DNA of 59,883 bases, filler included, from Jimgerdemannia flammicorona (Eukaryota): assembly GCA_003990765.1 (NCBI GenBank). It is 3 parts of 3 records of this genome, joined end to end, with 100 filler letters (N's around TTAATTAATTAA, not from the genome) between each part and the next. Parts side by side here need not be neighbours in the genome. Positions count along the whole stretch, not along the records: positions 20,011 to 39,897 come from RBNJ01001811.1; 2 more parts are not named here. One strand, given 5' to 3'. A model generated the notes under the pieces. The model was not told where the DNA came from and made no database searches. It saw only the letters and a list, made by a program, of their open reading frames with translations. Within the stretch, counting starts at the first letter, position 1. Each line of letters starts with the position of its first letter. The translations under genes were made by a program, and so were the position numbers. This document shows positions 1 through 59,883 of the stretch, piece after piece.

Positions 1-142
1 GGGTGTATTTATGTTTGGGATTGGGTATGTTGATAAGGCGGTTGTGAGTGAGGGTGGGTTAGGACGTTGAGTGGACTCGAGGCTGTGTGCGAGAAAGGGC
101 ACGCTAATATTATTATACGCTAACAGCATCACTTTATCTCAG

Positions 143-845
143 GAACCTTCGCCGCCTTCAGCACATACTTCAAGGAGCACGACCCGTTGATCCGATCTTG
201 TACCGATACATAACCGTATGTATTCAATAACTTTTCCTGATATTTTTGTTGATCAAGATTCCATATCGAAGGCTATTATTAATCGAGGGCTATTTTATTT
301 TATTTTATTTTTTCAAGGCGGCGAGCTCAAGCCTTGCAGGAAATTGGCTTCGACCACCTCACCGCCAACTTCAAACTCTCCAAGGAGAAAGGTGCCCTTG
401 TCTCATCCGAAGATGTATGTACCTGTTCGCTTTGCATTTTCATTTCTGGTATCCAACCTTTATGTACCTGCCCGCTTTTTATTTCCATTCTCATTCCTGG
501 TATCCAACCTTCGTCCCTCATATATCTCATATTCCAAATTTATCAAACACAAAGACCATACGAATGTCCCATCACCCCCCCAAACCGAGGGTCTCTTCGT
601 CATCTCCTCAGCGGCGCGGAACTAGGTTTGTCCCGTCTATGCGCGGCGACTTCAACGCGCCGGGTAACACCCAATGGCCATTGTGACGGTGCTGAACGAC
701 GGTAGAGACCAGTATATGTGCGAGGAGTACAACGAGACGAGGTGTTGTTGAGGGGGACAGATTCGGCGAAGATGTGAGAGGAGCGTGGATTACGGGGAGG
801 TTGTGATTTCCGGAGTTTTGTATCATTGTTGCGATCATGAATAAA
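143..845 (+). pseudogene. Unidentified spliced gene remnant (2-3 exons)
   Basis: GCTAAC branch site and CAG acceptor before 143, GTATGT donors at about 216 and 415, polypyrimidine/AAG acceptor at about 317. The putative exons contain in-frame stops and I do not recognise the product. Confidence 0.3.
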
Positions 846-2459
846 TTAAGAAAACGGGGTTGCTCTTGATATCATTGGGAACATCGACTTGTTGGTAGAA
901 GGAATGGCGGAAGCATGACAGCTAGATAAAGTGTACACATGATCTTGTTTGGCGTCGCCAGGGCAAGAAATTTTAATCGAAACTGATCATAGTGAAAAAA
1001 AAAAAATACGGCCGCCTGAGATTGCAATGTGCACTCTCTCGATGTCCGTTTAGGTTCGCCACGCCGATCCCCAAACTACATTCTCCCCGCTGACTTGGGA
1101 TTCTGCTTTGCAGTTTCTCTCGCTGCGTTTGTAACTGAGTGGTGGATGTGTTTTATTTTTCGCGGCCTTCACGGGCGGTTCACCCAACTTATCTTACATG
1201 GAAAATACCTTCACCACAATTCCGTTCCGCATTTGGCAGTTATATTTCGCTGGGGCTTCAGTTACAGCTTTATTGCTTAATCCTTTTTTTTTTTTTTTTG
1301 ATTAATTTCGAAATTCGCGTTGACCTGAAAGCCTTTCTGCCTCCTCCACTCTTCTCGAGCGCCCTTATGTCAAGTCCACCCCTCGTTTCTATCCTGGGAA
1401 ACAAGGACTGTCGCAGATCCCTTCCCCCCGTTTCTTGTTCGAAGTAATCCCATGACACACCACCATAACCAAACTCGCAAGCCGAGCTGCCGAACCTTGC
1501 ACCAGGCCCACGGAAAGTGGCGTGAAGCCTGGAGAGGGATGAAGTTTCCTTTTTTTTTTTTGGCAGATAGTATTGCGACCTGGTAGGCGTCGAAGTGGGC
1601 GAAGGCGAATTTGCCGTCTGTGAACAATCCTCCAATCATTATATTAAATTAGTTTCAATAAATATGTTGTTAATTTATAATAATAAAATAGAATCAAGAT
1701 ACATTTGTATGTGAGCTGAATTCGGAGACACATGCATGCATAGATAGTATTAGCATCTACACCCTTAGGCATCTAGGAACATGTGCATTGGAGTCATCGT
1801 GCATCCCGACTGACGCTCTAGGTGACATCTAGCATCCACGACATCAACAACTGAGATTGCATTTTCATCTGGGAATGCACCCCAGGTGTCCAAAACATTC
1901 GTGGCGGTGTGATAGATAACTGATGTCGGATGAATAAAGGTGGTTTAAAGAGGTATTAACATATTATCAAAAAAAAAAAAAAAAATAAAAAAAGTACATT
2001 GTGAATAGAAAAAACCAAAACAGAATCCTATAACAGAGCTTACATCATCAACGCTCGAAACACGTTTCCAGGTACAATGTCATTTAGGGAAGAGGATGAC
2101 ATAGATTAGGACAGAAGTTTCCGGAAGAAGTGGACACCGTCATTGAGGAGGAAAACAAAATAATAACAGTGTCTCGCACGAAGTGAAACGCCGCCATCTA
2201 CCCTAACCACGCACATCACGAAACATATACAAACCTTAAACTCGCGACCTGCTACACAAGTTGATGAAACCAACCTCGTCCTCCCAGTGCGTGATGACAG
2301 TGTTGTCGGTGGCAGGGATGTTGAGCGTCTCCATCATGCCAATGATGATGCCGTTATGGTAGTCGACCTCATGATTGAATGGTTTAAGTGGTTGCATCAG
2401 CAGGGCGAGAGGGAATGTGGAAGGAAACAGTCTTCAAATCGGTGTACGTAGTTAAATAC

Positions 2460-2836
2460 TTGCCCATTTCAAGGGGTTCATGCGCAACGACCTTCATCCT
2501 AGGAATGTTGTGTTCTTCTGTAACACTCCAAAATTGATCGACATTTGGGCGACCACATCTATCGAAGAAATGTACCTCTCGAATGATGTTTATAGTCGGA
2601 GGAACTACCTACCACATGAAATTTTTTCGTGTGGGTCGCGGAACCGCACGCCTACCTCGGATGTTTATTGCTTTGCCACATTGCTTTGGCCGATGACCAC
2701 GGACGTATCACCAAGAAAGGACGCTGCGTGGGCGGTCAAGAATAATCCAGATGGGCTCCGAGAGGAGTTGATCCCAGGGGCACTGAAGCCTTTAACGAAC
2801 TTCATAGGGATTACAGGAACCCGAGACCTGAAATGA
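2460..2836 (+). pseudogene. Protein kinase (TKL-like) C-lobe fragment
   Basis: NDLHPRNVV resembles the HxDLHxxN catalytic loop; also YLPHEI (APE-like) and SDVYCFATLLW (subdomain IX). No intact DFG or N-lobe. Confidence 0.65.
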
Positions 2837-2859
2837 GGCCAAATATGACACAAGTAAAC

Positions 2860-3440
2860 ATGCAGTTGTTATCGCAATTATCGTAGTTGTTGCGGTTACA
2901 ATTGTCATTGTCATTCTCGTTGGAGACGCTGTGATTGGATTTGTTATTATCGCTGTTTTCATTGTCATTGTTGTCGTTGTCATTGTCATGGCGGTTGAGG
3001 TTGTCATTATCATCGCCATTGCCGTCGTTTTCCGCGTGGTCCTTACTTTTTGTTGTTCCTATCATTTGGATTGTCGGTTTTATCGTCGTGGATGTTATTG
3101 TTTCCATTGCTGGTTTGGTCGCTGGAGTCAGTGGAGTTGTTCCAGTTTCTTTTGCACCTGTAATTGTGGTCAGTACAGTTATGGGCATTGCGGACATTGC
3201 AGTCGTTGCTGTGTTTGTTATGGTCATTTGTTTGTTGTCACTATTATTGTTCTTGTTGCTCCTTTTGCTATTACTCCGTGCCAAATATTTCTGTTGTCGT
3301 AATGTCGTAGTTCACTTAGTGGTCATTGTTGTTGCAGCTGGGTTCACTGTTGTCACCTCTGTGCTTGTGGTTGTCATCGCTGTGGTTGTGATTGTCACAG
3401 TGCCTATGTGGTGTTATTCGACCAGCATGACCGTAATGCT
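2860..3440. repeat. Degenerate trinucleotide low-complexity tract (GTT/GTC/ATT)
   Basis: Runs of gttgtc/attgtc give overlapping Val-rich (+) and Thr/Asn-rich (-) ORFs in several frames. Confidence 0.6.
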
Positions 3441-5922
3441 ATGAAACACCGATTCACACCCGACACGTTATGGATTATTGCCAATCGATCAACAAGAAAC
3501 CGCCCTTAGTTCCGCGAACAGCACCTATATATTTATGTCTTCGGGTAGGAGACAGCATTACCTATTGAGTGACCTCCGCCAGATGGCTGATAAGTAGCTC
3601 AATAATGAATAAGATTCGTGCTGTCTACATTGTATATAGTTGTTTTGAAACGAATCGGCTTGTTTGTGTCACGTCTTGTTATTTCAGAGAACCAGGGGCG
3701 AAGCGGCCGATGACGGCAGTGTGATAGAATAGTATAGTAACTTTATATTATTTACCTTTGTTATGTATGGTATAGTCAGTTTCAAAATAAATATTTAGAA
3801 ACAACCCGATGTATGGAAGCGCGAATATTGTCTTTGCATTGGATGGCTCGACTTCGATAATGTTTGTCTTCAAAAACTCAGACAATGCAGCGCAAATAGG
3901 GGAATGTGCGACTCCGATTGAACGCACATGCATGCACAAATTTGCAATCCAAGTGAGTTAACAGGTCGATGAAAGCAGGAAAGTCGAGGGCGCCGTGTAT
4001 AAGGCGCTTAACGCCAATGTTTCGCTCAGGCGTAAATCATGTTTCATTCAAGGCAGAGAACGGATATGAATCACGTTTGAAGGGCGGGCGTAAACTCCGT
4101 TTTTGCCTCAAGGGCACTATGCCCGTCATAATTTCTTTGCAGTCTCTATCATTCTAATGTGCTGAAATTGTATTTTACACATCTATGCTAATCACGTCCT
4201 CATCTTAAATCCTTGTAACGTACATTGGGTACCGTCGAGTATTGGTGCCCTATTTGTGTACACCAGGTATGCCATGTATGTGGTGCGGGTTTACGATGCT
4301 TCCCGTCAATTCGCACTCGTTTTCAATACCACCCCCTCCTTACACATGTATATACACCAAAAGGCCAGTTTTGTCATATATTTCTCCCAAATATATTTGA
4401 TTTTGGAATTCTGTTTGTACCCTCTATGACGGTTTTGGTTTTTGAGAGTAACGCAGTTGGCATTTCGGCCAAGCATTGATGACCGTAATACCGCAGAGTG
4501 CGAATATCGTAATAAGTTACATGAGCAGAATTCCCATGTTATATGCTGTTATTAAAATTGATAGACGGAAATACAAAGGCATAAAATGGTTAGTGGCGAG
4601 GCTATACATATAACACACCGATAAAATAGTTTTTTGAACGATGCTATTATGCTGCACATCGTTTTTTTTTTTCTATTATCTAGCTGTTATCCTACTAAGA
4701 ACATTCTTAAGCCACAACGTTGTGCCCGTTCACGACAGGAATTTGATGTATTATGGAAGAGTGTAAACACTTTTCTGTCTATCATATTGGACAAAATTAA
4801 CGATGACAGATCCTTGAGGGAAAAATAAAAAATAAAAATACTATGTGGAAATGCTCCTTAGATCTAGAGAACCAATTCAGTTGTCCTGTAAAACATTGTC
4901 GATCTGGCCATGCAGCTGGTACACCAGAGTGAAGGGCTCGGGAACGAGAATATTCAAAAAAAAATTCCCACGCTGCGTGGAGTTGTTTGTTTGCCTTCTG
5001 GAAACGGATATTTTGTGTGACAAATTAGGTAATATCGCTCCCAATAGTTTATTATGTGTTAATGTGACAATTGCTAGTATTACAGCATGTTAACGCTGTT
5101 TGGTATCTTTAACAATGCCCAAGGAATTTCGACTATTTTAAGTCGTTGGCCACCGAATGGTATTCCAGAAATCTTAGCGCTCGACATTGTCATCTGAAAT
5201 CGAATCAGTGAATCTACTTGTAATAGCAGGAAGTTAGCATACAATGAAATACAAAATTCTATGGACGGTTACTTTTGTCTATATTTAAGTTTGTAGGCTA
5301 TGTATCCAATGAAGATATTTTATGCATATGCATCGTCTTGGGACCCGTGGTGAAATTGTGCACGCATATACGCCATATACAGTAAGGTCCTTACCTATTC
5401 GGCCCTGTCAGTCTGGTAGCACCGACATCGAAATTTTGTGCCCCTTATGCCGGTTTCTCGGATTCTCCATTTTCCTGGGGGTTATCCTGGTTCTCGGATT
5501 CACCACTCTGTGTCGCCATCCTGAGTTCTCCGATTCCCCCGTTCGCCGACATCCTGATTTCTTGAATTCACCGTTCTGTGTCATCATTTTTTTTTTTTAT
5601 AGTGTTCTGTATCATCATTGAAAGAAGCTTTGACTGCAAGCCCTTCTACCTCAGTTGCCTCATAATCAATCGGTAGAGTATCAGAAGCCATCCGGTTTGT
5701 GACAAAGGGGCAGACAAAATTACGCCAAAATTGGATGATTTCCCGGGGTCCCGTGAGACAATTTGTTCTCAGATTCGCTTCCTGTACCCAACCTAATTGA
5801 TAAATGGCTGAATTTATCACAACAATGAGTCATTTGATATTTCTTACTTTACGCTGCGGCCAACATTACTTGACCCCCCTTTTGGTGGCGATAACAAATC
5901 CTTCACTTTCCAAGCAGTTATG

Positions 5923-5958
<36 letters not shown>

Positions 5959-6238
5959 GCGAGACTGGCCCCAGAACTATTCTGACACGCGGCATGTAAA
6001 CTTGGGTGACAGTATTCCTGCTATTGCCATTGTCGAGCCTATGGAGTTTGTTCTATTCTGGATCAGTTTGTCTCACCTGTTTCTTCAAGCTGGTTTAGAC
6101 TCGTTTTTACGTTTCATGTCTTGTGACATCAATTGACTTGTGATCGACCATGTATGCACATAGCCACGCCAGGTCATGTAAATCTTTTATATATATAGTT
6201 ACGCCAAGCGCGATACAAGATCCTTGTTAAGCCCCATC

Positions 6239-8494
6239 ATGAACTTCTATGACTATTTGTCTATGTTTATGAGCGAGAATCCGCATCCCACAAGGAGCGA
6301 AATACTTCAACGTCATGATGCCAATAGAGAATCACTGAGCTCGGATGGCTACCACATCACCAACACCCATGGAGAAGGCAGCGGTTACACTTCCGACGCC
6401 TCACTTTGGTCACTCAAAAGAATCACCCTCTCGCAGTTGACCATTGGCAAAGTGCACCGCGGACATGTTCTTGTCTGCCGCACAATCAACAAGCCGATTA
6501 AAATCGTCTCCATCATGATGGCGGTTGAGGATCCAATCATTATCAGCAACGAAGGGGATACGCCTCCGGAGGTCGAGACAGGCCGCGTGGCTCTCTACAA
6601 TTTCGTCAATACTTCCGGGCCCCAATCCGACATGAGCAATTTGATACCAGTAGGGACGGTGCTGCTCATCAAAGAACCCTACTACAAAATGGCTCACGAC
6701 GGCATGCCAATGGTGAGGTGCGACAACCCGACCGAAGTCATCATGGTGCCGAATAACGGGGAGGATTATCCCATATTGGCGGGGTTGCGGTGGGCTGACA
6801 CGCTCGGGGTCAGTTCCCTGCCGGCCGTCAAACGCAGATCTGGACACAGTATCGAATCCGCCAGTGACCTGCAATGCCGAGGCAACGAGAATTCTACTCG
6901 CAAGGATTACGCCGCGGCGATTGATTGCTACACGAAGGCTTTGGGAATGGAGCCAAAAAACGTTTCCCTGCTCTTAAGCCGCGCTCGGACCCACCTTGCT
7001 TTGCAGCAGTTCCAGCAAGCGTTGAAGGATACCAAAGCTGCGGCGAAAGTCGACGGCGACAACCCCGAGAAACAATTACTTCGTGCCGAGGCGCTACTTG
7101 GATTGAGGAGAAACGCCGAGTCTTCAGCCATTCTGGAGGAACTGGCTCAATCTGACGCCGGAAACGCCAAGGTCGGAGATCTTCTCTGTAAAATTCAGAA
7201 GCAAGCCGGGGAGTACGAGTTCGGCCAGTATGACATATTGTCCATCTTCCAAGAGGCCCAGTCGGCGCGCCTGCCCTATTTGAATCACGCCGATTACGTT
7301 GGCCCCGTGACGGTCGTTCAGATACCTGGGAAAGGTCGCAGGATGGTGGCTACAGGAGACATTGAAGAAGGAGCACTACTACTATGCTCCAAGGCCTACG
7401 CTGTCGTTTTTGGCGGTGAGCTGCGTCATGAAGGCTCATCTTCTACCTCGGCGCAATCTCAACTCGTCGCGAAAATCGCGCACAAGCTACGGCGAGAACC
7501 GAAGACGACGGCCGATCTGTACGAACTACACGCCGGTCAGACCATGACGCCGGCATTCATCGAACGTTGCGACATTGGTGACAATCCAAAAGTTGATATC
7601 GATCGCATCACTAACATCGTACGCGTTAATGCTTTTGTCCCTGACGTGGATCATCTCCCTCGTACCACCGCCGACGGCCCATCCAGTTCTGGTGATCAAA
7701 CCCGATCAAGCGATCCCGGCAAGGGGCTCTGGCTCCAACCGTCCTTTCTGCAGCACGCCTGCTTTGCCAACGCACTTCATTTCACCATCGGCGATCTCCT
7801 CTTCGTCCGCGCGATGCGCCAAATAACAAAAGACGAAGAGGTCTGTGTCCCATTCACGTCAATTCTCGAGCCATACCACAAGCGCCGCCGTTCTCTACAA
7901 GACCGCGGGCTTGGCGAGTGCGTGTGTCAGCTTTGCTCCTCGGAGCGTGCGCAACCGCAATCCACGCGGGACCGTCGCGTGCAGCTGCTACACGAGTTTG
8001 ACAAGATGCGCGAGGTGGTTGCGACCGGCGGGCCTGATTCCCTGGCGCGGCTGAAAGACCTTGTCACAAATCTTCGCATGACATACCCGCGGGCGTCTGG
8101 GGGCAAGACCGCTCGCTCGCGCAAGGGAGGGTCTGCAGGCGCCAAGACCGGCGCAAAAACCTTACTGCCGCCGAAGCAACTTCAAATCTCTTTGATCGGG
8201 CCTCTTTCTGTCATGGTTGATCTGCTCTCGCGTAGCGGTCAGAATGAAGAGGCGCTCAAAGTGTTGCTCGAGATAGCAGAGATCGAACCTCGGTCCGGAG
8301 AAATAGCACATAAACGTGTGGACACGGCCATGAGAATTGCGAGGTTATATAATTCTTTAGGGAGAGTTGACGAGAGGAAGCAATGGGTGGACGTTGCAAA
8401 AAAAGAATGCGAGGTCATATATGGTGCCGATAACGGTGAGGGAATTTGGAAGGAGATGTACAAGAAGGATAAGGCGAATTTTGAAATGGTATAA
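6239..8494 (+). CDS. TPR + SET domain protein (SMYD-like putative lysine methyltransferase), paralogue 1
   Basis: Intronless ORF of about 750 aa. TPRs (RGNE..RKDYAAAIDCYTKAL), SET motifs GKGRRMVAT..IEEG, GLW..PSFLQHAC, DEEVCVPF and post-SET CVCQLC. ATG 6239 (MNFYDY) chosen because it matches the paralogue start; TATATATA lies about 45 bp upstream. Confidence 0.9.
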   Translation: MNFYDYLSMFMSENPHPTRSEILQRHDANRESLSSDGYHITNTHGEGSGYTSDASLWSLKRITLSQLTIGKVHRGHVLVCRTINKPIKIVSIMMAVEDPIIISNEGDTPPEVETGRVALYNFVNTSGPQSDMSNLIPVGTVLLIKEPYYKMAHDGMPMVRCDNPTEVIMVPNNGEDYPILAGLRWADTLGVSSLPAVKRRSGHSIESASDLQCRGNENSTRKDYAAAIDCYTKALGMEPKNVSLLLSRARTHLALQQFQQALKDTKAAAKVDGDNPEKQLLRAEALLGLRRNAESSAILEELAQSDAGNAKVGDLLCKIQKQAGEYEFGQYDILSIFQEAQSARLPYLNHADYVGPVTVVQIPGKGRRMVATGDIEEGALLLCSKAYAVVFGGELRHEGSSSTSAQSQLVAKIAHKLRREPKTTADLYELHAGQTMTPAFIERCDIGDNPKVDIDRITNIVRVNAFVPDVDHLPRTTADGPSSSGDQTRSSDPGKGLWLQPSFLQHACFANALHFTIGDLLFVRAMRQITKDEEVCVPFTSILEPYHKRRRSLQDRGLGECVCQLCSSERAQPQSTRDRRVQLLHEFDKMREVVATGGPDSLARLKDLVTNLRMTYPRASGGKTARSRKGGSAGAKTGAKTLLPPKQLQISLIGPLSVMVDLLSRSGQNEEALKVLLEIAEIEPRSGEIAHKRVDTAMRIARLYNSLGRVDERKQWVDVAKKECEVIYGADNGEGIWKEMYKKDKANFEMV

Positions 8495-8799
8495 AAGTCC
8501 GTTTTGTTCTCATTTCTAGGAATCTCTCTAATAAAATTTCGCCTGAATGGACGAGAGCTCGAAGAGTAGGCTCAATAACTAAATAGTTCTTTTAAAATAC
8601 GTTGGGGTTTATAATTATTATCATTTTGGGTGTTGGTATCTTTTAGCTCCGGATTTAACTAGGAAAAATAAGGCTTTGAATCTTTCAAAATTTAATTTTA
8701 TATTTGTATACAGCTGATCACTGCCAATCAGAAATTTCCACAATCACAAATTACAACATTACCTGTTACTCTCCCATATCTGAGGATCGAACACTTGAC

Positions 8800-8960
8800 G
8801 GGAAGGGCCATATGAATAGCCATAGCCTTTGTAAAAAGCGGCCGGCGATATCGCACCTTTTGCGTCGTAACCGTCGATTGTTATTGGAAACCCAAAAATG
8901 ACCAAGGACATCAAAGACTTTGTGGCCTCATGCGAGATGTGCCAAAGGTTCAAAAGTGGC
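8800..8960 (+). mobile_element. Gypsy integrase zinc-binding (H2C2) fragment
   Basis: MTKDIKDFVASCEMCQRFK matches the second half of the integrase HHCC motif. Confidence 0.6.
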
Positions 8961-10339
8961 TTTGATTTATTTGTTATGAGGATGGTGGTTCGCTCAACGA
9001 CAACCTCGGTTTCGACAATCCTGCGGCCAACCTACAGGCCAAATAATATAGTAGAATCTCATTCTACTGTTACCAATGGGATCTCTGTTATCCCTGACCC
9101 CGGGGCGCCACACCACTTACGATTTTTGCGCTTAAGGCATGAATCCCTGGTTGCTCAGGAATACGAGAACGATTCGTGGCCCCGTCTATCTGACAGAGCT
9201 ATAGCCAAATTCTTGGAGGTCATCCTATTGGATACAAGCGAAACATTATGACGAGGGAGACGGTGGCTGAAAGCAAGAACCTGCCAACCTGGGACTATTG
9301 CGACCATTGGGCGTTGTTAGACGTTAGATGGTTATTGCGCGCTATTAGATTGTGATTACGGATTGTTAGATGGCCCTATTGATATATCCGCCCGGATACA
9401 GTGAGGATCGAAGTTAACTTGCCATTTATTGCATTTTGGTCTGCAGGAAGCCAGGTCCACGGATGTGCGTACTCTGCTTGCATGCGCAACTGTTGAAAGC
9501 CAAAAGATTACAGTAACGTTGAGGGCTTTTGGTACAGATAGTTCTCTCGCCTGTGCAAATAAATAAATAAGGAAATAGCGACAGTGTAAGAGGAGAACTC
9601 ATGCAAGGGAGCATAGTGTTGGATCTATATGGTTGAAGTTTTGCATGCCTTTGCAGCATGCGGCATTGTGGTCACTATCGGCCCTTGGAATTGAACTAGA
9701 TAAGTGTTCAGTTCTATGGCGGCATTATAATCGAGGGAGTGCACACAGCGAGCTTCATTTCGATGGTGAAGTTTATGGATGTTTACTGATATTGCGCATG
9801 TGTGCCACATATTTCATCCACGCCTCTCCTCGTGAATTTCATGCATGTGAAATACTGGAATGTATGCATATATACAGTTCGCAAGTATATAGGAGAGGTG
9901 GGCGAGAATAATAACAGTAATAACAAAGAACGAATTATATCACATTTATGTACCATTCTCTCAGTGATCATATAGAGACGATTGGAAGTGAACCGGATTA
10001 GAATTTTTTTTTATTTATTTATTTTTATTTTTATTTTTATTTTTTTTTGGGGGGGGGGGTGGCGGTATTGTCGGTTTCAGGTTAGTTTTGAAATGATATA
10101 TACCAAGGGTTTGCCTTTCATATCGTTGTGTTAGGAATTTTTTTTTTTTTGGTCAGTTGCTTGGATGCGGATCCAATAGTTCATCGGGAATGTTCATGAT
10201 CACAGAAGCCACCATATTCCGCTATCCATCCGTACCAGAGTACAATACCACCCACTATGCATATTATCAAGTCGCCGCATTCTACATATGACATTATTAT
10301 TGAAATACCCATATCCCTGTGGCAGTCTGGTGTATATCT

Positions 10340-10690
10340 AGAAGTTCTGAAAGAGTTCCACTTTACAATGCTGCGGAGAAGGGACACGTCAAGTTTGTAA
10401 GGATCCTCGTGTCCGATTTCGAGGTGGACGCCAACGGTAAGAACAACTATGCTCCACATCCCTGCGCAGAAGGGGCACGTCGAAGTTGTGAGGATGCTTG
10501 TGGCCGACTTGGGGCTGATGCTGATGTCGGGGACAGATGGATTGGCACCGCTTGGCATCTCTACAATCAAAAGACACTTCGAGGTTTTAAGGATGCTCCA
10601 GGCCGGACACCAACGCCTTGGTCAACGATGAATTAATGCTGCTTCACATCACTGCGAAGGACGGGAATGTCGAAGTTATGAGGATGGACT
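10340..10690 (+). pseudogene. Ankyrin-repeat protein fragment, frameshifted
   Basis: PLYNAAEKGHVKFVRILV, LHIPAQKGHVEVVRMLV and LHITAKDGNVEVMRM lie in different frames. Confidence 0.8.
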
Positions 10691-11286
10691 ATTCAAATAT
10701 CTCTGCAGTGGCGGTAAACGAATGACGCTACGGGGAAGGGAATGTTACCGGACGTGTACAAATATTTAAACGATCCGGCTATTCTTTCGCTATCGGGGAG
10801 CAGCGTTTAAAGTGGAAGATAAATTCTTTTTAAGACTTTGTCATGAAAGTTTAAATGATGATAATAATGGAATGTTGTATTGGGGTTGAGAATATTCCTC
10901 ACCTTTTTTGTTTTCGTCGTCTCTTCTTTGTTTTGTGGAGTCCCAAGAAAGTCGAGGATCGAAAACTACGCCAAGATCCTTACACCGCGCTCGCAGTTGG
11001 TAACTACGTCACGGTGGAATTTGGTAGCTGAAATCGAGGAGACCCATGCCGTGCGTAAATCTCAATAATCGGTACGGACGAAAGCCTTAGAATTGATGAT
11101 GTGGTTAGTGTTTGTACCACGAGATCGATCCTCATTGAGCCAACTGGAGTTGCGATCAGCCGAACAACGATAGCGTGAAATTGTGGCTATATATGGAGGT
11201 GTTACGATTTTTTTTTTTTTTTTTTTTTTTTGGGAGGGGGTGCGACGTAGTTAAATGCATACCCGTCCATGTGGATATGGGAACTT

Positions 11287-11397
11287 GACCTCGGCGAAGG
11301 GGATTTCAATGAAGGGGACCTGACCTCGGTGAAGGGGATATCAACAAATGAGATCTAGTCTCAGCGAAGTGGATAAGGGAACCTCGGCGAAGGGGGA
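11287..11397. repeat. Short degenerate minisatellite (GACCTCGGCGAAGGGGA core, about 4 copies)
   Basis: The core recurs at about 11288, 11322, 11358 and 11380. Confidence 0.6.
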
Positions 11398-11896
11398 GGG
11401 GATCTTATAAGAAAACAATATAAAATATATTCTATGTCGCTGGATAAACAAAGGGGAGTATCACGAGGTCTGTTTGACGTGAGATCAATGGGAGCGATCT
11501 AATTCCCCTACGCCTACGCCGAGACCACATGGCTGGGCGTGTGACTCCAGCGATGTCCCCCCTGTCATTGCGAGCCCCTTATGCCGGTTTGTCGGATTCG
11601 CCCTTGTGTCGTCGTCCTGGTTCTGTGATTCACCATTCTCTGCCGTCATCCTGGGCCCACCGTCTCGGATGTGCGAATTCACGAAAGTGCCTGCGGCACA
11701 CTTGAAAGTAAACTCGTGTGATCGTATTCATGCTATTGCCAGTATCTCCACCTCCTTTTTAGGTTCCTTTCCCGCTCGTGACATATGTATATATCGCGGA
11801 TTGCGATCCCTGCATTTGGCTACGCCGGATCATGTAAATTAGTTATAAATAATCACGCCAATAACAGTATATACAAGATCCTTTGTTAAAACTATC

Positions 11897-12262
11897 ATGA
11901 ATATCAATGACTATTTCTCTGCGTTTACAAACGAGAATTTGTCAGGGAGTGAATTACTTCAACACCATGATAGAGGTGTTGCCAATGTACATTCAATAAT
12001 GACTAAGACATACTTCGGCGTTAACAGCAGCGATATAGGCCGCAGCCCTCACTCATCCGGTGCCTCCTCAAGTGGGTAACCCTCTCACAGCTGACGCTGA
12101 GTAAGGTGCACCGTGGCCGTGTTCTCGTTTGTCGCACAATCAACAAGCCGTTTAAAATCGTCTCCGTCATGGTGGTGGTTGAGGATCCAATTGCTATCAG
12201 CAACGAAGGGGGCATGCCTAGACAGGCCGCGTGGCTCTCTACAATTTTGTCAATATTTCGGG
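11897..12262 (+). pseudogene. Truncated third copy of the TPR-SET gene
   Basis: MNINDYFSAF start and VHRGRVLVCRTINKPFKIVSVMVVVEDPI are near-identical to both paralogues. It is frameshifted and truncated, with the same promoter motif at about 11811. Confidence 0.9.
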
Positions 12263-12698
12263 GACTGGTTCTAGGCAATCAAAATGTGCCGGCCCGTATA
12301 CATCGTTAAAGTGTATCCGATGAACACATTTCTCCAAGAGCATAAATGGCACCTTCCGCGGCGACCTGCAAACTTCACACAGAATGACTATCAAAACCAA
12401 GGTGACCTGTAAAGCGGCTTTTTTTTTGGTTTGTTTGTCTGGAAGACGATTAATTCTCGCCATCCTTCGCCTATTTAGCCTCCCCACGACAATGGCGCAA
12501 ATGCATAAGCAATGTCTATGCGATTTTGCAAGTACGCCCATCGAGGATTCATAATACCTTTATTAATACCTTTATCTACACAAGCTCATCTGTCTTGGTA
12601 TTCTCTCATCTGCTCTCATTGCCTTGCGCTCCGATTCTCTTTCACCTGTGATCTTTCAGTGTTGTCTGCGAGGCCTTCTGGTTACTATCGGTACTTGC

Positions 12699-12734
<36 letters not shown>

Positions 12735-13639
12735 TGAACCTGGAACTTTCAGGCAGATCTTTCGGATCAAATATCACGCGTCATATCACATTTATGCCGC
12801 GCTTTTGTGTCGCTCGCGATCCGCCTTCCGATTCTTAAACCGCTCAATAGATGCTTTTTACATATACAAATTATTTTGTCATCATCGCTGCTGCGCTGTA
12901 CGCCAGGTCGAGGTTTTGAATTTGCTGTGACCGACGAGGTGGATGGTTGGACACCGCTTTACATTCTACGGGGAAAAGGAACATAAAAGTTGCAGACGAC
13001 GTATTAACAAAGTAAAAGGAGTTGGGATTATTCTACGTCAAATGATTCGGGAAATCGAAGTTAGGCTCAATATTGTTATTTTGCGACTGTAAATACTTGT
13101 AATAGCAGGAGGTTAGCATAGACGGTTAGACATAAATTTGTAGAACCCCATATCCTGGTTGGGTTCTCAGCCCGGATTCTCAGATTCACCTCAGCCAGGG
13201 TTCTCAGATTCACTCTTCTGCGTCGTTTTCCTGGGGTTTCTTATTAACTTATTCTATCCTAATCAATCGCAGATTTTCAGGGAGCCAAAAATTAGAAACC
13301 TGATTTTGTGACAAAGGGACACATAAACAGGTCACGCCCTACTCTATAATTGGATATGTTCCGGACCTCGTGAGTTTCTATGCTCTCAGTTTCGCTTTTT
13401 CTCCGTAACCCGATTAATAAATGACCGAATTTTCATCACAACATTCTGTCATTTGCGATTTTCCTCCTTTCGCTGGTGATAGCCCATCCCAGCCAGTATG
13501 TAGACCTATCGCGTTTTCTGGTGAATGTCAACTCGAAAAGTTCTTTATGAGGTTTGCTCTAGAAATACTCTGAAGATAGGATCATTTACATTACCGATGG
13601 AGTTTGTTCTATGTGATTTTTCTTGTCCTCGCGTTGAGC

Positions 13640-13880
13640 CACCTATTTTAAGTTTCTTGTCCGGTGGTAACTTTGTTCAGGACGCGTGACATCTTGTGGC
13701 TTGCGATCGACCATCCCTGCATATGACTACGCCAGGTCATTCTACCTTGGATCTATTTGTCTTCTCGGCGGTTGGTTCTTATTAATAAGTTACTTGCCCG
13801 GTGGAAACCTTGTTTAAGAATCGCGACATCCCGTGGCTTTCGATAGACCATTCCTGCATATGGCTACGTCACGTCATGAA
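13640..13880 (+). promoter_or_regulatory. Tandemly duplicated promoter-proximal block
   Basis: About 13640-13740 aligns to about 13778-13878. Each ends in TGCATATG(A/G)CTACG.CA.GTCAT, also seen at about 6155 and 11811, and TATATA follows at about 13882. Confidence 0.55.
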
Positions 13881-13930
13881 TTATATATAGTTACGGTATG
13901 GGCGGTATTCGGTCCTTTGCCTAACACATC

Positions 13931-16114
13931 ATGAGTTTTTATGACTATTTCTCTGCGTTTATGAATACGGATGGCTTCTTCAACCATGAAGAGGGCAGCC
14001 TGCGCTCATGCAATGCCTCCCTTTCGTCGCTCAAAAGGATCGCCCTCTCGCAGTTAAGCCTTGACGAAGTGCACCGCGGCCACGTCCTCGTCTGCCGTAC
14101 AATCGATAAGCCGTTTAAAATCGTCTCCGTTATGGTGGAGGTTGAGGATCCAATAGTTATCGGCCACGGATGGAGCACGCCTCCGGCGGTTGAGACGGGC
14201 CGCTTGGCTCTCTACAACTTCGCCAATTCTTCAGGGCCCCGATCCGACATGAGCTATTTGATACCAGTAGGGACGGTGCTGCTCATCAAGGAACCCTACT
14301 ACAAGTTAGCATCCGACGGTATACCAACTGTGAGATGCGATAACCCCACCAACGTCGTCATGGTGCCGAATGACGGGGAGGATTACCCCATATTGGCGGG
14401 GTTGCGGTGGGCAGACAGGCTCGGGGTCAGTCCCTTGCAGGCCGTCAGGTGCCAATCTGGACTAAAAATCGAATCTGCTGGTGACTTGCAACGCCGGGGC
14501 AACGAGAATTTAGCTCGAAAAGATTACGACGCGGCGCTTGATTGCTATACGCAGGGTTTGGAACTGGAGCCAAAAAACGTATCTCTGCTCCTAGGCCGCG
14601 CTCGGGCCCACCTTGCTTTGCAGCGGTTCCAGCAAGCGCTGAAGGACTCCAAAGCCGCCGTGAAGATAGACGGCGGCAACGCAGAGACAGAATTACTTCG
14701 TGCCGAGGCCCTATTTGGCATGGGACGGATCGTTGAGTCGTCAGCCATCCTGGAGGAACTGAGTCGATCTGACGCCAGGAACGTCAAGGTCAGAGATCTT
14801 CTCCGCAAAATGCAGAAGCAAATCGGAGAGAACGAGTTTGGCCAGTATGATATGTTGTCTATTTTTCAAGAGGCCAGGTCGACGCCCACTCCATATTTGA
14901 ATCACGCCAACTACGTCGGCCCCGTAAAGGTCATCGAGATACCAGGGAAAGGTCGCAGGATGGTGGCTACAGAAGACATTGAGGAAGGAGCACTACTGCT
15001 CTGTTCCAAAGCCTACGCTGTTGCATTTGGCGGTGAGCTGCATCATGGCGAATCGTCATCTACCTCGTCGCAAACTCATCTCGTCACGAAAATTGCCAAC
15101 AGGATACGGCGAGAACCGCAGACGACGGCCGATGTGTACGAACTCCACTCCGGTTCGACCACGGCGCCCGTTTTCCTCGAACGTCGTGACAACATTGGTG
15201 ATAATGCACAAGTTGATATCGATCGCATCACTAACATCGTACGTGTCAATGCTTTCGTCCCCGACGTGGATCATCTCCCGCGCTCTACCGCTGGTGGCCC
15301 ATTCAGCTCTGGTGACCAAGCCCGACCAAGCAACCCCGGCAAGGGGCTCTGGCTCCTCCCGTCCTTCTTGCAGCACTCTTGCTTTGCCAACGCGCTTCAT
15401 CTCACTATCGGCGATCTTCTATTCGTCCGCGCGATGCGCCATATAACAAAAGACGAAGAGATTTGCATTCCGTTCACGTCGATTCTCGAGCCATACCACA
15501 AGCGACGCCGTTCCCTACAAGACCGCGGGCTTGGCGAGTGCGGATGCCAACTTTGCACCTCGGAGTGTGCGCAACAGCAGTCTATGCGGGACCGTCGCGG
15601 GCAGCTGCTGCACGAGTTTGACAAGATGCGCGGGGTGATTGCGACGGGAGGGCCCGATGTCCTGGCGCGGCTGAATAATCTTGCCACCAATCTTCGCATG
15701 ACATACGCGCGCCCGCAAAAGTGCAAGGCCAGTCGCTCCCGGAAGGGAGTGTCTGAAGGCACCAGGGCCGGCGCAGGGAACCTGCTTCCGCCGAAACAAC
15801 TTCAAATCTCATTAATCGGCCCACTTTCCGCCATGGTTGACCTGCTCTCAGGTTACGGTAGGAAGGAAGAGGCGCTTAAAGTGCTGCTCGAGCTGACGGA
15901 GATCGCGCCGCGGTGCGGGGAAATTGCACATAAACGTGTGGACACAGCCATGAGAATTGCGAGGTTGTATCATTCTTTAGGGAGAGGTGATGAGAGGAAA
16001 AAATGGGTTGACGTTGCCAGAAAGGAATGCGAGGTTATATATGGCACGGATAATGGTGAGAAAGTTTGGGGAGAGGTGTACAAGAAGGACAAAGCGAATT
16101 TTAAAATGGTTTAA
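13931..16114 (+). CDS. TPR + SET domain protein, paralogue 2
   Basis: 727-aa intronless ORF colinear with 6239-8494, with the same SET and post-SET motifs (GKGRRMVAT, PSFLQHSC, EEICIPF, CGCQLC). Confidence 0.9.
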   Translation: MSFYDYFSAFMNTDGFFNHEEGSLRSCNASLSSLKRIALSQLSLDEVHRGHVLVCRTIDKPFKIVSVMVEVEDPIVIGHGWSTPPAVETGRLALYNFANSSGPRSDMSYLIPVGTVLLIKEPYYKLASDGIPTVRCDNPTNVVMVPNDGEDYPILAGLRWADRLGVSPLQAVRCQSGLKIESAGDLQRRGNENLARKDYDAALDCYTQGLELEPKNVSLLLGRARAHLALQRFQQALKDSKAAVKIDGGNAETELLRAEALFGMGRIVESSAILEELSRSDARNVKVRDLLRKMQKQIGENEFGQYDMLSIFQEARSTPTPYLNHANYVGPVKVIEIPGKGRRMVATEDIEEGALLLCSKAYAVAFGGELHHGESSSTSSQTHLVTKIANRIRREPQTTADVYELHSGSTTAPVFLERRDNIGDNAQVDIDRITNIVRVNAFVPDVDHLPRSTAGGPFSSGDQARPSNPGKGLWLLPSFLQHSCFANALHLTIGDLLFVRAMRHITKDEEICIPFTSILEPYHKRRRSLQDRGLGECGCQLCTSECAQQQSMRDRRGQLLHEFDKMRGVIATGGPDVLARLNNLATNLRMTYARPQKCKASRSRKGVSEGTRAGAGNLLPPKQLQISLIGPLSAMVDLLSGYGRKEEALKVLLELTEIAPRCGEIAHKRVDTAMRIARLYHSLGRGDERKKWVDVARKECEVIYGTDNGEKVWGEVYKKDKANFKMV

Positions 16115-16224
16115 AAGTCCATTTTCTACATATTTTGAAATAAAATTTCGCCATCGTGGATGGAGGGCTCCAGCGAGTAAGCTCAATAAATCAATGGTTC
16201 TTTTAACAATTTTCACGATTTGAA

Positions 16225-17000
16225 AATGTGGTAAATTGGTTTTTATTGTGGGTTACAGAACAGAATTCTTAAACCATTTCTTCAAGATTCTTTAGGAAAA
16301 AATATAAGATTTAGCACATCTGAACCACAGCTTACCACTCTCAAGAAAATGGAGAGTAGAAAGAACCTATAAGACTCCCAAGAATATCATTGCTAAGATC
16401 TGTGACAATTATGAAAACTGGGAACACTATTAGTATTATCTGCTCTCTGAGATATATAATTTCAAAGCACCTATTTCATCTCTCCAGAATTGTGATTCAG
16501 AGAAGAAAGTTCTAAAGAAAGCCTATTGTCTAATAGAGATATAGTATGGAAACATATAGATATAGAGATATAGAGATTATATCAAATAAAATAAAAAACT
16601 GAGGATTATATAATTAAGGTACAGAAATTATAATGAAATAATGTAAAAAAGATTTACAATCTACTAGAGATTATCAAATAGAAGATAATTTTCTGATATA
16701 TTAGAATATAGTAGAAGCTTCATAGTAACAAAAACTGAAACCTAAGTAGAAAGTATCTTATATTATATAAGATATAAAAAGAATTATCTTTTGGTTATAA
16801 AAACTCTCAGATATAATCATCCTAACTACTATTTATCAAAACTAACATAAAAAGTATTATAACTTATAAGTAAAGTATAGCTGCAGACTTCAAGATCACT
16901 AGTATTACCTAGTAAGCTATAGTATTCTACTGAGTCTCTAGTTATAGAGAAATCTTTAACAGTATTCAAAGTATTATAAAGACTCACTTATTATAAATTT
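16225..17000 (+). mobile_element. Highly decayed Gypsy integrase relic
   Basis: TTAYHSQENG.VERTYKT..NIIAK..NWE at about 16324-16430 corresponds to TxAYHPQxNGxVER; many TAA/TAG stops. Confidence 0.7.
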
Positions 17001-17641
17001 TATACTTTAGAGTCTATTTATATTATACTGAGTTTTAAAAATACTTTAAACTGAGACAACTACTCAATTAGAAATCAGATATGACTAAAGAGTAGATTGC
17101 TGAATATCATATCTCCTATGTTCAGATTACTATTACCAAGTGAGTTTATAAGTTATTTAAGAATGATGAGCCAGCTTTAGCTTACTTCTGAGAGTAGTTT
17201 CAGAAGACTTCATATAGATAAAGAGATATTATTGAGAAACTATAATTAAGCAGATTATATAGAATAAGAATATACAGCTTATAGAGACTTAGAAGTTTGA
17301 ATAGATGTTTTAAAAATGAGATTATCTATTTAAGAGAAAGTTGTAATGATTAATCTAAATTAGAAAAAATAATTAAGAGAATAAAAATTTGATTATAGTA
17401 TTTAAATCCAATTTCTAGTATTATAGTTAGCAGCTATCTAATCTTAGTATTATACAAATTTTATAATTGTAAAAATCTCTACTTATAAGAAACTCATAAT
17501 TATAAAAACTCTATAGATATAAGAATCTTATAGTTATAAAAGATAACTTATAGAAAATAAAGTTCTAACATTACTACTAAATGAATAAAAATAGTTCAAA
17601 AGTAATAAAATAATGAAACTAATATGTCTGTAGACAGATAT

Positions 17642-17888
17642 ACTTCAATCTTATCTCTCTATATCTAAAGAACTCTGAGAAGTCAAAAAAGATCAAATAT
17701 TTAAAATAATAAAATCCACTATTCTTCTCAGATTATATATCTACTATATATATATATTATAATATAGATAAATAATATAATATAGTGAATATATACTAAT
17801 AGAAGTGTGGCAGATTTCTTTATCTTGAATACTTAATCTTCTTTGACTTCTTAGAGTCCTCAGATACAGAGGTGGGTGAGTTTAAAGT
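17642..17888. repeat. Imperfect palindrome with arms of about 110 bp, made of LTR-end-like sequence
   Basis: 17642-17750 is the reverse complement of about 17778-17888, and a related sequence occurs at 23461-23580. Confidence 0.65.
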
Positions 17889-19910
17889 TATTATTATTAT
17901 TATTATTATTATAGTTACTTAGACTTCTATATTTATTACCAACTAGTCTATGATATCCTAATTCAGATTAATCCTTCACCCAATCTCACAGAGAGCACCT
18001 CTCTTCTCTCTATCTCTTCAGAAAGATACTACTCCCTCTGTCACTCCAATCCTCCCCCCACTCTACTTACTATAAGCTCCTAATGAAGACTCTCTCTATA
18101 TCTCTATCCCTGCCACCATCTATTCAAAAGCTCTAATACTAAATACTCCCACCTTATCACCTATACTCTAAGTGCCAACCACCAGCTATCCTCAAAAATA
18201 TATAGCCAATATCCTGCCAGCTTAACTCAAACAGTCAGAGCCCACTCAACTATCAACTACTCATTATCAACTCCCCCTACCAGCCTTACCCAGAGGGCAG
18301 CTCACCTCTTCTCCACTATCTGCTAAGGAGAGCACACTCTCAGTCAGCCTTCAATTATCCTTCAGAAGTCCCTCAATATCTCACACTCTCCTAGTCAGTA
18401 TTCAGGAGTCTGAACTATTCTCTTCTTCTGTCTAATATAGAAACACTCTTTGTACTTCAAGGTACCTCCTTCTTTCAGATACTTCAACTGAAAGTTCAAC
18501 ATCATATTATACTATGAAAGCCTCTACCATACTACTCAGAACTTGGGTGAAAGTCATTATACCACTAACTTGCTCTATGATCAGATACTAGCCCAGTCTC
18601 TTCTTTATCAATTTCCACTACCTGTTAAGCCTCTGACCACAAATCTCCCCCTTGCTCTTAAAGATACAATACTCTATATTATCCTTAAGACAAAAATCAT
18701 CCACTAGTATACTTCTCAGTAGAAGTTAGTCTCATCTTCATATCTGAGGTCTCTAGTCTTCTTCTCCCATATCACTATATCAGTAGAGATCAAAATGATG
18801 GACCACATCAACTACTCTCCATCAGAAGTCCCTAAATTGCATCCTCTGGCTCTTCTCCAGTACTACTAGAGTGAGCAAATTATCAGATATATCTTTGGGA
18901 GAGAACTGCACCTCCCACACCCTCTGTATAAGGAAAACTCACTCTTGACCCCTTAGCTATTGGCTCACTTTAGCCACCATACTCTTGAGTAGTATAAGTG
19001 CTTGGTAAAGTCTATCAGACTAATGCCTCTCTGGCTCATCAGTAATATCAATACCTCCTATCCAATCTTACTATATTATCTAGTCCAGATCTAGGTCCTA
19101 GCTATCTTCAGAAGTCTCTTGATGACTTATGCTAGATTGTCCAGGTAAATATCCTAGAAACTATAACTTAGACAGTTAATATAAATTCAACACCATTACT
19201 CTCTCTATCAGAAAGATATATCGGCCTCTCCAATCCAGATGATTGTTCTTCCACTCTATCAGCTGCTACTCTCACTATACCCTAAACAATAGAGAGTCAT
19301 ATATTAAGAAATAGATCTCTAGATAGTAAACCACCTCCCCTGCTAGGACAATTGTTCCAATCATATCTCTGCCCAATATTCCACCTCCTAATATAAGAGT
19401 CTTGTACTTGTATCAGTTAAGTTTGGCTCCTGAGCACTCTTCATACCATTTCACTATCTGCCACATCCTTTACAGAGGCCAGCCCAATCACAATATCATC
19501 AGTAAAGACTCCTACTTTCTAATTCACTCCAAGAATATTCAACCCCCCCATTCTGTATCAAATTCTGTCCAATAGAGGCTCTAAGAAGAGAGCATAAAGG
19601 ATTGATAATAGTGAATCTCTCTGCAGCACCCCTCTACTCATAGGGATGAAACCTCTTGTATTTATTTATCATAATAGCTATCTGACTCCCCTCCAACAGA
19701 CTGACTAAGAACTATCAGAATCTCAAGAGAACTCCAACATACTTCAGTACCCCCTCTAGCTATACTTGTCAGACTCTGTTATAAGCTTTTTCCAGATTCA
19801 AAAACACCAGATGACCATTCTCCCCTATAGCTCATGTACTCTCAATAACTCTATATACCCATGCTGTCTTACATATCTCTGATTAAATGGCCACTAATAA
19901 AGTTCTTTTT
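17888..19910 (-). mobile_element. Decayed L1/Tx1-type LINE 3' half with (TAA)n tail
   Basis: The minus strand reads NGHLVFLNLEKAY (RT) and ECF..VQTPEY*LGECE, homologous to the LINE at 54125-59883. The (TTA)n run at 17888-17911 is the likely tail. Confidence 0.85.
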
Positions 19911-20010
19911 NNNNNNNNNNNNNNNNNNNNNNNNNNNNNNNNNNNNNNNNNNNNTTAATTAATTAANNNNNNNNNNNNNNNNNNNNNNNNNNNNNNNNNN
20001 NNNNNNNNNN
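19911..20010. other. Artificial contig linker
   Basis: 44 N + TTAATTAATTAA (stops in all six frames) + 44 N. Confidence 0.97.
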
Positions 20011-20834
20011 AAATATTAAAAAATTAATTTTTTGAAAAAAGTTTTTTATTAAAAATTTATAATAAATATATAGTCAAAAAAAAAAAAATTAAAAATTAAA
20101 AATTTTTGCAGGCAAATTTATCTGCAAAAATGAATAGCCAATCAGTTAATAGTAAGATCAGTATTTCTTCTATATATTTAATATTTATTTTGGTTGATTA
20201 GCTTATTGATTATTACTTATATTTTTCTATTTTAGAGAATTTAGCTAATTTTTACATAAATACTAGTAAAATTAGTTAGTATATTCTAATATTTTATTAA
20301 TTATTTATTATTTCAATAATATCTATTTTATCTGAATATATTTTTTTTATTACTAGTGTCATATAGTAGTCACTAAGTCCTTCAAATATATCAGATTCTC
20401 TTCAAGGTATATCTCTTAGACTAACTATAAGTTTGTTATAAGCAAGTTCTTATTGAAGTGTCTTCTCAAAGTCTTATAGTCCTCAAACTTCTTATTTTTA
20501 AACTATCTTGTTATCTTTTAGATTGTTTGTATAGAATTGAGTATAAGTAAACTAGAACTGAGTTTATTTTAAAGGAAATAAGAGAGGTATTTATATAAAA
20601 TATAATTCAATGGTTACTAAGTTAAAAAGCTAAATATAAATTCCAATAACTAAATAAAATACTGAAATACAGAAAACTATAGTTATAAGTACAAATTTAA
20701 GTGTCTGTATAAATGGTTGCATAAGTTCAAGATATCAGTAGATTTCAGTAGTATAAAAAAAGAGTACCCAAAGATTCAGGTGTTATAGAAAAAGGATGTC
20801 AGAAGATTTCAGTATTACCAAGAACTTAGAGCAG

Positions 20835-22513
20835 TGACTCCTTTCACTCGGACCAAACAGTTGGCTCTGCATCTAAGCCACCAGGATGGTGAGCTTCTCA
20901 AGTTTTGGAGGCCACAAATATAGGCTCCAAGGAGCACCGATAGGTGTACCTCATCCCTTAGATATAGGAGTCCCGCCTGGTCTTTTCGGCATAGCCATAG
21001 CTTCTAGTTTCAGCAAGTTACAAGGATTTCAAGAATTTCAGGGCAAGATGGGCAAAACGACACAGGCAAGATAGGCAACATGGGCAACACGGGTAACACG
21101 GGCAACACAGGCAAGACGGGCAAGATGGGCAAGATGGTAAGATGGGCGACATGGGCAAGATGGGCAAAACTGGCAAAATGACACAGACAAGACGGGCAAG
21201 ACGGGCAAGATGGGCAAGACGGGCAAAACGGGCAAAATGGGCAAGATGGGTAACATGGGCAAGACGGCAAGATGGGTGACATGGGCAAGATGGGTGACAT
21301 GGATAAGATGGGCAAAACGGGCAAAACAACATAGGCAAGACCAGCAAAACAGGCAAGATGGGCAACATGGGCAAGATGGCAAGATGGGCGACATGGGCAA
21401 GATGGGCAAAATGGATAAAATGACAGGGCAAGACTGGCAAAGTGGGCAAGATGGGCAACACGGACAAGACAAGACGGGCAACATGGGTAAGATGGGCAAA
21501 ACAAGCAAAATGACAGGCAAGATGGGCAAGACGGGCAAGATAGGTGAGACGGGCAAGACGGGCAAGACGGGCAAGACAGGCAAGATGGGTAACATGGGCA
21601 AGACAAGTAAGACAGGCAAGACAGCAAGACAGGCGATATGGGCAAGATGGGCAAACCATGCAAAACGATATGGGCAAGACGGGCAAAACAGGCAAAATGG
21701 GCAAGATGGGCAAAATGGGCAAGATGGACAAAACAGGCAAAACAAGCAAGATGGGCATAATGGGCAAGATGGGCATAACAGGCAAAACAGGCAAGATGGG
21801 CAACATGGGCAAAATGGCAAGACGGGCGACATGGGCAAGATGGGCAAAATGGGTAAAATGACATGGGCAAGACCGGCAAAACGGGCAAGATGGACAACAC
21901 AGGCAAGACAAGACAGGTAATATGGGCAAGATGGGCAAAACGGGCAAAACGACAGGTAAGACGGGTAAGACAGGCAAGATGGGCAAGGCAGGTAACATGG
22001 GCATGATGGGCAAGATGGGCAAGATGGCAAGTCAGGCAACATGGGCAAGATGGGCAAAATGGGCAAAATGACACAGGCAAGATGCGGGTAACATGGGCAA
22101 GATGGGCAAGACGGGCAAGACGGTAAGACGGGCGACATGGACAAGATGGGCAAAATGGGAAAAATGACGTGGGCAACTGGGCAACTGGGCAAGATGGGCA
22201 AGATGGGCAAGATGGGGAGGTACTAATAGGGGTAGGCCAGGTGCACTAGATGCCAAGTACTTGAGGTGGTTGGGGCTCACAACCCATACCCACTCTTGGG
22301 TGGGGCAGGCTGGGTAGGAGAATCTAGTTACTCAGGCAGTGAGATCGCAACTCACATCCTAAAGGTGTTTAGATTGTTATTGGTTTGGAAATTGTAGTGT
22401 GAGAGTAGGGTGGGGTGAGATGCAGAATGTGGCTGCTGGTATGGCATGAGGATTTTATATAGTTAATAAATGGGGCTCTGGCCTATAGAGGAAAAAAAAA
22501 AAAAAAAAAAAAA
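20835..22513 (+). mobile_element. Retroposed poly(A) element or retrocopy containing a 9-bp satellite
   Basis: 15-bp direct repeat AAGAACTTAGAGCAG at 20820-20834 and 22514-22528, AATAAA at 22465, A24 at 22492-22515. Confidence 0.85.
21041..22214 (+). repeat. Satellite with unit of about 9 bp (GGGCAAGAT/GGGCAAAAC/AGGCAAGAC)
   Basis: More than 100 tandem units with length variants and a recurring higher-order block GGGCGACATGGGCAAGATGGGCAAAA..AAAATGAC. Confidence 0.95.
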
Positions 22514-23399
22514 AAGAACTTAGAGCAGAATGTTCAGGACTATGGGAGCTTTATCTTCATCACTGCTGAAGGAAATGAGATCTGTCTATTTCATATATAT
22601 CACACAAGATAATGTTATTACCAGTGACATCATCATATTTGGCAACAGTGGGGGCTCTCCAATCTATAATATTCTCTTTTACAAAATAAAGAACAAATGT
22701 GGGATCTTGACCCCCAAGGCAGCCAAAGCTGATCTAGTAGAGGAACTTGCTAAGTAGTTTATCAAGATAACTGCACACCTTAGTGATATTGTTAGAGAAG
22801 TCTGAAGTATCAATAAGAGACCAGTATAAAGATTTGCAATTGCTATAGAAGAATGCAATATCACATACTTTAGATATAGAGAAGAAAGCTACTATATAAA
22901 GAATTATATGACCAAAACAAGATATAAAGCCCAATTAAATAATGCTACTAGAACTAGAGAACAAACTAATACAGTAGTCATTGAGGAGATTGGTGATACT
23001 GATGATGAAGAATACTATGAAGAGTCTGAATTCTACCCTATTACTAAAGATACCAGAACCCAGTCCAAGCCCTATGATAAAAAGAGCAACAGCAAGCCAG
23101 TTAGAAGACCAAAGAAGACCCTAGCTGTTACTATTGTGACAGTACAGCCAAATTTGGAAGAAGGAAATAGGGAATAGATACTTGATTGCACCCAGTCCCA
23201 AAGTAGTATAACTTTATAGTTAGCAGTCCTCAATTTCAACATTGTCTAAATTCTTAGACATTATCCAAATTGAATATCCCGATTTAGTATAGCATTTAGA
23301 CATTGTCCAAATATTTCGACAAAGTCCAAATGACCCATTTATTACTTAGCCACTCTCTCATAGCTAGCAAACTTGTAGTATCTTTGAGTAAATAAACCT

Positions 23400-24020
23400 C
23401 AGATCGAAATAGTTCAAAGCAAGAGATAGCAAAGGAACTAGTAAGCCTGCAGGCAGATATACTTCGAACTCACCCACCCTCCCCTGCAACTCAAAGGACT
23501 CTGAGGAGTCAGAGAAGATCAAGTTTTCAAGATACAGAAATCTGATGTACTTTTAAGAGTAAGCATCCGCTATGTTATAACTTGGTGCCCATTGGCTGGT
23601 GAATCAATCATCACCTCCATTGACAATTTCAAGCAGTATGCTGCTGTAAGGACCCTGACAGCAGCACAGTAAGTAGCCCTCATACCCTTCAGCCTATGAG
23701 GTCCTGCCAGAGCAGCATTCACAGCCACAACCTATGCAGGAAATGATGCCGATGCTATACTGACAGCACAGAAGACCTGGCTCTAAAATACATATTACAC
23801 AGATGAGATCAAGCAAGCCCTGAAGGATCAGCTCAATACAACATACCAAGGAATGAGCAAGGATCTAAACACATTCTATACTAGAATTCGATATCAGATA
23901 ATCCTTGCAGATTATGCTGCTGCTATCCGAGATCAAGTAGCCAAAGCAACCTTCATGAAAGGAGTCTATTCAGAAATAGTCATGGCCATCTGCTCATCAC
24001 CAGAAGAGCTTGATAGATAA
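23400..24020 (+). mobile_element. LTR end, PBS-like TGG and decayed gag
   Basis: ..GTTATAAC TTGGTGCCC at about 23580 precedes SIDNFKQYAA..L*GPARA..YQGMSKDLNTFYTRIR..ATFMKG, which resembles retrotransposon gag. Confidence 0.6.
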
Positions 24021-24509
24021 CTGTCTATTGCTGTATAGGTATATTCTGTCCTAATGGAGGTACCTCTCCTTCAGTAGTATGTATATCCAGGATTGAATTT
24101 ACTGAGATACTCCTTCTTCTCTTTAGCTTAGTCCCTATATAGTTAGGTTTGCTCAGTATCAAAGTAGACAAAATCAGTTGTATATCTGATTTCAGATAGA
24201 CTTAATTCAAAGTCAAGTTCTGGTTTAGTGTTGGTTTCAGGTTTGGGTAGAGCTGTAGCAGAGCCTGCTTTAGGTTCAGAGTTAGGTTGTTGATAAAGGG
24301 TTTCTCTTACTTCTTCCTTAAGAATATGGTAGGCCTTGCTGTTCTGGAATCAGTAGTATAATGCAGTCTTGGTCCTGTTACAGTGAAAGTTAGTAGAGTT
24401 GAGCCACTTGGCTATGGAGGCTTGGGCTTTGTGAGGAACTAAGGCTAGAAAGACTGCTGCTGGTTATCCTAGGTTGCTCAGATTTGTTGAGCTGATAAAA
24501 CTCTTGTTG

Positions 24510-25625
24510 AGAAGAGTAAAGAAGGCTTCTATAAGACCTTCTTCATTTTGACTTGTGGGGTGTAGAGTAAGAAGTTTAGTGAATAGGATTTTGCCTATCT
24601 GCTGATTTAATTGAAGTACTTCTTTCTTTGAATGAAGTTTGTCCCATTTGTTATAGGTATAGAGGTTAAATTGTTCTTGTACATCAGGTTCAATTCTTTC
24701 CAGATTGTCAGATAGTTCAGAATAAATTTCAGTTCAGAGGTTGGGCTTTATACCAACTTGTAGGAATTCTCAGAGAGGTTTGTAGCAGGGTGAGGAAGTA
24801 TCTTGAAGCAGAATTGGATTGTAAATCACTACTACCAAGTTGTTAGAGGGTTACTTATTATGGTAACTATTACATAGTTCTAGAGAGATTTTCTGAAAGT
24901 TCTGGATATTCTGAAAGACTGTTTTCTTAAGGTCAAGATCAATTTCATATGGAGTATATCCTCTATACTTATTGATTTCAAGATTAGATTGATATCTCAA
25001 CCAAAGTCCTTTTCCAGACTAGTTCTGGATATTCAGGATTTTCTGTATTTCAGGAAGTTCAAGAAACTAAGACTAGCTTAGTTGAATTGGCATATCACTA
25101 CAGACAATACCCAATTAGAAAATTTCATGATGGGGTTAGGAGTGAGACCTAACAGAGAGTGGATTTACTTAAGAGTAGTTTGTGGGTTATTAAATAGGTT
25201 TATTCACTATTCATAATATTGCTATACTAGGAGTAGTTGTGTAAAGGGATATTGTGGGGAAGTGTTCAGAAATGTTCTTATATATTCAAGTCTGAGATTC
25301 TGAGGTCTGGAGGAGGGGGTATTTATACTAGTGAGGGGCTATCTGGACTATACTGAATATGGATATAGTACTTAATATCTTGCTGAGTTGGAATGCAGTC
25401 ATATAGTACAAATGTGATCTGACATATTAAGAGATCATCTGGCTGCTGAGTCAGTTTACAGTCATGTCATATAAGACTAATTTAACTATACTATGACTTC
25501 TAAGCTATTTATAGATTTAGATGCTATCTGGTTAGTCTTTGATGACATCACTATTGATAATATTATCTTTAATAAAGTCTGAGAGTTTTTCTGACTTCTG
25601 ACATCATCAGTTTCAAAGGTATTGT
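24510..25625. repeat. Dispersed unclassified repeat, copy 1 (copy 2 at 39998-41095)
   Basis: Colinear, same orientation, with mostly transition differences. Confidence 0.85.
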
Positions 25626-25713
25626 CACCTCTATCTCTTACAAGATTAAGACTATCCTTGGTAGCAGTAGTTGTACAAGAATAACAGGTCTTGGTTCTCT
25701 TTTTTTTTTTGGA

Positions 25714-25850
25714 CTGCTGGTATATTTGTAAGGACTGGTCATCCTTATCTAGAGTGAGGGCTCCCAATGTCATGGCTGGGGGTTCAAATCTCTCAGAAAT
25801 GATATTTTCTATAATCCAAGGCAATTTCTAATAGTAATATCTATCATGTA
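25714..25850 (+). repeat. 137-bp direct repeat (putative TSD), left copy
   Basis: CTGCTGGTATATTT...ATCTATCATGTA matches 36365-36501 at a constant offset of 10651. Confidence 0.92.
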
Positions 25851-28800
25851 AAGGAGGAAGAAGGCCCAGTGGGAGCCAAGGGAGCAAACCCAGAGCCAGT
25901 GTTAAAGCAAACAGAAGACATGTGGAAAGGTATGTATAAGGGGGATGAACAAAGAACATAACCAAAAATGCATTAGCCATTTATTGCCACATAAAAATGC
26001 AGTCCTTATATATAAAATATGACATCCCAAAAGGGAGGACATGCCACAACTCAGGGTGAACTGAATTAGAAACCACATGACTGCCGGAGATAGGTGGAGA
26101 TAAAGAGGGAGCCAATCTCAGTTGTAAGATAAAAATCACAAACAAACACAAACAAAACAAATCCAAATCAAGATTAAAAAACATCTGCAGACTCTGGGGG
26201 GGTGAGCACGAGTAAGGGATGAGGCCAAAACAGAGCAAGCCACAGCAAGCCCAAGCAAAGCGAGGGGCTGAAGGCAGCAGAGGAGAGCGGAGTAAGACCG
26301 AGACCCTGGAGTGAGCACGAGACCCCAGAGGGGGCAAGAATGTTTTTTAATCCTCTCCAGCAGAGCTAGAGATACCAGAAGGTAATGAAAATGCAAAATG
26401 AGAGTGATGAATTAAAGAAGAAACAGAAGGAAGATGCAAATAAGCAATCAGAAGGTGTCAAGAAAGAGATGAAAGTCTATGGCATAAAAGAGAAGAGTGT
26501 AGGACAGAATCAGGGCATTGAGCAACCCAGTGAGCATGATTGAATGGTATGACAAGAATCGGGAGTGGGAAAGAAGAGGGAGTACAGAGAGGGTAAGAGG
26601 GGAGGGAGGGAAGGAAGGGGGGATAAAGAGGAGAGAGTAGGGAAGAGCAAACAACAGACTATTCAACAGAAGTAAGCAGATTGCAAATGATAGAAATAGG
26701 GTAGGCATGATGATGGACTATGAAGTTGCCAAGAACCCAAATAGCAGACACCCAATCAGAATGATGGGAGCAGCATAGTGCAAGATGATGAGCCTCACTA
26801 TGAATGCATTCAAGAAGAGTGTGACAAGGATGATTAGACAAGAAGTCAGGGAACTATTGGGAACAGGGAAAACAGGAATAAACAACAGTTTGGAAAGGAG
26901 AAAGAGAAATGGAAAGATCCAAAAAGGGGATACTAGTTATACTGCACACCCAGGTAATAGAATGGTGGGGAGGGTAGATACCCAGAAACATACTAGGAAT
27001 ATCAATATCAGTAACAGCAAAGACAATAAAGTCATCAATGTATCAGTGAAAGAAGATATCTCCAGCCTGGAATGTAATGGAAAGAGGTGAAGAAATATCA
27101 TATAACATATGCAATTTATGGGCCAGGCCAATGAGGTTGGTAAGGGTGGGAGTACAATTCATTTCCATGGCAATACCAGAAGTCTGGTAAAAGGAGCCAA
27201 GGGCTGACTCAAAATAATTAGAGCTACAGACGAGGAGTGTAAGCTCAACAATAGAAGCAAGTAAAACTGGGGAGTCCAAAGAAAAAACAACAGAACCCAA
27301 GAAGCGAAGGCAATCATCGATCTCATCAAAACGAATAGCAGTATAAAAGGAGAAGAAGTTACCAGAGACCAAATGGGAAAAATGGTGAACAGGCACAATG
27401 GTGGAGCAGAGAAGGGCGAGCTCCTGAGTATCATAAAGAATAGTATACTCAGGCCCAAGATAGTATTGTAAGAGAGCCATCCAGGAGAGGAAGAAGTGGG
27501 ATAACCACTTCGAAATCTCAGTAGTAGGGGAACTGTAAGCAGCTGTAATGGGATGCCAAGCCAAAATTGGCTTGTGGACTTTAGGAAGAGTATAGAAAAC
27601 CAGAAGAGAAATATCCAGGGAGGACAAAGAGTCCTGAAAGAAGTTAAAAATAGGGTTCGTGAATGGAGAGTCTGAAAGCAATCTGGTGCAAGTCAGAGAA
27701 ACCCAAAGAAGAGTGAGAATCTCATCCAATCTAAGAGCACTAGGCTCATAAGCCATGGCTCGAAGGAGGGCAGAAAGGCCATCAAGATAGAGTGATTTAG
27801 GAATAAGTGCAAAACCCTGATTCTTATCAGTAATTGTGAGCAAATGTATGGGCAATTGCTTGACTGATTTAAGTGCAGTATACATGGCATGGTCTGAAAC
27901 CAAGCAAGAGCAAGCACATCCAGGAATGGACAGTGAGCAAGCCATGTTGAGGAATACACAGTATGAAGAGACATTGGGAGTGGGGACTCAATGGCTAGGA
28001 ACAAAATAGTGAGAGGGCATCTCACCATAATCTTGAAAGAAAATAGCAAGGTCAAGAGCACATCAAAAATATGTGAGATGAGCCAGATTGGTGAAAGAGA
28101 ATTGTGAGGGAGTCGCAGGAAAAACAAAGCAAGAATCCAAAGATAAGGCAAAGACTTGAAGGGGAGAAAGGGAGCAGTCAGCCAGAGAAAAAAGAGAGAC
28201 AAAAGAGTTCCAAGAGAAGAATAAACCTGAAAGTTCAGGACAAGCAACTGGGAAAGATGAAGGGGAGACAACATGAGGAACCACTCAGAGCATACCAGAA
28301 GTGACGATGGGATCCGAGAAGGGATAGGGACACTGGGGGAAAACTATGCTGGGGGGAAGTTTAAGAGTGAGAGGCCTTCCCCTTTCCTCTGACTTTTTTT
28401 GAAGACGGCAAGCCCAACAAACAGGAGCACACTCTGTCAGAGTGCCAGACCTTGCGGCCATAGGCTTTTATGCAGCCCTTACATTCAGGGGTATGGGTGG
28501 AGGAGGTGGAGGAAGAACTGGCAGAGGAGACCGAAGGCAAGCGAGCAGCCGAGGGGGCAGCCGAGGGGGCAGCAGCATGAGGAACACCACCATGAGGACA
28601 GACAGACTTGGCCAGGTGTCAGTAAGCATGGTGGAGGTGACCGGAGCAGACAGCACAAGGCCAGGCCCCAACAGAGTGAGAACCAAGTTGGTGGCTATGC
28701 TTGGGGGCAGGGGGAATGGAGGAGGAAGCCTTGGCAGAGGAGGGAGACCAGGAAGAGGCCAATGAAGTCTGGTTGGGCTTAGCAGGGGTCTTGGCAGGGG

Positions 28801-31575
28801 TCTTGGAGGGGGCCTTAGCAGCGGCAGCGGCAAAGGAATGAACCTCAGTATGAGCAGCAGTGCGAGCTTCAGCATGAATGGCCTCAGAGACCAAAACCTC
28901 AGGAGAGGCAGGTAGGGGAGCAGTGGTGGCAGCATGAGCAGCAGCAGCAGTGCAGGACATCTCCTACTCATAAAGGCAAACAACAAAAGAGGTGCCGGCG
29001 AGGAGAAAATGATGCACAGTATTGATGTCGGTGGTGACAGAAGGAATGTCTTGGATAGTAAAGCTACAAAAGAGGGCAGTATCCAAAAGGCAAGAGGAGG
29101 CGAAGGCCACGAAGGCAGCACAGATATGGTGGAAGGAGGTGGAAGCAGTGGTGGTGGAAGCAGCAGCAGCATCAGTGGTGACAAGCTTGGTGGCAGTAGT
29201 GGTGGCACGAACCTCTTCAGAGAGGGCTTGGCAGAGGAGGAAGAAGGCCCAGCGGGAGCCAAGGGAGCAAACCCAGAGCCAGTTTCAAAGCGAATAGAAG
29301 ATATGTAGAAAGGTATGTATAAGGGGGACAAATAAAAAATGTAACCAAAAATGTATCAGCCATTTATTGCAATGTAAAAATGCAGTCCTTATATATAAAA
29401 TATGATGTCCCAAAAGGGAGGATGCACCACAACTCAGGGTGAACCGAATTAGAAACCACATAACTGCCAGAGATAGGTGGAGATAAAGGGGGAGCCAATC
29501 CCAGTTGTAGGATAAAAATCACAAACAAATACAAACAAAACAAATCTAAATCGAGATTAAAAAACATCTGCAGACCCCAGAGGAGTGAGTGTGAGTGAGG
29601 GGTGAGGCCAAAACAGAGTGAGCCACAGCGAGTCTGAGTGAAGTGAGGGGCCAAAGGTAGTGGAGGGGAGTGGAGTAAGGCTGAGATCCTGGAGCGAGCG
29701 CAAGACCCTGGAGGGGGCAAGGATGTTTTTTAATCCTCTCCAGCAGAGCCAGAGGCACCAGAAGATAACAAAAATACAATGGATTAAAGAAGAAACAGAA
29801 GGAAGATGCAAACGAGCAATCAGAGGGCATCGAGAAAGAGATGAAAGTCCATGGCATGAAAGAGAAGAGCGCAGGACAGAATCAGGGTGTTAAGCAACCC
29901 AGTGAGTATGATCAAATGGTACAATAAGAATCAGGGGTGGGAAAGAAGAGGGGGTACAGAGAGAGTAAGGGGGGAGGGAGGGAAGAGAGGGGGGATAAAG
30001 AGGAGAGAGTAGGGAAGAGTGAACAACAGACCATTCAACAGAAGCAAGCAGATTGCAAACAATAGAAAGGGGAGAACCATGCTGGGGGAAAGTTTAAGAG
30101 TAGGAGGCCTTTCCCTTCCCTCTGACTTTTTTTGAAGGTGGCAAGCCCAATGAATGAGAGCACACCCCATCAGAGTGTCAGATCTTATGGCCACAGGCTT
30201 TCGTGCAGCTCTTACATTCAGGAGTATGGGTGGAGGAGGCAGAGAAAGAACCAGCGGAGGAGGCCGAAGGTGAGTGAGCAGCTGAGGGGGCAGTAGCACA
30301 AGGAACACCACCATGAGGACAGACGGACTTGGCCAGATGCCAGTAAGCACAGTGGAGGTGACTGGAGCAGACAGCGCAAGACCAGGCCCTGATAGAGCAA
30401 GAACCAAGTTGGCGGCCATGCTTGGGGGCAGGGGGAATGGAGGAGGAAGTCTTGGCAGGGGAGGGAGACCAGGAAGAGGCCAACAAAGCCTGGTTGGGCT
30501 TAGCGGGGGTCTTGGTGGGGGTCTTGGAGGGGGCCTTGGCAGTGGTGGTGGTGAAGGAATGAACCTCAGTATGAGCAGCAGTACAAGCTTTGGCACAAAT
30601 GGCCTCAGAGACCAAAATCTCAGGGGAGGCAGGCAGGAGAGCAGTGGCAGTGATATGAGCAGTAGCGGCAGTGTGGGACGTCTCCTGCTCATGAAGGCGA
30701 ACAACAAAAGAGGTGCTGGCGAGGAGAAAATGATATACAGTATCGATGTTGGTAGCGATAGAAGGAATGTCTTGGATAGCGAAGCCACAAAAGAGGGCAG
30801 CATCCGAAAGGCGAGAGGAGGCAAAGGCCATGAAGGTGGCACAGGTATGATGGAAGGAGGTGGAAGTGGTGGTGGTGGAAGCAGCAGCAGCATCAGTGGC
30901 AGTGAGCTTGGTGGCAGTAGTAGCAGTACAAACCTCTTCAAAGAGGGCTTAGCAGCAGGCTTTAGGGAGAATAGAGTAGCAGATGGTGGGTGGAGTGACA
31001 ATGTCAATGTTATGGCAGAGACGAGCCTCCTTGGCAGAGAGGGCAAGAACTGACTGGAACTGGGAGAGGAGTGGATGATCAGAGGGACAAAGGTCCAAGG
31101 GAAGAGAAAGGATGGCAGACAAGATATAGGTCTTGAATGAGATAATGGCAGGGGTGAAGGCAGGGGGAGGGGGAGGAGGAAGAGCCTCATCTATGAGCTC
31201 ATTGATAAGGATGGAGACCCCGAGGGCAGATAGTACAGCAGAGGAGGAAGAAGGCCTAGTGGGAGCTAAGGGAGCAAATCCAGAGCCAATGTCAAAGTGA
31301 ATGGAAGATATATGGAAAGGCATATATAAGGGGGACGAACAAAGAATATAACTGAAAATGCATCAGCTGTTTATTGCCATATAAAAACATGATCCTTATA
31401 TATAAAATACAATGTCCCAAAAGAGAGGATGTGCCATAACTTGGGGTGAACCGAATTAGGAACCACATGACTGCTGGAGATAGGCAGAGATAAAGGGGGA
31501 GTCAATCTCAGTTGCAGGATAAAAATCACAAATAAACACCATCAAAACAAATCCAAATCGAGATTAAAAAACATC
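25851..31575 (-). mobile_element. Penelope-like element array, left arm: pLTR-ORF1-(RT deleted)-pLTR-(5'-truncated ORF1)-RT-pLTR
   Basis: Reverse-complement homologue of 31576-36370, with junctions at about 30068 and 29231. Confidence 0.9.
26347..28400 (-). pseudogene. Penelope-like reverse transcriptase, decayed
   Basis: FYTLPKVHKP..WHPITAAYSSPT, SGNFFSFYTAI, YQTSGIAMEMNCTPTLTNL, followed by a thumb region containing SNHP. Confidence 0.88.
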
Positions 31576-32660
31576 CTTGCCCCCTTCGGGGTCTCATGCT
31601 CGCTTTGGGGTCTCAGCCTTACTCCACTTCCCTCCACTGCCTTCGGCCCCTCACTTCACTCAGGCTTGCTGCAGCTCACTCCATTTCAGCCTTACTCTCA
31701 CTCATGCTCACCCCTCTGGGGTCTGCAGATGTTTTTTAATCTCGATTTGGATTTGTTTTGTTTGTGTTTGTTTGTGATTTTTATCCTACAACTGAGATTG
31801 GCTCCCCCTTTATCTCCACCTATCTCCGACGGTCATGTGGTTCCTAATTCAGTTTGCCCCAAGTTGTGGTGCATCCTCCCTTTTGGGACGTCATATTTTA
31901 TATATAAGGACCACATTTTTACATGGCAATAAATGGCTGATGCATTTTCGGTTACATTCTTTATTCGTCCCCCTTATACATGCCTTTCTACATGTCTTCT
32001 ATTCACTTTGACACTGGCTCTGGGTTTGCTTCCTTGGCTTCTGCTGGGCCTTCTTCCTCCTCTTTTTAATCTCGATTTGGATTTGTTTTGTTTGTGTTTG
32101 TTTGTGATTTTTATCCTGCAACTGGGATTGGCTCCCTCTTTATCTCCACCTATCTCCAGCAGTCATGTGGTTTCTAATTCAGTTCTGGCACATCCTCCCT
32201 TTTGGGACATTGTATTTTGTATATAAGGACTGTATTTTTATGTGGCAATAAATGGCTGATGCATTTTTGGTTATGTTCTTTGTTCGTCACCCTTATATAT
32301 GCCTTTCCATATGTCTTCCATTCGCTTTGACACTGGCTCTGAGTTTGCTCCCTTGGCTCCTGCTGGGCCTTCTTCCTCCTCTTCTCCAGGTCTGTAGATG
32401 TTTTTTAATCTCAATTTGGATTTTTTTTGTTTGTGTTTGTTTGTGATTTTTATCCTGCAACTGGGATTAGCTCCCCCTTTATCTCCACCTATCTCTAGCA
32501 GTCATGTGGTTCCTAATTCGGTTCGCCCCAAGTTGTGGTACATCCTCCCTTTTGGGATGTTATATTTTATATATAAGGACTGTGTTTTTACATGGCAATA
32601 AACAGCTGATGCATTTTCAGTTACATTCTTTGTTTGTCCCCCTTATATACACCTTTTCAC

Positions 32661-33854
32661 ATGTCTTCTGTTTGCTTTGATACTGGCTCTGGGTTTGCTC
32701 CCTTGGCTCCCACTGGGCCTTCTTTCTCATCTGCTGTACTGCTTGCCCTCAGGGCCTCCATCCTCATTGACGAGCTCATGGATGAGGCTCTTCCTCCTCT
32801 CCCTCCCCCTGCCTTCACCCCCACCACTGTCTCATTCGAGACCTATATCTTGTCCACCATCCTTTCCCTCCCCTTGGACCTTCATCCCTCTGGTCATCCA
32901 CTCCTCTCTCAGTTCTGGTCAGTTCTTGCTCTCTCTGCCAAGGAGGCTTGTCTCCGCCATGATGTCAATGTCATCGCTCTGCCCATCATCTGCTACTCTG
33001 TTCTCCCTGAAGCCCACCGCCAAGCCCTCTCTGAAGAGGTTCATGCTGCCACTGCTGCTGCCAAGCTCACCGCCACTGATGCTGCTGCCGCTTCTACCAC
33101 CACCGCTTCCATCTCCTTCTACCATGCCTGTGCAACCTTTGTGGCCTTCATCTCCTCTCACCTTTCGGATGCTGCCCCCTTTTGTGGCTTTGCTATCCAA
33201 GATGTTCCTTCTGTCGCCACTGACATCGATGCTATGTATCATTTTCTCCTCACTAGCATCTCTTTTGTTGTTTGCCTTCATGAGCAGGAGACATCCCATG
33301 CTGCCGCTGCTGCTCATGCTGCTGCCACTGCTCTCCTGCCTGCCTCCCCCGAGGTTTTGGTCTCTGAGGCCATTCATGCCAAAGCTCGCACTGCTGCTCA
33401 TGCTGAGGTTCATTCCTTCACCACCACTACTGCCAAGACCCCTGCCAAGCCCAACCAGGCTTTGTTGGCCTCTTCCCAGTCTCTCTCCTCTGCCAAGGCT
33501 TCCTCCTCCATTCCCCCTGCCCCCAAGCATGGCTGCCAACTTGGTTCTCACCCTGTCAGGGCCTGGCCTTGCACTGTCTGCTCTGGTCACCTCCACCATG
33601 CTTACTGGTACCTGGCCAAGTCTGTCTGTCCTCATGGTGGTGTTCCTCATGCTGCTGCCCCCTCGGCTGCTCGCTCACCTTCAGTCTCCTCTACCAGTTC
33701 TTCCTCTGCCTCCTCCACCCATGCCCCTAAATGTAAGGGCTACATGAAAGCCTATGGTCACAAGGTCTGGCACTCTAACAGGGTGTGCTCCCATTTGTTA
33801 GGCTCACCACCTTCAAAAAAAGTCAGAGGGAAGGAGAAGGTCTCCTGCTCTTAA
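32661..33854 (+). CDS. PLE ORF1 (Ala/Ser/Pro-rich, CxxC..H motif)
   Basis: Open frame MSSV.FDTGSGFAPLAP..ILIDELMDEAL..WPCTVCSGHLH, conserved in the left-arm copies. TATATAA lies about 90 bp upstream inside the pLTR. Confidence 0.6.
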   Translation: MSSVCFDTGSGFAPLAPTGPSFSSAVLLALRASILIDELMDEALPPLPPPAFTPTTVSFETYILSTILSLPLDLHPSGHPLLSQFWSVLALSAKEACLRHDVNVIALPIICYSVLPEAHRQALSEEVHAATAAAKLTATDAAAASTTTASISFYHACATFVAFISSHLSDAAPFCGFAIQDVPSVATDIDAMYHFLLTSISFVVCLHEQETSHAAAAAHAAATALLPASPEVLVSEAIHAKARTAAHAEVHSFTTTTAKTPAKPNQALLASSQSLSSAKASSSIPPAPKHGCQLGSHPVRAWPCTVCSGHLHHAYWYLAKSVCPHGGVPHAAAPSAARSPSVSSTSSSSASSTHAPKCKGYMKAYGHKVWHSNRVCSHLLGSPPSKKVRGKEKVSCS

Positions 33855-35869
33855 ACTTCCCCTTAGCATGGTTCTCCCCCAGTGTCCTCATCCCTTCTTG
33901 GATCCTGTCATCACTTCTGGTGTACCCTGAGTGGTTCCTCATGTTGTCCCCCCTTTGCCTTTTCCAGTTGCTTGTCCCAAACTTTCAGGTTTATTCTTCT
34001 CTTGGAACTCTTTTGTCTCCTCCTTTTTCTCCAGCTGACTGCCCCCTTTCTCCCCTTCAAGTCTTTGCCTTATCTTTGGGTCCTTGCTTCGTTTTTCCTA
34101 CAACTCTCTCACAATTCTCTTTCACCAATCCAGCTCATCTCATATGTTTTCGATGTGCTCTTGATCTTGCTATTTTCTTTCAAGATTGTAGTGAGATGCC
34201 CTCTCACTATTTTGTTCCTAGTGATTGGGTCCCCCCTCCCAATGTCTCTTCATACTGCATATTCCTTGATATGGCTTGCTCGCTGTCTGTTCCCAGACAT
34301 ACTCACTCTTGCTTGGTTTCAGACCATACTATGTGTACCGCACTTAAATCGGTCAAGCAATTGCCCATGCATTTGCTCACAGTCACTAATAAGAATCAGG
34401 GTTTTGCACTTATTCCTAAATTGCTCTACCTTGATGGCCTTTCTGCCCTCCTTCGAGCCACAGCTTACAAGCCTAGTGCTCTTGGATTGGATGAGATTCT
34501 CACTCTTCTTTGGATTTCTCTGGCTTGTGCCAGATCACTTTCAGACTCTCTGTTCGCGAAACCCATTTTTAACTTCTTCCAGGACTCTTTGTCCTCCCTG
34601 GATATTTCTCTTCCGGTTTTCTATGCTCTTCCTAAAGTCCATAAGCCTATTTTGGCTTGGCATCCCATTACAGCTGCTTACAGTTCCCCTACCACTGAGA
34701 TTTCGAAGTGGTTATCCCGCTTCTTCCTCTCCTAGATGGCTCTCTTACAACACCATCTTGGGCCTGAGTATACTATTCTTCATGATACTCAGGAGCTTGC
34801 CCTTCTCTGCTCTACTATTGTGCCTGTTCACCATTTTTCCCATTTGGCCTCTGGTGACTTCTCCTCCTTTTATACTACTATTCATTTTGATGAGATCAAT
34901 GATTGCCTTTACTTCTTGGGTTCTGTTGTTTTTCCTTCGAACTCTCTGGTTTTGCTTGCTTCCATTGTTGAGCTTATGCTCCTCATCTGTGGCTCTAATT
35001 ATTTTGAGTCAACTCTTGGCTCCTTTTACCAGACTTCTTGTATTGCCATGGGAATGAATTGTGCCCCCACCCTTGCCAACCTCATTGGCCTGGCCTATGA
35101 ATTGTGTGCATTATATGATATTTCTTCACCTCTTTCTATTGTATTCCAGGCTGGAGATATCTTCTTTTGCTGATACATTGATGACTTTATTGTCTTTACT
35201 GTTGCTGGTATTAATATCCCTAGTATGTTCCTGGGCATCTACCCTCCATACCATTCTATTACCTGGGTGTATGGTACAACTAGTATCCCCTTTTTGGACC
35301 TTTTCATTTCTCTTTCTCCTTTCCAAACTGTTGTTTATTCTCATTTTCCCCATTCCCAATAGTTCCCTGACTTCTTGTCCAATCATCCTTATCGCACTCT
35401 TCTTGAATACATTCGTAGTGAGGCTCATCATCTTGCACTATGCTGCTCCCATCATTCTGATTGAGTGTCTGCTGTTTGGGTTCTTGGCAACTTCATGGTC
35501 CATCATTATACCTACTCTATTTCTATCATTCGTGATCTGCTTGCTTCTGTTGAATGGTCTGTTGTTCACTCTTCCCTACTCTCTCCTCTTTATTCCCCCT
35601 CCCTTCTCTCCCTCCCTCCTTATCCTCTTCATACCCCCTCTTCTTTCCCACCCCCAATTCTTATTGTACCATTTGATCATGTTTGCTGGATTGCTCAACA
35701 CCCTGATTCTGTCCTGCACTCTTCTCTTTTATGCCATGGACTTTCATCTCTTTCTCAACACCCTCTGATTGCTCGTTTGTATCTTCCTTCTATTTCTTCT
35801 TTAATCCATCGCTCTTGTTTTGCATTTTTGTCACCTTCTAGTGCCTCTGGCTCTGCTGGAGAGGATTAA
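33815..35869 (+). pseudogene. PLE ORF2 reverse transcriptase without GIY-YIG domain
   Basis: FYALPKVHKP, SGDFSSFYT, IAMGMNCAPTLANL, FC*YIDD (probably CGA>TGA), IPFLDL and SNHP. It has a few internal stops and ends at TAA 35869, followed directly by the pLTR. Confidence 0.9.
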
Positions 35870-36364
35870 AAAACATCCTTGCCCCCTCTGGGGTCTCGTG
35901 CTTGCTCTGGGGTCTCAGCCTTACTCTGCTCTCCTCTGCTGCCTTTGGCCCCTCACTTTGCTTGAACTCACTGTAGCTCACTCTGTTTTGGCCTCACCCC
36001 TCACTCGTACTCACCCCTCTGAGGTCTGCAGATATTTTTTAATCTCAATTTGGATTTGTTTTGTTTGTGTTTGTTTGTAATTTTTATCCTGCAACTGGTA
36101 TTAGCTCCCCCTTTATCTCCACCTATCTTTGGCAGTTATATGGTTCCTAATTCGGTTCACCTTGAGTTGTGGTGCATCCTCCCTTTTGGGATGTCATATT
36201 TTGTATATAAGGACCATGTTTTTACATGGCAATAAATGGCTGATGTATTTTTAGTTATATTCTTTGTTTGTCTCCCTTATACATGCCTTTCCACATGTCT
36301 TCTGTTCGCTTTGACACTGGCTCTGAGTTTGCTCCCTTGGCTCTTGCTGGGCCTTCTTCCTCCT

Positions 36365-36501
36365 CTGCTGGTATATTTATAAGGACTGGCCATCCTTATC
36401 TAGAGTGAGGGCTCCCAATGTTATGGCTGGGGGTTCAAATCTCTCAGAAATGATATTTTCTATAATCCAAGGCAATTTCTAATAGTAATATCTATCATAT
36501 A
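36365..36501 (+). repeat. 137-bp direct repeat (putative TSD), right copy
   Basis: Matches 25714-25850 with a few transitions. Confidence 0.92.
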
Positions 36502-36508
36502 GATGGCT

Positions 36509-36511
<3 letters not shown>

Positions 36512-36546
<35 letters not shown>

Positions 36547-37741
36547 ATTTTTTTTTTTTTGTTTTTTTTTTTTTTAATGGACTCATGTCTCACGGATTTT
36601 TATTGGAAGGGAACCTAGACTATATAGGCCAAAACCCTCCCCCACCACCCACCAAGCACTGCTCCCCCATTAACCTAGGCTAGCTATTATCTAGCAGCTC
36701 GACCATGCCAGACACAGTAGGGCCAATAGGCCCATATCTCATTCTGCATACCATGCTCTCCCTATTACCGGGAGAAATCCAACCATATATCAATGACCAA
36801 AAGTGCATGCCCAAGAACCCAACATATATACAAGGCCACACCCAAGCTGAATAGAATAGCCCCTGTCACCCCAAAGAGAATGACAGGCAAAGAAAAAACC
36901 CTCATCAAAGCACAACATAGTGGGTAGGGCCAGGTTCTCCCAGTCGAGATAAGTAAAGGACTTACATGTAAGGTGGGAGAAAACCCCCAATACTCCACTA
37001 CTCAAGCCTGTGGGCCTCGATTATGTTGCCATATCAGCTCTCAGTTCTAGTTGAGTATAGCCAAGATGCCTGAAATGGGTAGCCTCAGGCCTCCCGACCC
37101 CCTCTAACAACTGGGGCCCAACCCTGCTGACTGTCAAAAGAAGCCAATAGTGATACCTACCACCTAACTGCACTGCACCAATCAAAAGGCCCCACCAAAG
37201 CAGCACCTGCCCCAGCCCCAATGACTGCCCCCAGCCTGGCACTCTACTGATTCACTGTTATCACTCTTCCTCCTATCTGTGATGGCTATCTCCTCTCCCA
37301 TCCCAACAACATCCGAAAAACAGTCACCTATACCAGAACTGTACTCGCCAGGAAGCTTGCCAAAGCCAGAGGGCCCCACCATAAACACTAAGGACCTGCA
37401 GGTAACCTACACTAAGCACTTGATGCCCAAGGTCAGCTGACTCCCTATGTAGCCCGAGATATACCGAGACAACTCCTTGTTGGTAATGGCAAAAGGAAGA
37501 AGGTGCCGCACCAAAATGGGTATATCTCAGACACAGCCAAAGGTACCAGAATCCATAAAAAAGTGGAGGAAGCACTGATCTGACACCAATAAAGGAACAA
37601 CTCATCACCATTGCCCTCCTCTCACTATGTCTCTGCAGATACAGCAAACCAACCCAAGGTAAAGGGGGTAATAATAGGAGAAAGGGGACTTGAAAGGTTG
37701 CCTACTAAACCTTGTGACCAGTAAGATAGTGGAGAAAGGAG
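36512..37741 (-). mobile_element. 1.2-kb non-autonomous poly(A) retroelement (SINE-like), copy 1
   Basis: Poly(T) at about 36512-36575. Decayed 16-bp TSD: CATATAGATGGCTTGA (36496-36511) versus TGTGTAGATAGCTTGA (37743-37758). Confidence 0.85.
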
Positions 37742-37759
37742 CTGTGTAGATAGCTTGAG

Positions 37760-38220
37760 ATTAGTTTCAATAATATCAGCTTTCTTGAGTTCAGATGAAG
37801 TATCTATTACTCTTCAATAGAGGTGATACAAATAGATCAAACAGAGTTATTTAAATACATTTTACTTCTGCTAAGTAATGAGGTCTTGTATAGTTACAGT
37901 ATATCTTAGTCTTAAATTAATAAGTATAGTTCATGAATTTTTGATAGATGAGATAGAGTTCTTCTTATCTCAGTTTAAGTTTGGTACTTTTAGGTTTCTT
38001 TTATAATAGTACAGTACACCAAACTAGTTATAGAGATTTAGAGTTAGTCTTATAGTTATAGTACTTCTTCTGGTATTCTTGTATCTTGGCAGTAGGTTCT
38101 TATACTTGTTGATGTATTTTATATAACCAGATGATCTCTTTAGTAACTTGTTTTATAGTCTTGCATGTAGTTTCCAAATTAGTTCTGAGGATGATATGCA
38201 ATTTTGGTGGCTTGGAGGTT
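37760..38220 (-). mobile_element. Decayed Gypsy integrase C-terminus (GPY/F module)
   Basis: The minus strand reads KSTKLKLR*EELYLIYQKFMNYTY, a decayed KLxPRWxGPYxI. Confidence 0.55.
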
Positions 38221-38226
38221 GGTACT

Positions 38227-38650
38227 TAGTGCTCCCAACAAATCAAATCAAATCAAATTTGGCCTAAACTCGATTCGATTCAATCGAATCAAGGGTCTAA
38301 TTCGATTCAATTCAAATCGAATCAAAGGTCCAATTTGATTCAAAGTTCAATTCAAACCTTAATTTTCAAAATATAATAACTCAACAAAAACTCATCTAAA
38401 TTTAACATATTTTAGCTTGTTAGATTTACTGTATTAATGTGATTCTAATAAGCTAAAGTACATTAGATTTAGATGAGTTTATGCTGAGTTATTGCATTTT
38501 GAAAATTAGTATTCAAATCAGACCCTCAATTTGATTCGACTTTTGATTCAATTCAAATTGATTTGAATTGAAAAATCCCCAATTTTATTTGACTTGTTTA
38601 ACCCTCAATTCAATTTAATTCGAATTGATTTGACTCATTTGGGAGCACTA
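38227..38650. mobile_element. Fold-back MITE (hAT-like TIR)
   Basis: Perfect 12-bp TIR TAGTGCTCCCAA/TTGGGAGCACTA, subterminal (ATTCG/AATCG)n arrays and an internal inverted repeat of about 60 bp (38363-38422 / 38446-38504). Confidence 0.85.
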
Positions 38651-38724
38651 TGTGTGCTTATAAAGAAGTACTGGATAAAAGTTTTATAGAATAATAGAGT
38701 AGTAGAGAAGCTAAAGATATAATA

Positions 38725-39897
38725 CTCCTTTCTCTGCTATCTTACTGGTTACAAGATTTGGTAGGTGACCTTCTGAGTCCCCTTTCCCCTATTATTACCC
38801 CCTCTATCTTGGGTTGGTTTACTATGCCTGTAGGGGTATGGTGGGAGGAGGGCAATGGTGATGAGTTGCTCCTTTATCAGTATCAGATCAGTGCTTCCTT
38901 CACTTTTTTGCAGATTCTGGTATCTTCAGCTGTATCTGGGGTGTACTCATTTTGGTGTGGCACCTTCTTCCTTTTGCTGTTGCCAACAAGGAGTTGTCTT
39001 GGAGTATCTCAGACTATGTAGGGAGTCGGCCGACCTTGGGTATCAAGTGCTCAGTATAGGTTACCTGTAGGTCCTCAGTACCTATGGTGGGGCTCTCTGA
39101 CTTTGGTGAGCTTCTTGGCAAGCACAGTTCTGACATAGGTGACTGTTTTTCAGATGTTGTTGGGATGGGAGAGGAGATGGCCATCATAGATAGGAGGAAG
39201 GATGATAATGGTGAACCAGTAGGGTGCCAGACTGGGGGCAGTTATCAGAGCTGAGGCAGGTGCTACTTTGGTGGGGTCTTTTGATTGGTGTGGTATGGTT
39301 AGATAGTAGGTATCACTCTCGGCTTCTTTTGGTGGTCAGTGGGGTTGGGCCCCAGTCATCAGATGGGTTGGGGGGCCCAAGGCTACCCATTTCAGGTGTC
39401 TTGGCTGCACTCAACTGGAACTGAGAGCTGACATAGTAATGTGATTGAGGCCTATAGGCTTGAGTAGTGGAGTATTGGAGATTTTCTCCCACCTCATGTG
39501 TAAGTTCTTTACTCACCTCGACTGGGAGAACCAGGCCCTACCCACTGTGTTGTGCTTTGATGAGAGTTTTTCTTTGTCTATTATTCTCTTTGGAGTGATA
39601 GGAGCTATTCTATTCAGCTTGAGCATGGCCTTGTACATATGTTGGGTTATCAGGCATGCACTTTCGATCATTGGCATATGGTTGGGTTTCCCTTGATGGT
39701 AGGGAGAGCGTGGTATACAGAATGAGGTGTGGGCCAACATAGGCCCTGCTATGCCTGGCATGGTCAAGCTGCTAGATAATAGCTAGCCTAGGTTAATAGG
39801 GGGGCAATGCTTGGTGGGTGGTGGGGGAGGGTTTTGGCCTATATAGTCTAGGTTTTCTTCTAATAAAAATCCATGGGACATAAGTCTGTTAAAAAAA
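38725..39897 (+). mobile_element. 1.2-kb SINE-like element, copy 2
   Basis: Reverse complement of copy 1 with the same 5' start CTCCTTTCTC. The A-tail runs into the gap. Confidence 0.85.
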
Positions 39898-39997
39898 NNN
39901 NNNNNNNNNNNNNNNNNNNNNNNNNNNNNNNNNNNNNNNNNTTAATTAATTAANNNNNNNNNNNNNNNNNNNNNNNNNNNNNNNNNNNNNNNNNNNN
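39898..39997. other. Artificial contig linker
   Basis: 44 N + TTAATTAATTAA + 44 N. Confidence 0.97.
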
Positions 39998-41095
39998 AAA
40001 AGAGAAGAATAAAGAAGACTTCTATAAGACCTTCTTAATCTTAACTTGCAGGGTGTAGAGTAAGAAGTTTGGTAGAATTTTACCTATTTACTGGTTTAAT
40101 TAGAGTACTTCTTTTTTTGTCCCACTTATTGCAGGTATAGAGGTTAAATTGTCCTTATACATCAGGTTCAATTCTCTCCAGATTGTCAGATGGTTCAGAA
40201 TAAATTCCAGTTCAGAGGTTGGGCTTTATACCAACTTATAGGAATCCTCAGAGGGTTTTGTAGTAGAGTGAGGAAGTATCTTGAAGTAGAATTGGATTGT
40301 AAACTATTACTATCAAGTTATAAGAGGGTTACTTATTAGGATAACTGTTATATAGTTCTGAAAGAGTTTTCTGGAAGTTCTGAATATTCTGGAAGACTGT
40401 TTTCTTAAGGTTAAGATCAATTTCATATGGAGTATATCCTCTATGCTTATTAATTTCAAAATTGGATTGATGTCTCAACCAAAGTCCTTTTTCAGACTAG
40501 TTTTGGATGTTCAGGATTTTCCATATTTCAAGAAGTTCAAGAAACTAAGATCAGCTTAGTTGAATCAGTATATCACTGCAGACAATACCCAATTAGGAGA
40601 TTTTGTGACAGGGTTAGGAGTAAGACCTAATAGAGAGTAGATTTACTTAAGAGTGGTTTATGGGTTATTAAATAGGTTTATTTGCTATTTTTTGATATTA
40701 CTATACTAGAAGTAGTTTATATGAAGAGATTTTATGAGAAAGTGCTCAGAAGTTGTATTTGGATTATTTAAGTCTGAGATTCTGAGGTCTGAAAAAGGAG
40801 ATATTTATACTAGTGAGGGGTTATCTGGGCTATACTAAATATGAATATAGTACTTAGTACTTTGCTGAGTCAGAATACAGTCATATAGTACAAGTGTGAT
40901 CTGATATGTCAAGAGATCATCTGACTATTGAGTCAGTTGACAGTTATTTTTTTTTTTTGTTTCATGTCAGTTGACAGTTATGTCATATGTACAAGGCTAA
41001 TTTAACTATACTATAACTACTAAGCTGTCTATAGGTTTAGATGCTATCTGAGTAGTCTTCAATGACATCACCATTGATAACATCATCTTTGATGA
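39998..41095. repeat. Dispersed unclassified repeat, copy 2
   Basis: Aligns to 24510-25625. Confidence 0.85.
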
Positions 41096-42204
41096 AGTAG
41101 TCATCTATAAAGAGTACTTCTCAGATTACTTCTCCTTGTTTACTTATGTAGTAATATATTGGAACCTTGTTACCATCCCATAGGATAGCATTATCTATCT
41201 CATATACTAGATATGGAGTTGCTGGGTGAAGGAGGGATATATCATCTTTACTTTCATCAGATTCACTATCTGCATATCTTTTATAAGTTATAGCACTATG
41301 AGTTGCTAGATTATAGTAAGCTGGTAGCTATAGTTCATATTGCTTATACTCAGATGACAGAGTTGTTGGTTTGCTCTCAAGGATTATCTGGAGGTACAGA
41401 TTGTATTCCCTAGTCTCTTCATTATAGTTGAAATAATCAGGAGTGAATACAGATTAGTACTCATGCTAGTGGTCATTATTCTAATAAGTCTCATAGGTAG
41501 TTATGAACTATTATAAGTTTATTGGCAAGATTGGCAGAGTGATCAGGGTTGGTAGAGATCCTTGGCTAGAGGTTATGTTGGTATCAGAGGGATTGTTATC
41601 TTCTGCTTTATCTTAGTCAAACTGAATTATATCATAGACATTCTTCATAGTATATCCAACTTGAGGCATTTGCAGAATATAGTCATCAGGGTGCAGGAAG
41701 GTTCTGTCCATACTCAATATACTTGTGGTTGAGTTCTTGTATCATATTGTCAATTTGTCCATAGGACAGAGTAGCAACCATTTTGATGGTAGTAACTCAG
41801 AGGCAGGGAATAATAGTACTATACTCATAAAAGAGTTCTCAATATTTGCAAGTAATGAGTTTCTACATTGAGACATCTGGGTAATGTCTGTATCATGATA
41901 GTGCTTGACCATGTCTTCTAGGAGACAGCCAATCTGGTAGTAGCTTGAGATTTGTCCAATTCAGTGAGCCTCACTAAGTATGTTCAGGGCATTCTATTGA
42001 GCTCCCACAAAGTAAAGGGGTACTAAGCTATGGATATTCATGAGAGGCAGAGGGGGTGTGGCTCAGTTGACAATATCATTCCAAATATCAGCACAGATAT
42101 AGTTGTAGATCTCAGCAGTCATATTTGTATATATATTTAGAAGTTGGAATTGTTTGTTTAGTTTGTTATAGTTCTTTATTTTGATGCATCTCAGTGCTCA
42201 GTAT

Positions 42205-43501
42205 TGTAACATACTGGCTCAATGGAGGCAAATTACAAGGTTGGGGGTTGATGTAGTTTGGCTTGAGCCCCCAGTTACTTTGTCAAAAAAGCAACAAAAT
42301 GTTCTAAGATTCCTGAGGTCCTTGGTGTTTAGTGATATAATAGCCACAGCTGGATATCTATGAGTGATTTCCTTATTGAGACTGTTCTCTGGATGTAGCA
42401 GCGATTTATATGAATGGGTTTCCTTCTTGGGTCAACTAGGAATAGCAGAATTTCATATAGTGAGGCAATCTCCAAAAGTATACAATTTCTGACATGATGA
42501 TCTTTTATACAGCATAACAATCTCCTTATACATGATAGTCTGGCAATTTATTGGTTTCCTTCTTTGGCAGTGGTGATCTCAAAAGTATGTGATTTCTGAG
42601 TGATAGCAGATAACTTGATTTGGGTGTAGGTTTACTGGGAATTGTACTAGTGGTGGAGAACTTGATAACTCGAGCTCACTGGGAAAGTGTGGTGCAGTTT
42701 CTCCTATACTGGGCTCACTGGGAATGATGAATAACTTGGATGTCATGGTTTTGGCTTCAACTGGAAATACTACTCGAATGGCATGGGTTCTTCTGAGAAT
42801 GTGGATAACTTGAAAATGGCGGATGATGCGGATTCTTCCTGAATTGGCAGACTTCTTAAAAATGGCAGCTTAACTGAGAATTAACTTGGATTCTTAGCAA
42901 GTTGCATCAAGACTGGCTTTGTTTGCACAGAGTTACATTGATAGACTGACTCTACTGTAAAGTTGTATCAGAAACTGGCTTGTGCAAGGTGGCTTTCTCT
43001 TAGGTGGTAGAAATCTTCAGGCTTATCTGACAAGCAAATCAATAATTCCAAAGGTGGTGAAGTTCTTCCTTGAACTTGGTGGCAAAATCAGCTTTGTATC
43101 AGAAAGTGGACTGGAGTGAGAATAAGGGGACCAATTGCTCAATCTTTAGAGGCTTCTTTGGTTTGCACTTCAATTCAGACTGAGGTTTATTCACTCTTAT
43201 CTCTGGGGTAATTTATACAAGTTGATTGCTATCTAGTTACTATGTAGCTAACTATAGATCTGCTACTTATGGTAAGTGTACAGAGTCTGTATGGTGTACA
43301 GGACCTGTACAGTGTACAGAGTCTATATAGTGTACAGAGTCTGTACAGATAAATAGACCCTTTCTAATATGTCTGGCTATTTATACAGTTTTTCTGCAGT
43401 AATAGTTGCTGTTACTATGCTGTGTATTTACATCATCTTGCCTAATTGTTCATGTCATCTGGTTAAGATATAATTCGGGTAGTATATTTTGGTTTGTCAC
43501 A
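42205..43501 (-). repeat. 3' LTR (1297 bp)
   Basis: TGTAAC...GTCACA, colinear with 50022-51318. Confidence 0.95.
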
Positions 43502-44509
43502 TCAGCCCCCACTGAAGGGTAGTCTGTTCCAGACTATTCTTCAGTCATTATCCCAATAAGTATAGGCTGCTTCTACATCTATACCTGTTCCATCATCTTC
43601 ATTATCTGTACTGGGGTTACTCTATTCTATGGGCTCTTCTTCTTCTTCAGGGAATAGAATTTCAACAGAGTTGATGATGCTCAAATAGATAATAGGGTTC
43701 ATTCCTTGAATATAATTCAGGGAGAATTGTGCCTGTGTCAGGGCTGTGACATTTCATTTGTAAATGGTGTATAGTCTGTCTGTAGCAGTAGTGTCTCTTC
43801 CGGTCAGACCTGTGGTATTCCTGATGTAGGTCTGTTCTGGGGCTAGGAGGTTCTACAATTGTTCACCGATTGTATAATAGGCCTGCAGTTGGTGGACTTG
43901 TAGTAGATGTCTAGCCAGGGTGAGATTTTCTTGATGAGCTTGGATCCTTTGAAGGGGGCTTCCATTGACTTGGCTGAATTGGGGTAGAGGGACTGGTAGG
44001 GCTTGGAAGGAGCTGAGGACCAATGTCTGGAGGTGCTGATCAATCCTTTGGCTCATGGTGTAGAGAGGAAATATAGTTTGAGGTGATTGATATATACTGG
44101 TGTTCTCAGGGTTCATCTATCCATACTTCTTAAATAGATACTGGTTCCTCTGATGTTGTGTACAAGATAAGGTCCTTCCCATTTCAGTTCTAGTTTGGTG
44201 GCAAAGTTTGTCTCAATCATGTTTCTCCAAACTAGGACTTGATCTCCAATCTTGATCTCCTGATCCTTCTATTTTTTGTTATAGTACTTCTTTTGTCTTT
44301 CCTGGGCTTTGATAATCTGTCCTTGGGCTTGATTATGTAACTGTTCTACCTTCTTGAGGAGGTCTCTGAGATTCTTATGGTCAGTAGTTCTGGTTCTCTT
44401 GGCAAACATCATTTCGAATGGCTTTTGTTTGGTGGATGCAGCAGGGGTGTTCCGAATTTCTCAGGTAAGCAGAGGTCCCAATTAGTAGGATTGACTCGGG
44501 CAAATCCTT

Positions 44510-45300
44510 TCTTGAGAAGGATCTGGATTGGGGCAGTAATTTGAGCAAAGTTCTTGATAAACCTTCTGTAGTAGGATACTAGCATCAGAAATGATAGTAT
44601 CTCCTTTGGGGTTTTGGGTACTGGCCAATTGTTGATCTTCTCAGTTTTCTTGGGGTCTGTATGGGTTCCTTCTTTCAAAACTATGAATCCGAGGAATTCA
44701 AGTTTCTGTTTTCCAAAGTAACATTTCTTTGCATTCAGTCTCAAGTAGTTCTTGCAGGTGAGTTTGAAGAATTCCTCTAGGTGGTACAGGTGTTCTTCAA
44801 AGTTTGCTAAGTAGATGTTGGAATAATCTATGTATACAATCAGGCAGTGGTGGATCAAGGGGGCATAGACTGAATTCATCATCCTCTGGAAGGTGGGGGG
44901 TGCATTGCAAAGTCCAAAGGGTATTCAGAGGTATTCAAACAGTTTTTCTAGAACAAGGAAGGCTGTCTTTTGAATGTCTTTGGGGTCCATGAGAATCTCA
45001 TGGAATCCTGTGAAGAGGTCCATACTGCTGAAGTATCTGGTATCTTGTAACTGGTCCAAAAGGTCATCAATTCTGGGCAAAGGATAGGCATTCTTTTTGG
45101 TGACTGAATTGAGTTTTCTGTAATCCACACAGAGTCTCCATCCTCCTTTCTTTAGTACAATAAGTATAGGGCTGGCCCAAGGGCTGGTAGAGGGTCAGAT
45201 AACTCCATTGTCTAAGAGTTCTTGGATGTGCTCTTTTTTGAATGTTTTCAAGTAATGGGGTATTCTATAGGGTTTCTGCCAGATGGGTGTTGCACTTTCT
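44510..45300 (-). pseudogene. Gypsy reverse transcriptase
   Basis: QKPYRIP, SPWASP, LCVDYRKLN, YPLPRIDDLL and IVYIDY (YxDD mutated), with in-frame stops. Confidence 0.92.
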
Positions 45301-45852
45301 GTATTTATGCTGTGGTGATATAATGGGTTGTATGGCAGGTTGTCATAATTGGTGGTGAAGATATCTTGATATTTATTGAGAAGTTCTACTAATTGTTGCT
45401 GTTGTTGAGGTGTCAATTCTTCTTCAATATTGGTGGAAGGCTTCACTGTCTCCTGGGTCACAGAGGGGCCTTTCCTTTCTTCTGGGACCTTTTGCCATTT
45501 TCTGATAGGTTTAGTTCATAAACTTCCCTATGAGTTCAGTTGAGAAAAGGTACCAGATGTCCTATGATGGTTCCTTTTGGCAGGATGATGGTCTCCCAAC
45601 TTTGGTTGGTTGCTCAGGAGTGTACTGGGTTCATCTTGTCAGGGAATGTGTGTCCCTCTATGTCTAGGTGTAGGATATCTTCCTTAGGTTCGAAGAAAAG
45701 GTTTCTGGAGTCAGGTGGTGCAAAGATTTCAAAGGTAGTTTGTTCTCCAGGCTCCAGGATGAGATTCTTGTACAGTCTGACTAATTGCTGGTATACTTGC
45801 TGAGGAACATTCCTCTTGAGGTGGTTGACTTGAAGGAGATGTACCTCCTTCC

Positions 45853-46215
45853 TGTCTGAACTTCCAAATCTCTTGGCTTGTCTTGTTCCTTCAGTTAGTT
45901 CAGAGACTTTCTGTAACTGTGGGGTCTTGACCTTCATGAAGACTGCTTGGGCAATCTTCTGTCCTCTAATGATTCAGTGCTATTCTGCACTGCTGTTGTA
46001 TAGGATAACCTTGATTTCACCTGTATATCCAGAGTCAATGGTTCCTCCTTCTACAGTTATCTCTTGTCTAGCAAGTCCAGACCTTGAGGTCAGTTGAATA
46101 TAAGCTCCTTGGGGTAGCTGTATGGCTAATCTGGTTCTGACTATGAAGGTTTTTCCAGGCTTGATAGATTCATCCTCCAGGCTGTGAAGATCATATCCTA
46201 TATCCTCTAGGTGGG
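45853..46215 (-). pseudogene. dUTPase domain between protease and RT
   Basis: All five motifs: IGYDL, SRSGLA, GGTIDSGYTGEIKVILYN, GQKIAQ, RQAKRFGSS; two stops. Confidence 0.92.
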
Positions 46216-47559
46216 CTTTGGTCAGGGGTTTGGCCTTGGGGTGCAGCAGGGCATACTGGGCAATATCCTTGCTGAGTTTGGGCTTTTCTAAGGCTGAAGC
46301 TCCACTAGCAGAAAGCCTCCAAGCTCTAAGATTGAGGTGTGGCCATCTGGCTCCAGTAGAGGGGTCTTGGAGGTAGTTGATTTCCCTTCTTCCTGTAAGG
46401 TCAAGGGCTTCTATGAAGTTGGTGGTATCTTCCACCCATCCTTGGTGGGTTGCATGTCTGATGAGAACTAGGATGTCTTCTCCCAAATCATAAATCTTGA
46501 GGATTCTTTTTCCAGGCTTCTTGGTCTGACTTTTTCGAATCTGGCTTTTTCAGATCTGGCTTCAGTTATCTCCTTTCTTCAAAGTGTGCACTACAATATC
46601 ATGACTGAGGTGAATCTTCTGATGTCTGCAGTCTTGGCAGTCAGGGTATCTTCCATAGTTGCAATATCCCATTGCTCAAAAATGGTGTTCCCGGCTATTG
46701 ATCTCTTGTTGTCTTGGGAATCAGTATCCATCTTGGTCATAGGTGGGTGGAAGAGTAGATAAGGGATATATTTCTGTTCAGGTAAAGAAGCCTTGTCCTC
46801 TAAATCGACTTTGTAATCTTGTAGTAACTTCTTGAAAAGTGGTTGACTGTGCAAGTATAGTGGGAGGTTCTGGTCTCTGGGGTCTCTGTCTTTCTTGTTA
46901 GTCCAACAGATGACATTGATAGCAGTAGTCTCAGGGAGAGTAGAAGATCATTTGGTGTGGACATCTTTCTAGCTGAAAAGCTTTCTCTTGGTGAGTTTCT
47001 TTCTTGGGAATAATGGTGATTATACTGAGTCCTTCTTCTATATTCCAAGGGTCATTGTCTTCAGGTGGTGTCTAGCGAGGGTCATCCCAGAGAATGAGTT
47101 TGGGGACCTCTTCTTCATCAGGTGCTTCTTGTTCAGGAACTTCTTGGTCAGAAGTTTCTTCTTCCTCAGATGATTCTTGACCCCAAATTGCTTGTACTTC
47201 TGCAGCTTTGGTTGCAGGTATTTCTGAAACATGTCAGCATTTCTTCTTCTTCCTTCTGCACTCTAGGCAGGCTATGCCAGGCAATTTCCTTGTTTCCAGG
47301 ATCTTTGAGGAGTGCTCGGGACACTTGTGTCTCTTGAGGCATGTAGGGCATCCTTTGGCTTCTCCTGCAATGGCTCCAATGGTGATAGGGATAGTGTTCT
47401 TGGCCCACACATTATCTTCTGGTCTGTCATCCACCAGGTTAATTTGGAGACTGAGTCTGGGATCATTTCTGTCTTCAGATTCTTCTTCCTCTTCTATAGT
47501 AGACTCCTCACTACTGGCATATTCTTCTTGAATAGTGACCTTCTTCTTCTTCTTTGATT

Positions 47560-47940
47560 GCTCATAGCTGGTCACCTTAACTCTATACTTCTTGCCTCAG
47601 TAGTCAAACTTGAGTACTTGTTGGCTGATATCAACAACTGTATTCATTTCCTTCATCCAGTTGGTACCAAGAATCATGTCATAGGTGATAGCTTTGGTGA
47701 CAATAGCTTTGGGGATAGAGAACTGAATGTGTCTAAGGAAGATGGTGATATTTCGTACTTCTCCAAGGGGTTGAGTTCAGGCTCCATCTGCTACTATGAT
47801 GCTGAGGTTGGATGGTCCATCAATGGGCCATTGGAGGGTGTTCAAAAATCGTTTGGCAATGACACAGATAGCTACTCCTGTGTCTATGAGGATTTTCACT
47901 TTTTGTCCTCCAATATCTCTATATAGGTAGGTGCTGACAT
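47560..47940 (-). pseudogene. Retropepsin-type aspartic protease
   Basis: VKILIDTGVAICVI..IIVADG..ILGTNW. Confidence 0.85.
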
Positions 47941-48499
47941 GTCTTTCAGCTACTTGAACAGGGATAGGAGCTGGTTCTTGCTGTGGGATTGGAACTTGGC
48001 CAGTGCTAGACCTAGTGGTTCTCAGCAATTTGTTTCAGACTCTAGCTGGTGTCAGTTGCAAGAACTATAGGAGAGGGACTTCCATCTTGACTTCTTGAAT
48101 CTTCTGCCAGGCTTCATTGTAAATGTCTCTAGGCATGGTCTTTAGAGTGTACTTCTTCTTAGGCTTTAGAGAAGCAGGTTCCCCATTCTTCTTGTTCCAT
48201 TTCTTCATCTTCTAGTGACAACTCATTTGTCTCGGGGACAAAAGGTGAGGGGGTTCAGGAAGGTGTTTCAACTTGTTCCTCCTCATGTTCTTCATTCTCT
48301 TCTTAGATAATTCTTCTGCTGATATTACTGGATGGTCTTCCTATAGATCTCTTTCTTTTCTCTGCTGGATAGACTGTCTTCTGGGTTGTAACCTTAGTGG
48401 GGTACAAGTCTAGGTCACTGTAGTCTTCACTGTTGCTTGCTTCTTTGAAATCTTCAACAGGATGGGCTTCAGTCTTCTTGTACTGAGTGTCATTCCTTC

Positions 48500-49900
48500 G
48501 GTTTGCTGGTTCTGAGTTCCTTTGGTCACTTCTTTTATTGTCACATTCAGTGGCATAGTGTCCAAATTGTCCACAGTGGAAGCATTAGACTTGGGCTCTA
48601 TCTTGGACAGGATACCTTCTTTCTTCTTGCTGGTAATTTCTGTTATCTCTTAGTGGATAACCTTGGCTCCTCTGTGGTGGGTACCCTCTGTTGTTTTGGT
48701 AGTCCCGATTTTCACATGTGGTGAGTTTTTCAATCTGTCCAACCAATCAGTCTAACTTGGAGCTGAGGTCTTGAATTTCGCTTCTGTCCTTCTTTCCTTC
48801 CTTGGCTGACCTTCTTTCTTTGGACCTTTCTTGTCCTTGAAGGAGTCCTTGCAGGGCTTTGACCAGGATATCTTCTTTATCTTCCTTCTTATCATGATCA
48901 CTCCAGGTAGTTCCTTGTCTGACATTAAAGAATCCTTGGGCTGTATCTACTTGCTCTTCAGACCTTCTGATGCCTAAGGTGCAGACATGCTGGGCAATAT
49001 TTAGGGGAATTCTATTCATGAAGGTCATTGGACCTATGATGTCTTGATTGGTGGCATTGAACCCAGCTGAATGCATTCTCTTCTGGATTCTTGTGAAGAA
49101 GGCTCTAGGTGATTCTCTAAAATTCATCTTCATTCCCATAATAGATTCCTGAGCCTTGTGGTGGGTTTCGTTTCCTGTGTATTTTTCAATGAGCCAGTGA
49201 ACCATGGCTTCATATTCTAGCTCATCAGATATTGCTGCTTGTATCTGTCTTGCTAGTTCTGAATCTTGGTTATTTGCTTTTCAATGGAAAATTCCTCTAG
49301 CTGGTTCTCTGAGCTGAGCTTTGTAGATGGTGATTTTTCTTTCATCTGAGAGATTTCTCAAGGCTGCAATTCCTTCAATTCCATCAAGGAATTCTCTGGG
49401 GTCTTCCTCTGGGTATCCTGCAAAGGTTGGTAATAAGGTGGCCATTTCATCATCACTTTCTTCTGATTCTGGTTTGGGTTCAGATTCTGATTCTGATTCA
49501 CTTTCTGAACTGTCACTAGAGATGGAGATGCTTGAGTATCTTGAAGATAGTGTTCTGGTCCTTGGATGGGATAGAATAGGCCTAGTTATTCTTGTAGGAA
49601 CTACTTCCAGTTCTGTAAGGGGTTGTGGTAGGAATTCTATTGGTGAGATTGGTGGGACTAGTGTGGGGTGTCTGGCTGTAAAGTATTGGGTCTGTGTGAT
49701 AAGGTCTTTTAGTTCTTATGCGAGTTCTCCAAAATCTCTAGTAGGGCTGCCTGTATTGTCTGGTTGATCTGATTGATCTAGTTGATCTGGTTGGGGATTT
49801 CGGGCTGTACTGCCTCCTGCTTCTGGTTGGGATCCTTCTGATGCTGGGTAGTTGGCAAGTCTTGAGATAATTACTTCTCTTCCTATCCAAATACTAGTGA
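48500..49900 (-). pseudogene. gag with CCHC zinc knuckle
   Basis: PTFAGYPEEDPREFLDG, ESPRAFFTRI and CFHCGQFGHYATEC at about 48542-48584. Confidence 0.85.
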
Positions 49901-50000
49901 TGACTGGTTCTCCTGTGGTGGTAGAGGTTGGTGTTGTATCAAATGTATCCAGTTTGACTGTAGGTTCTTGTGAGCTAAAAAGTTACGTCAATTTTAAAAT

Positions 50001-50019
50001 ATTCCCAGTTAAACCCCCA
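50001..50019 (-). promoter_or_regulatory. Primer-binding site, probably tRNA-Pro
   Basis: TGGGGGTTTAACTGGGAAT lies 2 nt inside the 5' LTR and resembles the tRNA-Pro PBS TGGGGGCTCGTCCGGGAT. Confidence 0.6.
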
Positions 50020-50021
50020 AA

Positions 50022-51318
50022 TGTAATATGCTGGCTCAATGGAGGTAAATTACAAGGTTGGGGGTTGATGTAGTTTGGCTTGAGCCCTCAGTTACTTTGT
50101 CAAAAAAGTAACAAAATGTTCTAAGATTCCTGAGGTCCTTGGTGTTTAGTGGTATAATGTCACAGCTGGATATCTGGGAGCAATTTCCTTATTGGGACTG
50201 TTCTCTGGGTATAGTGGTGATTTGTGTAAACAGGTTTCCTTCTTGGGTTAACTGGGAATGGCAGAATTTCATATAGTGAGGCAATCTTCAAAAGTATATG
50301 ATTTCTGATATGACGATCTCTTGTGCAGTGTGACAATCTCCTTATATGTGATGGTCTGGCAATTTAATGGTTTCCTTCTTTGGTAGTGGCAATCTCAAAA
50401 GTATGTGATTTCTGGGTGACAGCAGATAACTCAATTTGGGTGCAGGTTTACTGAGAATTGTACTAGCGGCAGAGAACTTGATAACTTGGGCTCACTGGAA
50501 ATGTATGGCATAGTTTCTCCTATACTAGGCTCACTGGGAATGACAAATAACTTGGATGTCATGGATTCAGCTTCAACTGGGAATACTACTCGAATGGCAT
50601 GGGTTCTTCTGGGAATGTGGATAACTTGAAAATAGCAGATGATATGGATTCTTTCTGAATTGGCAGACTTCTTAAAAATAGCAGCTTAACTGAGAATTAA
50701 CTCCGATTCTTGACAAGTTGCATCAAGACTGGCTTTATTTGCACAGAGTTGTATTGATAGACTGGCTCTACTGTGAAGTTGCATCAGAAACTGGCTTGTG
50801 CAAGGTGGCTTTCTCTTAGGTGGTGGAAATCTTCAGACTTATCTGGCAAACAAACCAATAATTCCAAAGGTGGTGAAGTTCTTCCTTGAACTTGGTGGCA
50901 AAATCAGCTTTGTATCAGAAAGTGGACTGGAGTGAGAATAAGGGGACCAATTGCTCAATCTTTAGAGGCTTCTTTGGTTTGTACTTTAATTCAGACTGAG
51001 GTTTATTCACTCTTGTCTCTGGGGTAATTTATACAAGTTGGTTGCTATCTGGTTACTATGTGGCTAACTATAGATCTGCTACTTATGGCAAGTGTACAGA
51101 GTCTATATGGTGTATAGGACCTGTATAGTGTACAGAGTCTGTACAGTATACAGAGTCTGTACAGGTAAACAGACCCTTTCTGGTATGTCTGGCTATTTAT
51201 ACAGTTTTTCTGCAGCAATGGTTGCTGGTTACTATGCTGTATATTCACATCATCTTGTCTAATTGTTTGTATCATCTGGTTAAGATATAATTCAGGTGGT
51301 ATGTTTTGGTTTATCACA
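50022..51318 (-). repeat. 5' LTR (1297 bp)
   Basis: TGTAAT...ATCACA, colinear with 42205-43501. Confidence 0.95.
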
Positions 51319-51499
51319 GTATATATACATTTGGTACTAATTGGTAAGATTCTATTTATGTAAATCTTATATTCTGTGACTTTGGGTTGGCTCAGCTTTG
51401 TTCACTGTAACTTCATTTTGACTCAGCTTTATGATTATGCAGATGATTTCCAGATTTATTCAGAGGTTGCATGTGATTTCAGTGGCTTATAGGTTGTGT

Positions 51500-51846
51500 A
51501 CTTACTCCTACACTCAGTCAAACAAGTCACTATTTCAGCCAAGGGCTACACTCTGGTGCCTACTGGAATTGCAGTTCATTGTTCTGAAGAATATTATGTC
51601 AGAATTGCACTATAATTAGGACTTAGTATCAAATATCATTTAGATATAGATACTGGTATCATTAACTCAGACTTTAAAGGACAAGTTTAAGTTCTACTTA
51701 TCAATCAGAAGGATCAAGACTATACAGTTAAGGAAGGAGACTGAGTCATATAAATGATCCTAGAAAAAGTCAGGTAACTCAAGATTATAGAAGTTTAAGA
51801 ACTCCCTGAAATCAAACAAGATCAAAAAGATTTTGGCAGTACTGAT
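51500..51846 (+). pseudogene. Decayed dUTPase upstream of a second Gypsy pol
   Basis: LHSVKQVTISAKGYTLVPTGIAVHCSEEYYVRIAL*LGLS..DTGIINSDFKGQV*VLLIN..VKEGD..ELPE..KDFGSTD; not in the ORF track. Confidence 0.85.
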
Positions 51847-51879
51847 TAAGCAACAAGTCTTAGTTAAAATCAAGCTCAA

Positions 51880-54122
51880 GCTATGCTCATTTTCAAAGGC
51901 CTAGTCAAAGGAAAATAAGTTCAAGTACTCATAGACAGCAGAGCTGCAGGAAACTTCATCAATCAGAATCTCATTAAAAGTCTCAAGATCCTTACCAAGC
52001 CTATATCCAAGAATAATAGTATAGTTACTGCAGATAGTACTCTGCACCCCATTGAGTCAATTGCCACCAAACTATCCATCAAGATCCAGAAATATTGGGA
52101 ATGAGTAGACTTTGAGGTTACACTACTAGAAGATTATGACCTGATCTTAGAAAAACTCTAGCTTATGAAACATAACTCAGACATCAATTGGTACAAGAAT
52201 GAAGTCACTCTACTTCAAGATAGAGCCAATATCACTATTAAGACAGACAAGACCACAAGCAAGACTCAGATTGCAACACTGTTAGCTATATAGTATAAGA
52301 GAGCCCTTAAGAAGGTAATATATATCTTTATTATAATAGTCTGTCTCAAGAAACAAGACAAGAGACTATCAGTCAATGAAAGTATCAAGTTACTGCTAGA
52401 AGAATTCAAGAATATCTTTCCAGACAAGCTACCTGGTCTATCACCTATATGAGAAGTTGATCATGAAATTGAACTGATCCCAGGAGCTATACTATCTAAG
52501 AAATATATATACTGCATGTTACCACTCAAAATTAAAGCAGTCAAGAAAGAACTAGAAGAGCTATTTGTATGAGAAGCCATTTAGTCAAGCAAATCTCCTT
52601 ATGGCTCACTAGTCTTATTCATCAAAAAGAAGGATGGTACCTTGTGAATGTATATAGACTATTGTGCACTCAACAAACTCACTATTAAGAACTGCTATCC
52701 ACTATCCTTGATTGATCAAATCTTTAATACTCTCAAGAATGCCAAGTACTTCACCAAGTTAGACCTCATGTCAGGATACCACCAGATTTAAATTAAGCCA
52801 GAAGACATTTCTAAGACTGCATTCATAACTCCCTTTGGACTCTATGAATTCCTGGTCTTAGTATTTGGTCTCACCAATATACTCATCAAATTTCAGACTC
52901 TGATGAACAAGATATTCAAGGACCAACTATTTATTTTCCTATTGGTATATCTTGACAACATCCTGATCTTTAATGTAACTAAAGAAGAATACTTCAAATA
53001 AATTTGAATAGTTCTGGAGATCCTGCAAAAATACAAGCTTTATGCTAAGCTCAAGAAGTGTGAATTCTTCAAGGAATAAGTTGAATACCTTGGCCACATT
53101 ATCTTTATATAAGAAATTCAAGTAGATCTACACAAGATAGAAGTAATCAAAGAATGGCCCATTCTGTTAAATCTCACAGAACTCTGATCCTTCCTTGGTC
53201 TAGCTGGCTACTACCACTACTTTGTCAGAAACTTTGCTGGTATTGCTGAGCTACTGACTAACCTTATGAGGAAGGCCTCACACTCAGACCACTATATATC
53301 CTATATCTGAGACCTCTTCTGTCAACAAGCCTTTCAAGAACTCAAGAATCATCTGATCTGTACTCCAGTCCTATATAATACTGATCAAGGCCTAAAATTC
53401 ATAGTCATCACTGATGTATTGAATTTTGCCATTGGAGCAGTCCTGTTATAAGATGATGGTAAAGAACATTGTCTTATTACTTTTGAGTCTCACAAGTTAG
53501 CTCTAGCTGAACAAAAGCTAGCCACTCATGAGAAGGAACTACTAGCAATAATATATACACTAGACCACTGGTGATGCTATCTAGAAGGTGTTGAGTTTGA
53601 TGTTATTACCAATCATCAATCTCTCAAGTACATCAACATCTAATCTACTCTGTTATGTCTATAAGCCAAGTAGAGTCTCAAGCTTCAAACCTTCAATCTA
53701 ATAATCATTTACAAGCCTGGCAAGATACTTGTAGTATCAGACACCTTATTAAGATACCCAGACCTCACTACAATTATACAAGTTACCTTGGTATCTGAAT
53801 TCTTAGACTAAATCAGATAAGTTTATGAAGAAAACACAGTTACCACTAGAGTTTTCTTGAATGAGCTCAAGGATATATATACTGTTGAGAACAATCTGAT
53901 CTATCATCAAGATCAAGTCTATCTACATATTTGAAAATATAAATCTATACTATAAGGTTTTGCAAGAACACTATGACTCTCTTCTTATCAGTTATCTGGA
54001 AATTGAGAAAACTGTCAAAAACATCTAATACCACTACTATTAGCTAAGCATGATTAAGAAAATCAAAAACTATATTACCAGCTATAATCTATGCTAGTAC
54101 AATAAGTCTACCAACTAAGTAC
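51880..54122 (+). mobile_element. Decayed Gypsy pol (PR-RT-RH-start of INT), Tf1/chromovirus-like
   Basis: [70 protein letters not shown] and an H2C2 remnant; cut off by the LINE. Confidence 0.9.
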
Positions 54123-54185
54123 CATCATCTCTCTCCATTACAATTCACGTTACACACACTTTACAATACACTTTCAAAGCATTTA

Positions 54186-56240
54186 TTGGAGAAAGATATT
54201 AAGGAGATATCAACCAGCAAGCAAGCTGATGCACATACTAGGTTGGGTGGACCTGGGGCCTTCAACTGGCAGTATGTTGGGAGAGGGTATGGATTGGGGA
54301 TGGGGTCTTTCAGTGGCTCAAGTGGGCAGGGCAGCTTGGGGAGTGAAGGTAGCACTGGTGGGAGGGCTGGAGGGAAGCAGGGGAGGAGCTTTGCGGACAT
54401 GCTGAGGGATGGGGGCTGGCCATTGGGCACTCATGGTGGACCGGCAGGAGGGAAGGGGAAGCAGAAGGATGGAACCACTGGGGGTGCTGGGCCTTCACTG
54501 GTGGGAGGTGGGGGAAGTGGAGGGACTGCTGGGGGTAGTGGTGGGACTGCTGATGGTAGCGTGATAGCAAATCAGGAAAAAAAAAGAGATGTGACGGCTG
54601 ATGGCCAGGGGGGGCAGGGGTTCCCAATGAGGAAGGGAGACCTGGTGGATGGTGTAATGGGACTGGCGGTGGCCCCATTGCTCAAGAAATCAATCTTGGA
54701 GTTTGCAGTTACCTTGTGCTTCCGAGGCTTGGTGGTGATAGCAAGGATGGTCCTGGGGCTTATCTTGAAGCAGGTGGCTGGGGCGGCTTTGGTGAAGTTC
54801 TTGAAGGGCATAGAGGGGGTTGAGGTGGGCTTTGAGGAGGCGGGCCTACTGGATGAGGCCATGAAGACGGGAGTGGTGGTTGGGGAGATGGTGGTCCCCA
54901 TGGTAAGGTACTTGAGGTGGGACCCCAGAGTGGTGCAGCTTCTGGTGAGGGGGGTGCCCACAGTGACTAAGGAGGAGACAAGGAGGAAGGTGGAGGAGGT
55001 GATGGTTGAGTATGGAGATGTGGTGGACATTGGCTTTCAGTTGTGGGAGGGGACAACTATCAGGACGGGTGACATTGATGTCAGGATTCAGTTGGTAGAG
55101 AAGGAGGCCACAGGGAAGACAAGTGATTGGCCCTCGGTACTGATGTGGGGGGCCGTCATCTGCAAGGTGTCGAGGGTGAAGGGGAGTGACGAGGAGGAGG
55201 AGGACTTGTTAGAGGCACTGGAGGAGTTGGGTGGTACTGTAGAGAGGAGGGCAAAGGCCTGGAAACTGTATGAGGAGTCGACGCATCTGGAGGTTGTGGG
55301 CGGGAGGCATATCCATATGGATAAGAAGCAGTGGGAGTGGATTCAGGGATGCAAGAAGCAGAAGGAGCTGTTGGCGAGTATGACTGGTGGGGGGAAGAAG
55401 AAGTCAGGTGAAGCTGAGGAGGCTGGAGGCACTGAGGCCAGTGTCTGGGCTGGTAAAGGGGGAGAGGAGGTGGAGGTGAAGGAGGCAGAGACTGGGAAGG
55501 GGCTGGACAAGGACCCATTTGCTGATGGTACCTTTGAAGTGTGGGAGCTGGAGTTGGATGCCACCCCCCCCCCACTTATCAGGAGGGGCCCAGTAGGGAA
55601 GCGAGGGAGGACAGAGGATACACGGATGCAGGGGGCCCAGCAGGTGCACTTTGGGGTCCCTGATATGGCTCAAGGGGGTCAAGTGGTGGCAGTTGGTGAG
55701 GATGAGCTGGTGGATGTCCCTGAGGAGGAGTGGGATGAGGCTGCTAGTGTAGGAGCTGACACCATGATGTTGGATGCCGGGCAACCAGGGACTCCGGGAG
55801 GGAAGGAGGTGGGGAACTTGTTGTGGGTATACAAGGTGATGGATAACCTCACAGCAGAAGCATTGGGGGAGGTGGACCTGCAGGCAATGCCTGAGGAGCA
55901 TTGGGTAAGGATCCTGCATGGGGATGGAATGGTGGAGGTGCTGAAGGTGGAAATTCTGGCGATTTTGCTAGTGGAGGAGGGATATGAGGTTGATGAGGTG
56001 AGGAAGGCAGAGCTGGGGGTGGTCGCTGGTGAGCAGGCAGATTACTGTTGGGCAGAGCGTCATGGTCTGCAGCTCTGGCAGGAGGCCTGTCTGGAGTATC
56101 GTGAGGATTTTGAGGAGCATGAGGACAGGGCAATGGTGGAACTTCTGGGAGAGTTGGAGGCATGGAAAGCTGGGGAAAGGGAACTGGCTGCTGAACTTAA
56201 CTTGGACTTGATGCAGGAGAGGCAGGATGCTGACTTATAG
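54186..56240 (+). CDS. LINE ORF1
   Basis: Open 684-codon frame upstream of ORF2 with RSFADML and RRM-like LLVRGVP..EYGDVVDI..TGD. The start is uncertain (first ATG at 54300). Confidence 0.75.
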   Translation: MEKDIKEISTSKQADAHTRLGGPGAFNWQYVGRGYGLGMGSFSGSSGQGSLGSEGSTGGRAGGKQGRSFADMLRDGGWPLGTHGGPAGGKGKQKDGTTGGAGPSLVGGGGSGGTAGGSGGTADGSVIANQEKKRDVTADGQGGQGFPMRKGDLVDGVMGLAVAPLLKKSILEFAVTLCFRGLVVIARMVLGLILKQVAGAALVKFLKGIEGVEVGFEEAGLLDEAMKTGVVVGEMVVPMVRYLRWDPRVVQLLVRGVPTVTKEETRRKVEEVMVEYGDVVDIGFQLWEGTTIRTGDIDVRIQLVEKEATGKTSDWPSVLMWGAVICKVSRVKGSDEEEEDLLEALEELGGTVERRAKAWKLYEESTHLEVVGGRHIHMDKKQWEWIQGCKKQKELLASMTGGGKKKSGEAEEAGGTEASVWAGKGGEEVEVKEAETGKGLDKDPFADGTFEVWELELDATPPPLIRRGPVGKRGRTEDTRMQGAQQVHFGVPDMAQGGQVVAVGEDELVDVPEEEWDEAASVGADTMMLDAGQPGTPGGKEVGNLLWVYKVMDNLTAEALGEVDLQAMPEEHWVRILHGDGMVEVLKVEILAILLVEEGYEVDEVRKAELGVVAGEQADYCWAERHGLQLWQEACLEYREDFEEHEDRAMVELLGELEAWKAGERELAAELNLDLMQERQDADL

Positions 56241-56272
56241 AGGAAGGGCCCTGACATATATCATTATTCTTT

Positions 56273-59200
56273 ATGAATGATATAACCAACATTTTTTCCT
56301 TGAATGTGAATGGGCTAAGGGGCTCTGGGCAGCATAGGAACATTTTTACTTGGCTCAAGGGATTGGAGGCTGATCTCTTTTTATTGCAGGATGTTTGATA
56401 TGAGGATGAGGATGATCGGGTGGAGTGGACTAGGGAGTGGGGGGGGGCTGCTGCTTGGTTTGGAAAGGTGGCAATTCTGGTGAGGAAGGGCAGAGGAGAC
56501 TTGGGGGAAATCAGGAGCTGGGGCGATCACTTGGTCTGGGGAGATTGGCATCAGCCAGGGTGGGAATCGGTGAAGGTGGGCTCTTGCTACTGCCCTGCAG
56601 CTAGGGGTGAGAGGACTGCATGGATTAGAGGATTGCTGGAGGAGGGTATTCTCTTAGAGGAAGGGGTCAATGTTCTCGGTGGGGACTTTAATATGGTTTG
56701 GGATCAGCGTCTGGATAGAACTGATGGAGGGAGGAGTGCCGGGGGTAGAAGTGGAGGTCTGGATGCATGGGACGAAGTGGAGACACTGAGCTCCTTAGGG
56801 GATATGGGCTAAATGAGATGGGGTACCACAAGAGTTTACACACATTGGGTGAATGGCCTGGGCATAAGGAATGACTGGATTTTGACGGCAGAGTGCTGGG
56901 GTTTGGATGTTTGGAAGGTGTTGGAAGTAGAGTGATGCCCATGGTCTGATCACTGGGGACTGTTGGGGCAGGGGCAGTTTGGGGGGAGTGGAGATAGACC
57001 CGGATATTGATGCCTTAACTCCTCTCTGCTGGCTGAGAAGGGGCTGTGGGAACTATGGGTGGAGGACATTCAGGCAAAAGTTTGTATCTGGAAGCATGAG
57101 GGTTTACCTGTGGCTGTCCGTTGGATGAGATTGAAAGAGGCTACAAGGGTTTATTGGGGAGAGGCTGGTAGGGAGGCTGGGAGGTAGAGAAGGAGGCACA
57201 TGAGGTGTGCTTCCAGCAGGCTGAGGAGACTACAAATAGATTGGGCAGACTTGCTCACTGTTGTAGAGGTGGAGGATTGGAGGATAGAGAGAGCAAAATT
57301 GGAGATAGTGGAACTACAACAGGTGCTGAGAGAAGAGGAGAAGATACATATGCAGGGCATGACTACTAGGCTGTGGTGGCAGGGGCTTGAGGAGGGTGAG
57401 TAGCCTACTAGGTACTTATCAAGACTTCTCAAAGCTAGGAGGGTGCGTTATCGGTGGGATGAGGTCCTGGATGCTGATGGAGACATGGTTCATGGTACAC
57501 AACAAATCCTGGGGGTCTTGAAGGAGAGATGGCAGGGTTTGTGGAGTGAGGGAGAAGGGGGTACAGATGGGGCAGAGATTGCAGATACACTAGAGGAGTG
57601 GGAACCACCACAGGTTGATGGACTGAGAGACTTGATCTTACTGGTCCAGGGAGAGGAGATCCAGGGTGTCCTGGCAGCAACTAAGCTTGGGACAGTGCCA
57701 GGGGAGGATGGATTGCTGTGGGACTTCTGGAAGAAGATGGTGAATGTCCCCAGAGTGTTGGGTGAGATGGCTGATCTTTGTGACCATGTCCTTCAGAGTG
57801 GTACGTGGGTTGGAGAGCAGGATCTGGGGCTGGTGGCCCTACTGTACAAAGACAAGGGAAGAAGGGAAGACTGGAAGAACTGGAGGCTGATCATGCTTCT
57901 AGATATGGACAGGAAGATGGTGACTAAGGTAATTATTGCAAGGCTGCAGAAGGTTGCCCAACAGGTGCTGGGGGAAGAGCAGAGGGGCTTTGTTGGGGAT
58001 AGGCTAATAAGAGATGGGACTGCATGGGTTCATGGTGTCATTGAAGGGGCCCAGGCCTATGGACTGAATGGGAGGTTGGTCTTTCTGGACCAGGAGAAGG
58101 CCTATGACCATGTACAGTGGGTGTGGCTGGGAAAGGTGTTGAACTGCATTGGTGTTCCCCCAACATTTAGGGCCTCTATGTTGAGTCTGCTGGAAAGTAG
58201 TCAGACAGCTCTGATGTATAATGGTCACTGTGGGAGGGCATTTCCCTTAGGAAGAGGAGTACCTCAGGGGAACCCTCTATCCCCGATTCTCTATGCCCTT
58301 TCACTGGAGCCATTGATGGATAGGATTCGCCAGAAGATAGCAGGGCTCTCTATATATGGTATAGTGTGGAAGGTGGGGGCCTTTGCTGATGATATGGTGG
58401 TTGGACTTGGGTCTGTGGTAGATGTAGAGGCACTTCAGGAGACTGTGGAATGGTATGAGGCTCATTCAGGGGTGAAACTCAACTGGCATAAGTGTGAGAC
58501 AATGGTGCTAGGGAATGGGTTAGTGGGTGGGGACGTCATTGGAACAATTGTCTCTACTGGTGAGGTGGTGTGGTATCTGGGTATCTTCCTCTCTGTATAT
58601 GGTTCTGTCTTGCCATGAGTGTGGTGGGAGGGCAGGGTGAACAGTTGGGGGGAGGCCCTTCAAGGATGGGGAGGCCGCCATATCTCTCTAGCAGGGCAGG
58701 TGTCAATCCTAAATGTATATTGGTTCCCAAAGCTGTGGTATATGGCATATCACCTAGACTTCCCAGCATAGGTGGTGAAGAAGCTAATGAAGGTGGCTAG
58801 GGATTGGATTTGGGTAGAGAGGAGGTCCCAGGTTGGTTGGAATACTCTTGCGAGACCGATAGTCAGGAGAGGTCTTGGCCTGGTGGATTTCCCTAAGAGG
58901 CTGTACTGCTTGAGAGCCTGGTGGTTGAAGAGAGCAGTGGAATTGCAGGGCAGAGGTTGGGTGCCTCTGCTGCAAAAGGTATGGGAGATGCGAACATCCC
59001 CTCGAGGGTTCTGCTCTCTTTGGTGGGGCTGAATGGAGTTTGGAGGCTGCGGTTCAAGGGGTTTTGGTGGAGAGTGGCCAAGGGAGCATACTGAATTCAC
59101 CTGCGCTGGCAAGGTAATGAGGGGGAGGTGGCGTGGGGGCCTAATATGTGGCATTGGGATGGTCTGCTCCTGGGGGGTACTCCCCTGGCTGCATTCGATA

Positions 59201-59883
59201 TTGGGGAGGGAGTGGAGTGTCAGCAGGAGCTTGGCCAGGACCTTTGGCCGAGTGGCTGGCAGGCAGTTGGAATTGGAGAGGAGTGGAACTGGGCAGGCAT
59301 CTGGTCTTGGAGTGCTGAGGTATAGAGGTGGCTCCCTCTCAAGTACTGGGTGGTATGGTGGAGAATGTTGCGGAGGAATGTCATGCTGAATTTCCACTTG
59401 GGGCATTTAGTAGAGGGTGGACAATTTGACTGCGAGGAGTGTTGTAATGTTGGGCAAGCTGGGGGTTATGTACAGATGCCGGAACATTGGCTGGGAGAGT
59501 GTGAGGTCTTGGGGAAATTTTGGGCTGAGATAGGGGATAGACTGGGTGTTGGGCATCAACTGGTGGGGGAGGGGGGTCGCTGGGAGAACTTAAAATCTCG
59601 GCTTGTGGGTGGGGTTGGGGATAGTTGACTCACTGTAGGATGGGTGTTAGCAGTATGGGTAGGACTGGTGGGATATTGGCTTTTCATATTTGAGGAGGGG
59701 CAGTGGTTGGAGTTACGTAAGAAGGTGTTAAGATGGGAGGAGCTGGTGGGGGATCTGCTGACCGGATGGTGGGTGGGTTGGGGACCTCAGGGGGGACAAT
59801 GTCAAGGTTTGGTGATGAAGATCTGTGAGCAGAGTGGTGGGAGGGTGGGGATAGTGTTCGACAAAGTGATCTTTCATAGAGAA
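56273..59883 (+). pseudogene. LINE ORF2 (APE endonuclease, RT, C-terminal Zn finger) with stops
   Basis: SLNVNGL, LQD, GGDFN, SDH; PGEDGL, NWRLIMLLD, FLDQEKAYD, GVPQGNPLSP, AFADD; CEEC..EHWLGEC. Confidence 0.93.

Follow-up and report, generated by a model that had tools for sequence, protein, structure and literature searches.

In the excerpts of the literature on which all comparisons below draw, an inverted, 5'-truncated copy beside an upstream pseudo-LTR (pLTR) inside a target-site duplication (TSD) is termed the typical Penelope structure (PMC3846280, PMC8557442), and the DKN motif, a reverse transcriptase (RT) and a thumb are termed typical for Penelope-like elements (PLEs) (PMC13159263). 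Canonical Penelope/Poseidon elements such as Pen2a_Av of Adineta vaga show pLTRs from a partial tandem, an inverted truncated copy, outward 3' ends and a TSD around the unit. Where the inverted parts meet, they have an overlap of about 15 bp or a palindrome; 5' truncation and junctions with microhomology are frequent (PMC3846280, PMC8557442). They carry a C-terminal GIY-YIG domain, live in animal hosts, and have hammerheads in their pLTRs and often a tail of 30-40 bp; for A. vaga, TSDs of 8-10 bp are reported (PMC3846280). The origin of tandem and inverted PLE copies is attributed to the nuclease (PMC8557442) or to self-priming (PMC3846280), and the extension of two strands was shown in vitro (PMC11167929). 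That is, the purified Poseidon protein of Anolis carolinensis (PAc) cleaves both DNA strands with its own GIY-YIG and extends them, and reverse transcription begins inside the RNA at a fixed site without homology to the cleaved DNA (PMC11167929). In the excerpts of that paper's main text, the inverted structure found in genomes is not traced back to this reaction on two strands (PMC11167929).

PLEs without nuclease are described as well. Coprina (fungi, others) and Athena (rotifers) have DKN, RT and thumb and direct terminal repeats but no nuclease, and they sit at chromosome ends among telomeric repeats, priming on telomeric overhangs (PMC8557442, PMC13159263). Endonuclease-deficient PLEs of fungi and protists are said to lack tandem/inverted organisation (PMC3846280).

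The locus studied here, from the Endogonales-like fungus Jimgerdemannia flammicorona, shares with the canonical Penelope/Poseidon elements the pLTRs, the outward 3' ends, the overlap at the inverted junction, 5' truncation and microhomology junctions; an inverted 5'-truncated copy by an upstream pLTR and a flanking repeat are present, too (minus arm 25851-31575, plus arm 31562-36364, 137-nt repeat). It differs from them in the missing nuclease, the fungal host, the length of the duplication (131-139 bp) and three extra 3'-terminal pieces, and neither hammerheads nor the tail were detected. With PAc it has in common that both strands would serve as primers and that the RNA start would be fixed and internal, with the RNA reaching at least 6 nt past that start. 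In contrast to PAc, it encodes no nuclease, and its right junction has a homology of 6 nt. The element resembles Coprina and Athena by features, not by phylogeny, and Coprina is fungal too. The array is, however, interstitial within its 19.9-kb piece, and its organisation is of the animal type, unlike that of the fungal and protist endonuclease-deficient PLEs (PMC3846280). An earlier note on this DNA, which did not know the full configuration to have been described, thus overstated its novelty (PMC3846280, PMC8557442). What is unusual is the combination of fungal host, endonuclease-less lineage, interstitial site and 131-139-bp duplication.

A related process is the twin priming of the human L1 element, for which Ostertag and Kazazian reportedly described in 2001 that a second target 3'-OH primes too, that the cDNAs are joined by microhomology and that the inversion lies inside one TSD. 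In twin priming, the second primer pairs with an internal stretch of that RNA, such that the inverted part is an upstream segment. The array differs, since both of its arms start at one 3'-terminal position and hold several template copies. Among titles and abstracts, no paper on twin priming in PLE structure was found.

Anatomy of the array and its junctions

The window, i.e., the whole stretch of 59,883 nt that was analysed, consists of three pieces joined by artificial N44-TTAATTAATTAA-N44 linkers, with the array wholly within the middle piece of 19,887 bp (20011-39897). Decayed PLE copies with 84-92% identity to each other form a head-to-head array of 10,514 bp (25851-36364), flanked by two direct copies of a 137-bp segment (Table 1). 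According to the polarity of the RT motifs, the left arm is on the minus strand (ORF 27043-27987) and the right arm on the plus strand (33779-35869). The minus arm leads from a pLTR (31575->31236) via a deleted body to a 5'-truncated copy (29232->25852), the plus arm from three 3'-terminal pieces (c1, c2, c3) to the full 3.63-kb body. This agrees with the earlier note, which had described a 10.5-kb array inside a 137-bp direct repeat, a minus-strand left and a plus-strand right arm, and arms too unlike internally for a simple fold-back; indeed, the arms are not mirror copies. The internal deletion of L2 comprises 1.64 kb (the equivalent of 33880-35519), and its 3' end is joined to the start of L1 via CTGC(C). 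Seven 3'-terminal copies are present in the array, two of which continue unbroken into the body (32736, 31236).

Table 1. Features of the array and its flanking repeat (positions count along the window)
Feature	Position	Strand	Remarks
Left 137-bp repeat copy (presumed TSD)	25714..25850	.	runs on into unrelated left flank
L1, PLE copy, 5'-truncated by 283 nt	25851..29232	-	corresponds to 33019-36364 of the full copy
L1 3' terminus ...CTTCCTCCT	at 25852	-	adjoins left repeat
L2, internally deleted body	29231..31235	-	5' part 31235->30069 joined to 3' 849 nt, 30068->29231
L3, 340-nt pLTR upstream of L2	31236..31575	-	unbroken into L2 body, like the plus-arm pLTR-to-body junction
Central head-to-head junction, 14 nt GATTAAAAAACATC	31562..31575	.	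common to both arms
c1, element 3'-terminal 503 nt	31562..32063	+	corresponds to 35864-36366; starts at pLTR stem 5' half
c2, 3'-terminal piece of ~334 nt	32064..32385	+	corresponds to 36036-36369; starts within stem 3' half
c3, 349-nt pLTR directly before full body	32388..32736	+	corresponds to 36022-36370
R, full 3.63-kb unit	32736..36364	+	3' terminus 36364 adjoins right repeat through CTGCTG
R RT reading frame, 4 in-frame stops	33779..35869	+	ends where longest pLTR piece begins
pLTR stem-loop	35864..36044	+	14-nt inverted pair 35864-35877 / 36031-36044; further pairs; loop ~120 nt
Right 137-bp repeat copy	36365..36501	.	runs on into right flank

In sense direction, the left arm ends with ...GGGCCTTCTTCCTCCT(T), followed by the target, and the right arm with ...GGGCCTTCTTCCTCCT, followed by CTGCTG and the target. 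That is, both outer ends stop at one element position within 0-6 nt of ...CTTCCTCCT. Inside the array, where pLTR and body meet (32736 and 31236), the element reads on as ...CCTC(C/A)TCTGCTGTACT. Since these junctions carry CTGCTG and the left repeat begins with CTGCTG beside an unrelated flank, the hexamer belongs to both element and target, and the element RNA must reach beyond ...CCUCCU because CUGCUG serves as annealing site. Both the common 3' terminus of the outer ends and the CTGCTG microhomology on the right, as put forward in the earlier note, are therefore borne out by the junction sequences. CTGC recurs as acceptor at the L2/L1 junction, as on the right of the array, and microhomologies of 4-6 nt are found at two further junctions besides the centre. 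No tail of 30-40 bp was detected at the element ends.

The two repeat copies are identical at 133/137 positions, and all four differences are transitions. Their length extends to 139 nt when the transition 25851/36502 and the match 25852/36503 are counted, and shrinks to 131 nt when CTGCTG is assigned to the element. The repeat was thus rightly considered far longer than usual duplications (cf. 8-10 bp in A. vaga; PMC3846280). It adjoins both element termini precisely, and its position at this single locus suggests that it is a TSD. A BLAST search with repeats and array (E<=1e-5) gave no further copy of the 137-mer or the element in the window, and a 29-nt stretch of the repeat was found at 0 loci in a scan of metagenome contigs. 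ARAGORN reports no tRNA within the repeat, though it contains GGTTCAAATC.

Had the right 137-mer been carried along as the 3'-transduced flank of a source copy in another member of the same host repeat family, homology-based integration could have taken place without a staggered break. The flanks do lie within repeat families, given that the A repeat has a second window copy at 86% identity and the B retroposon a copy B' at 85%, and an RNA that runs past ...CCUCCU to offer CUGCUG for annealing would fit as well. We nevertheless consider this origin unlikely: at both internal unit junctions the element continues CTGCTGTACT... instead of the 137-mer, the left arm ends without it, the window holds no other copy of it, and a minus arm could not bring the repeat in direct orientation.

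The right flank following the repeat reads GATGGCTTGA..., and no Pfam domains were found in the flanks and the B' copy. Directly after the right repeat, at a distance of 0-2 nt, lies the start of a poly(A) retroposon, which has a separate duplication of 10-12 nt; the window sequence shows it as an insertion in its own right (36512-37748). Because of this neighbour, the site has been broken more than once. In one soil metagenome (X1; word share 0.10), many short contigs match the flanks at 85% likeness and few the element. It shows two joints, 25708->36364 (+2 letters, side 28) and 25850->37779 (+30 letters, side 21), which at first sight resemble an empty site but whose sides of less than 30 letters are repeat-prone. 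Both joints also fit the filled site, because in each of them a flank only runs on into one end of the 137-mer, and none of the contigs listed spans the whole 137-mer plus both flanks.

At the centre, the arms overlap by exactly 14 nt, stemming from the two halves of one pLTR stem, with no extra sequence; the element homology of each arm ends exactly at the edges of these 14 nt. Allowing for at most one mismatch, the window has 9 occurrences of the 14-mer (0.02 expected), all of them in the array. It forms inverted pairs in all four copies that are long enough for both halves, and RNAalifold predicts the stem halves to be paired in 4/4 copies. Of the stem, c3 contains just the 3' half, and the 14-mer of the junction doubles as the 3' half of L3. 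The 5' ends of c1, c2, c3 and L3 all map to the two sides of the pLTR stem-loop.

The junction coincides exactly with an intramolecular inverted pair whose halves are spaced by 153 nt, as would be produced by a single cDNA that snaps back on the 14-nt stem and copies itself, with later deletions making the arms unequal. Such self-priming was proposed for the palindromic junctions of A. vaga Penelope elements and is favoured in the excerpts of PMC3846280. Here, it is extremely improbable. It predicts a mirror arm of the order pLTR-c2-c3-body, followed by an inverted copy of the right flank; what is seen is a minus arm of pLTR, deleted body and truncated copy, followed by a direct 137-bp repeat, such that several precise later rearrangements would be required. 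We favour two separate annealing cDNAs instead, because the arms differ in content and meet at the halves of one RNA stem.

A nuclease-less Penelope-like element and its hypermutated copies

Judged from its sequence, the element is a PLE, given its DKN motif, RT motifs 1-7, thumb, pLTRs and kinship with a GIY-YIG-fused RT. The DKN motif reads TDKNQG in L1, where the RT is interrupted by several stop codons, and TNKNQG in R, and DKNLG is almost invariant among 20 relatives. The RT also shows LPKVHKP, SGDF, MGMNCAP, YIDD and FLD...SNHP as well as the thumb, and the ORF of R ends at the pLTR start (35869). An exhaustive protein search identified P0015 as best relative (E=5e-97, 45% identity); a word-index search with the window RT provided 1 weak match only. 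With P0170, which combines RVT_1 and GIY-YIG, the window RT aligns at E=3e-10 over 349 columns.

The GIY-YIG domain of the endonuclease-bearing PLE clades (Penelope/Poseidon, Neptune, Nematis, Naiad/Chlamys), where it is C- or N-terminal, is absent from the element: it was found in 0/6 reading frames (3 of R, 3 of L1; E<=1) and in 0/94 relatives scanned from the list of the exhaustive search (25 at E<=1e-3, 4 new of 10 at E<=1, 59 at E<=1e-4). Of seven proteins from a further search, six were scanned (P0060, P0017, P0019, P0144, P0169 and P0171) and are without it; only the more distant P0170 carries it. The element is thus endonuclease-less, as had been assumed beforehand in the earlier note. 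For the structure model of P0017 (pLDDT 85.6), Foldseek ranks telomerase first, narrowly before group II, retron and LINE RTs. Due to this narrow lead, the predicted telomerase-like fold is weak support for the PLE identity, and a PDB sequence profile search matched prokaryotic RTs but not telomerase. The Atlas clusters nearest to one relative are from rotifers and basidiomycetes, which provides a lead only; 54 pattern matches to P0015 relatives in metagenome contigs left 0 confirmed.

Rfam gave no match at gathering score in the window, and in 25600-36600 none of its hammerhead families was matched even at a cut-off of E=10. Hypermutation may have destroyed a hammerhead if one was once present; Naiads are without hammerhead, too (PMC8557442). 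The sole telomere motif tried, (TTAGGG)3 with at most 2 mismatches, is absent from the window, and the element ends ...CTTCCTCCT with host DNA on either side. On the evidence of the 19.9-kb piece, the site is interstitial.

The copy identity of 84-92% is due to C-to-T hypermutation across every repeat of the window. L1 and R differ by 390 transitions and 8 transversions, and the private changes comprise 226 C>T and G>A compared to 98 T>C and A>G (69/98 at CpG). RNA or cDNA editing was rejected as source of the divergence, because C>T and G>A are balanced on the sense strand (116 vs. 110) and unrelated repeats show the same spectrum. The seven pLTR copies have pairwise identities of 0.85-0.92. 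Each copy shows 28-44 private changes, and derived states present in two of three copies number 12-21 for each pair. The pattern is star-like, i.e., copies are about equidistant and share mutations without nesting.

These distances also bear on whether the assembler created the inverted arrangement or the second 137-mer. The tandem and inverted structures of PLEs do trouble assemblies (PMC8557442, PMC3846280), and the window consists of linker-joined pieces. But 12% of sites differ between the arms and 4 sites between the two repeats, all copies carry private mutations that collapse or mis-joining of identical repeats would not produce, and the junctions show orderly microhomologies, which makes an artefact very unlikely.

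Origin of the array

We hold it to be rather likely that the array results from one complex retrotransposition of an endonuclease-less PLE within interstitial, repeat-rich fungal DNA. Breaks on opposite strands, about 131-139 bp apart, would have provided two overlapping 3' ends, each of which would have primed reverse transcription near one RNA point, just 3' of ...CUUCCUCCU. On the right, CAGCAG-3' would have paired with CUGCUG, and 0-2 nt of homology would have been used on the left. The left cDNA may have copied one RNA up to the 5' truncation and then jumped via CTGC to a second RNA. This it would have entered in the 3' region and followed across the body, skipping an internal part, and on into the pLTR upstream. 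The right cDNA may have covered a full unit and its upstream pLTR, followed by two further jumps to 3' regions. If the two cDNAs halted at different halves of the 14-bp pLTR stem, i.e., one at the 3' half and one at the 5' half, their 3' ends would be complementary over 14 nt. The tips could then have annealed, each templating the other, to yield the head-to-head joint, and fill-in of both overhangs would have duplicated the 137-bp segment. Later on, all copies would have undergone C-to-T hypermutation independently.

The unequal arms, the 14-nt overlap and the equidistant copies support two separately primed cDNAs over fold-back. The geometry also fits the scenario which the earlier note had read from the polarity of the arms, i.e., a break with a stagger of about 137 nt, both 3'-OH ends of which primed cDNAs from the 3' region of the element. 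That a double-strand break was healed in this way is what we infer.

Several observations count against this explanation. Why two nicks should occur at a distance of 137 bp is not accounted for by a nuclease-less element, and the 137-bp duplex between them would not separate unaided. The seven 3' termini require at least 4 template jumps within one event, and the evidence comes from one locus. Furthermore, there is no hammerhead in the pLTRs, the adjoining poly(A) retroposon means repeated breakage, and the raw identity of the repeat is high.

An alternative history comprises several events, either the insertion of a second arm at the 5' end of an earlier one or the fusion of two loci as DNA, with the 137-bp repeat from only one of these steps or from an unrelated repair duplication. 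The locus is indeed a nested pile of repeats (A repeat, B/B' retroposon copies, poly(A) insertion beside the right repeat). Moreover, PLEs often target their own pLTRs. For PAc, nicking within the pLTR region of the element itself is reported (PMC11167929). The raw identity of the repeat (97%) also exceeds that of the copies (88%), which naively suggests a younger repeat (P=0.0002). That the higher identity proves a younger repeat was, however, rejected, as the repeat is without CpG and has low G+C: at the element's context-specific rates, derived from only 2-3 copies, 7.8 changes are expected and 4 observed (P=0.11), such that the age of the repeat is compatible with that of the array once context is counted. 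A later insertion at the 5' end should also have its own junctions and duplication, whereas the 3' end of the left arm adjoins the left repeat exactly and the arms meet at the 14-nt overlap with nothing extra. In addition, the copies are equidistant with their shared mutations not nested. Taken together, we regard several events as rather unlikely and retain the single retrotransposition as preferred reading.

Implications for endonuclease-less elements

A wider reading is possible but tentative. Here, a lineage of endonuclease-less PLEs in early-diverging fungi may spread within chromosomes as well as at telomeres, with both 3' ends of long-staggered breaks as primers. Such breaks would have a foreign source, for instance the nuclease of a poly(A) retroposon nearby, or intermediates of replication or repair. 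The pLTR stem would render the cDNA tips complementary and thereby seal the break, and the tandem/inverted architecture would be a property of RT and RNA rather than of GIY-YIG. This runs contrary to PMC8557442, the excerpts of which suggest the cleavage properties of the nuclease as determinant.

A single decayed locus is a good lead but no proof. The element of the array codes for no nuclease. Should further insertions of the family look like this one, GIY-YIG would be dispensable for PLE architecture, PLEs without endonuclease would not be restricted to telomeres, and the RT of a retroelement could seal long-staggered breaks of fungal chromosomes.

Anatomy of the array

The array of copies of a Penelope-like element (PLE) and the direct repeat around it lie wholly within the middle 19,887-bp piece of the window (pieces 1-19910, 20011-39897, 39998-59883). 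The linkers at 19911-20010 and 39898-39997 are artificial (N44-TTAATTAATTAA-N44), i.e., adjacency across them is not real. The 137-nt direct repeat (137-mer) reported in the earlier note is present, with 133/137 identical positions and transitions for 4/4 differences. The 10,514 bp between its two copies consist exclusively of copies of one element, and BLAST of the repeats and the array against the window found no further copy of the element or the 137-mer there. The polarity also holds: reverse transcriptase (RT) motifs are minus-strand in the left arm and plus-strand in the right arm. Both outer ends show the claimed common 3' terminus, which reads in sense orientation ...GGGCCTTCTTCCTCCT and is followed by the 137-mer.

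We used the plus-strand body R as the reference for mapping the copies, including partial ones and pseudo-LTRs (pLTRs). Their order is c1, c2, c3, R along the plus arm and L3, L2, L1 along the minus arm (5' to 3' leftwards).

Features of the array and of the remaining window
Feature	Position	Strand	Description
137-mer, left copy	25714-25850		direct repeat
L1	29232 to 25852	-	copy beginning 283 nt into body
L2	between L3 and L1	-	body without equivalent of 33880-35519
L3	31575 to 31236	-	340-nt pLTR
c1	31562-32063	+	element's last 503 nt
c2	32063-32385	+	element's last 334 nt
c3	32388-32736	+	349-nt pLTR
R	32736-36364	+	full 3.63-kb body
RT frame	33779-35869		four stops
137-mer, right copy	36365-36501		direct repeat
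Poly(A) retroposon	36512-37748	-	poly(T) 36512-36575 on plus strand, body to 37741
Retroposon duplication	36502-36511 and 37749-37758		10-12 nt, GATGGCTTGA/GATAGCTTGA
Second retroposon copy	38725-39897		inverted, 85% identical, poly(A) at piece end
TPR + SET genes	6182-8494 and 13925-16114		intron-less paralogues, 73% identical
Repetitive region	21041-22216		self-matches at many offsets (71-78% identity)
Another retroelement	54054-58618		RVT_1 (E=8e-29) in ORF 57404-58615

The CTGCTG noted earlier at the right junction is a true 6-nt microhomology. It opens the 137-mer and is also the element's own continuation, since the pLTR-to-body joins (32736, 31236) read on as ...CCTC(C/A)TCTGCTGTACT.... 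CTGC of this microhomology recurs as the acceptor where L2 meets L1 (...CCTCCTCTGCC joined to AAGCCC). Homology at the left target junction is 0-2 nt.

A poly(A) retroposon, in which no Pfam domain was found, adjoins the array, and its duplication begins 0-2 nt past the right 137-mer. Since this duplication abuts the 137-mer, the same spot was opened at least twice, which may reflect the retroposon's nuclease, a fragile site or chance.

In the one soil metagenome run found to have sequence words in common with the region, far more contigs fall on the flanks (21000-25935, 36425-39500) than on the PLE, and contig differences from the window are again almost all transitions. This fits flanks that belong to larger repeat families of a related organism. 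The internally repetitive region is open in several minus-strand frames and gave no Pfam match.

Mutation spectrum and age of the copies

The element copies are 84-92% alike, with 390 transitions and 8 transversions between L1 and R. Private changes polarised on three copies comprise 116 C>T and 110 G>A vs 48 T>C and 50 A>G. CpG sites account for 69 of these 98 T>C and A>G changes, probably through parallel mutation in two copies. For the seven pLTR copies, the corresponding counts are 30 vs 4. Mutation rates, computed per inferred ancestral context, are 0.41 for CpG, 0.14 for CpA, 0.08 for CpC and 0.008 for CpT, i.e., the context preference of the repeat hypermutation is CpG > CpA > CpC >> CpT.

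The hypermutation extends to all repeats of the window, e.g., 24509-25578 vs 40002-41098, 36569-37741 vs 38725-39897 (inverted) and 42205-43501 vs 50022-51318, and three unrelated repeat pairs have the same spectrum (transitions:transversions 132:15, 172:6, 113:5). Observed/expected CpG is 0.06-0.22 in repeats, compared with 1.0-1.15 for genes and for positions 1-6000. Between the two TPR-SET paralogues, transitions:transversions are 232:158, with a CpG ratio of 1.1. Because C>T and G>A are about equally frequent and the repeats share a spectrum that the TPR-SET paralogues do not, the substitution patterns show that a repeat-directed cytosine-to-thymine process has acted on both DNA strands. 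This spectrum rules out ordinary drift as the source of copy divergence, and the action on both DNA strands rules out RNA or cDNA editing. The hypermutation is a RIP-like or methylation-driven process; the portions of papers covered by our literature search held no report of it for an Endogonales-like fungus. For one TPR-SET gene of the first piece, the nearest named relative is a protein of Jimgerdemannia flammicorona (63% identity), and identity to an Endogone protein is 40%; provided that the pieces share one genome, the host is an Endogonales-like fungus.

The 137-mer (38% G+C, no CpG) shows 4 changes vs 7.8 expected at the element's context rates (P=0.11); a naive per-site comparison with the copies gives P=0.0002. 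Of three copies, any two share 12-21 derived states and each has 28-44 private changes, and no pair stands out among the seven pLTRs. Since the copies are equidistant and the 137-mer changes are compatible with the context rates, the data fit about the same age for all copies and the 137-mer, and near-identical templates.

Identity of the element

Pfam identifies RVT_1 weakly (E=6e-4) in the RT frame. A word-index protein search with the window RT provided 1 weak match, an exhaustive search 1323 proteins at E<=1e-3 (95 at E<=1e-10), with protein P0015 as best relative (45% identity, E=5e-97). In the relatives, DKNLG is nearly invariant and LPKVHK, YIDD and an SxHP thumb region are shared as well; L1 retains TDKNQG. 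DKN, RT and thumb are typical PLE features according to the available text of PMC13159263. Via the related protein P0017, the family reaches P0170 (RVT_1 plus GIY-YIG), against which the window RT scores E=3e-10 over 349 columns. For the P0017 model (pLDDT 85.6), telomerase is the first Foldseek match with other RTs close behind, which is weak support for a PLE. By its motifs and its match to P0170, we classify the array element as a PLE.

No GIY-YIG was found in R or L1 (6 reading frames in all), nor in 94 scanned relatives from the exhaustive-search list, and the ORF end coincides exactly with the start of the longest pLTR piece. The element and its scanned relatives thus lack this nuclease. 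A search of the window and array found no hammerhead ribozyme, and no TTAGGG-type repeats were found in the window.

The sense strand of R is very purine-poor (A 16%, G 16%, C 31%, T 37%), a coding-strand composition for which transitions cannot account, and the intact relative P0015 seems less biased. The other retroelement is strongly G-rich on its plus strand (GC skew 0.44-0.46) and carries a 728-aa ORF without Pfam match upstream of its RVT_1 ORF.

Central joint and relation to known PLEs

The arms overlap at the centre by exactly 14 nt (GATTAAAAAACATC, 31562-31575), and for each arm homology to the element ends at the edge of this 14-mer, on either side. The 14-mer and its reverse complement are 153 nt apart within the element's pLTR. 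Allowing <=1 mismatch, it occurs 9 times in the window (0.02 expected), 9/9 in the array. Inverted pairs are found in the four copies long enough for both halves; c3 has just the 3' half, and the junction 14-mer doubles as L3's 3' half. RNAalifold pairs both halves plus about 12 further base pairs in 4/4 copies. This pLTR stem-loop (35864-36044 and equivalents in L1, L2, c1; 14-bp stem, further pairs, loop of about 120 nt) may be an RT pause site or lie near the transcript 5' end. By their 5' ends, c2, c3 and L3 map to the stem's 3' half (equivalents of 36036, 36022, 36031) and c1 to its 5' half.

If one cDNA halted at the 3' half and the other at the 5' half, their 3' tips would be complementary over 14 nt, matching the joint. 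Fold-back of a single cDNA on the stem predicts a mirrored arm (pLTR, c2, c3, body) and, beyond it, inverted flank, which is not seen. The best-supported reading for this one locus of decayed copies is two-ended target priming with cDNA annealing. That is, a break with a stagger of 131-139 nt would offer two 3' ends, each starting target-primed reverse transcription; jumps between templates at microhomologies would account for the additional 3'-terminal pieces; the cDNAs would anneal by their tips at the pLTR stem; and fill-in would yield the 137-bp duplication. The RNA templates and the single-event origin are inferred, and above all so is the source of the two nicks, since the element itself encodes no nuclease.

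The earlier note took this configuration to be undescribed. This is wrong, since head-to-head arrangement, pLTRs and target-site duplication (TSD) appear as the typical structure of endonuclease-bearing animal PLEs in the available parts of PMC3846280 and PMC8557442, and purified Poseidon protein is reported to cleave and extend both strands, with reverse transcription beginning inside the RNA (PMC11167929). For Pen2a_Av, a Penelope element of Adineta vaga, the structure given in those parts has an inverted and a direct pLTR that overlap by 15 bp.

As far as the excerpted sources state, the tandem/inverted organisation is not shared by endonuclease-deficient PLEs of fungi and protists (PMC3846280), endonuclease-deficient PLEs are confined to chromosome ends (PMC8557442, PMC13159263), and nuclease cleavage properties are suggested to shape tandem/inverted structures (PMC8557442). 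In contrast to the endonuclease-deficient PLEs so described, the array shows animal-type architecture with host DNA on both sides. Compared to endonuclease-bearing animal PLEs, the locus is fungal and its element nuclease-less, and the duplication exceeds the 8-10 bp TSD given for A. vaga in the excerpts by an order of magnitude.
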